The notes below the pieces were generated by a model. It searched no databases and was not told the DNA's origin. It saw only the letters and a program-made list of their open reading frames with translations. 64,000 nucleotides of DNA from Spironucleus salmonicida. Its lineage: Eukaryota. The DNA is taken from contig NC_090597.1 of NCBI RefSeq assembly GCF_000497125.1, positions 941,797 to 1,005,796 on the forward strand, read 5' to 3'. A program made the translations under genes and the position numbers. Position 1 is the first letter of the stretch. Each line of letters opens with the position of its first letter. Below are positions 1 through 64,000 of this stretch, one piece after another.

Positions 1-1192
1 TACCCTTGAATTGATTTTAATGCGGCGGGCCGTTCAAACACAATCTCATACGTGTCATATTTCTCACGACCCGCTGTAGCCTAAACGAACTTTGAAATGA
101 AGTTTTTAAGTATAATAAAACAGTCTTACAAAATAATTTTAAAATCATGCAAAACATAAATTTCTGTAGCAGCAAAAGGTACAAGAGAAAAGTGATGTGT
201 ACATTTTGGTTTTGTTAAAACAAATTATTCATAGTTGTTTTATTAAACTGAAATTGATCATGGACTTTTTGCTTCTCTCTGTTCGATTTCCTACTATGTG
301 GTTGTACGGTTTCAGCTATTACTTAAAACTTACAGCTATTTGTTAATTATTATCATAAAATATACTAAATAATAATTACGCAAATCGGTAAATATAATAT
401 GATAATTTAGAGGTATTATATAATTATTTTGTGTCATTTGTACTAAACTATTTTGTGCTCAATTATGTATTAATACAATTAATAATTAAAATTCAATGTA
501 AAGCCAAACCCTAGTTAATTCGTATAAAATTCATCTGATTAAGCAAGTTACATCCAAATATAACGGAAATCAGCGAGAAATAAATTTTGTGCTCATTGAA
601 TTTCTGATAAAATTTGAAATTTATATATTCAGTAATTTATGCTTTCTTAATGGATATAATCTAGCTATTTATTAAATTGTTGGAAAATTGACAGTTTAAC
701 TCGTTTTGTTAAGTACTACTATTAATGATAGTAAAATTATAACCAAGCACCAGAAATTATAGAATCAACATATATACAATTAGTTCATTATTTAGAATTC
801 ACAGAAATATATTATAATAAATAAGATAACTATAACCAATTGTTAAGTTATCATATGTATATAATAATTACAAAACTGAACGACAAATTATATTTTCTAA
901 AATTAATGTTAGTTACATATTAAGTAACAATTTATTAAATAAAACTCTCTTAACCTGGAATAGATTATTACATAGATGTAGGCTAATTTATGAAGTTTCT
1001 GAAATAATTAAGTATCTATAAATACAATCATTTATATTAATATAATCTATGTTTGCATGAGTATATCAAATTTGTGTTTTAACAATTATATATTACTACT
1101 ATAAATTAATATTACTGTTTTTTAAAAACTAAAATCCATATCATCATTTACATCAAGTTTAATATAATATTTCGAAGATCTATTTTCAGAAA

Positions 1193-3973
1193 ATGACAGA
1201 CACGGGGACTTGCTCAAATGCCGTCTTCAACTGCAAGGCTGGTTATTTCTGCCCTGCAGAAGATTCAACTACCGTAGAATGTCAACCGTGCTAGGAATAT
1301 ATGGAATATGGTTAAAGTTGCTACTGTGAAGATACCAAACCAATAAAGAACTGTCAAGCATGTACGGGCAAGCAGTGCTCTACATGCGTGCGTAATACAT
1401 TTTTATAAAATGACAAATGCATAAATTGTCCTTTATACTGCGATACCTGTGCAAACGCAAATTCTTGCATTACGTGCTCCGAAGGCTACGAAAAGAACCC
1501 ATATACTGGTCTTTGTGAGTTATCCTGTAAAAGCGAAGATGGATGTCTGCCAGTCGGATTATATTTCGGTGATCCAAGTACATAAATGTCTATACCTTGC
1601 ATTGCGAATTGCATTATTTGCTCTTCAACCACCACTTGCGATTTTTGCCACCCTAAAGGATTTGTCATTACACTAACAGGCCAATGCACTAAGAAATGCG
1701 ATGATATTCAAGACGGATATTACTGTGAAGACGGAGTTGCAAAGCTTTGCGATGATGATCTGACGGCAGAATGTACATGTGGCAATGCCTCCTATTGTGC
1801 TTCTTGCCATTCCACTGGGAAAAGGTGCGAAAAGTGTTTGCCAAATATGAACTTTAACACATCTGGCGAATGTGCAGTTTGCTATGACGGATTTTCGCTC
1901 GAAAGTAGTCAGTGTATGCCCTGCACTGGAAGCTAATCATCTCCCTGCACATGCAAAACGGCGGAAAATTGTTCTACCTGCGATACCGATACGGGAAAAT
2001 GCAAAACATGCTAGGGAAATTATGATGTTAAAGGCGAGATTCCGTGTTAAAACTGCTTACCAGGATTTTATAAGTAAAACTCTGCCCTGGGTGATATTTG
2101 CATATCTTGCCTTGGTAATTGCAAAACCTGCTCTTCATACTCCACTTGCACAGTTTGCAATGATGAGTATGTGCTGTAAAGCGGTAAATGCGAAAAAACA
2201 TGTAAAGTAGGTGACGGTAGTTGCGCCATGAACCAAATCTGCGCCACAATCTGCAAAGATTGCACCGGAAACTGCGCCACGTGCAAGGGTTCTGTAGACA
2301 AGTGCGTGACCTGCAAATCCGGCTTTATCTTAGAAAATAATAAATGTACAGCGTGCGGCAAGGATTGCCTGAACTGCGACGGTGATAAAAGTAAGTGTAA
2401 CCTTTGCAAGGACGGATTTATTAACTTCGATGGAAGGTGCAGTATCTGCATTGGAAACACGACGTAAAAGTGCAAGTGCGGAATGGCCGAGAATTGCGCA
2501 ACATGTGGTGATAAAAATTCTAATGTTTGCGGAAACTGCTTACCCGGATTTTTCAAGGGAGCCGATGCGGGGAATAATACATGCAAAGCCTGCGATGAGA
2601 AATGCGCAACCTGCATCTCAGAAAACACCTGTTCATCCTGCAAAAATGGGGATATTTTAAGCGGGAATTCGTGCGCTGCCTGTACGACTATTTAAACTAC
2701 TGCCTGCATTTGCAAAGATGCCACAAACTGTCAAACCTGCGATTCTACTGATATGAGCAAATGCAAAACCTGAATCAACAATTTTGACCCAAATGGATAT
2801 ACCCCTTGCTAAAACTGCTTGCCAGGATTTTTCAAGGTGAGTGATTCCGGGAGTGATACTTGCACGGTATGCCCTGTTAACTGCACAACCTGTAACTCTG
2901 GATCAGTTTGCACAGCTTGTAAGGTCGAATTTTTACTCGAAGATGATACGTGCGTAGCCTGCGATGACGCTAACTGCAATGTCTGCCCAAGTAGAAAAGA
3001 TAGATGTGTATCATGCAAAGATGGTTTTTCCGTGGAAAAAGATGAATGTGCAAAACAGTGCATAAAAGATGAAGACAGCTGTGCTATGAACCAAATATGC
3101 GACGACATATGCAAAGACTGCACAAACAACTGTGCCACATGCAAGGATGCTGTAGACAAGTGCTTGACGTGTGAATCTGGCTTTATATTAGACAATGATA
3201 AATGTGTAGCGTGCCCCGATGGCTGCGCGAACTGTGACGGTGACAAAGCCATCTGCAAGGTTTGCAATGATGATTTTTTCACCGAAGATAATACCTGCAC
3301 TAAGTGTGAGGGAAATAATACGGAACAGTGCAAGTGCGGGGAAGCAGTTAACTGTGCTACCTGCGATTCTTCTGAGATGGGAAAGTGCGGAAACTGCATC
3401 ACCGGATACAAAAAAGCCACAAATGAGACCTGTTCAGCCTGCGCTGATGGCTATTTGATGGTTGGAATTGCCTGTGTGAAATGCAATAATAATTGTGCTA
3501 CGTGCTCAAAAAGCCTTGAAAAGTGCGATACATGCGTCAGGTCTTACAGCATTAGCATAAATTAAACGTGCGAGAAGGATTGTACGGAGGTACTGACAGA
3601 TGGCAAGGTGTGCGTCGCCGAAAAGATAGTGGATTGTGGAGCCAACAATCAGGTAACTGCGTGCAAATGCAAAGATGCTGCAAACTGCTTCAAATGCGAT
3701 AGTTCTGATAAGGGAAAATGCGAGTCCTGTATGACAGGCTATAAATTTGTAAATTAAAAGTGCGACAGCTGCGCGGACGGGCACACCACCGTTGGCTCGT
3801 TCTGCTTCCCCTAGGGTGATACGCTAAGTACCAACCTCTCTGGTGGCGCTGTTACAGGCATTATCATCGCAGTTCTAGTAGCTGTTGGTGGAGTCGCCGG
3901 TGGTATTTTTTGGTACATGAAGAAGTCAAAGCTTAATTAGGAGATTGACGAGTAGAAGTTTGTCCTGAAGTGA
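1193..3973 (+). pseudogene. Large cysteine-rich membrane protein (CRMP/VSP-like) gene, 927 codons, interrupted by one in-frame TGA at 2771-2773
   Basis: With TAR=Gln a single frame runs from ATG 1193 (MTDTGTCSNAVFNCKAGYFCP) through dozens of CXXC/CXC motifs. It ends in a TM segment ([28 protein letters not shown]), the tail KKSKLNQEIDEQKFVLK and TGA 3971-3973. The internal TGA reads CKT*INNFDP where the paralog at ~33240 reads CKTCINNFDP. Confidence 0.85.
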
Positions 3974-5379
3974 TAATTTAAGTTATTTCAGATATTATGA
4001 TTATGTATATGGAGGCATCTTGTGATAATGAGAATATAAGGGTATAAAATTAGTAATTTACTATTATTAAATATGAAGAAGAATTCGAGTTACTTAAATC
4101 TTACATACTACTCACTATTTCTTCACAATATTGAAATACTCTGTTTATCTCCATTATATCATTAAGTAAGCGAACGTATACTAAATATTATAATTAATTT
4201 AGCAATCTTATCAATTCTGTGCTAAACTTTATCATTACATAACTATTTTGCGAAATTCAATTTTATGTCTTGCGTTGGATTGCAAAATTGGCTATGAAAC
4301 TTGGAATGGTATGAAATAGATATTGATAGTTTTAGTATGAGATTAGTATTTAATTGGGTAAGCGAATGACAAGTTGAGCATGCGTTGAACTATATTTTGC
4401 GGTTCTAAGTTTATATTTGATTGTTAATATAACTTTCTAATTTTCATACTATTTAAGATAATTATTTTAGGTTATGGGTATGATTTTTCTGTTTTGTGAG
4501 TCGATTTGTAATGTAATTGTGAGGAAATGGTCGTCAAAGCAAGATATAGTATAAAATGTATAAGAAGATTAAATTGTAGATTAAACTACTTTTGTAGTTT
4601 TTGAATACTTATATGTTGAATTTAATGATGAATACTTAGTGATTAATCATAATTGCCTTCTTCATTTCTATACTCTGATTATCTTCTACAATTGTAATTT
4701 AATAAGCATGTTAAGTAACTATTATAGTTCTATTTTATCAAAAAATATACTATGTATATTATATATTCTAATTATTATTTACACTTCTCTTCTATATAGG
4801 TTTTATGCATAGTATCACACCTAACAATCTGATGCCTAGTTAAAGTGAAAATTTTCTATTAAGGTATGCTATAGCAACACAGCTAACGCTATGAAAATAA
4901 TTATACTGTAATCAGTCTTGTAGTAGTTAATTCTATATGGTTCATGTAATTTATGCAACAATTATTTAATATTACCCCTGCTCTGTCGAGTGCACTTTTT
5001 TGAAAAAGTATAAATGTGCCCAAAGAGGAAAAGTTGCAAACTTATTTAATGGAAAATGCTCATATTCTTTTTATTTTGTTTTTCTTGTTGTGTTTCGTAA
5101 TATTCATTTTAATCGAATTCCGCTCCAGAATTGGAAAATCCACAAAATAACTCTTTGTCGAACAATCTTTAAATACTTGACCCAATAAATAATACAATAT
5201 ATCTGTGAAAAGAAAATAAGTATCTAAAGCTAATTTGGGCATAACTAGGAGCCATTACAAAATTAGAATTCAAAACTTATAATCTAAATTATAGCCATCA
5301 ACTTATTTCCATATCATAACTAAGATGTTATTTTAGTAAAAAAGAATTATTGTAAAATATTAGTAAAAATATATTTATT

Positions 5380-6600
5380 CATGAAAATTTTAAATTCTAT
5401 ATTTTTTTATAACAATTAAAATTTACAGAATAGAGTAATATCTGATGAAGGGGAACATTATATAAATGTGATATAATTTATTTCCAGTAAATTAAGGAAA
5501 TTTTTATTAGAATGATGATAATGATGATGATAATGAAATTAAAAAGTTAATAATTATACTTTGCTAATTAGTAAAATTTTAATGTTAGCACTAGAAATGT
5601 AGATTTAGACTCTATTGAATGCTGTTTAAATATAGTTTAGTATGGAATTGGAATAAATTCAGAAAAATAGAATATTTACCAATTGACGAGCCACTGTCCC
5701 CATTTAAAGGCAGATATAATAAAAAATATACCTACCTTAGAATCTAAATAAATACGAACGGCTTTTATGTCAGGATCAGTCAAAAAATAATTACTGTTTT
5801 ATATTGTAATCTTATTCTGATTTTGGGTCCAATAATGGTTAAAATGTATTATATAGTACCTTGTTTATAAATTTCCATATAGTCTAAGAGGTATGGGGTG
5901 TGAAAATTTTATACCTCTGAAAAGTTATCAAATATAGTTTAACTAATAAATTAACCTTTACTTACGATACGTAGCAACAGGTACAAAAGTAATATTTACC
6001 TAAAGAATTAAAAGTCAAGTAATTCAAAATTTTAACTTTTGAATATTTTCATGATTTGGAATAAAGATCAAAAACATAAAATTAACAAAGTTGCTTTTAC
6101 CAATGATATTATAGGTTATCTATAATGAAAATAAATATACATTTACTTGTTCAAGTCCAGTCATAGTAGATCTATATAATAAATTAATGGGAGGAGTGGG
6201 TGTCTAGGATTATAATATTCAACTCATAGGTTGCTAATAAAATTTAAATGAGGGGGTATTAAATTTATGTCATAGACTCGACATCTGTTTAGTAAATTAT
6301 TAGATTTACTAGAAATCAACAATATTGAAAATCTTGAATTTAAACAATATTTGAATGACCAATGAAATAGATTTCTTTGTACACGAAGATAAACTACAGT
6401 AAATCTAATGTAGAGCATAAGCTATTTACTAACGCTGTTCTAATGTACAATCTCACTAAAAAACTAATATTTAATGATAATATCTTATCTGCTGTCTGTA
6501 GTAAATGCTAGAACTGGAGAACATTCTATATGTGTAGTAGATACATTAACAAAAGAAAAGAAATCAAATACAGAAAGCGATACTTGTAAATATTACTTTT
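5380..6600 (+). mobile_element. Decayed piggyBac-like (PGBD, DDD) transposase relic; boundaries approximate, no TIRs found
   Basis: Motifs in colinear order: YLPIDEPLSPFKGR (IDE at 5682-5690); frameshifted IYLPQNLNKY; C-ENF(Y)TSEKL at ~5899-5926 (DNFYTS-like, 1-nt deletion); YLPKELK at ~5993; PVIVDLYNKLMGGVGVQD (6157-6210) then LDICLVNYQIY; C-terminal CSKC..RTFYMCSR (6497-6541). Confidence 0.8.
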
Positions 6601-7259
6601 TCGGAAATAGCTTTTAGCCCGTATATCCAATAGCAGATAAAGTCATATACATAACGCTCCCATCAGTAGCGGGTAATATTTTTCGAAAGATTTGGTCAAT
6701 GGCTTTGGTTGAATAACCTCCTCACCAGGAAACAGCTAATAAAGTTAATATTAGTATTATATTTGTTATACTTTTTATAATTTTAATTATTAGTAATTAT
6801 ATTATCTAATATAAGGATTATTTTTAGTTTTATTATATTATATAATATTAATCCTAATCGTTAATTTTTGAACGAGCTATTAAGATTTAGTTGTTTGGGC
6901 GATTATAGCTTATTGTGTATTCGCATTAATAACTATTATCTGCTACACGAAGATAATATGAAATCAGCACTCTTACTTTTATATAAGGAACCTAATCATT
7001 TAAACCTATTTTTAATGAAATTTTACTACAACTATATTGGTGTATAATAATTATTTATTTTTTCACTCCTAATTTTCATATTTTAAATCACTAGATATAT
7101 TCTTAAAAGCGATGACTATCATTGAAATATCCCAAAACATAAAACGATTAATCTTACTCACTACTAAGACTTATAGCCTTTTTACACTTCTACCTATATT
7201 AAAAGTACTAGGTATTACACATCTTCACTTTTAACATCCTGAGTTAAACTATTTTTACT

Positions 7260-8294
7260 CAACCAGACATAGCAGCTGATTCCACAGAACACCTCCTCTG
7301 CATCACAAACATTATTTGTCAAACCAGCGCTAAGGGAAATACTTTAAGTGAAAACCACTGATTTTACTCCACCATAACTTAAATAACTGCACTCATCTTT
7401 AGCACTGTTAAAAACTACGATTCTATTGGCATGAACGAGTAATAAACCTATACTAAGTGTTACAGTCTGTCCAGTATGATATATTGCGAAACCTGCAAGG
7501 CTTAGTTGCTCTAGTATGTTTCTGTAAGCTTACGAAAGTTTACAGGCTGTGAATCTGGTCATATTTTGATAATGATAAATATACTGCACGCTTAGAGGGA
7601 GACAACATTTAAGATAATAACAATATTAGATAAAAAATTTCCAAGGATACCTTTCAAATCAAATGGTAAGTATGCATTCTTTCTATACGAAGAGAACTTA
7701 AAATGCTAACACGCTTCAGCTGTTAGTTGCATCACCTACAACACGGCAATCCAAAAAATGATCAACATGCATCACTAGCTGCAAACGGTACCGGCTTTAG
7801 CTGAGATAGCGGAGTTTGATGGTGGAAATTGCATGCACAACATCCAGGGAACTGTTGTAACCCTAGCAATGCACAATAGAGCTTTGCGATACGTGTGGTG
7901 ATGCTCATTAAATGGAAATTGGTTAATTTGTGTTACCCTAATTGTAGTCATTAAATAACAGTTAGATAGCTTACATCCGTGGAGTTGCGCCTGCTTATGA
8001 TAGAGTAGGTTAAAGTACTTTATACAGATATCAAGATGCCTAAACTTATTTTAAGTATGATGAAAGTAACAATAAAGAATGTCATAATTACATGCACTAA
8101 TACAAATTCAAAATAAAGCATGTACAGGTTTGTTGATTCCTTTGTGTCAAGTGTATAGCGCTATTTATTACTAACCAAGTATCTGGAAGTCTATCTACTA
8201 TATGGCGGCTTGAATTGTGATTCCAGTATTAGGTGCCGTATGTGCTATCGACGGCAGCCTGATTTCTTATGTTATCAAGAAAGGAAAGAAATGA
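7260..8294 (+). pseudogene. Heavily decayed CRMP pseudogene (5' limit approximate)
   Basis: Remnant CETCK and TGTGAATCTGG..ATAATGATAAAT match gene 1193-3973 near 3170-3200. The 3' end reads IVIPVLGAVCAIDGSLISYVIKKGKK-TGA (8292-8294). Many frameshifts. Confidence 0.7.
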
Positions 8295-8977
8295 TGGTAA
8301 TAGTTCCCGAAAAATATATACGAAAAATGGGTTCGCAAGGTAAAATGCGAAAATTCAATTTTACTCGAGGAATACATTATTATGTTATATAATCGCTTGT
8401 AGAAGTATTATATGGGATAGTTATATCAGTAAAATGAATTTCTTTTTGTTAGTACGTTACATGTAGTTAGGTATGAAGCAATATGTACTACATCATAGTT
8501 AGAGGTAGTTGATAGCACAATCTAAGGATGCATAACAGAAATTAGTATAATAGTCCCAACTTCTACTAGCTGTTAGTTCAATAGCATTATTAATACACTC
8601 GAGACTAATTGAAGTTAAATTTTAATATCGCAAATGCAAAATCATACATTCTGATACTCAATTTGTATTAGTAATATTATCTGATATTAAATTAATACTC
8701 GTTTATTGATAGACTAATTTTTGCAGATTCATAAAGTATTCAGTTTCAGCGTGAGATACATTAGGTATCTACACTGAGCTACTGCGTCTTAGTTTATCCT
8801 AATTTTTACGTTCAGTTACAAATTTGTTACTAATCATACGATATACAATATGATTTTAATATTATATATTAATTCAAAAAATATTTTAATATATATTTCC
8901 TATATAATCAAAGTTACTGAAAAATATTTTGTATTATTACATACTCAGAATATTACTAAAAATAGAAACTGCTAAAA

Positions 8978-9945
8978 ATGGAAACCAAGTGCGACAACGG
9001 TTCTAAAACATGCCCACTATGCACGCATGTCCATCCGATGCCACTACCTCTAATGAGAAAAACTGTGTCTAGTGCAATATTGTCGGTAACGACGGCTGCA
9101 ATGCTTGTGCAGCTGATGATGCTGACGTCTGCACTGGGTGCAACCCAAAATTTTACTTTGACCCCGACACTACCGAATGCGTTGCATGCTCCTCCAACTG
9201 CTCTACTTGCGATAGTGCGGTTCAATGCACTGTCTGCGCCACCGGCTTCAAACTAGATGGTGGCACATGCGTAGCCTCTGATGTGATCGCATGCGATGCA
9301 GATAATTCTTGATAAGACGACTAATTCTGCGAGATAAAGACCTCTGGGAACACTTGTATTCCTTGTCCTGCTTCTTGTAAGAAATATACTAGCTTGACAA
9401 AGTGCAAAGAATGCAAAAATTACCACGATATGAATACTGACTAGACATGCACGGAATAATGCAAAGGGTTTATAGAGGTTTTATAAGCATGCGTAAACAA
9501 CATAATTATCCCTTGTGGTAGCTACAAGCAATAGACCTCCTGCAGGTGCGGTCCTGTTGCTTAGAACTGCCTCACTTGTTAGGCTACTGCAGTACCAGAG
9601 GGTGGAACATGTACAGATGCTAGTTGTACATGTGGAAAAGATAGTCCTGACACTTGCACTGGTTGCATAGATAAGCGTAATTATGTTTTTATAGTGGGAA
9701 AATGCACTGGTAGGGGTACTAATAAATGCTTAACTTGCCTTCCTGGCTATATCTTGAAGGATGATAATTGCACTGATTGTGCAGTAGAGGCTGAAAAAGT
9801 AGGGGACTTCTGCTTCATCCCCAGAAAGGAGGCTGGTAACCTCTCAGGTGGCGCGGTAACCGGAATTATGATTGCTGTGCTTATAGTGGTTGGTGCTGTC
9901 GGCGGAGGTCTGGTGTATTACTTCATCAAGAGGGCCAAGAAGTGA
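8978..9945 (+). pseudogene. CRMP with short basic tail; frameshift near 9010-9020 and in-frame TGA at 9310-9312
   Basis: METKCDNGSKTCP, then a shift to the frame HACPSDATTSNEKNCVQC...CDADNS*QDDQFCE... ending [38 protein letters not shown]. An alternative in-frame ATG lies at 9010. Confidence 0.85.
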
Positions 9946-10758
9946 AAAATATTTTAATATGTAATTCATTGGAATGTGGCATTTTCAAACTAGGTTTTGT
10001 AATAGTAAGCTTTTCAGTTATACTCTATTTAATAATTTATAGATTTCATTGTTTTACGTTATAGAATAAAAAGATTCAGCATGTTTTAAAAATTTTGAAT
10101 CCCAAAATATTAATTGTAGCGTAATATACTCTTCAGTATAACGTATCATAACGTAAAATAATAAAAACTGCAATTTCAATGTATCCAGTTTCATGAATGG
10201 ATGATAGTGAAATGCCGTGAAATAATGATAGTGCGCTAGCGATACATTGAGAGAAAGTACTGTGAATATGTTAAATTATAGATTTGATACTTTAGGGCAG
10301 AAGCATAGATTCTGTGCAAATGGTGGTAAATCTAATACTATTTACAATTAGGTATCGTGATTTATCCATTTTTCGTTGTATTGTTATATACTGAAAATAT
10401 TCAATATTAGTATTAGTATTATAAAATTTGAAGTTACTAATTATATATGTATATTATCAGATTGAGCAATTATCTATTTGCAAAACTGGCAAAGTTGTTA
10501 CACGAATCTAAATTAGACGCCGATTATTAATAGCAAAGAGAAAAAACATAAAATTTGTTTTTTGTGCCCATTGTTAGGTGTACTATAAGTAAAGTAGATT
10601 TTTGTTAATATCTGATTTTTCAATTTAAAATATATTCATATAAACATATAACTAATTATAACGTAAAAATAGATAGAAACAGAAACTCATATTCACTATC
10701 GATAAGAATTATACATATAAAGTTACCTATTCCATTTATTTTAAAATGAGGAATATCA

Positions 10759-11439
10759 TGCACTTCTTGTTCTGGAAATGCAACTGAAAAATGCTAGTGT
10801 GATGCAGCCATTAATTGTGATACCTGCGACTCTTCAGACTCATCAATATGCGGAACCTGCTTGACCGTGTTCAAAATAAATGACATTGGTGCTTGTTCAG
10901 AGTGCATATAGGGCTACTTTATGTCGGAAAGCGGCTGCTAGAAATGCGACACAACTTGCCGTTCCTGCCAGAATAATGCTAATACGTGTGTAATTTGCGC
11001 TGATTCGCACGAACCTACTATTCAATAAACATGTTAGCCTATTTGTGATTAAGTGATAACTGCTGATTAGGTATGCGAGGATGGAACTCCAAAATCTTGT
11101 GGAGCAGAAACTCAAATTGTAGCTTGTTAATGTACTGGAAAAGTAAATTGCTTTACATGTCCTTCTGATAATTCCTAGTGCAAAAGCTGTTTGAGAAGCT
11201 ACAAGCTGCTAAAAGGTGATTGTAAGACCTGCGTATAAGGCGCAGAAATGATAGGCGACTTCTGAATTGGTGGTATATTAGAAGACTAAAATCATAGTTT
11301 ATCTGGCGGCGCAGTTGCTGGAATAGTCATTGCTAGTATAATGATAATCGGAGGTATCTGGGGAGGTGTGTTTTGGTATCTTAAAAAATCGAAAAGTTAG
11401 CTTAAAAATGTAAGCTAACCTGTTACTTTATAGGAGTGA
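10759..11439 (+). pseudogene. 5'-truncated CRMP pseudogene with in-frame TGA at 11263-11265
   Basis: CTSCSGNATEKCQCDAAINCDTCD...GDF*IGG...LSGGAVAGIVIASIMIIGGIWGGVFWYLKKSKSQLKNVSQPVTLQE-TGA. There is no in-frame ATG at the 5' end (TGA at 10747). Confidence 0.8.
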
Positions 11440-11583
11440 ATTTAAAGTAAAGGAAATATATAGTTTTTCAGGAAATTCATTACTGTAGCTTTTTATATAT
11501 TAGAAAATTCTTTATTAATTTAATACATATAATATACTTATTTCAATTTGTTCATTAGAATAAATTAAAAGTTAATAGATTCT

Positions 11584-12930
11584 TCATTCAGCAGTCATAA
11601 CGCCAGAGCCGAACCTCACCTCGGAGCCCTTCTCGGCTTCGCTGCTCGCAGCTGGTGCAGAGCCGGTAAGGATCATCTGGATTTCTTCCTGGGTCTTGCC
11701 CTTCGTCTCAGGAGTGGTAAAGAGCAATACAGCGGTTGTGATTCCCATAACTATCAAATAGGTAACGAAGGGAGACCACGCGGCCGCTTTGGTAAGAATT
11801 GGGAATAGAACAACGACAAAGATGTTGGGGATATAGTTGAAGCTGAGCAGGATTGAAGACAGAAGAGACTTGGCTTCAACTGGGAATAGTTCGGAAGCAA
11901 AAACGAAAAAGATGGGACCGGGTCCAATTTCGAACCCGATGATGAAGAAGATGGAGGCAGTAATGAGAAGGGCAGTATTGGATTTCGCGAGGATATAGTT
12001 GATCATGAGGGCGACCTGGGCAACGAAGCAGATGCCGACACCGCCGAAGAGGAGGATCTTGCGGCCGAGCTTCTCGATGAAGGCCAGGGCGCCGAGGGTA
12101 GCCACAAAGTTGACACCGTTGATAATGATGGAGCCGAAGACGGAGGACAAGGGATGGACACCGCCCCCTGAGGTTTTGAAGGTATCTTTGAAGGTCTCAG
12201 TGGCGTAGACGATAACGGCGTTGATACCTGTACATTATTAGTTGAGACCAAGCATGACAGAGAGGATAAGGACCTTGAGGTACTTTTTCTCCTTGAACAA
12301 GAGCATGGGGGAGATTTCCTTCTCTTCTCTGGGTTTGACATCAGGTACAAAGAAGAGTAAGACAAAGCCCATGAGAGGCCATATGAAAGTAACAACAAAG
12401 TTGACCCACCATGCATTATATTTATCTTGATAAGTACGGATGGCAAGTAAGACTAAGGACGCAACCAATATACCAAGGGTGACGTTGAATTGGAACATGA
12501 CACCGAGGAGACCTCTCTTGCTGGACTCTGCGTGCTCACCGACGATGATGATGCTGGGCTGCTAGAATAATACGACAAAGAAGCCGGCAAAAAGCCTCAT
12601 AACCATCCAGTAGTATACATTGAAAGGGATGCAGAGGAGAACATTGAAGATAACAGATCCGGCAGCTCCGACTAAGCCTGTCTTCTTGTAGCCTAACCAG
12701 CTGACAATAGGAGCGAAGGTGAGAGAAGCGAGTAGGAAGCCTACCAGGGAGGCGATAGATAGATAGGGTAGTAAAGTTTGCACAGCAGCATCAGCAGCTG
12801 TAAAATTATTGGAAGTACCAATAGCCATATAGTAAAGTTTGATGATATCAGAGGAAAAGTTTGCAATGGTGAAGCCGAGCGTCTCGGCTGTTAACGACTA
12901 AATTGCGAACAAAATTCCGAATGAAACCAT
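11584..12930 (-). CDS. Sugar porter family MFS transporter (hexose transporter-like), 448 aa
   Basis: Three ORF-track pieces join in one frame when TAR=Gln, starting MVSFGILFAIQSLTAE. Sugar-porter motifs: GE..SKRGLLGVMFQ, NQQCTGINAVIVYA (QQ encoded TAA TAA), IEKLGRK, GPGPIFF..SELFP, PETKGKT. Many hydrophobic helices. Confidence 0.95.
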
Positions 12931-12934
12931 TTAT

Positions 12935-12947
12935 GAGGAATGGGAAG
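12935..12947 (-). promoter_or_regulatory. C-rich motif just upstream of the transporter ATG
   Basis: Minus strand reads cttcccattcctc-ataaATG within very AT-rich DNA. A C-rich element near start codons has been described for Spironucleus (from recollection). Confidence 0.45.
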
Positions 12948-14589
12948 ATATTTTAAAAACTTCAATAATCACTTTAATACACTTATAAGAATTTAATCGT
13001 TAAAGATCCAATATTTTCGTATATGTTTTTATATATTATATTAGATTAGTTAGCATAAGTTACTTACTTCATGTTTTTTGTAATCATATGTTTTTATAGC
13101 AAATTAAAAACTAAATTGAACACATAATAAAGATTTTTACATACATATAATAGTATAAAAATGAAAACTTAAAAAACAAATATTATTTAATTAATTATCT
13201 AAATATATTATATTTCACAAACTTATAGACTATAAGTATTAATTAAGTTTTTAATTGTATTGTATTTTAGTTTTATTATCCACATATATTCTATCTTTAC
13301 CAATATGCAAATATAATAAATATTATAGTTACTCTACCTCAAATGTACTACTTTAAATACATTATTATAGTTATAGTAGTTAATTTTAGCATTTTGACAT
13401 ATTAACTTGCTAAGTATTTGTATTATAGTTTTTAAACACTAAAATTATTAATTTTAGCATATTCATGTTAATAAGAAATATTAATAGTTATTACTCTCAC
13501 TAAAATTTTATAATGGTAAACTATCATTGGTCTGATATAGAGGAGGTCACTCTTTGTAATCTCGTCAAAGCTTAAGGTAAATAATGGTATAACATATAAT
13601 AAATTTATTTTCCATAGTTGACTGTCAATTAAATTAAATCCAAATCTTCTATCTTTAAAAAAAAACTGAAAACAAGTTTAACACTCGTGATGATATAAAG
13701 GAATTTATAGCTAATTGTAATACTCTAAAAAGGAAATCAAGACATCATTTATTGAACGAAATTATTCAAATATTTGGTAATTAATGATTATTATTGTTTA
13801 TCAAAAATAAAAACGTCTTACTTGTTATCTTTAATTACATACTATCAGTATATTTCTTACAGTAGTATCTATACAATCATTAACTAATTTTTGATACAAA
13901 TCAAATAAAACTCTCCACAGCAAATTATCTGCATGATTTTATTATGAATTTACAAACTTATACTAATTATTTCATCTATTACTAATTGAATTTACCCTCT
14001 GAAAGAAACATAGAATTTCTAAATATTTATTGCATGAATTTTTTCACACTAATTTTACTCCATACTACCTTATTATTAACATATCCTTCATATTATTCCA
14101 AAACAAACCCCAATCTAAGTTTCTCAAAAACCCTTACTTACATTGCTCTCTTATCAAAATCACAATACCCCTTCACAATAATATAAATATTCCCCTTCCC
14201 TATTAACCCAACTCACATCTCCATTAACCCAATACTATCATCAACTACGATCCCCATCCACTATTTTTGACTACAACCAAATATGTAAAAACTGAAATTT
14301 ACATTACTAGCATTATTATACAGTAATTATCATTTTTCCCTTCCTATTTCCCCAAGTTTCGACCGTCCACATCCGCTTCGCCTGGTAAATTACTACTCAG
14401 TTGCAGCGAGATGTATCGAAATCCGCATCTGACCCTTAAATTCCCGATTCGCCCTGTAATTCTGCACCGCTTCAGGCGCTCAAATTACCACCAATTTCGC
14501 ACTTTTTTGTCTGAAAATTTTGTGTTCCAACTGCCGCAAAAAGCAGATTTTGGCATCTACAAAAAATACAAATCGCTGCACTGCACTGC

Positions 14590-14692
14590 GCATAATATTA
14601 CTATATATAATATTATACTACTATACTTAATATTATATTATTATACATAATATTACATAACATAATATAATATACCATACCATACCACATCA
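14590..14692. repeat. Low-complexity ~5-nt periodic tract (TATTA/CATAA/CATAC) downstream of the large minus-strand gene
   Basis: cataatattactatatataatattatactactatacttaatattatatta...ataccataccatac; repeated at ~45069-45171. Confidence 0.5.
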
Positions 14693-14714
14693 TCCTTTCC
14701 CAGACGCCGTTATA

Positions 14715-17700
14715 TCACTCTGATTTCAACATCACAAGGCAGCTTACCTCGTTCTTGCCGTACCCGGACGCGTCCAGCCACTGCAGCTGGATCTCGTTGT
14801 TGCTGTACACGTACTTGTAATCGCTATACGGCTCCGCACGCAGGCTCTTGCTGTTCATGCTCTCGAGCCAAAAGAACGTGCCCTGTACAACGAAATTCGT
14901 GTGGTACGTTCTGTGAGAATTGTTACCAGAAATCAGCTCGCATGGTTAGTTTACTTCGCCTTTCTCAATAAGCGGTGCCTTTAAAATCAAGCGTACTGGC
15001 ACATTGCTCTAGAAGAGGAAGCTCGCGCTGAACTCATATCCAAGCAAATTTACTAGAGCCGCAATATCAAGCGGTTTGCGCGCTATAAAGAAATTGGCGA
15101 ACTAAAGATTAACGTTTAGCTGCTAAAGTAGGAGCTCACGATAGTTTAAAACAACTTATTAGTTATCTTTTATATGATTTAATGGGTAGTAGATCTAGTA
15201 GGTGCTGAGGAAAAGTTACTGGAGCTCTTGGGGAGACATATTAGTAAAATCTGCGCTGTCATTAAAGGCAACAATATTCCTGCAATCTAGTTTTTCGTTC
15301 ATAGCATAATTTAAAAGTTCCGTCAAACTAGACGCCGGGGTCGAGTTCAAGACGTTCTTGCAGCTTGTTATTAAATTTTAAAAATCTTCCAAATTGACCA
15401 CATCTTAACTGAAAAGGACAACGGATGCGATATTGATATCCCTACAAACCAGACGCTGATTGACAATCTCAGCTGAGAATTTATTTTTAATCAGCCTCGA
15501 AAATTCTTTATATGCGCTATCAATGTCGCTAAACTGCTACTAATATCTCTTTTTCCTTTAAAACTACTATAGCTCGCTTAAATCTAAAGAATCTCTTATC
15601 TACAGATTATCATAATATGTTTTCAAATTAAATGAATTATCCGTGTCATATTCTAGTCTATACTAATGATACTAAACCGTGCTACTAGAAATTTAACGAA
15701 TAAAAATAAGAGAAAGTGACACTGAGTTATAGACAACTTACCCCTGACAGTGAGAAAAGTTGTTCTAAAACTGCACCGGATTTGCTGCTTTTACAATAGT
15801 AGGAGAAACCTCAGCAAAAAACGCCGGAGTTTCGAGTTTCTGCACTTTCGGTTACCTAATAACTAATTTTTCAGCATTTTCACACTTCATAATCGCCCGA
15901 AGCCTAGCTACAAATTTTCCAAACTGCTAAGTCCCAGATTTGCCGATAAGTCGATTTTCGACATACTCCAAAACGTTAATCCCCTCGATTTACGCCGAAA
16001 TCAGCATTTCATCCGTAACCTACTCCTTGAAAAATGTTGAAATCACCTCCAAACACCGCAAATGCGTAGTTAAGGAAAACACGTTAATAACGTATTATAA
16101 CGCCTTCATATTGCAATCATAATATCCCAAACTCGCCTAAAGCACCTCAATCTACTCCCCAGCAACCTCTTTTTAATCTCCTAGAATTCCTATGCATACC
16201 CTCTAAATAGCATGAAAATACGTGAATTTACACACAAACTTATCCAAACTGTAGCACTAATCGCCGTAAATGTTAACTAACTGAATGAGCTTCAATTTAT
16301 CCTCGTCGCAAAGCGCGTAATTCGCACGCTCGCAAACGGTCACAGTCCGAGGGTTAAATTGGACGATTTATTTCACATTTTCAAACAAATTTTTATGTTG
16401 AAAAAGACCGAATTCGATCGCAAATTCGCTCAATTTCACCAAATCCGTTTCGAAAAACCAGTCGTTTACGAGCGAGGTCGCGAACAATTTCGCGGTCTAA
16501 AAGTTTTAAAAGATGAATTCTCTGCAGAGGAAATTCTTGAATTTTGCCATTTCTCCGCGGCTGTCAATTCGCAGGATTTCCTGCGTTAGCTGGAGCGTAG
16601 TTATGAGGTTTGGGTCGCAAAGTTGCGTTATTTGCGTCAAATTGAAGGTAGTTAAAAAGCGAGAAAGGGGTGGAGCGGAAAAGGAAGGGGTGGATGGGAG
16701 AGGAGCGGAAACTCGACTTACCTCAGCGCCCTGATCGGCCAGAAACCAAACGATCTCGAAGTCCAAATGCTCCATCAGCGCGAAAAGCGACGTCCCGGCG
16801 TCGATACGCTTCAGGCCCACGCCCTGTTGGACTAAAAATTCGAACGCTGGAAGGGAGGTGATATAATGAACTGGCGAGAGCCCCTGCGCGTTGAGCAGCA
16901 GCATTGCGGGGGCTAATGCGGTGTGCTTTTGCACGGCCTCCAGGACCTACTTCTAGCTGATTTGAGTACTTTATGGCATTTAATGTACATTCTATTATCT
17001 CGAACTCGCTGTCTGCTCCACTTCTCTACCATCTCTGAGCGCGATGTGCGCGCAGGTGTCCAGATTTTTATTGATGGCCCCCTCCAAGAAAAGCTCGTAA
17101 ATGGGGCTGGGAGAGCGCTGCAGCAGCTCCTCGAACAAAATTTTGCCGCCTTTTGACTTCAACGCCTTTAGAATGCTCAGTTGGGCGTCAGAAAACAGCT
17201 GCAGGAATATGACCACGTCGTCGCGCTGCAGCTAATTTGCAACTATAAAAAATAAGTAATCGGTGTGCGAATTCTCCATCATGAGGTCGTAAAACTTCGT
17301 CTTCAACATGGTCTTCAGGTGCTGAATTAGAGCAATGAGTAGCTGAGAAGAATTACGCGCAAAGCCCTGAACGGCGATTGAGTAGCTCGTAAATTTGAGC
17401 TGCAGAAGAGTATTTGCGAGTTTCACGGCTTCGGATGGCTGCGACAGATGTATAGAATTGAAAAGGGAAAAGATGTCGCTGCTTGTCAGCTGCAACTCAA
17501 CAGATCTTTTTACAATTTTTTCCAGCAGATAGAAATTCGCGCGGACGGTAAAAGTCTTACTTACGATGCTAGATGAGGTGCTTTAAAGCTGAACTTGAGG
17601 GGATTTCGCTAAATAAAACTCCTCGATGTCAGATTGCAGCTTTGCGAGCTGATTTTCTGGCAAAGGAGCGCAAACAGCTCCTTCGCTATGTCTTGGACGA

Positions 17701-17777
17701 TAGTTAGCGATTAGAATGTCAATCTAGGAAACTGTAAATTTGTATACGTTTTCCGCCAAAACATCCGATAAGAACAT
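14715..17777 (-). CDS. Large hypothetical protein (~1020 aa) with an ankyrin-repeat-like segment; true start may be 18120
   Basis: One frame with no TGA from ATG 17777 (MFLSDVLAENVYKF) to ...VMLKSE-TGA (14717-14715, AGTGA context). It includes ORF-track pieces 17232-17495, 16995-17216 and 16506-16934. The segment NAQGLSPVHY..FEFLVQQGV..GTSLFALMEHLDFEIVWFLADQGAEV resembles ankyrin repeats. Confidence 0.8.
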
Positions 17778-18120
17778 ATACGGGTTCGAAGATGTCCGTA
17801 AAGTGTGCGATGTCGCCTATTCTTATCAGCTCGGGAAGTGCAGACGGGAAGAACAGGCTAGTTCCAGGCTACTCAAACTTTACAACAGATACTTTTTGCT
17901 GATTGAGCTTCTTGTAGGAAAATCCAGGTGTCAGTGTGGGCATAGTTATGTCAGACTGCACCTGGTAGAGGCTCTGATTAGACACAACATAGTCGTTACG
18001 CCGCAGCAAAAATTTTCTCGGCTTGAAGATTTTATGGACGGTCAGAGAATACTGCTGGTCGTTAACAGTTAGCTACTGGAACTTGCCTCTGTTGGAAAAT
18101 TTGGACTGCGTGATCAGCAT
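17719..18120 (-). CDS. 133-aa hypothetical ORF overlapping the start of the large gene in another frame (separate gene or its 5' part)
   Basis: ATG 18120 (MLITQSKFSNRGKFQQLTVNDQQYSL) in cacaaaATG context at a sharp AT-to-GC boundary. It ends ...IQIYSFLD-TGA at 17721-17719. Confidence 0.6.
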
Positions 18121-18125
18121 TTTGT

Positions 18126-18137
18126 GAAGTGGGGAAC
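18126..18137 (-). promoter_or_regulatory. C-rich motif upstream of ATG 18120
   Basis: Minus strand reads gttccccacttc-acaaaATG, with similar position and composition to the motif before the transporter. Confidence 0.45.
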
Positions 18138-18738
18138 AAGGTAAATATCGTTATTATATCAAATACAAAGTATTTTTTAATTGTGATATTTATTGAATAT
18201 GGTTTAATAATACAGAACTACCTGTAAACGTTTATTCTATATAAATTTAATAAAATCTAATTCGGCCGTTATCTCCATATTGGTAAAATTCCCATACTAT
18301 TCTCAAAAAACACCGTATTTCTATCGCTATATTTTGAAACGAACTTTATCTAAACATAAATATATTTGTGAATCCTGTGAATTTTATTACTATTATAACT
18401 AGTATAATGCAAAAAATACATTACTTTCCTACAATTTTGTAAACTTCTATAGTTGCTCAAAACTTTCAAATCCTACCAATCCGCTCTACATACCACTTGA
18501 ATAAATCAATTTTAGTCATTATTTCGACCGTTAAACTCGAATTAGCACACCCACCAAAATCTTTAGTATTTTCCTCCACTCCCCTTGTAACAAATTTCAT
18601 TTTTTTGATTTGCTATACCGAATTTATCACGTTCCTCTTTTACATTAGCATGAAAAAATAAACTAATTATACTATTTAATGTATATTATTTATATATTAT
18701 TCCATTCCAAGTTCTGATTTCGCTCCAAAATTCATTAA

Positions 18739-19861
18739 ATGAACACGCCCATACTGAAATCCAACGCGTCCACCAATTGCACAACCACACCTAAATGCGC
18801 CCTCGTAGCTACTTATCCTACAGGCTACCATTGGAGAGGCCTAAAATTCGTCTGAGTACGTCTCACAAACGCTCATGCGCGCCATGCGTTCCCTGCACCC
18901 TTCTCGCCCTCACTGATGCAGTAGTACTACCTGCCTGAAATCAGCTCGCTGGAGAACCCAGTGTACATGAACCAGTCGTTTCAAGCGATTGCCTGTCTTG
19001 GGCTGACGGTAAGTTTATTAGCGCAAATACCTGCACAGCCTGCGATGGTAAATGTTCTCAGTGTGTTAATAGGGCTACTGAGTGTAGCGAGTGCAAACCT
19101 GGAAATATTCTTTCTGGAACCACCTGCGAGGCCTGTACTGCAAACTGCGCTAATTGGCCTGAAGACAAAGCAGTATGCTAAATATGCTCGAATGGCTACT
19201 TTTTAAAAGACGACTAATGCGCTACTTGTTCTGGGAATACTACTGCAAAATGCTAGTGCGGTTAAGCCGTCAATTGTGCTACCTGTGACTCTTCAGACTC
19301 ATTAAAATGCGGCACCTGTCCTACCGGATTCACTAAGTAAAGGTTAGGTTATTGCGATCAGTGCGCACATGGTTACTTCGGTGTCGGCAATGACTGTGCG
19401 AAGTGCAGCTAATCCTGCAAGACCTGCATGAAAATCACTGAAACGTGCATATCCTGCAATGATAAGTTTACAATGAGCATCAATCAGACCGGCGAGGTGA
19501 ACTGTTCCGATCCTGTTACCGAAGGAAAAGCTTGCGCTTCAAGGGTGGAAGTATCCTGCGGAAGCGAGTAGTAGATCACCACCTGTAAATGCTAAACTGC
19601 GCTTAATTGCTTAGAGTGCAACAGCGAGGATCCTACAAAGTGCAAGTTGTCCATGAAAGTATTCAAATTCGAATATGGGCTCTGTACTATTTGCGAAGAC
19701 GGTTACGATAGCCTGGGGGACTTTTGCTTCGCGTATTAAGCAAATTCAGGTAGAAATCTGTCAGGTGGCGCAGTAGCAGGTATCGTGGTCGCAGTATTAG
19801 TAGTTTATGCGCAGTTTGAGGTGGCCTTGCATATTACTTCATCAAGAAGGCCAAGAAGTGA
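18739..19861 (+). pseudogene. CRMP pseudogene (degenerate 5' end, Cys losses, frameshift and TGA in the TM segment)
   Basis: CXXC frame from ~18973 (SDCLSWADGKFISANTCTACDGKCSQC...) to NLSGGAVAGIVVAVLVV, then a frameshift to [18 protein letters not shown] (19859-19861). Confidence 0.85.
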
Positions 19862-20805
19862 AAAGTATTTTCATTTTTCACATTAGTATTTATTATTATT
19901 ATATAGATACATATGAAATTATTATTTTATCACCCATCTAAACTATATCAACAAGACTCAGCTGAGTTGCTATACTACCAAATCCAGGCTTCTAGTAGGT
20001 TCCTAGTCAAATGCTAGACATCTGGGAAGTTTTCTTAACTTTTTCAAAATATATTATAATAAGTTAAGTTGTTTATAGGATATAGAGTTTACCAATTATA
20101 CTATTGTGTTAATATTTTGAGATTATAGAAATAGCACCATTGGACGGTTTAGCGTAACATGTATGAGTATAATACTATTTTTAATACAATAATCACGCCT
20201 TAAGGTAATCTTTGGGTGTAGGTTTATACTATTCAATAGATTAAATTTATATAATCTTCATTTTCAACTAATGGGTAGAGAATATAAAACAATACTATTA
20301 TATAAAATATCATTTTCCAATATTTTATCTTATTCCAAATGAAAGTATTTAAAATTTTAAGTTTCATAAATACGAAATTTTTAACTTAATTTAATATTAA
20401 TTTAAGTTTTTAAACAGAAAAGCACAATTTATCAATCTCCAAATATTTTATTCATATAATCAGTAAAAATACTTCTATACTAGACATAACCAATTAAAAT
20501 AACTATATTTTAATGAAAATGCAAATACTTTCGTTTTCTCAAACTAGATATGCTAAATTTAGCAAATGTAAAAATATATTAAACTCTTGAATATTAATTA
20601 TAGCATATGTTTCAAAATCCTCAGAATTCTAAAACTTACTATTTATATATTATTTATCCTTATTCAAATCACACTATTGTATCTAAATTTAGACACTGAT
20701 ACTTTAAGTATATATAACATAATAAGTTAATTGGAGAAACAAAATCTTACCAATGATCCATATAATCATTTATACCTGGCATAACGGAAAATCATATCGC
20801 TTAGA

Positions 20806-22689
20806 ATGCTAGGCACCTGCTCTAGCACTACTAACAACTGCACAGGAAAAAGTTTCTGTCCAGACTAACCTGGTAAGCTCACTGATTGCCTGCCCTGCAA
20901 AGATGAATGTCTCACATGCTCGGGACCCTCTGCTAGTAACGCAATTTGCGAAACTTGCCGTCCTGGAATGTACCTTACGGACCGCGATACTTGTGACGAC
21001 TGCGATACGAAATGTCTCACCTGCGCAAGTTACAAGAATGCATGTACAAGTTGCAGGGTAGGGGAGAAACTGAGCTCTGATGAGTGCTTTACGGCGTGTA
21101 CATCTAATTCCGACTGCGCTAGCAACCAGTTTTGCGAGAATAAGCTGTGTTATACCTGCTTAAGTAATTGCGCTACGTGTGCAGACACGACATTCCACTG
21201 TACGAGCTGTTCTAATGGAAGCGGTCTTGTACGTGGTTACTGCAGGAAATGTACTGCTAGTAATTGCGATAACTGCGACGGATAACTTAACACCTGTAAA
21301 AAATGTAGTCCTGGTTTTAGACTATAAGGTACCTCCTGCTAGCCATGCTCAGTTACGAATTGTGCGAATTGCGATGCAAATAAAGATATCTGCAATATAT
21401 GCAAAAATAACTTCAGTATGAACAACAATACCTGTTCTGAATGTGCTCAAAATCTTAACTAAAAATGTTAATGCGGCATGGCCGAGAATTGCACTACATG
21501 CGGTGCTAACAATTCTGGCGTTTGCGGAAGCTGCTTGCCAGGATTTTTCAAGGGGGGAGATACAGGGAGTGATACTTGCATTGCGTGCCCTGTCAACTGC
21601 ACAACCTGTACTTCTAGCTCCGTTTGCACCGCTTGCGAGGATCGGTTTTCTATCGATGGTAATAACTGCGTAGCCTGCGCCGACGCAAACTGCAATACCT
21701 GCTCAACTAACAAAAACACATGCACGGCATGCAAAGATGGCTTTGTATAATAAAGCGGCAAATGCGAAAAACTATGCAAACCAGATGACGGCACCTGCGC
21801 TATGGACCAAATCTGCGATAAGATCTGCAAAACCTGTACCGGCAACTGCGCTACGTGTAAGGACTCTGTAGACAAGTGCGTGACCTGCAAATCTGGGTTT
21901 ACTTTAGAAGACGATAAATGTGAAGCGTGCCCAAACAACTGCGCGAACTGCGACGACAATAAAGCCACCTGCACGCTTTGCAGGGACAACTTTTTCGTCG
22001 AAGATAATATCTGTACTAAGTGTGAGGGAAACACGACAAAACAGTGCAAGTGCGGGGAAGCAGTTAATTGTGCTACCTGCGATACTTCCAATAAAGAAAA
22101 ATGTGAAACCTGTATCACCGGCTACAAAAAGGCTACAGGAGACACCTGCTCTACCTGCTCAGATGGTTATCTGATGGTCGATATGATCTGTACAAAATGC
22201 AATCCCAAGTGCGCAAGATGCTCCAAAAGCCTCGAAAAGTGTGACACCTGCGCCAGTTCGTACACAATGAGCATCAACTAGACGTGCGAGAAGGATTGCA
22301 CGGTTAAACTGACAGATGATAAGGTGTGCACGACCGAAAATATAGTGGATTGTGGAGGCACCGATCAGATAACTGCATGTAAATGTGGCACTACTGGAAA
22401 TTGCTTCAAATGCGGTGGTTCGGATAAGGAAAAATGCGAGTCCTGCATGACAGGCTACAAATTAGAAAATCAACAGTGCACTACCTGCGTGGATGGGGCC
22501 ACCGCGGTGGGTACTTTCTGCTTCCTCTAGGGCGAAAAGACCGATGTCAACCTCTCTAGTGGCGCAGTTGCAGGCATTATCATCGCGGTTTTGCTCGTGG
22601 TGGGAGGAGTCGCCGGTGGTGTTTTCTGGTGCATGAAGAAGTCCAAGGTTAATTCGGAGATTGAGACATCGAAGTCTAACATTAAGTGA
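20806..22689 (+). CDS. Intact cysteine-rich membrane protein (CRMP), 627 aa, long-tail type
   Basis: MLGTCSSTTNNCTGKSFCP... with no in-frame TGA. CXXC-rich, TM LSSGAVAGIIIAVLLVVGGVAGGVFWCM, tail KKSKVNSEIETSKSNIK-TGA. Confidence 0.93.
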
Positions 22690-23230
22690 TAATTTACTTG
22701 ATATCTGAGTTTAGGGGAAATATGGCGGCATTAAAGGTTAAAGTATTCTAGAGGGATAAATTACCAATCATTATTAAATTTCTAAACCGATCTAGATTTT
22801 GTTTGGGGACAGCGGCACATATGTTTCTATTGGAGATGAATCATTGTATGAGCAACCCTGATATTTTTAAATACGAGAAGTTAGTGATAATCAATATAAT
22901 TAATTTGGTAAATTCAACAAGCTCGAGTGTTTTCCAATAATACTTATCAGCACAGAAATAAATTGTGAAATTATATTTCATAGTTAGTTAGGAGTTCTAG
23001 ACCTGACCTTGTTAGGGGAGGTATACCCGATGTCAACTTTGGAAGAGTACGCTGCTTGTTTCGCTAAATTTGTGATTTGCATTTCTACTTGCAGTTCAGA
23101 TATAGATGTTTATAATTCTATGCATGGTATATAATATTAACTTTAGATGTTCCTAACGTGAAAAGTTACGTCCTTAATGTATTAGTATATTAATATACAA
23201 GAATAAATTTGCAACATCCTAAAACGCCAA

Positions 23231-23470
23231 TCACATGAAGTCAGACGTCTTCCCTAGCGCCAGCTGGCCGTTCAGCTAGTCCAACCGCTCATCCAGCCCG
23301 TACAGCTCCACCTTCATCCTGGAGTGGGCCTCGAACAACGGCTTGGCGATGGAACACGGAATCACACGCCTTGTGGTGTGTCTGGAGTCATGACTTAGGT
23401 CTATGCATGAACTGTGGTGCTACAGGTTCATCTCACGGTGTAGGTGCATTCCGGCCGCATAGAACGTCAT
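23231..23470 (-). other. GC-rich 79-codon ORF, possible small gene or gene fragment
   Basis: MTFYAAGMHLHREMNLQHH...RMKVELYGLDERLDQLNGQLALGKTSDFM-TGA coincides with a GC-rich island. No family recognised. Confidence 0.3.
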
Positions 23471-24759
23471 TCTCGATGACCTCAATGAGCTGATATTATT
23501 AATTATATGGTTATGACTGGTTTATGCTTTGTTGTTTTTCGTAGTTAGTTTTGCTATTAAATTCACCTTGCTGAAGTAGAAAAATAATTCAAATAAACAT
23601 AGAAAGTAAAATATTATTATATATAAAAACATTATTGTTATATTTCCTAAATTAAACAACGTTTATCATCGTCGTACGCTAGGCAGATGCAGAGGTAAAT
23701 GAATTAGTATTTAATAATGTCCAGATCTAGCATTAAAACTTAACTTGTTAGGTGCCTCCAGAGAGACCTACAGTTCGCTCCAAACTACTTATTTAGCTAG
23801 TATGGCAGAGTCTGGACCCTATGACAACGCCATACAGCATTATTACGCAACTTACAGCAAATAAGGATGTAAAAACATTTCTTCATTATTCTGTCTCCAT
23901 GCTCTAAGCGCGCATTCCTTCATACGAATTTTTGATATTATGTGCTGGTGGCTAGCGCTATCAATCTCGAAAGTTCAATAGAACAAGAGTATATTTTAAT
24001 ATTTTCTTCTCCATCACGCATACTAATTAACAGTCAAAGAACCCAAGCATTAACTGATGGGATAGGCACTATTCGCTTGTTTGACGATCTACCATATTTA
24101 TTTCAATATTGAAGCTCACTGAACCATAAAGCTTTGCATGCAATGGTAAGCAGGATACAAAGTGCATGATGGCAGGCATGTTACTTATGCAACATTTCGT
24201 AACAAACTAAATATCCATATAGATATATGAATATAATAGCCATAAAAATGAAAATGGCATACTACTTGCCTGGGTGAGTGCTTGGTTTTGGCTGGGCTTG
24301 AGCAGCGATTCTCTTACCGAGAGCGTCTACTAAAGTTATTTGATGGGGTCAGCTTATTGATAATGCTTGGTAGAATAACGAGCGAATCAAATTTAGCCAC
24401 CTGACGAGCCCACTGACATACAATTACAGTAGTATTACTGTATGGTAAGGCCCATATGGCGCATATCCACTTAGTCTAGACTCTTCCGTCGACCTGTATG
24501 CATTCGGTACAGTAGCTAGAAAACTAGCTCCCTGTGACGTTTACTATGTTAGTCTAAGACAAGGATAGTTTTCTGCTAGAATAATAAAGTACGAACCTGT
24601 TACGACTACTTAATTCATCTAATGCAATACCTACCACAACCCACCTACCTGTATTTTCTGTGTTACGCCCAGACGCTAAATACATTCACAGACTGCTAGC
24701 AAAGTGGTTCGTAAATCGTAAAATTTCTAACAATTACAGAGGGATCAGCTGCATAGCTG

Positions 24760-25594
24760 CTAATATAGCAGTACGCTAACCTTACCCAACGACTCCTATT
24801 ACTCCCAACACGCCAACCACACTGCCCGCAATCGCCCACGACCTATTTGATTCATCTCAGAATCCCTATTCATATTCCAGTACAAGCCATCTATTATCTC
24901 ATACTCCTCCGCCTACTTCTCCTCATCCCCATAAGGACATTCGGCAAACAGTCCTTACACCCATATTGAGCGTCGCTGTATGAGATTCATTTTCTACGGC
25001 ATAGCACTCACCGTCCGGGTCAATACCTTCCACACAAGTAGTTGGAACACCCTCCTGAAAATAATTGTAGTTTGCGGTGCCGTCTCCGTGTATGGTTGTA
25101 ATATATACATTGTCATTGCGGGAATTGCTAAATATCGCAGACGAGAAAGCAGAGCGTTTTGAATAGCACCAGTGCAGTGCTTTGTTGGAATGTTATTGTA
25201 TGCCTTTGCACCATTTGCTCAGCATTCTCTATACGTCGAACAATCGAATAGACTATCTCACGCTTCCCTTCATTCCACCCGAATACAATTTGTGCAGGGT
25301 TGTGCGTATGCGGTGTACGGGATTTCGTCTATAAAGGCACTAAAAGGGACTGCAGCCTAGGCAGCGAATCAGTACTTCTTGCCGTCTACTATCTATATCT
25401 TGTCGGCATACCATCCCTGGTCCACCTTCGGGTCGTAGGTGCACATGACACAGTTCTCGGATCCTACGCTGGGGACTGGTAGACAGGATCGGCATAGCAG
25501 GGTTTTGCAGTGCCTTACAGCTTGCGGGTGGTCTTCTGTTTCGAACTGAGGAACTGTAGCATGATTCTCCTAAAGAGCACAAATGGGGGTTCAT
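24760..25594 (-). pseudogene. Decayed cysteine-rich membrane protein pseudogene
   Basis: Starts MNPHLCSLGESCY, with frameshifted remnants CVMCTYD and GCKDCLPN. A TM remnant DESNRSWAIAGSVVGVLGVIGVVG..LAYCYI lies at ~24760-24855. Confidence 0.6.
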
Positions 25595-26053
25595 GTTTTT
25601 CTATTTTGCTAAGTTGGGACTAGGTTGGGTATCCAGAGCTAAGCTCATGATGCGATTAGTATCCTGCATATTATATAAACTAGATACCAAAATTAAAATT
25701 CCGCTCCAATTAATATTAGACACTAACGTATTATAATAATTATGAAACCCTATGACGACCACAGAAGTCCACTAGCGGCCAGCACTCGCCCTGCACGGCC
25801 AGCTATACCATACTAGCATGCACAGAGTATGCAAAGCCACAGACAAGACAGTGGGTGATTGATACTTTGAGTTATCAGCCTGCATCTTCCAGCCAGCAGT
25901 AATTATTGCGCCTCTCCGGAGCACAGTTGTACCCAGTACGAGCATTTCCACTTTCCCTTATTCCCCGAGTCTGCTGCTCAAATCCGTACGGTATCAGCTC
26001 CAGAACCGTTAAAGGGGACAGGTGGTCATTTACCCATATTATCCGAAATTCTA

Positions 26054-26908
26054 TCACTTCCTGGCCTTCTTGATGAAGTAGTATGCCAAGCCGCCACCAA
26101 CTGCACTAGCAACCGCCAAAACCCCTATAATAATGCCGGCAATCGCACCACCACCTATTTTATTCTGCTAGACTCCGCCCTACTTGGCCCAGCACATAAT
26201 GGCTAGAATTTCATACCCTTCCGCACATTCACTGCACGTACCGTCTTTCGCCTTCACTGTATTGGGCAAACATGTCTCGCAGGCAGTCTTTTTATCATTA
26301 CAGGAAGCACAGTTTCTAACCGCTCCGCACCTGCAGGCAGAATCAAGCCCTTCCGCGCACGATGTGGCAACGCCATTCTTGCAGTATTAGCCACTTTATA
26401 GGCTAGTGCAGATGGCCGTGCACCTTCCGTCTATCGTCGTAGTATAAGTTTCTGGAGTACAGAAGTTGCATACTGTTTTTGAGGAGCAAAAAAGACAATT
26501 TGATTCGCATTTCACGCAGCGATTTACGGTCAAGTCGCAGAATGTCTAAAATTCATCTTCGCAGTCTTTTAAAGAATTGCAAACTCTAACGCATATATTC
26601 TTTTCCATGGTGTAGCCCTCATCGCAAGCCTCGCATGAATCAGGGCTCGTACACTTACCGCACCCCTTTGAGCATATAGTGCATTTATCTCCTTCTAGAA
26701 AACTTCCAGTAATGCATCTTGAGCACGTATTATTTGTGCACTCTCTACAATGGGTATTAACTGTATTGTCCACACAGTAGCAGCCTTGGTCGAGTTTTAT
26801 GTCATCGGAGCAAGCGATGCAACTAACTCTAGTAGTGTCGGTGGCCGGGCAGTAAAATCCTGCCTTGCAGCCGGTACTAATTCTACTACATGTTCCGGAT
26901 TCGCTCAT
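26054..26908 (-). CDS. Intact small CRMP, 284 aa, KKARK tail
   Basis: [21 protein letters not shown]... continues through TAG=Gln to [39 protein letters not shown]. Confidence 0.93.
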
Positions 26909-27969
26909 TTTGCATGGATGGATGCATGTATTATAGCAGAATAACCGCGGTATAGAATAAATTATCAGTTTCGAATTTATTGAATATTACTTAGTATAGT
27001 ATATAAGTTATTATATCCATAAACTAAAAATGGAATAATGTATTTAGATTTATAAAGTATATACTTGTGAGAGCAGTTTTTCCAGTGTTTTGTTGCTTGT
27101 ATATGTAGATATGATACGTCTCCGAATGGACCCCTGGACCGGAACTGCATGAGGGTTCCATGCGCACTGGTACCAGCGCGGTACACTGAGAGGGCCTTGG
27201 AGCAGGGAACTGGGATATGCAGGTACGCGGTAATAACACCTCCCGAACGCGCACTCTGCACGGCAGCAAGCAGGCCTTGAAGTCTCTTACCACGCCCAAC
27301 GCTGCTAATAAATAAGTACGCTTCCCAGCTGGCCTAGAATACTCTTAGAAGCACACACAAGCTATCCACCTCAAGGGCCTCATTGAGCTAGGCAGCCTCC
27401 GGGAAGTTGGTCTGGGCCGCGCTGCAATACTTTTGCTGTCATCCTAGGCAGTAGGTTGGATCTGTCAGCGCAGGTTAGCTCTAGCGATCGTTTCCAGGTG
27501 GGTCTCTGCGCTCAGGATAATGAAATAGGTAAGTAACCGAACTCAGTGCCAAGTATACTTAGCAAAAATATGAAAAGCCATATTGAAATACGAAACATCA
27601 TTTTATTAAATTGAGAAAGAATTTATATCATTCAATTACATAATCACATTTCATATTTTTTTTGCTAGTATAGCACTACCCTATAAACGTATTAGTGTTC
27701 ATATAATTATTAAAAAATATAGCTCCGATACTTAAAACAAGTCATTTTTAAAAATACTTTGTGTCTTCCATATTAAATAATCTTGCTAAACACCCTCAGC
27801 GTGAGCAGGTCAAGGGAAATATGATCTCTTTAGAGATTGTATTTCCATTGGGTCGCCCAAATCGAATATATCAAATTCATAATTATATTTTAATTTTTAA
27901 TATCGTATTTTTTAAAATACATAACTGGTGTTTTTATATTTAGAAGTTATTAACAAAGCTTGATCAGCC

Positions 27970-28420
27970 ATGACAGAGAAGTAATATTCAAGCAAGATAA
28001 AATTATAAATACAAAAATTAAAATACTTAAAACAAGATTTATTACAGATACTAGAAGAGGATCTTGATTTTATAAAAACAAAGCTTTTAAAATAGTAAAT
28101 CTAAACAATAATGCAATGATCTAAATATGAATATTAAGTAATACAAAAACGAATATAGTTAGATATCGCGTATATATAATAAATGTAATAAAACAAATAC
28201 TAAATAATTTATTCTAATAAATAAATTAGATTAAACCAATTATAAAAGTTTTAACTAATATACAATACAATTAAATAGTAAAATTTAAAATTCAATGAGT
28301 TCAATGATAAATTAGATATCAGAGTCTTGAATAATGTATCAAGTGATTTACTATAAAATATCAGATTGAATAAATGCAATTACCAAAAGTAAAACAATTA
28401 ATGATAATATCAATATAAAT
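27970..28420 (+). pseudogene. Possible relic of a Gln/Lys/Ile-rich (coiled-coil-like) gene
   Basis: MTEKQYSSKIKLQIQK... is frameshifted here. The copy at 58417 reads in one frame for ~145 codons with one internal TGA. Confidence 0.25.
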
Positions 28421-30249
28421 ATAGACTACAAGGAAAACATGTTTGAAGAAATCAAATAGTAAGCAAGTAGTAAGTCACCATCAAGAAGGTACACACAGAA
28501 TATTTGCATTTTGAAAATGGACTATTGTTTTATTACTCGCAATGCGAATGGTAAAATCTGATATAGTAGATAGTATCCCAGAGAGGGGCCAAGAAAAAAT
28601 ATTTTTCCTATTTAAAAATTTAAAATGGTTACTCACCAAGTGCGACCACTAAATCGGTCGACAATGCGGCCAATAAATTGGATCAAAATATTTAACTTTA
28701 AAATTTTCTAAAGCTACTAATTCTAATTATGTGGTTCATACAATGGGGATTTGTTAGTCTATGTATTATTCTGACTACAAACTATGAAATTTTGAATTTT
28801 AGCGTTAAATTAAAACACATTCTGAGTACTGACACCCATCGCCTTCTACTGCTAAGGGCCCGTTAGGGACTTTGCCAACGGCTTTTCAAACTTAAGCTTT
28901 GCAAAGTAGCGTTTAAAAACAGCAAAAAATACCGTTTCACCCTCTAGACGATACGTTAAGCAAGATCCCTGCTGTTAAATTATTACAAATTGTCCATAGT
29001 TTCCGCCTGGCTGCATGCCCAGTTTTGCAAGACGGCACCAGTGGAAGGTTGCAAGTATGCATTCCGCACCAGCAGTGCTACCTCTTTGCAGTCAGCCGCT
29101 GCTCAAATATTCAACGGAGTGTGCACGCTCTGAATAGGTGCTACACATCGCTGCATGCCTTCTGATTACGTAAAAATATTTCTTACCCTTTGGTGCATTC
29201 CCTGTTCCCGACTTGCGCGCAGATGCTTCACACGGGAGGTTGCAAATTTGGTTGTGGAAAAGCCTTTCAGCGCTAGTGGGGCAGAAAATTACCATTTTCA
29301 TTAAATCTTGTTGTGCGCTATTCGAGGTAGAAATGAGTATTTGATAATAATTCTGCGAGGGCAGTTAGCATCACATAAGAGAGTTTATGGTGATAATTTA
29401 AGGAATAGGTTGATTGCGGTAGTAAGTGCATTGCGCTCATGGTGATTAGGTGTGCTGAGTTTGCGCAGTTTTAATAGTTCTGGAATGAGAGATGTTGGGC
29501 GAGAAGGGGTCGTGAGCATTTTTGTGTTGCTACAATAAACTGCTATTTATCAGATTAGAACGTTTGGGATGGTGTAGTTGTGGATTGGATTTGCTTATGT
29601 AGAGATAATTTTATTGTATAGTAGTTGGAGTAAGTATAGTTTGGATGAATTTGAAATATCACTATCTTACCATACGCAGGAGTACGAAATTCAACTTTAA
29701 GGTAATTTTAAAGTAATGGTACAATAACATGTCATACTGTTATATTTATCTATTATGCTGTCCGAATTTGAAAATAATTAAAGTATGCAAAACTGAAACT
29801 GAAATATTTAATAGTAATATACGACATAGAATCACTCTAAAGATAGTAAGTTAAGTTTCATGAAATATATCAGATGCAAAATTTATAGCTTAACGCATAA
29901 GTATCATTCATGTTAGGTAATCTCATGGAAAACATAGGTTTAGTTAAGTTTTGCAGAATTACTAAGGGTTTTAAACTAAAATATATTACTAATTGCTTAT
30001 ATTGTGATATTTTTATTACATGTGGTAAATTGATCTATCGGCTGCCTTGCGTTCACCTCAGGCTAATTTCATCTCGCGTTATCAATTACTACTTGAGTCA
30101 TTCTAACAAATTAAAACGTATTAAGGTGGGCCCAAGTATTCCGTAACGAGCTGCTGCTAGTGAAGTATAGGGAAGAGTAATGCATCGCTAAAATAATATT
30201 TAAGTCAATTTAAAACTTTTTCCAAGACATAACTCCATAACTGGTACCA

Positions 30250-31108
30250 TCACTTCTTCCCTTTCTTGACTAAGTAAAAGCAAGTCCATCTCCGACGGCA
30301 CCTACTGTTAATATCCATGCATCACCAACTCTGGATAAGCTGCTGCTACGTATTTCATCAAAAAGCAGATATTTCCACCTTTCTCAGCACCGTCGACGCA
30401 TTCTCAGCATTGTTAGCATTTGGGCAAATACCTCGGAATGAATATCTTCTTTTAGATTAATGATTCAATGTGCCTGAATCTCCATAGAGTAGATAGTTCC
30501 GCGAGTATATGCAGCTAGTGCATTTCTATTATCGTCATCATAATATGTGAAAAATGGGTCAGTACAGGGTCTAGCAGTTATTTCTTAACTTGCTGGGCAA
30601 GTAAGGCAGCGAGGCGCTCCTAGACGACCACACCTGCATCATGGTGTCTGGTCAGCAGACCAGCAGTCAACAATAGGACTATTAGCACAGTCATAGTGTT
30701 CAATAAGGCGGCTACATCATGCTTACTTATGTATGATGCGTCACTTAGTTCGGATTTTTACATTTGAGCACTACTCGACTGACTTCATGACTCGCATGTG
30801 CGAGAAAGTGCTCCAGGAATTCCCAGTGGCTTTAAATCGCAAACCTAACAGCATTGAAAAATTGTATTGGACCACAAACGCCCAATAATTGCAGATTTTA
30901 TTCAGTTGTCGTCTACAGCTTTAAATCTTGTGGCGAAAGCTGTGCATTTTGAGCACTATCTCAGTATGCAGAGTTACCAGAACATGCATACACTAGGCTG
31001 ATACACGAACTAAACAATAATCTGATTTTGTTACTACATGCGCCATTACTACATCTGTTCAGGAAATTACACCAGGGTTATCTTCCGTGCTGTATTAAAT
31101 GAAGACAT
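30250..31108 (-). pseudogene. Decayed CRMP pseudogene
   Basis: Remnants CRCGRLGAPRCLTCPAS and C*ECVDGAEKGGNICF, with a frameshifted end VGAVGDGLAF..VKKGKK-TGA (AGTGA). It resembles the 3' part of gene 8978-9945. Confidence 0.75.
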
Positions 31109-31689
31109 TTAGTTTATTGCATTAGGATGTTGTTTGAATAGCTTTAGTTTTTAATAGTTATATTTAACTAGCTATTTGGTATTTAGAAAATATTTACTAC
31201 TCATTCAGAAGTAAATACTGATTAATATAATATATAGTACAACTATAAAAATAAAAATAAATAACTGAAGGTTTGCTTATGGTAAAATTAAACTGCATTA
31301 CTTATAAATTAATTAATTTATCGAGCTTCTATAAAATAGGGTAATACGTAATATGATAGAAAAATGTAAAATGTAAATGTAAATTATATGTATTATCAAA
31401 AATTTATCAGGTTTAATCTTAAAAAGTGTTATGATAACTAATGAATATAATATTAACATAAAAATATTTTTTCATCTAATTGAAGTTAGTCATTATCAGG
31501 TAAGGATATGACAGATTACAATGTATATTACTTAAATTTTACAAATTTAGTTAGTAAGCCTTAGATCAGAGCATAGATGGTACATAGATAGTAGAAAGTG
31601 AAAGTTCTTACCCAATAATGTAGTCAATGAACAAACCTATCTCTCTCACTACAGGTCATAGAAATAATAAAATTTAGTTAATGCTAGCA

Positions 31690-32075
31690 TTGCTACTTTA
31701 GGAAAGCATGTAAGATAAGCTAATGATAAAGTAAGGTTTATTAATATTCTGGTATACTGTGCTGCAAGGTGAATGCATGTATAGACTTAAGGCTGACTAA
31801 TGGGACAGCTGGGATCTGAATAGAAGTGGTGTCAACACCTATTACTGCATCTTAACTTAACAGTAAGGGAAACCTGCATATTCGTAGTAGGAAAGTAGGA
31901 CTTACGAAACATCTGCGCAAATATCGAAACAGAAGAATACGATACCAGCCAAACTTCTGATACCTCGGGAGTATCGGCGCAGGGATACTAGCACGGGCTC
32001 TGGTACGGTTCGGAGTGGCTGGTATGGTCAGCCTATTTATGCATCAGGCTAGCCGAGAAGACATGATTGAAACCA
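31690..32075 (+). pseudogene. Possible 3' fragment of a decayed CRMP-like gene
   Basis: GYTVLQGEC remnant and a Gly-rich TM-like GSIGAGILARALVRFGVAGMVSLF. Weak evidence. Confidence 0.3.
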
Positions 32076-32735
32076 TATTCGGCATTTTCAGCAATCTTTC
32101 AATTTAGCATATTAGAATGACATAAATATTTTTGAGTTTTGCATCTATATTAGTCTAAATACTATCCGAATATACCATTCACTGATAACGTGGAAATATA
32201 AATTATTTTATTATATTAAAATAATATTGCTAGCTTCGGCTAGCATAAAGTGGCCTGAGTATTAATTATGTTGAAATACGTATAAGTCCAACTATCACCA
32301 GCAATCTGGTATTTAAGAAACTTACCAATATTTCTACAATATGAAGTTTTCTATATAATATATGAATAATTTTTGGTTTTAGTTTTTGTTGTATTATAGT
32401 AATCTGAACAACTATAATTAAACTCAATTTAAAAATTTAACTGTTTTAAAGATTATAAGTTATTACGTATTTGGCATATATAATAAGTATTACAATCAAT
32501 GCATATAATAATAAAAGCAGCTTCTTTTCTTTTGCCCAATCTACTGCTATTCATGTATAATTACCTTAAGTAAAATTTTATTAAACTATGCTCTTTTGTA
32601 CAGCATCAATTCCACACCTATTACCAAATTTATCCAAAAAATATTTTACTTCCGTTTCAATATCTAAAACATGAAACTACTAATCCTCGTTAGTATTAGA
32701 ACTTTCTACCATTTAATATTTAAATTTTTATCAAA

Positions 32736-34451
32736 ATGAGCAACATGTGTAGTTCTAGTAGTAAAACTTCCTGCAGTTCAGGTTTCTTCTGTCCATCCAA
32801 CGTATCAGCTGATGCCACAGCGTGTCTAGTCTGCAAATCAGAGTGCGCAACCTGCACGGGAGACACCGCAGAAGCTGCTAAATGTGAATCTTGCGCTCCG
32901 GGAAAGTATCTAACCAGTGACTCCTGCACCGCCTGCGACGCAAAATGCGAAACCTGCACAGGAACTGGAGATAACAACTGTCAAACCTGCAAAAATGGTA
33001 ACTTTTTAAGAGGAACCACCTGTTCAGCCTGCGTTTCAGGATAAACCATAAACTGCACCTGCGGAACCTCTGAAAACTGCTCCACATGCGCGGCTGATAT
33101 GAGCAAATGCGACGTCTGCACGAATGGCCATTTCATGTCAGGAGCTAAATGCACGGTGTGCTAAACTAATTAAATGACTGCCTGCACTTGCACGACGGCG
33201 AAAAACTGCTCAACATGCGATGCTAACGATGCAGGAAAATGCAAAACATGCATAAACAATTTTGACCCGTCTGGAGACACTGCTTGCGAGAAGTGCTTGT
33301 CAGGATTTTTCAAGGATACCGCTTCTAGTCCGAATACTTGCACAGCGTGCTCTGCTAACTGTATAACGTGCACTTCTAGCTCGGTTTGCACAGGCTGTGA
33401 GAATGGGTTTTCTATCGACTCCAACAAGTGCGTATCCTGTGCAGACGAAAACTGCACTACCTGCACAGCTAACAAAGATACCTGCACGGTTTGCAAAGCT
33501 GACTTTTATGTGGAAAATAATAAATGCGAGAAAAAATGCAAAGTAGGTGATGACAGCTGCACCATGAACTAAATCTGCGACAATATCTGTAAAGACTGCA
33601 CCGGGAGCTGCGCTACGTGTAAGGAAGCTGTCGACAAGTGCACGACCTGCAAATCTGGGTTCATTTTAGCAGGCGATAAATGTGAAGCGTGCCCCAAGGA
33701 TTGTGAGAACTGTGACGGTGACAAAGCCATCTGCAAGGTTTGCAATGATGATTTTTTCACCGAAGATAATACCTGCACTAAGTGTGAGGGAAACACGACA
33801 AAACAGTGCAAGTGCGGGGAAGCAGTTAACTGTGCTACCTGCGATACTTCCAATAAAGAAAAATGTGGAACCTGTATCACCGGTTACAAAAAGGCCACAG
33901 GAGACACCTGCTCCACTTGCTCCGATAGTTATCTGATGGTCGATATGGTTTGCACGAAATGTAATAATAATTGTGCTACGTGCTCAAAAAGCCTTGAAAA
34001 GTGCGATACATGCGTCAGGTCTTACAGCATTAGCATAAATTAAACGTGCGAGAAGGATTGTACGGAGGTACTGACAGATGGCAAGGTGTGCGTCGCCGAA
34101 AAGATAGTGGATTGTGGAGCCAACAATCAGGTAACTGCGTGCAAATGCAAAGATGCTGCAAACTGCTTCAAATGCGATAGTTCTGATAAGGGAAAATGCG
34201 AGTCCTGTATGACAGGCTATAAATTTGTAAATTAAAAGTGCGACAGCTGCGCGGACGGGCACACCACCGTTGGCTCGTTCTGCTTCCCCTAGGGTGATAC
34301 GCTAAGTACCAACCTCTCTGGTGGCGCTGTTACAGGCATTATCATCGCAGTTCTAGTAGCTGTTGGTGGAGTCGCCGGTGGTATTTTTTGGTACATGAAG
34401 AAGTCAAAGCTTAATTAGGAGATTGACGAGTAGAAGTTTGTCCTGAAGTGA
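32736..34451 (+). CDS. Intact CRMP, 571 aa, spanning the duplication junction (mosaic)
   Basis: MSNMCSSSSKTSCSSGFFCP... with no in-frame TGA. The 3' 489 nt (33963-34451) match 3485-3973; the 5' part differs. Confidence 0.93.
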
Positions 34452-35857
34452 TAATTTAAGTTATTTCAGATATTATGATTATGTATATGGAGGCATCTTG
34501 TGATAATGAGAATATAAGGGTATAAAATTAGTAATTTACTATTATTAAATATGAAGAAGAATTCGAGTTACTTAAATCTTACATACTACTCACTATTTCT
34601 TCACAATATTGAAATACTCTGTTTATCTCCATTATATCATTAAGTAAGCGAACGTATACTAAATATTATAATTAATTTAGCAATCTTATCAATTCTGTGC
34701 TAAACTTTATCATTACATAACTATTTTGCGAAATTCAATTTTATGTCTTGCGTTGGATTGCAAAATTGGCTATGAAACTTGGAATGGTATGAAATAGATA
34801 TTGATAGTTTTAGTATGAGATTAGTATTTAATTGGGTAAGCGAATGACAAGTTGAGCATGCGTTGAACTATATTTTGCGGTTCTAAGTTTATATTTGATT
34901 GTTAATATAACTTTCTAATTTTCATACTATTTAAGATAATTATTTTAGGTTATGGGTATGATTTTTCTGTTTTGTGAGTCGATTTGTAATGTAATTGTGA
35001 GGAAATGGTCGTCAAAGCAAGATATAGTATAAAATGTATAAGAAGATTAAATTGTAGATTAAACTACTTTTGTAGTTTTTGAATACTTATATGTTGAATT
35101 TAATGATGAATACTTAGTGATTAATCATAATTGCCTTCTTCATTTCTATACTCTGATTATCTTCTACAATTGTAATTTAATAAGCATGTTAAGTAACTAT
35201 TATAGTTCTATTTTATCAAAAAATATACTATGTATATTATATATTCTAATTATTATTTACACTTCTCTTCTATATAGGTTTTATGCATAGTATCACACCT
35301 AACAATCTGATGCCTAGTTAAAGTGAAAATTTTCTATTAAGGTATGCTATAGCAACACAGCTAACGCTATGAAAATAATTATACTGTAATCAGTCTTGTA
35401 GTAGTTAATTCTATATGGTTCATGTAATTTATGCAACAATTATTTAATATTACCCCTGCTCTGTCGAGTGCACTTTTTTGAAAAAGTATAAATGTGCCCA
35501 AAGAGGAAAAGTTGCAAACTTATTTAATGGAAAATGCTCATATTCTTTTTATTTTGTTTTTCTTGTTGTGTTTCGTAATATTCATTTTAATCGAATTCCG
35601 CTCCAGAATTGGAAAATCCACAAAATAACTCTTTGTCGAACAATCTTTAAATACTTGACCCAATAAATAATACAATATATCTGTGAAAAGAAAATAAGTA
35701 TCTAAAGCTAATTTGGGCATAACTAGGAGCCATTACAAAATTAGAATTCAAAACTTATAATCTAAATTATAGCCATCAACTTATTTCCATATCATAACTA
35801 AGATGTTATTTTAGTAAAAAAGAATTATTGTAAAATATTAGTAAAAATATATTTATT

Positions 35858-37078
35858 CATGAAAATTTTAAATTCTATATTTTTTTATAACAATTAAAAT
35901 TTACAGAATAGAGTAATATCTGATGAAGGGGAACATTATATAAATGTGATATAATTTATTTCCAGTAAATTAAGGAAATTTTTATTAGAATGATGATAAT
36001 GATGATGATAATGAAATTAAAAAGTTAATAATTATACTTTGCTAATTAGTAAAATTTTAATGTTAGCACTAGAAATGTAGATTTAGACTCTATTGAATGC
36101 TGTTTAAATATAGTTTAGTATGGAATTGGAATAAATTCAGAAAAATAGAATATTTACCAATTGACGAGCCACTGTCCCCATTTAAAGGCAGATATAATAA
36201 AAAATATACCTACCTTAGAATCTAAATAAATACGAACGGCTTTTATGTCAGGATCAGTCAAAAAATAATTACTGTTTTATATTGTAATCTTATTCTGATT
36301 TTGGGTCCAATAATGGTTAAAATGTATTATATAGTACCTTGTTTATAAATTTCCATATAGTCTAAGAGGTATGGGGTGTGAAAATTTTATACCTCTGAAA
36401 AGTTATCAAATATAGTTTAACTAATAAATTAACCTTTACTTACGATACGTAGCAACAGGTACAAAAGTAATATTTACCTAAAGAATTAAAAGTCAAGTAA
36501 TTCAAAATTTTAACTTTTGAATATTTTCATGATTTGGAATAAAGATCAAAAACATAAAATTAACAAAGTTGCTTTTACCAATGATATTATAGGTTATCTA
36601 TAATGAAAATAAATATACATTTACTTGTTCAAGTCCAGTCATAGTAGATCTATATAATAAATTAATGGGAGGAGTGGGTGTCTAGGATTATAATATTCAA
36701 CTCATAGGTTGCTAATAAAATTTAAATGAGGGGGTATTAAATTTATGTCATAGACTCGACATCTGTTTAGTAAATTATTAGATTTACTAGAAATCAACAA
36801 TATTGAAAATCTTGAATTTAAACAATATTTGAATGACCAATGAAATAGATTTCTTTGTACACGAAGATAAACTACAGTAAATCTAATGTAGAGCATAAGC
36901 TATTTACTAACGCTGTTCTAATGTACAATCTCACTAAAAAACTAATATTTAATGATAATATCTTATCTGCTGTCTGTAGTAAATGCTAGAACTGGAGAAC
37001 ATTCTATATGTGTAGTAGATACATTAACAAAAGAAAAGAAATCAAATACAGAAAGCGATACTTGTAAATATTACTTTT
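35858..37078 (+). mobile_element. Second copy of the piggyBac-like transposase relic
   Basis: No differences seen from 5380-6600 (IDEPLSPFKGR at 36160, YNKLMGGV at ~36653). Confidence 0.8.
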
Positions 37079-37737
37079 TCGGAAATAGCTTTTAGCCCGT
37101 ATATCCAATAGCAGATAAAGTCATATACATAACGCTCCCATCAGTAGCGGGTAATATTTTTCGAAAGATTTGGTCAATGGCTTTGGTTGAATAACCTCCT
37201 CACCAGGAAACAGCTAATAAAGTTAATATTAGTATTATATTTGTTATACTTTTTATAATTTTAATTATTAGTAATTATATTATCTAATATAAGGATTATT
37301 TTTAGTTTTATTATATTATATAATATTAATCCTAATCGTTAATTTTTGAACGAGCTATTAAGATTTAGTTGTTTGGGCGATTATAGCTTATTGTGTATTC
37401 GCATTAATAACTATTATCTGCTACACGAAGATAATATGAAATCAGCACTCTTACTTTTATATAAGGAACCTAATCATTTAAACCTATTTTTAATGAAATT
37501 TTACTACAACTATATTGGTGTATAATAATTATTTATTTTTTCACTCCTAATTTTCATATTTTAAATCACTAGATATATTCTTAAAAGCGATGACTATCAT
37601 TGAAATATCCCAAAACATAAAACGATTAATCTTACTCACTACTAAGACTTATAGCCTTTTTACACTTCTACCTATATTAAAAGTACTAGGTATTACACAT
37701 CTTCACTTTTAACATCCTGAGTTAAACTATTTTTACT

Positions 37738-38772
37738 CAACCAGACATAGCAGCTGATTCCACAGAACACCTCCTCTGCATCACAAACATTATTTGTCAA
37801 ACCAGCGCTAAGGGAAATACTTTAAGTGAAAACCACTGATTTTACTCCACCATAACTTAAATAACTGCACTCATCTTTAGCACTGTTAAAAACTACGATT
37901 CTATTGGCATGAACGAGTAATAAACCTATACTAAGTGTTACAGTCTGTCCAGTATGATATATTGCGAAACCTGCAAGGCTTAGTTGCTCTAGTATGTTTC
38001 TGTAAGCTTACGAAAGTTTACAGGCTGTGAATCTGGTCATATTTTGATAATGATAAATATACTGCACGCTTAGAGGGAGACAACATTTAAGATAATAACA
38101 ATATTAGATAAAAAATTTCCAAGGATACCTTTCAAATCAAATGGTAAGTATGCATTCTTTCTATACGAAGAGAACTTAAAATGCTAACACGCTTCAGCTG
38201 TTAGTTGCATCACCTACAACACGGCAATCCAAAAAATGATCAACATGCATCACTAGCTGCAAACGGTACCGGCTTTAGCTGAGATAGCGGAGTTTGATGG
38301 TGGAAATTGCATGCACAACATCCAGGGAACTGTTGTAACCCTAGCAATGCACAATAGAGCTTTGCGATACGTGTGGTGATGCTCATTAAATGGAAATTGG
38401 TTAATTTGTGTTACCCTAATTGTAGTCATTAAATAACAGTTAGATAGCTTACATCCGTGGAGTTGCGCCTGCTTATGATAGAGTAGGTTAAAGTACTTTA
38501 TACAGATATCAAGATGCCTAAACTTATTTTAAGTATGATGAAAGTAACAATAAAGAATGTCATAATTACATGCACTAATACAAATTCAAAATAAAGCATG
38601 TACAGGTTTGTTGATTCCTTTGTGTCAAGTGTATAGCGCTATTTATTACTAACCAAGTATCTGGAAGTCTATCTACTATATGGCGGCTTGAATTGTGATT
38701 CCAGTATTAGGTGCCGTATGTGCTATCGACGGCAGCCTGATTTCTTATGTTATCAAGAAAGGAAAGAAATGA
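37738..38772 (+). pseudogene. Decayed CRMP pseudogene, copy 2
   Basis: Copy of 7260-8294. Confidence 0.7.
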
Positions 38773-39455
38773 TGGTAATAGTTCCCGAAAAATATATACG
38801 AAAAATGGGTTCGCAAGGTAAAATGCGAAAATTCAATTTTACTCGAGGAATACATTATTATGTTATATAATCGCTTGTAGAAGTATTATATGGGATAGTT
38901 ATATCAGTAAAATGAATTTCTTTTTGTTAGTACGTTACATGTAGTTAGGTATGAAGCAATATGTACTACATCATAGTTAGAGGTAGTTGATAGCACAATC
39001 TAAGGATGCATAACAGAAATTAGTATAATAGTCCCAACTTCTACTAGCTGTTAGTTCAATAGCATTATTAATACACTCGAGACTAATTGAAGTTAAATTT
39101 TAATATCGCAAATGCAAAATCATACATTCTGATACTCAATTTGTATTAGTAATATTATCTGATATTAAATTAATACTCGTTTATTGATAGACTAATTTTT
39201 GCAGATTCATAAAGTATTCAGTTTCAGCGTGAGATACATTAGGTATCTACACTGAGCTACTGCGTCTTAGTTTATCCTAATTTTTACGTTCAGTTACAAA
39301 TTTGTTACTAATCATACGATATACAATATGATTTTAATATTATATATTAATTCAAAAAATATTTTAATATATATTTCCTATATAATCAAAGTTACTGAAA
39401 AATATTTTGTATTATTACATACTCAGAATATTACTAAAAATAGAAACTGCTAAAA

Positions 39456-40423
39456 ATGGAAACCAAGTGCGACAACGGTTCTAAAACATGCCCACTATGC
39501 ACGCATGTCCATCCGATGCCACTACCTCTAATGAGAAAAACTGTGTCTAGTGCAATATTGTCGGTAACGACGGCTGCAATGCTTGTGCAGCTGATGATGC
39601 TGACGTCTGCACTGGGTGCAACCCAAAATTTTACTTTGACCCCGACACTACCGAATGCGTTGCATGCTCCTCCAACTGCTCTACTTGCGATAGTGCGGTT
39701 CAATGCACTGTCTGCGCCACCGGCTTCAAACTAGATGGTGGCACATGCGTAGCCTCTGATGTGATCGCATGCGATGCAGATAATTCTTGATAAGACGACT
39801 AATTCTGCGAGATAAAGACCTCTGGGAACACTTGTATTCCTTGTCCTGCTTCTTGTAAGAAATATACTAGCTTGACAAAGTGCAAAGAATGCAAAAATTA
39901 CCACGATATGAATACTGACTAGACATGCACGGAATAATGCAAAGGGTTTATAGAGGTTTTATAAGCATGCGTAAACAACATAATTATCCCTTGTGGTAGC
40001 TACAAGCAATAGACCTCCTGCAGGTGCGGTCCTGTTGCTTAGAACTGCCTCACTTGTTAGGCTACTGCAGTACCAGAGGGTGGAACATGTACAGATGCTA
40101 GTTGTACATGTGGAAAAGATAGTCCTGACACTTGCACTGGTTGCATAGATAAGCGTAATTATGTTTTTATAGTGGGAAAATGCACTGGTAGGGGTACTAA
40201 TAAATGCTTAACTTGCCTTCCTGGCTATATCTTGAAGGATGATAATTGCACTGATTGTGCAGTAGAGGCTGAAAAAGTAGGGGACTTCTGCTTCATCCCC
40301 AGAAAGGAGGCTGGTAACCTCTCAGGTGGCGCGGTAACCGGAATTATGATTGCTGTGCTTATAGTGGTTGGTGCTGTCGGCGGAGGTCTGGTGTATTACT
40401 TCATCAAGAGGGCCAAGAAGTGA
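39456..40423 (+). pseudogene. CRMP pseudogene, copy 2 (same frameshift, TGA at 39788-39790)
   Basis: Copy of 8978-9945. Confidence 0.85.
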
Positions 40424-41236
40424 AAAATATTTTAATATGTAATTCATTGGAATGTGGCATTTTCAAACTAGGTTTTGTAATAGTAAGCTTTTCAGTTATA
40501 CTCTATTTAATAATTTATAGATTTCATTGTTTTACGTTATAGAATAAAAAGATTCAGCATGTTTTAAAAATTTTGAATCCCAAAATATTAATTGTAGCGT
40601 AATATACTCTTCAGTATAACGTATCATAACGTAAAATAATAAAAACTGCAATTTCAATGTATCCAGTTTCATGAATGGATGATAGTGAAATGCCGTGAAA
40701 TAATGATAGTGCGCTAGCGATACATTGAGAGAAAGTACTGTGAATATGTTAAATTATAGATTTGATACTTTAGGGCAGAAGCATAGATTCTGTGCAAATG
40801 GTGGTAAATCTAATACTATTTACAATTAGGTATCGTGATTTATCCATTTTTCGTTGTATTGTTATATACTGAAAATATTCAATATTAGTATTAGTATTAT
40901 AAAATTTGAAGTTACTAATTATATATGTATATTATCAGATTGAGCAATTATCTATTTGCAAAACTGGCAAAGTTGTTACACGAATCTAAATTAGACGCCG
41001 ATTATTAATAGCAAAGAGAAAAAACATAAAATTTGTTTTTTGTGCCCATTGTTAGGTGTACTATAAGTAAAGTAGATTTTTGTTAATATCTGATTTTTCA
41101 ATTTAAAATATATTCATATAAACATATAACTAATTATAACGTAAAAATAGATAGAAACAGAAACTCATATTCACTATCGATAAGAATTATACATATAAAG
41201 TTACCTATTCCATTTATTTTAAAATGAGGAATATCA

Positions 41237-41917
41237 TGCACTTCTTGTTCTGGAAATGCAACTGAAAAATGCTAGTGTGATGCAGCCATTAATTGTGATA
41301 CCTGCGACTCTTCAGACTCATCAATATGCGGAACCTGCTTGACCGTGTTCAAAATAAATGACATTGGTGCTTGTTCAGAGTGCATATAGGGCTACTTTAT
41401 GTCGGAAAGCGGCTGCTAGAAATGCGACACAACTTGCCGTTCCTGCCAGAATAATGCTAATACGTGTGTAATTTGCGCTGATTCGCACGAACCTACTATT
41501 CAATAAACATGTTAGCCTATTTGTGATTAAGTGATAACTGCTGATTAGGTATGCGAGGATGGAACTCCAAAATCTTGTGGAGCAGAAACTCAAATTGTAG
41601 CTTGTTAATGTACTGGAAAAGTAAATTGCTTTACATGTCCTTCTGATAATTCCTAGTGCAAAAGCTGTTTGAGAAGCTACAAGCTGCTAAAAGGTGATTG
41701 TAAGACCTGCGTATAAGGCGCAGAAATGATAGGCGACTTCTGAATTGGTGGTATATTAGAAGACTAAAATCATAGTTTATCTGGCGGCGCAGTTGCTGGA
41801 ATAGTCATTGCTAGTATAATGATAATCGGAGGTATCTGGGGAGGTGTGTTTTGGTATCTTAAAAAATCGAAAAGTTAGCTTAAAAATGTAAGCTAACCTG
41901 TTACTTTATAGGAGTGA
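41237..41917 (+). pseudogene. 5'-truncated CRMP pseudogene, copy 2
   Basis: Copy of 10759-11439. Confidence 0.8.
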
Positions 41918-42061
41918 ATTTAAAGTAAAGGAAATATATAGTTTTTCAGGAAATTCATTACTGTAGCTTTTTATATATTAGAAAATTCTTTATTAATTTA
42001 ATACATATAATATACTTATTTCAATTTGTTCATTAGAATAAATTAAAAGTTAATAGATTCT

Positions 42062-43408
42062 TCATTCAGCAGTCATAACGCCAGAGCCGAACCTCACCTC
42101 GGAGCCCTTCTCGGCTTCGCTGCTCGCAGCTGGTGCAGAGCCGGTAAGGATCATCTGGATTTCTTCCTGGGTCTTGCCCTTCGTCTCAGGAGTGGTAAAG
42201 AGCAATACAGCGGTTGTGATTCCCATAACTATCAAATAGGTAACGAAGGGAGACCACGCGGCCGCTTTGGTAAGAATTGGGAATAGAACAACGACAAAGA
42301 TGTTGGGGATATAGTTGAAGCTGAGCAGGATTGAAGACAGAAGAGACTTGGCTTCAACTGGGAATAGTTCGGAAGCAAAAACGAAAAAGATGGGACCGGG
42401 TCCAATTTCGAACCCGATGATGAAGAAGATGGAGGCAGTAATGAGAAGGGCAGTATTGGATTTCGCGAGGATATAGTTGATCATGAGGGCGACCTGGGCA
42501 ACGAAGCAGATGCCGACACCGCCGAAGAGGAGGATCTTGCGGCCGAGCTTCTCGATGAAGGCCAGGGCGCCGAGGGTAGCCACAAAGTTGACACCGTTGA
42601 TAATGATGGAGCCGAAGACGGAGGACAAGGGATGGACACCGCCCCCTGAGGTTTTGAAGGTATCTTTGAAGGTCTCAGTGGCGTAGACGATAACGGCGTT
42701 GATACCTGTACATTATTAGTTGAGACCAAGCATGACAGAGAGGATAAGGACCTTGAGGTACTTTTTCTCCTTGAACAAGAGCATGGGGGAGATTTCCTTC
42801 TCTTCTCTGGGTTTGACATCAGGTACAAAGAAGAGTAAGACAAAGCCCATGAGAGGCCATATGAAAGTAACAACAAAGTTGACCCACCATGCATTATATT
42901 TATCTTGATAAGTACGGATGGCAAGTAAGACTAAGGACGCAACCAATATACCAAGGGTGACGTTGAATTGGAACATGACACCGAGGAGACCTCTCTTGCT
43001 GGACTCTGCGTGCTCACCGACGATGATGATGCTGGGCTGCTAGAATAATACGACAAAGAAGCCGGCAAAAAGCCTCATAACCATCCAGTAGTATACATTG
43101 AAAGGGATGCAGAGGAGAACATTGAAGATAACAGATCCGGCAGCTCCGACTAAGCCTGTCTTCTTGTAGCCTAACCAGCTGACAATAGGAGCGAAGGTGA
43201 GAGAAGCGAGTAGGAAGCCTACCAGGGAGGCGATAGATAGATAGGGTAGTAAAGTTTGCACAGCAGCATCAGCAGCTGTAAAATTATTGGAAGTACCAAT
43301 AGCCATATAGTAAAGTTTGATGATATCAGAGGAAAAGTTTGCAATGGTGAAGCCGAGCGTCTCGGCTGTTAACGACTAAATTGCGAACAAAATTCCGAAT
43401 GAAACCAT
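42062..43408 (-). CDS. Sugar porter family MFS transporter, copy 2
   Basis: Copy of 11584-12930; no differences seen. Confidence 0.95.
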
Positions 43409-45193
43409 TTATGAGGAATGGGAAGATATTTTAAAAACTTCAATAATCACTTTAATACACTTATAAGAATTTAATCGTTAAAGATCCAATATTTTCGTAT
43501 ATGTTTTTATATATTATATTAGATTAGTTAGCATAAGTTACTTACTTCATGTTTTTTGTAATCATATGTTTTTATAGCAAATTAAAAACTAAATTGAACA
43601 CATAATAAAGATTTTTACATACATATAATAGTATAAAAATGAAAACTTAAAAAACAAATATTATTTAATTAATTATCTAAATATATTATATTTCACAAAC
43701 TTATAGACTATAAGTATTAATTAAGTTTTTAATTGTATTGTATTTTAGTTTTATTATCCACATATATTCTATCTTTACCAATATGCAAATATAATAAATA
43801 TTATAGTTACTCTACCTCAAATGTACTACTTTAAATACATTATTATAGTTATAGTAGTTAATTTTAGCATTTTGACATATTAACTTGCTAAGTATTTGTA
43901 TTATAGTTTTTAAACACTAAAATTATTAATTTTAGCATATTCATGTTAATAAGAAATATTAATAGTTATTACTCTCACTAAAATTTTATAATGGTAAACT
44001 ATCATTGGTCTGATATAGAGGAGGTCACTCTTTGTAATCTCGTCAAAGCTTAAGGTAAATAATGGTATAACATATAATAAATTTATTTTCCATAGTTGAC
44101 TGTCAATTAAATTAAATCCAAATCTTCTATCTTTAAAAAAAAAACTGAAAACAAGTTTAACACTCGTGATGATATAAAGGAATTTATAGCTAATTGTAAT
44201 ACTCTAAAAAGGAAATCAAGACATCATTTATTGAACGAAATTATTCAAATATTTGGTAATTAATGATTATTATTGTTTATCAAAAATAAAAACGTCTTAC
44301 TTGTTATCTTTAATTACATACTATCAGTATATTTCTTACAGTAGTATCTATACAATCATTAACTAATTTTTGATACAAATCAAATAAAACTCTCCACAGC
44401 AAATTATCTGCATGATTTTATTATGAATTTACAAACTTATACTAATTATTTCATCTATTACTAATTGAATTTACCCTCTGAAAGAAACATAGAATTTCTA
44501 AATATTTATTGCATGAATTTTTTCACACTAATTTTACTCCATACTACCTTATTATTAACATATCCTTCATATTATTCCAAAACAAACCCCAATCTAAGTT
44601 TCTCAAAAACCCTTACTTACATTGCTCTCTTATCAAAATCACAATACCCCTTCACAATAATATAAATATTCCCCTTCCCTATTAACCCAACTCACATCTC
44701 CATTAACCCAATACTATCATCAACTACGATCCCCATCCACTATTTTTGACTACAACCAAATATGTAAAAACTGAAATTTACATTACTAGCATTATTATAC
44801 AGTAATTATCATTTTTCCCTTCCTATTTCCCCAAGTTTCGACCGTCCACATCCGCTTCGCCTGGTAAATTACTACTCAGTTGCAGCGAGATGTATCGAAA
44901 TCCGCATCTGACCCTTAAATTCCCGATTCGCCCTGTAATTCTGCACCGCTTCAGGCGCTCAAATTACCACCAATTTCGCACTTTTTTGTCTGAAAATTTT
45001 GTGTTCCAACTGCCGCAAAAAGCAGATTTTGGCATCTACAAAAAATACAAATCGCTGCACTGCACTGCGCATAATATTACTATATATAATATTATACTAC
45101 TATACTTAATATTATATTATTATACATAATATTACATAACATAATATAATATACCATACCATACCACATCATCCTTTCCCAGACGCCGTTATA

Positions 45194-48100
45194 TCACTCT
45201 GATTTCAACATCACAAGGCAGCTTACCTCGTTCTTGCCGTACCCGGACGCGTCCAGCCACTGCAGCTGGATCTCGTTGTTGCTGTACACGTACTTGTAAT
45301 CGCTATACGGCTCCGCACGCAGGCTCTTGCTGTTCATGCTCTCGAGCCAAAAGAACGTGCCCTGTACAACGAAATTCGTGTGGTACGTTCTGTGAGAATT
45401 GTTACCAGAAATCAGCTCGCATGGTTAGTTTACTTCGCCTTTCTCAATAAGCGGTGCCTTTAAAATCAAGCGTACTGGCACATTGCTCTAGAAGAGGAAG
45501 CTCGCGCTGAACTCATATCCAAGCAAATTTACTAGAGCCGCAATATCAAGCGGTTTGCGCGCTATAAAGAAATTGGCGAACTAAAGATTAACGTTTAGCT
45601 GCTAAAGTAGGAGCTCACGATAGTTTAAAACAACTTATTAGTTATCTTTTATATGATTTAATGGGTAGTAGATCTAGTAGGTGCTGAGGAAAAGTTACTG
45701 GAGCTCTTGGGGAGACATATTAGTAAAATCTGCGCTGTCATTAAAGGCAACAATATTCCTGCAATCTAGTTTTTCGTTCATAGCATAATTTAAAAGTTCC
45801 GTCAAACTAGACGCCGGGGTCGAGTTCAAGACGTTCTTGCAGCTTGTTATTAAATTTTAAAAATCTTCCAAATTGACCACATCTTAACTGAAAAGGACAA
45901 CGGATGCGATATTGATATCCCTACAAACCAGACGCTGATTGACAATCTCAGCTGAGAATTTATTTTTAATCAGCCTCGAAAATTCTTTATATGCGCTATC
46001 AATGTCGCTAAACTGCTACTAATATCTCTTTTTCCTTTAAAACTACTATAGCTCGCTTAAATCTAAAGAATCTCTTATCTACAGATTATCATAATATGTT
46101 TTCAAATTAAATGAATTATCCGTGTCATATTCTAGTCTATACTAATGATACTAAACCGTGCTACTAGAAATTTAACGAATAAAAATAAGAGAAAGTGACA
46201 CTGAGTTATAGACAACTTACCCCTGACAGTGAGAAAAGTTGTTCTAAAACTGCACCGGATTTGCTGCTTTTACAATAGTAGGAGAAACCTCAGCAAAAAA
46301 CGCCGGAGTTTCGAGTTTCTGCACTTTCGGTTACCTAATAACTAATTTTTCAGCATTTTCACACTTCATAATCGCCCGAAGCCTAGCTACAAATTTTACA
46401 AACTGCTAAGTCCCAGATTTGCCGATAAGTCGATTTTCGACATACTCCAAAACGTTAATCCCCTCGATTTACGCCGAAATCAGCATTTCATCCGTAACCT
46501 ACTCCTTGAAAAATGTTGAAATCACCTCCAAACACCGCAAATGCGTAGTTAAGGAAAACACGTTAATAACGTATTATAACGCCTTCATATTGCAATCATA
46601 ATATCCCAAACTCGCCTAAAGCACCTCAATCTACTCCCCAGCAACCTCTTTTTAATCTCCTAGAATTCCTATGCATACCCTCTAAATAGCATGAAAATAC
46701 GTGAATTTACACACAAACTTATCCAAACTGTAGCACTAATCGCCGTAAATGTTAACTAACTGAATGAGCTTCAATTTATCCTCGTCGCAAAGCGCGTAAT
46801 TCGCACGCTCGCAAACGGTCACAGTCCGAGGGTTAAATTGGACGATTTATTTCACATTTTCAAACAAATTTTTATGTTGAAAAAGACCGAATTCGATCGC
46901 AAATTCGCTCAATTTCACCAAATCCGTTTCGAAAAACCAGTCGTTTACGAGCGAGGTCGCGAACAATTTCGCGGTCTAAAAGTTTTAAAAGATGAATTCT
47001 CTGCAGAGGAAATTCTTGAATTTTGCCATTTCTCCGCGGCTGTCAATTCGCAGGATTTCCTGCGTTAGCTGGAGCGTAGTTATGAGGTTTGGGTCGCAAA
47101 GTTGCGTTATTTGCGTCAAATTGAAGGTAGTTAAAAAGCGAGAAAGGGGTGGAGCGGAAAAGGAAGGGGTGGATGGGAGAGGAGCGGAAACTCGACTTAC
47201 CTCAGCGCCCTGATCGGCCAGAAACCAAACGATCTCGAAGTCCAAATGCTCCATCAGCGCGAAAAGCGACGTCCCGGCGTCGATACGCTTCAGGCCCACG
47301 CCCTGTTGGACTAAAAATTCGAACGCTGGAAGGGAGGTGATATAATGAACTGGCGAGAGCCCCTGCGCGTTGAGCAGCAGCATTGCGGGGGCTAATGCGG
47401 TGTGCTTTTGCACGGCCTCCAGGACCTACTTCTAGCTGATTTGAGTACTTTATGGCATTTAATGTACATTCTATTATCTCGAACTCGCTGTCTGCTCCAC
47501 TTCTCTACCATCTCTGAGCGCGATGTGCGCGCAGGTGTCCAGATTTTTATTGATGGCCCCCTCCAAGAAAAGCTCGTAAATGGGGCTGGGAGAGCGCTGC
47601 AGCAGCTCCTCGAACAAAATTTTGCCGCCTTTTGACTTCAACGCCTTTAGAATGCTCAGTTGGGCGTCAGAAAACAGCTGCAGGAATATGACCACGTCGT
47701 CGCGCTGCAGCTAATTTGCAACTATAAAAAATAAGTAATCGGTGTGCGAATTCTCCATCATGAGGTCGTAAAACTTCGTCTTCAACATGGTCTTCAGGTG
47801 CTGAATTAGAGCAATGAGTAGCTGAGAAGAATTACGCGCAAAGCCCTGAACGGCGATTGAGTAGCTCGTAAATTTGAGCTGCAGAAGAGTATTTGCGAGT
47901 TTCACGGCTTCGGATGGCTGCGACAGATGTATAGAATTGAAAAGGGAAAAGATGTCGCTGCTTGTCAGCTGCAACTCAACAGATCTTTTTACAATTTTTT
48001 CCAGCAGATAGAAATTCGCGCGGACGGTAAAAGTCTTACTTACGATGCTAGATGAGGTGCTTTAAAGCTGAACTTGAGGGGATTTCGCTAAATAAAACTC

Positions 48101-48256
48101 CTCGATGTCAGATTGCAGCTTTGCGAGCTGATTTTCTGGCAAAGGAGCGCAAACAGCTCCTTCGCTATGTCTTGGACGATAGTTAGCGATTAGAATGTCA
48201 ATCTAGGAAACTGTAAATTTGTATACGTTTTCCGCCAAAACATCCGATAAGAACAT
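45194..48256 (-). CDS. Large ankyrin-like hypothetical protein, copy 2
   Basis: Copy of 14715-17777. One substitution seen at ~46398 (Gly to Val). Confidence 0.8.
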
Positions 48257-48599
48257 ATACGGGTTCGAAGATGTCCGTAAAGTGTGCGATGTCGCCTATT
48301 CTTATCAGCTCGGGAAGTGCAGACGGGAAGAACAGGCTAGTTCCAGGCTACTCAAACTTTACAACAGATACTTTTTGCTGATTGAGCTTCTTGTAGGAAA
48401 ATCCAGGTGTCAGTGTGGGCATAGTTATGTCAGACTGCACCTGGTAGAGGCTCTGATTAGACACAACATAGTCGTTACGCCGCAGCAAAAATTTTCTCGG
48501 CTTGAAGATTTTATGGACGGTCAGAGAATACTGCTGGTCGTTAACAGTTAGCTACTGGAACTTGCCTCTGTTGGAAAATTTGGACTGCGTGATCAGCAT
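48198..48599 (-). CDS. 133-aa overlapping ORF, copy 2
   Basis: Copy of 17719-18120 with the same frame offset to the downstream gene. Confidence 0.6.
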
Positions 48600-49210
48600 T
48601 TTGTGAAGTGGGGAACAAGGTAAATATGGTTATTATATCAAATGCTAAGTATTTTTTAATTGTGATATTTATTGAATATGGTTTAATAATACAGAACTAC
48701 CTGTAAACGTTTATTCTATATAAATTTAATAAAATCTAATTCGGCCCGTGTTATCTCCATATTGGTAAAATTCCCATACTATTCTCAAAACACACCGTAT
48801 TTCTATCGCTATATTTTGAAACTAACTTTATCTAAACATTAATATGTTTGTGAATTCTGTGAATTTTATTCCTATTATAACTAGTATAATATAAAAAATA
48901 CATTACTTTCCTACAATTTTGTAAACTTCTATAGCTGCTCAAAACTTTCAAATCCTACCAATCCGCTCTACATACCACTTGAATAAATCAATTTTAGTCA
49001 ATATTTCGACCGTTAAACTCGAATTAGCACACCCACCAAAATCTTTAGTATTTTCCTCCACTCCCCTTGTAACAAATTTCATTTTTTTGATTTGCTATAC
49101 CGAATTTATCACGTTCCTCTTTTACATTAGAATGAAAAAAATAAACTAATTATACTATTTAATATATATTATTCCATTCCAAGTTCTGATTTCGCTCCAA
49201 AATACATTAA

Positions 49211-50342
49211 ATGAACACGCCCATACTGAAATCCAACGCGTCCACCAATTGCACCAGCACACCTAAATGCGCCCTCGTGGCTACTTATCCTACAGGCTAC
49301 CATTGGAGAGGCCTAAAATTCGTCTGAGTACGTCTCACAAACGCTCATGCGCGCCATGCGCGCCATGCGTTCCCTGCACCCTTCTCGCCCTCACTGATGC
49401 AGTAGTACTACCTGCCTGAAATCAGCTCGCTGGAGAACCCAGTGTACATGAACCAGTCGTTTCAAGCGATTGCCTGTCTTGGGCTGACGGTAAGTTTATT
49501 AGCGCAAATACCTGCACAGCCTGCGATGGTAAATGTTCTCAGTGTGTTAATAGGGCTACTGAGTGTAGCGAGTGCAAACCTGGAAATATTCTTTCTGGAA
49601 CCACCTGCGAGGCCTGTACTGCAAACTGCGCTAATTGGCCTGAAGACAAAGCAGTATGCTAAATATGCTCGAATGGCTACTTTTTAAAAGACGACTAATG
49701 CGCTACTTGTTCTGGGAATACTACTGCAAAATGCTAGTGCGGTTAAGCCGTCAATTGTGCTACCTGTGACTCTTCAGACTCATTAAAATGCGGCACCTGT
49801 CCTACCGGATTCACTAAGTAAAGGTTAGGTTATTGCGATCAGTGCGCACATGGTTACTTCGGTGTCGGCAATGACTGTGCGAAGTGCAGCTAATCCTGCA
49901 AGACCTGCATGAAAATCACTGAAACGTGCATATCCTGCAATGATAAGTTTACAATGAGCATCAATCAGACCGGCGAGGTGAACTGTTCCGATCCTGTTAC
50001 CGAAGGAAAAGCTTGCGCTTCAAGGGTGGAAGTATCCTGCGGAAGCGAGTAGTAGATCACCACCTGTAAATGCTAAACTGCGCTTAATTGCTTAGAGTGC
50101 AACAGCGAGGATCCTACAAAGTGCAAGTTGTCCATGAAAGTATTCAAATTCGAATATGGGCTCTGTACTATTTGCGAAGACGGTTACGATAGCCTGGGGG
50201 ACTTTTGCTTCGCGTATTAAGCAAATTCAGGTAGAAATCTGTCAGGTGGCGCAGTAGCAGGTATCGTGGTCGCAGTATTAGTAGTTTATGCGCAGTTTGA
50301 GGTGGCCTTGCATATTACTTCATCAAGAAGGCCAAGAAGTGA
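49211..50342 (+). pseudogene. CRMP pseudogene, copy 2
   Basis: Copy of 18739-19861 with an extra CATGCGCGC unit at ~49346-49363. Confidence 0.85.
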
Positions 50343-51286
50343 AAAGTATTTTCATTTTTCACATTAGTATTTATTATTATTATATAGATACATATGAAAT
50401 TATTATTTTATCACCCATCTAAACTATATCAACAAGACTCAGCTGAGTTGCTATACTACCAAATCCAGGCTTCTAGTAGGTTCCTAGTCAAATGCTAGAC
50501 ATCTGGGAAGTTTTCTTAACTTTTTCAAAATATATTATAATAAGTTAAGTTGTTTATAGGATATAGAGTTTACCAATTATACTATTGTGTTAATATTTTG
50601 AGATTATAGAAATAGCACCATTGGACGGTTTAGCGTAACATGTATGAGTATAATACTATTTTTAATACAATAATCACGCCTTAAGGTAATCTTTGGGTGT
50701 AGGTTTATACTATTCAATAGATTAAATTTATATAATCTTCATTTTCAACTAATGGGTAGAGAATATAAAACAATACTATTATATAAAATATCATTTTCCA
50801 ATATTTTATCTTATTCCAAATGAAAGTATTTAAAATTTTAAGTTTCATAAATACGAAATTTTTAACTTAATTTAATATTAATTTAAGTTTTTAAACAGAA
50901 AAGCACAATTTATCAATCTCCAAATATTTTATTCATATAATCAGTAAAAATACTTCTATACTAGACATAACCAATTAAAATAACTATATTTTAATGAAAA
51001 TGCAAATACTTTCGTTTTCTCAAACTAGATATGCTAAATTTAGCAAATGTAAAAATATATTAAACTCTTGAATATTAATTATAGCATATGTTTCAAAATC
51101 CTCAGAATTCTAAAACTTACTATTTATATATTATTTATCCTTATTCAAATCACACTATTGTATCTAAATTTAGACACTGATACTTTAAGTATATATAACA
51201 TAATAAGTTAATTGGAGAAACAAAATCTTACCAATGATCCATATAATCATTTATACCTGGCATAACGGAAAATCATATCGCTTAGA

Positions 51287-53170
51287 ATGCTAGGCACCTG
51301 CTCTAGCACTACTAACAACTGCACAGGAAAAAGTTTCTGTCCAGACTAACCTGGTAAGCTCACTGATTGCCTGCCCTGCAAAGATGAATGTCTCACATGC
51401 TCGGGACCCTCTGCTAGTAACGCAATTTGCGAAACTTGCCGTCCTGGAATGTACCTTACGGACCGCGATACTTGTGACGACTGCGATACGAAATGTCTCA
51501 CCTGCGCAAGTTACAAGAATGCATGTACAAGTTGCAGGGTAGGGGAGAAACTGAGCTCTGATGAGTGCTTTACGGCGTGTACATCTAATTCCGACTGCGC
51601 TAGCAACCAGTTTTGCGAGAATAAGCTGTGTTATACCTGCTTAAGTAATTGCGCTACGTGTGCAGACACGACATTCCACTGTACGAGCTGTTCTAATGGA
51701 AGCGGTCTTGTACGTGGTTACTGCAGGAAATGTACTGCTAGTAATTGCGATAACTGCGACGGATAACTTAACACCTGTAAAAAATGTAGTCCTGGTTTTA
51801 GACTATAAGGTACCTCCTGCTAGCCATGCTCAGTTACGAATTGTGCGAATTGCGATGCAAATAAAGATATCTGCAATATATGCAAAAATAACTTCAGTAT
51901 GAACAACAATACCTGTTCTGAATGTGCTCAAAATCTTAACTAAAAATGTTAATGCGGCATGGCCGAGAATTGCACTACATGCGGTGCTAACAATTCTGGC
52001 GTTTGCGGAAGCTGCTTGCCAGGATTTTTCAAGGGGGGAGATACAGGGAGTGATACTTGCATTGCGTGCCCTGTCAACTGCACAACCTGTACTTCTAGCT
52101 CCGTTTGCACCGCTTGCGAGGATCGGTTTTCTATCGATGGTAATAACTGCGTAGCCTGCGCCGACGCAAACTGCAATACCTGCTCAACTAACAAAAACAC
52201 ATGCACGGCATGCAAAGATGGCTTTGTATAATAAAGCGGCAAATGCGAAAAACTATGCAAACCAGATGACGGCACCTGCGCTATGGACCAAATCTGCGAT
52301 AAGATCTGCAAAACCTGTACCGGCAACTGCGCTACGTGTAAGGACTCTGTAGACAAGTGCGTGACCTGCAAATCTGGGTTTACTTTAGAAGACGATAAAT
52401 GTGAAGCGTGCCCAAACAACTGCGCGAACTGCGACGACAATAAAGCCACCTGCACGCTTTGCAGGGACAACTTTTTCGTCGAAGATAATATCTGTACTAA
52501 GTGTGAGGGAAACACGACAAAACAGTGCAAGTGCGGGGAAGCAGTTAATTGTGCTACCTGCGATACTTCCAATAAAGAAAAATGTGAAACCTGTATCACC
52601 GGCTACAAAAAGGCTACAGGAGACACCTGCTCTACCTGCTCAGATGGTTATCTGATGGTCGATATGATCTGTACAAAATGCAATCCCAAGTGCGCAAGAT
52701 GCTCCAAAAGCCTCGAAAAGTGTGACACCTGCGCCAGTTCGTACACAATGAGCATCAACTAGACGTGCGAGAAGGATTGCACGGTTAAACTGACAGATGA
52801 TAAGGTGTGCACGACCGAAAATATAGTGGATTGTGGAGGCACCGATCAGATAACTGCATGTAAATGTGGCACTACTGGAAATTGCTTCAAATGCGGTGGT
52901 TCGGATAAGGAAAAATGCGAGTCCTGCATGACAGGCTACAAATTAGAAAATCAACAGTGCACTACCTGCGTGGATGGGGCCACCGCGGTGGGTACTTTCT
53001 GCTTCCTCTAGGGCGAAAAGACCGATGTCAACCTCTCTAGTGGCGCAGTTGCAGGCATTATCATCGCGGTTTTGCTCGTGGTGGGAGGAGTCGCCGGTGG
53101 TGTTTTCTGGTGCATGAAGAAGTCCAAGGTTAATTCGGAGATTGAGACATCGAAGTCTAACATTAAGTGA
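51287..53170 (+). CDS. Intact CRMP, 627 aa, copy 2
   Basis: Copy of 20806-22689; ORF-track translations are identical. Confidence 0.93.
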
Positions 53171-53711
53171 TAATTTACTTGATATCTGAGTTTAGGGGAA
53201 ATATGGCGGCATTAAAGGTTAAAGTATTCTAGAGGGATAAATTACCAATCATTATTAAATTTCTAAACCGATCTAGATTTTGTTTGGGGACAGCGGCACA
53301 TATGTTTCTATTGGAGATGAATCATTGTATGAGCAACCCTGATATTTTTAAATACGAGAAGTTAGTGATAATCAATATAATTAATTTGGTAAATTCAACA
53401 AGCTCGAGTGTTTTCCAATAATACTTATCAGCACAGAAATAAATTGTGAAATTATATTTCATAGTTAGTTAGGAGTTCTAGACCTGACCTTGTTAGGGGA
53501 GGTATACCCGATGTCAACTTTGGAAGAGTACGCTGCTTGTTTCGCTAAATTTGTGATTTGCATTTCTACTTGCAGTTCAGATATAGATGTTTATAATTCT
53601 ATGCATGGTATATAATATTAACTTTAGATGTTCCTAACGTGAAAAGTTACGTCCTTAATGTATTAGTATATTAATATACAAGAATAAATTTGCAACATCC
53701 TAAAACGCCAA

Positions 53712-53951
53712 TCACATGAAGTCAGACGTCTTCCCTAGCGCCAGCTGGCCGTTCAGCTAGTCCAACCGCTCATCCAGCCCGTACAGCTCCACCTTCATCC
53801 TGGAGTGGGCCTCGAACAACGGCTTGGCGATGGAACACGGAATCACACGCCTTGTGGTGTGTCTGGAGTCATGACTTAGGTCTATGCATGAACTGTGGTG
53901 CTACAGGTTCATCTCACGGTGTAGGTGCATTCCGGCCGCATAGAACGTCAT
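53712..53951 (-). other. GC-rich 79-codon ORF, copy 2
   Basis: Copy of 23231-23470. Confidence 0.3.
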
Positions 53952-55239
53952 TCTCGATGACCTCAATGAGCTGATATTATTAATTATATGGTTATGACTG
54001 GTTTATGCTTTGTTGTTTTTCGTAGTTAGTTTTGCTATTAAATTCACCTTGCTGAAGTAGAAAAATAATTCAAATAAACATAGAAAGTAAAATATTATTA
54101 TATATAAAAACATTATTGTTATATTTCCTAAATTAAACAAAGTTTATCACAGTCGTACGCTAGGCAGATGCAGAGGTAAATGAATTAGTATTTAATAATG
54201 TCCAGATCTAGCATTAAAACTTAACTTGTTAGGTGCCTCCAGAGAGACCTACAGTTAGCTCCAAACTACTTATTTAGCTAGTATGGCAGAGTCTGGACCC
54301 TATGACAACGCCATACAGCATTATTACGCAACTTTCAGCAAATGAGGATGGAAAAGTATCTCTTCATTATTCTGTCTCCATGCTCTAAGCGCGCATTCCT
54401 TCATACGAATTTTTGATATTATGTGCTGGTGGCTAGCGCTTGCAAACTCTAAAGTTCAATAGAACACAGGTCTAATTTAGTAGTCTCTTCTCCATCATGC
54501 GCCCCAATTAGCAGTCAAAGAACCCAAATACTACCTGATGGGATACGCACTATTCGCTTGTTTGACGATGTACCATATTTGTTTTAATATTGAAGCATAC
54601 GGAAGCGCAAAGCTTTGCATATAATGGTAAGCAGGATACGAAGTGCATGATGGCAGGCAGGTTACTTATGCAGCATTTCGTAACAAACTAAATATCCATA
54701 TAGATATATGAATATAATAGCCATAAAAATGAAAATGGCATACTACTTGCCTGGGTGAGTGCTTGGTTTTGGCTGGGCTTGAGCAGCGATTCTCTTACCG
54801 AGAGCGTCTACTAAAGTTATTCGATGGGGTCAGCTTATTGATAATGCTTGGTAGAATAACGAGCGAATCAAATTTATCCACCTGAAGAGCCTACTGGCAT
54901 ACAATTACTATCGTATTACTGTATGGTAATGCCCACCTGGCGCATATCCACTTAGTCTAGAATCTTGTTTCGCCCTGTATGCATTCGGTACAGTAGCTAG
55001 AAAACTAGCTCCCTGAGATGTTTACTATGTTAACCTAAGACAAGGAGAGCTTTCGGCTAGAATATTAAAGTAAGCACATTTCACTGCTACTTAATTCATC
55101 TAGTGCAATATATACCACAGTCCAGGTACCTGCATTTTACGTGCTACGCCTAGACGCTAAATGTGCTTACATATTGCTAGAAAAGTTGTTCGTAAATCGT
55201 AAAATTTCTAACAATTACGGAGGAATTAACTACATAGAT

Positions 55240-56057
55240 ATTAATATAGCAGTATGCTAAGCTGCCCCAACGGCTCCGATTCCTCCCAACACGCAAACCA
55301 CACTGCTCGCAATCTCCCACGACCTATTAGATTCACCTCGTCATCACTATAAATATTCCATCTCATTGTCCCCGCACGCTTCCCATCATCTCCATAAGGA
55401 CATTCGGCAAACAGTCCTTACACCCATATTGAGCGTCGCTGTATGAGATTCATTTTCTACGGCATAGCACTCACCGTCCGGGTCAATACCTTCCACACAA
55501 GTAGTTGGAACACCCTCCTGAAAATAATTGTAGTTTGCGGTGCCGTCTCCGTGTATGGTTGTAATATATACATTGTCATTGCGGGAATTGCTAAATATCG
55601 CAGACGAGAAAGCAGAGCGTTTTGAATAGCACCAGTGCAGTGCTTTGTTGGAATGTTATTGTATGCCTTTGCACCATTTGCTCAGCATTCTCTATACGTC
55701 GAACAATCGAATAGACTATCTCACGCTTCCCTTCATTCCACCCGAATACAATTTGTGCAGGGTTGTGCGTATGCGGTGTACGGGATTTCGTCTATAAAGG
55801 CACTAAAAGGGACTGCAGCCTAGGCAGCGAATCAGTACTTCTTGCCGTCTACTATCTATATCTTGTCGGCATACCATCCCTGGTCCACCTTCGGGTCGTA
55901 GGTGCACAGGACACAGTTCTCGGATCCTACGCTGGGGACTGGTAGACAGGATCGGCATAGCAGGGTTTTGCAGTGCCTTACAGCTTGCGGGTGGTCTTCT
56001 GTTTCGAACTGAGGAACTGTAGCATGATTCTCCTAAAGAGCACAAATGGGGGTTCAT
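55240..56057 (-). pseudogene. Decayed CRMP pseudogene, copy 2 (3' part diverged)
   Basis: Homologous to 24760-25594, with a net 18-nt deletion near 55360. Confidence 0.6.
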
Positions 56058-56516
56058 GTTTTTCTATTTTGCTAAGTTGGGACTAGGTTGGGTATCCAGA
56101 GCTAAGCTCATGATGCGATTAGTATCCTGCATATTATATAAACTAGATACCAAAATTAAAATTCCGCTCCAATTAATATTAGACACTAACGTATTATAAT
56201 AGTTATGAAACCCTATGACGACCACAGAAGTCCACTAGCGGCCAGCACTCGCCCTGCACGGCCAGCTATACCATACTAGCATGCACAGAGTATGCAAAGC
56301 CACAGGCAAGACAGTGGGTGATTGATACTTTGAGTTATCAGCCTGCATCTTCCAGCCAGCAGTAATTATTGCGCCTCTCCGGAGCACAGTTCTAGCCAAT
56401 ATTAAAATTTCCACTTTCCCTTATCCCCCGCATCTGCTACTCAAATCCGCAAGACCTCCGCTCCCGGATCGCTAAATAGCACCGGCGGACATCTACCCAT
56501 ATTATGCCAAATTCTA

Positions 56517-57371
56517 TCACTTCCTGGCCTTCTTGATGAAGTAGTATGCCAAACCGCCACCAACTGTGCTAGCCACCACCAAAACACCTATGATAATGCC
56601 AGCAATCGCACCACCACCTATTTTATTCTGCTAGACTCCACCCTACTTGGCCCAGCACATTCTGGCTAGAATTTCATACCCTTCCGCACATGCAGTGCAC
56701 GCCCCTTGCTTTCCATTCACTGTATTGGGCAAACACGTATCACAGTCATTCTTAGCTTCATTGCAGGAGGCACAGTTTGCAGCATTTCAGCATCTGCAGA
56801 CCGAATCAAGCCCTTCCGCGCACGATGTTGGAACTCCATTCTTGCAGTATTATCCATCTTGGAGGCTATTGCAGCTGGCCGTGCACTTTCCGTCTATCGT
56901 GGTAGTATAAGCGCCTGGAGTACAGAAGTTGCACACTGTTTTTGAGGAGCAAAAAAGACAATTTGATTCGCATGGCTCACAGCGATTTGCTGACAAGTTG
57001 CAGAAGGTCATGCGTTCTTGTTCACAGTCTTATAAAGAATTGCAAACTCTAACGCATATATTCTTTTCCATGGTGTACCCTTCAGCGCAAGCCTCGCACT
57101 TATCAGAGCTCTTACACTTGCCGCACCCTTTTGAGCATATAGTGCACCTATCCCCATTTTGAAAACTTCCAGTGATGCATTTGGAGCACTTGCCATTTGT
57201 GCACTCTCTACAATGGGTATTAACTGTATTGCTCACACAGTAGCAGCCTTGGCCGAGTTTTATGTCATCGGAGCAAGCAATGCAGCTCACTTCAGTATAC
57301 TCTACAGTCGGGCAGTAATATCCTGCCTTGCAGCCGGTACTCGATCTACTACATGTTCCGGCGTCGGGCAT
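56517..57371 (-). pseudogene. Diverged paralog of the 284-aa CRMP with an in-frame TGA at 56789-56787
   Basis: MPDAGTCSRSSTGCKAGYYCP..., same 855-nt length and KKARK tail. It reads VCRC*NAANC where copy 1 has [10 protein letters not shown] (GGA to TGA), predicting a 194-aa product without a TM segment. Confidence 0.85.
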
Positions 57372-60300
57372 TTTGAATGGATGGATGCATGTATTATAGC
57401 AGAATAACCGCGGTATAGAATACATTATCAGTTTCGAATTTATTAAATATTGCTTAATATGGTATATAAGTTATTATATCCATAAACTAAAAATGGAATA
57501 ATGTATTTAGATTTATAAAGTATATACTTGTGAGAGCAGTTTTTCCAGTGTTTTGTTGCTTGTATATGTAGATATGATACGTCTCCGAATGGACCCCTGG
57601 ACCGGAACTGCATGAGGGTTCCATGCGCACTGGTACCAGCGCGGTACACCGAGAGGGCCTTGGAACAGGGAACTGTGATATGCAGGTACACCGCAAGAAC
57701 ACCTCCCGAAAGCTCACTCTGCACGGCAGCAATCCGGCTTTGGGGGCTCTTACCACGCCCAACGATGTTAAGAAATACGTGCGCTTCCCAGCCAGCCTAG
57801 TATACTCTTATAAGCACACATAAGTTATCTCCGTTAATGGCGTCATCGGGCCAGGCAACCACCAAGAAGTTGGTCTGGGCCGCGCTGCAGTACTTTTACA
57901 GCCAACCTTGACTGCAGGTTGGCTCTAACCGCGTTATCAGCTAGGTTCGGTGCTCGGGGTAGCGAAATACGGAAATAACCGAGTTAAGTAATAAGTATTC
58001 CAAGCAAACAGTGCAAAAACGATATTCAAATACGAAACATCATTTCATTAAATTATGAAAGAATTTATATCATTCAATTACATATTTCATAATCATATTT
58101 CATATATTTGCTAGTGTACCTACTACTCTACAAGCATATCAGTGTTTATATAATTTTCAAAAAATAAAGCTTCGATACTTAAAACAAGTCATTTTTAAAA
58201 ATACTTTGTGTCTTCCATATTAAATAATCTTGCTAACCACCCTCAGCGTGAGCAGGTCAAGGGAAATATGATCTCTTTAGAGATTGTATTTCCATTGGGT
58301 CGCCCAAATCGAATATATCAAATTCATAATTATATTTTAATTTTTAATATCGTATTTTTTAAAATACATAACTGGTGTTTTTATATTTAGATGTTATTAA
58401 CAAAGCTTGATCAGCCATGACAGAGAAGTAATATTCAAGCAAGATAAAATTATAAATACAAAAAATATAATAATTCAAATAAGATCTATTACCAATACTA
58501 GAAGATAGTATTGATGCTATAAAAACAAAGCTTTTAAAATACGAAATCTAAACAATAATGCAATGATCTGAATATGAATATTAAGCAATACAAAAACGAA
58601 TATAGTTAGATATCGCGTATATATAATAAATGTAATAAAACAAATACTAAATAATTTATTCTAATAAATAAATTAGATTAAACCAATTATAAAAGTTTTA
58701 ACTAATATACAATACAATTAAATAGTAAAATTTAAAATTCAATGAGTTCAATGATAAATTATATATCAGAGTCTTGAATAATCTATCAAGCGATTTACTA
58801 CAAAATATCACATTGCATAAATTCAATTACCAAAAGTAAAACAATTAATGATAGTATTAATTTAAATATAGACTACAAGTAAAATATGTTTGAAGAAAAC
58901 AAATAGTAAGCAAGTAGTAAGTCACCATCAAGAAGGTGCACACAGAATATTTGAATTTTGAAAATGGACTATTGTTTTATTACTCGCGATGCGAATGATA
59001 AAATCTGATATAGTAGATAGTATCCCAGAGAGGGGTCAATAAAAAATATTTTTGATTTTTAAAAATTCAAAACGGTTACGCACCAAGGGCGAACACTAAA
59101 TCGGTCGACAATGCGGCCAATAAATTGGATCAAAATATTTAACTTTAAAGTTTTCTAAAGCTACTAATTGCTGTTATGTGCTTCATGCAATGGGGATTTA
59201 CTAGTCTATGTATTATTCTAGCTGAAGGTTAAGAAATTTTGAATTTTAGCGTTAAATTAAAACACATTCTGATTACTGACACCCATCGCCTTCTACTGCT
59301 AAGGGCCCGTTAGGGACTTTTCCAACGGCTTTTCAAACTTAAGCTTTGCAAAGTAGCGTTTAAAAACAGCAAAAAATACCATTTCACCCTCTAGACGATA
59401 CATTAAGCAAGATCCCTGCTGTTAAATTATTATAAATTGTCCATAGTTTCCGCCTGGCTGCATGCCCAGTTTTGCAAGACGGCACCAGTGGAAGGTTGCA
59501 AGTATACATTCCGCACCAGCAGTGCTACCTCTTTGCAGTCAGCCGCTGCTCAAATATTCAACGGAGTGTGCACGCTCTGAATAGGTGCTACACATCGCTG
59601 CATGCCTTCTGATTACGTAAAAATATTTCTTACCCTTTGGTGCATTCCCTGTTCCCGACTTGCGCGCAGAAGCTTCGCACGGGAAGTTGGAAATTTGGTT
59701 GTGGAAAAGCCTTTCAGCTCTAGTGGGACAGAAAATTACCATTTTCATTAAATCTTGTTGTGCGCTATTCGAGGTAGAAATGAGTATTTGATAATAATTC
59801 TGCGAGGGCAGTTAGCATCACATAAGAGAGTTTACGGTGATAATTTAAGGAATAGGTTGATTGCGGTACTGAGTGCATTGCGCTCATGGTGATTAGGTGT
59901 GCTGAGTTTGCGCAGTTTTAATAGTTCTAGAATGAGAGATGTTGGGCTAGAAGGGGTCGTGAGCATTTTTGTGTTGCTACAATAAACTGCTATTTATCAG
60001 ATTAGAACGTTTGGGATGGTGTAGTTGTGGATTGGATTTGCTTATGTAGAGATAATTTTATTGTATAGTAGTTGGAGTAAGTATAGTTTGGATGAATTTG
60101 AAATATCACTATCTTACCATACGCAGGAGTACGAAATTCAACTTTAAGGTAATTTTAAAGTAATGGTACAATAACATGTCATACTGTTATATTTATCTAT
60201 TATGCTGTCCGAATTTGAAAATAATTAAAGTATGCAAAACTGAAACTGAAATATTTAATAGTAATATACGACATAGAATCACTCTCAAGATAGTAAGTTA

Positions 60301-60696
60301 AGTTTCATGAAATATATCAGATGCAAAATTTATAGCTTAACGCATAAGTATCATTCATGTTAGGTAATCTCATGGAAAACATAGGTTTAGTTAAGTTTTG
60401 CAGAATTACTAAGGGTTTTAAACTAAAATATATTACTAATTGCTTATATTGTGATATTTTTATTACATGTGGTAAATTGATCTATCGGCTGCCTTGCGTT
60501 CACCTCAGGCTAATTTCATCTCGCGTTATCAATTACTACTTGAGTCATTCTAACAAATTAAAACGTATTAAGGTGGGCCCAAGTATTCCGTAACGAGCTG
60601 CTGCTAGTGAAGTATAGGGAAGAGTAATGCATCGCTAAAATAATATTTAAGTCAATTTAAAACTTTTTCCAAGACATAACTCCATAACTGGTACCA

Positions 60697-61555
60697 TCAC
60701 TTCTTCCCTTTCTTGACTAAGTAAAAGCAAGTCCATCTCCGACGGCACCTACTGTTAATATCCATGCATCACCAACTCTGGATAAGCTGCTGCTACGTAT
60801 TTCATCAAAAAGCAGATATTTCCACCTTTCTCAGCACCGTCGACGCATTCTCAGCATTGTTAGCATTTGGGCAAATACCTCGGAATGAATATCTTCTTTT
60901 AGATTAATGATTCAATGTGCCTGAATCTCCATAGAGTAGATAGTTCCGCGAGTATATGCAGCTAGTGCATTTCTATTATCGTCATCATAATATGTGAAAA
61001 ATGGGTCAGTACAGGGTCTAGCAGTTATTTCTTAACTTGCTGGGCAAGTAAGGCAGCGAGGCGCTCCTAGACGACCACACCTGCATCATGGTGTCTGGTC
61101 AGCAGACCAGCAGTCAACAATAGGACTATTAGCACAGTCATAGTGTTCAATAAGGCGGCTACATCATGCTTGCTTATGTATGATACGTCACTTAGTTCGG
61201 ATTTTTACATTTGAGCACTCCTCGACTGACTTCATGACTCGCATGTGCGAGAAAGTGCTCCAGGAATTCCTAGTGGCTTTAATTCGCAAAACTAGCAGCA
61301 TTGAAAAAGTGTCTTGGACCACAAACGCCCAATAATTGCAGATTTTATCCAGTTGTCGTCTACAGCTTTAAATCTTGTGGCGAAAGCTGTGCATTTTGAG
61401 CACTATCTCAGTATGCAGAGTTACCAGAACATGCATACACTAGGCTGATACACGAACTAAACAATAATCTGATTTTGTTACTACATGCGCCATTACTACA
61501 TCTGTTCAGGAAATTACACCAGGGTTATCTTCCGTGCTGTATTGAATGAAGACAT
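60697..61555 (-). pseudogene. Decayed CRMP pseudogene, copy 2
   Basis: Copy of 30250-31108 with a few SNPs. Confidence 0.75.
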
Positions 61556-63183
61556 TTAGTTTATTGCATTAGGATGTTGTTTGAATAGCTTTAGTTTTTA
61601 ATAGTTACATTTAACTAGCTATTTGGTATTTAGAAAATATTTACTACTCATTCAGAAGTAAATATTGATTAATATAATATATAGTACATCTATAAAAATA
61701 AAAATAAATAACTGAAGGTTTGCTTATGGTAAAATGAAACTGCATTACTTATAAATTAATTAATTTATCGAGCTTCTATAAAATAGGGTAATACGTAATA
61801 TGATAGAAAAATGTAAAATGTAAATGTAAATTATATATATTATTAAAAATTTATCAGGTTTAATCTTAAAAAGTGTTATGATAACTAATGAATATAATAT
61901 TAACATAAAAATATTTTTTCATCTAATTGAAGTTAGTCATTATCAGGTAAGGATATGACAGATTACAATGTATATTACTTAAATTTTACAAATTTAGTTA
62001 GTAAGCCTTAGATCAGAGCATAGATGGTACATAGATAGTAGAAAGTGAAAGTTCTTACCCAATAATGTAGTCAATGAACAAACCTATCTCTCTCACTACA
62101 GGTCATAGAAATAATAAAATTTAGTTAATGCTAGCATTGCTACTTTAGGAAAGCATGTAAGATAAGCTAATGATAAAGTAAGGTTTATTAATATTCTGGT
62201 ATACTGTGCTGCAAGGTGAATGCATTTATAGACTCAAGGCTGACTAATGGGACAGATGGGATCTGAATAGAAGTGGTGTCCAAACCTATTACTACATCTT
62301 AACTGAACAGTAAGTAGAAACCTGCATATTAGCAGTGGAAAACTAGAATTTAGGATGCTATCAGTGAAAACATACCAACAGAAGAATACGATACCAGCCA
62401 AACTTCTGATACCTCGGGAGTATCGAGCATGGATAGTACCACGGGCTCTGGTACGGTTCGGAGTGGCTGGTATTGCCCAGGCTATTTAGGTGTCAGGCTA
62501 GCCGAGAGGAAGTAATGGAAACCATATTAGCCATTTTCACCAATCTTTCAGTTTAGCATATTAGAATGACATAAATATTTTTGAATTTTGCAGCTATGTT
62601 AGTCTAAATAGTATTAGAATAAACCATTTACTGCTAACTTGGAAATATGAATTATTTTATTATACTCGAATAATATTGTTAGCTTCGGTCAGCATAAAGT
62701 TGGTCTGAGTAGTACTTATGTTTAAATACCCATAGGTCCAGATATTACCAGCAATCGGGTATTTAGTAAACTTACTGCTATTTCTGCAATAACAGGAGTA
62801 TTATATAATATATGGATTTTTTCACTTTTAGTTTTTGCAGTATTATATTAGTATGCACAACTATTATTAAACTCAATCTAAAGATTTACGTGTTTTAAAG
62901 ATTATAAGTTACTACGCACTTTGCATAAACTATTATAACACCACTCATGCCTATAATAACAATAACATCGCCATTTCTTTTGTTAAATCTACTGCGATTC
63001 ACCTACAACTACTTTAAGTAAATTTTACTAAATTAGACTTATTTGCATAATATCAATTCCTCATTTAATAATAAACGCTATCCATAAAATATTTCACTTC
63101 CACTTCAATAGTGAAAAACACGAAACTGCAATCCTCGGTAATATTCACAGTTATACTGTAGTCATGTTTCCACTTCTATGAAA

Positions 63184-64000
63184 ATGAACAACTAGTGTAC
63201 TTCTACCGATAAAAATTCCTGCAGTGAAGGTACTTTCTGTCCATCAAACGCAGGAACTGAAGCAAAGGATTGCCTAGCCTGCAAATCAGATTGTGCCACC
63301 TGCACAGGATCATCTGCAGAAGCTACAACGTGTTTAACCTGCGCCGATGGTAAGTATCTTAACAGTGGATCCTGCGCAGACTGCGACGCCAAATGCGCAA
63401 CCTGCACAGCAGAGAACACGTGTCAAACCTGCACTAATGGGAACGTTTTAAGCGGAACCACCTGCACCGCCTGCGTTTCAGGGTAGACCATGAAATGTAC
63501 CTGCGGGTCTGCTGAGAACTGCTCTATTTGCGATGTTACTGATCCGACTAAATGCGACGTCTGCGCGAATGGACATTTCATGTCTGGGACTACCTGCACG
63601 GCTTGTAAAGCTAATCAAATGGCTCCGTGTACATGCAGTACCGCTGTTAACTGCGGAACCTGCGCTACTGATACAAGTAAATGCAAAACTTGCATCAACG
63701 GATACGATCCAACCGGGTCCACCCCTTGCGAGAAATGCAAACCTAAGTACTTCGAGGATACTTCTTAAACTCCTAACAAATGCACAGCTTGCTCTGTAAA
63801 CTGTGTAACCTGCTCTTCTAGCACCGTTTGCAGCGCCTGTGAAGATGGATTTTCTATCAAAGATAATAAGTGCATAGCCTGCACTACAAGCTAAACAACT
63901 GCCTGTACTTGCAAGGTTGCCAAAAATTGCTAAACATGTGATACTACCAATACGGGCAAATGTTCAACGTGTATAGGAAACTTTGACAAATCTGGAAGCA
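63184..64000 (+). CDS. CRMP, 5' part (truncated by the window end); diverged positional equivalent of 32736-34451
   Basis: MNNQCTSTDKNSCSEGTFCPSNAGTEAKDCLACKSDCATC... is open to 64000 with TAR=Gln. An in-frame upstream ATG lies at 63178. Confidence 0.9.

Follow-up and report, generated by a model that had tools for sequence, protein, structure and literature searches.

In the 64,000-nucleotide stretch of Spironucleus salmonicida DNA analysed here (the window), positions 5634-6315 of the plus strand very probably represent the decayed coding remnant of a cut-and-paste transposase of the piggyBac superfamily (PF13843, DDE_Tnp_1_7), located in an AT-rich spacer. An earlier note on this DNA had proposed that non-coding AT-rich DNA of a diplomonad contains a dead piggyBac-family remnant, and this proposal is borne out by the agreement of the phmmer search leading to PF13843, the hhalign comparison and the shuffle tests; of the extent 5380-6600 that it had assigned to the element, just 5634-6315 is demonstrable.

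The host is described in PMC9509377 as a systemic parasite of salmonids. Long open reading frames (ORFs) are found in the window only if Gln is assigned to TAA and TAG, for instance an ORF of 1020 residues including 43 TAA/TAG codons. Several of the ORFs match the Pfam VSP family (PF03302), and one encodes an MFS sugar transporter, of which the nearest database relatives are the hexose transporters of Spironucleus salmonicida (94% and 92% identity). The remnant is enclosed in a gene-poor spacer of about 5 kb with 24-26% GC, bordered by the end of a cysteine-rich protein gene at 3973 and the start of the next such gene near 9010, both flanking genes being of the cysteine-rich membrane-protein type. 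The GC content of the remnant (24-26%) is like the intergenic mean of S. salmonicida and not like the coding mean, for which PMC3916229 gives 25.4% and 36.2%, respectively. A short (ATG/ATA)n-like run, ATGATGATAATGATGATGATAATGA, is located at 5504-5546, just upstream of the remnant. To the right of the remnant, one contig from DNA run X1 over 6468-6824 carries 8 differences from the window (within 6560-6790), and the adjoining contigs are identical to it; this version of the spacer may be allelic or paralogous.

Reading frames are named hereafter by codon start (A, 5601+3n; B, 5602+3n; C, 5600+3n). Direct searches gave no match at E<=10, either to PF13843 for five fragments and three whole-frame translations of 334 residues (Pfam) or to PDB chain sequences for two fragments (phmmer), and a word-indexed search for longer proteins with 6055-6351 gave 93 candidates with none at E<=10. 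The remnant is also without a match to the PF13843 model at the gathering score, its pieces being short and frame-split, and weak matches being dropped by HMMER filters. We attribute the blank first searches, which are the chief evidence against the piggyBac finding, to the short length of the pieces and their split over frames. Significant homology to piggyBac family members was reached by transitive and profile searches. After phmmer comparison of the frame-B reading of 5857-6351 (165 residues) with 1,835,955,588 representative proteins, a single protein was identified at E<=0.001, herein P0004 (220 residues; E 1.9e-4, 37.8 bits, 33% identity, two matched stretches), the E-value being helped by the presence of the matching segment twice in P0004. 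This protein matches PF13843 with E 8.5e-21 at profile positions 276-349 of 349, and its use as a query for longer proteins yielded 186 that passed E<=1e-5 out of 8000 candidates scored. PF13843 is present in all 120 relatives of P0004 among the matches listed, many of which bear the name piggyBac transposable element-derived protein 3-like or 2-like; their source organisms include fishes, insects, a tick, Hydra and a snail. These animal 'PGBD3-like' and 'PGBD2-like' proteins (P0005-P0124) were employed as the piggyBac comparison set.

From 98 of these 120 proteins (480-700 residues; the others were dropped for length) we constructed a family HMM of 602 positions, which was run with hmmsearch --max over six frames of 4000-8200. 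Two colinear matches were detected, 6127-6315 on HMM positions 416-480 (13.7 bits, i-E 1.1e-6 at Z=1) and 5652-5726 on HMM positions 233-257 (-2.0 bits, i-E 0.061). Using a 40-protein family alignment as the reference, hhalign aligned frame-B residues 178-235 (6133-6306) with columns 453-511 (P 2.5e-6, probability 88.8%) and, colinear with them, frame-A residues 22-131 (5664-5993) with columns 273-393 (P 0.0043, probability only 8%); for frame C it returned just an out-of-order match of 12 residues (P 0.069) and no match to the Cys domain. With 121 family proteins as queries against the 64-kb window (table 6), tblastn produced 295 HSPs at E<=1. Counting one copy of the remnant, 93 of them start in 6100-6199 in frame B, with one more at 6097, and the D1 block was hit at E<=1 by 14 of the 121 queries, always in frame A and always on the DE..PFKGR motif. 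Residues 276-403 of P0051 gave a single-frame HSP over 5670-6017 (E 0.079). The remaining starts are scattered as ones and twos, except for seven on the minus strand at 11113-11292. These weak HSPs (E 0.02-0.7), with a duplicate near 41590-41770, lie on ...IYFSSTLTSYNL just downstream of the hexose-transporter gene, and the queries were six fish proteins and the unnamed P0051, which is also the source of the long D1-to-D2 HSP; they were taken as chance because the profile control stays at background for this site (65.7 chained, 21.9 local).

Translation of 4700-6900 in three frames with tables 1 and 6 confirmed that the signature blocks listed in the earlier note are present at the places claimed, and the ensemble is well above chance (0/300 shuffles). 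The D1 block at 5634-5783 (plus strand, frame A) includes ...IEYLPIDEPLSPFKGR... and retains the catalytic Asp (GAC, 5685-5687). It is followed at 5889-5993, on the same strand and in the same frame, by the D2 and GT.R.NR-like blocks, which read RYGV, then TGA, then KFYTSEKLSNIVQL...TIRSNRYK. The interval 5994-6132 (plus strand) contains the frameshift from A to B, the hhalign frames differing by +1, with 139 bases opposite 59 family columns; inside it are a second frame-A TGA (6126-6128) and MIWNKDQK, a possible match to the W.D.K block of the family, of which the placement is ambiguous in the frameshift-aware alignment. The D3 block at 6133-6315 (plus strand, frame B) reads SSPVIVDLYNKLMGGVGVQD...LCHRLDICLVNYQIY, and LDICLVNY is in frame B with SSPVIVDLYNKLMGGVGVQD; its third catalytic place is GGT (Gly, 6199-6201), and the conserved Asp that comes after this place is retained.

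The catalytic places were located at 5685, 5902 and 6199 as claimed, with spacings of 72 and about 99 codons. Of the DDD triad, D1 alone is kept: TGA or Glu occupies the D2 place and Gly the D3 place, as expected for a dead copy. The replacement of D3 by Gly and the loss of D2 thus stand as proposed, but not the proposed change of D2 to Glu: the frame supported by the flanks, A, has TGA at 5901-5903, which hhalign paired with the invariant D of the family's DNyFtS, and the GAA codon for Glu (5902-5904) is one base on, in the neighbouring frame B. The segments ENFIPL (frame B) and KFYTSEKL (frame A) overlap each other. Frameshifts were correctly predicted, but fewer are needed than was thought, one being enough for the whole supported core 5634-6315, as the D1, D2 and TIRSNR blocks are all in one frame within 5664-5993 (tblastn with P0051; hhalign). 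Likewise, IYLPQNLNKY is literally present, as KIYLPQNLNKY in frame C, but its assignment as a block is ambiguous: it competes with the in-frame alternative YTYLRIQINTNGF, favoured by both tblastn and hhalign, and the frameshift-aware alignment picks the frame-C reading with a net gain of about 3.5 bits.

For measurement against chance, our own profile-to-DNA aligner, allowing frameshifts under penalties fixed beforehand, was applied to 5200-6800 and to its dinucleotide-preserving shuffles. The best local alignment scored 41.5 against 22.1 +/- 2.9 for the shuffles (maximum 31.8), and the chained colinear blocks scored 126.0 against 75.2 +/- 5.4 (maximum 94.8), neither score being reached in 300 shuffles; the frameshift-aware search recommended in the earlier note, here with our own family profile, gave a positive result. 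The reverse complement scored 22.6 local and 66.3 chained, and the reversed sequence 31.2 and 80.8, respectively. As natural controls, 15 AT-rich windows of 1601 bases were scored on both strands (30 rows). The four plus-strand rows containing 6124-6297 gave 41.5 local and 78-126 chained, and the other 26 rows gave 19-27 local and 62-82 chained.

The C-terminal scores are not independent of the P0004 match, because the family profile was gathered through P0004. The family was picked via 6151-6306 only, and hence the upstream part represents an independent test. For 5200-5856 alone, the chained score was 60.7 against 47.4 +/- 4.7 (reached in 1/200 shuffles) and the local score 27.1 against 20.0 +/- 2.6 (2/200), corresponding to z of only 2.7-2.8. 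When 5000-6150 was aligned only within a diagonal band whose position was fixed by the C-terminal match, the score was 69.8 against 42.0 +/- 6.1 at a half-width of 25 codons, 77.2 against 48.1 +/- 5.8 at 40 codons and 80.3 against 53.2 +/- 5.8 at 60 codons, none of them reached in 200 shuffles. Within the band of half-width 40, the support was moderate for both 5641-5900 (z 2.7, 4/200) and 5901-6150 (z 3.7, 0/200). The strongest signal comes from 6124-6315, including the YNxxMGGV... and LDxxxVN blocks. The N-terminal region 5000-5640 gave a weak signal (z 1.8, 11/200 at half-width 40) and is not claimed as part of the remnant, and the downstream region 6310-6800 gave, in the banded test over three widths, z of -0.6 to 0.1 (86-134/200).

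This downstream region includes CSKCQNWRTFYMC at 6494-6535 (plus strand, frame C), which had been taken as the terminal Cys-rich domain. We rejected this candidate, for which z is about 0: its CxxC...C pattern (C-x2-C-x8-C) appears in 50 of 1000 shuffles of 6310-6800, its Cys spacing is unlike the C-x2-C-x4-C-x6-C of the family, and its membership in the remnant is unsupported. Two other checks suggested in the earlier note gave no positive result. Among 28 left and 27 right TTAA sites, the best pair of inverted ends matched at 12/16, a level reached in 48 of 200 shuffles, for what is a single decayed copy at a single locus, and an inverted-repeat search around the remnant detected AT-rich noise only. 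In the parts aligned by hhalign, none of nine TAA/TAG codons is at a Gln-consensus column and one TAG is opposite a family Trp, in a comparison of low power. Across 3900-8300, the three presumed-RNA runs contain no more than scattered short contigs with a depth of 2-10, which are no evidence of transcription either way.

The remnant occurs a second time in the window, 30,478 bases downstream at 36112-36793 (plus strand), and this only other copy is identical in sequence and lies inside a tandem duplication of the host DNA. All of the 1401 columns are identical between 5300-6700 and 35778-37178, and the tblastn HSPs are mirrored at 36599-36829. By self-BLAST, the tandem duplication was found to be 30.7 kb in size (2687-33439 against 33165-63881, 96.2% over 30,786 columns), with a mosaic of identity that is about 100% at 4000-23000 and 71-98% at 2700-4000 and 24000-33400, the low-identity ends being the sites of cysteine-rich membrane-protein genes. 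This mosaic points to one of two histories: the duplication is very recent and its gene ends have diverged fast or been converted, or its middle has been homogenised. On chromosome 9 of S. salmonicida, PMC9509377 describes a 64-kb tandem repeat recognised from a 33-kb self-match; the duplication in the window fits this repeat and is presumably the same one. Since the second copy is within the host duplication, it provides no evidence of transposition, and the suggested role of the element as a source of rearrangement is left without support, both window copies stemming from segmental duplication of the host.

Taken as a coding sequence, the remnant is predicted to be an ordinary genomic fossil without present function, because only one of the three catalytic acidic residues is left, at least one frameshift is present and TGA stops interrupt it even under the host code. 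An autonomous element would have been inserted here once, which implies past mobility, and would then have become inactive and drifted to the intergenic base composition of the host, apparently over a great age and by passive loss, its ends decaying beyond recognition; the second copy arose by an apparently recent segmental duplication of the host and not by transposition.

Three other readings were weighed against that of a decayed piggyBac remnant. The resemblance might be due to chance, in that three frames of 25%-GC DNA, rich in codons for Asn, Lys, Ile, Tyr and Phe, would yield piggyBac-like motifs, and the blank direct Pfam and PDB searches, the chance level of the Cys motif, the out-of-order WGVK and the rival motifs read from shared bases (ATGTKV against TIRSNR, and KIYLPQNLNKY against YTYLRIQINTNGF) are all in its favour. 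Against chance, the sole match in 1.84 billion proteins (E 1.9e-4) is a PF13843 protein, the hhalign P of 2.5e-6 is accompanied by shuffle tests in which 0/300 and 0/200 reach the observed scores, none of the 26 natural control rows comes close, and the blocks are correctly ordered and spaced; we thus consider chance a highly improbable explanation. Still less credible is a live or domesticated gene derived from piggyBac that the host would read by recoding or programmed frameshifting, and to this we give next to no weight. Such a gene would be helped by TAA and TAG being sense codons under code 6, by spans of 95 and 74 codons between TGAs in frame A and by the short low-depth presumed-RNA contigs that touch parts of the remnant, although the latter are not evidence of transcription. 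It is opposed by the frame-A TGAs at 5901 and 6126, the frameshift and the loss of D2 and D3, by a GC content the same as that of intergenic DNA, by the absence of Gln consensus opposite all nine aligned TAA/TAG codons together with the TAG opposite Trp, and by N-terminal and C-terminal domains that are undetectable.

The third reading concerns the origin of the remnant, which may descend from a piggyBac gained by horizontal transfer, with the fish host or some other animal as donor, instead of from diplomonad elements of long standing. In favour of this, P0004 shows 82-86% identity to teleost 'PGBD3-like' proteins among the matches listed, the sugar transporter in the same window shares 94% and 92% identity with its counterparts in S. 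salmonicida, which parasitises salmonids, and there is no diplomonad protein among the matches listed. On the other hand, the identity of the remnant is about 30-40% over 50-60 residues to every family member, and the tblastn scores are much the same for fish, tick and unnamed proteins (35.4, 34.7, 34.7 and 33.1 bits). An affinity of the remnant to fish proteins was rejected, since an HMM made of arthropod proteins only outscored one made of fish proteins only, with 16.1 against 12.5 bits for one piece and 6.4 against -0.7 bits for the other, and the horizontal acquisition raised in the earlier note is accordingly unsupported. All of the 120 reference proteins were collected via P0004, which makes the sampling biased, and decay has gone too far for the remnant to be placed in a tree. 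Horizontal gain from an animal is thus unlikely, and we regard as similarly unlikely the broader proposal that the remnant is the first trace of once-active diplomonad piggyBacs, maybe derived from an animal host, the parasite being a tissue-invading one, and maybe seeding the gene-poor and duplication-prone spacers of the arrays of cysteine-rich surface-protein genes.

The piggyBac element of Trichoplusia ni employs the triad D268/D346/D447 with characteristic motif contexts, and the remnant has the same triad contexts at similar spacing, but no direct sequence link to the structure of this transposase was obtained for two fragments by phmmer against PDB at E<=10. With the superfamily at large, the remnant shares the order and spacing of DE..PFKGR, the D-N-x-F-T-S place, T.R.NR, P..V..YN..MGGV(D)..D and H..D....N. 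In P0051 the catalytic residues D281, D364 and D477 are 83 and 113 residues apart, compared with 72 and about 99 codons in the remnant. Unlike members of the superfamily, the remnant is without an open frame, D2, D3, a detectable N-terminal or Cys-rich domain and recognisable TTAA ends; its identity to them is about 30-40% in the best block only, and it is below the Pfam threshold when compared directly.

Among repeats of diplomonads, LINE-like retroelements are reported for Giardia, and RepeatMasker counts of 'DNA transposons' are given in PMC11787283 for S. salmonicida (29) and Hexamita inflata (2676). In the text consulted, the superfamilies are unnamed, and the words piggyBac, hAT, Mariner and MULE have 0 occurrences in six supplement files; the present remnant, from the same organism group, could be one of the 29 in S. 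salmonicida. The word 'transpos' is absent from the main texts of PMC9509377 and PMC3916229. A literature search combining piggyBac with diplomonad, Spironucleus, Hexamita, Giardia or Trepomonas identified no diplomonad element at the level of titles, abstracts and word counts, the only match for these genera with 'piggyBac' among the matches listed being a preprint on a myxozoan genome. The suggestion that the element could be undescribed is therefore sustained as to the name piggyBac, for which no diplomonad case was found in the literature, but is qualified by the 29 DNA transposons of unnamed superfamily already counted in PMC11787283. As far as our searches reach, this is the first documented trace of piggyBac in a diplomonad.

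With the remnant, a DNA-transposon superfamily joins the few kinds of mobile element that can be traced in diplomonad genomes, and it indicates that gene-poor AT-rich spacers in surface-protein arrays can keep recognisable fossils that are missed by both ORF annotation and standard domain scans. By itself it is a dead relic at a single locus, and its value would grow only if related copies, ends or intact genes were identified in other Hexamitinae, which would permit both the dating of the element and a test of its horizontal transfer.
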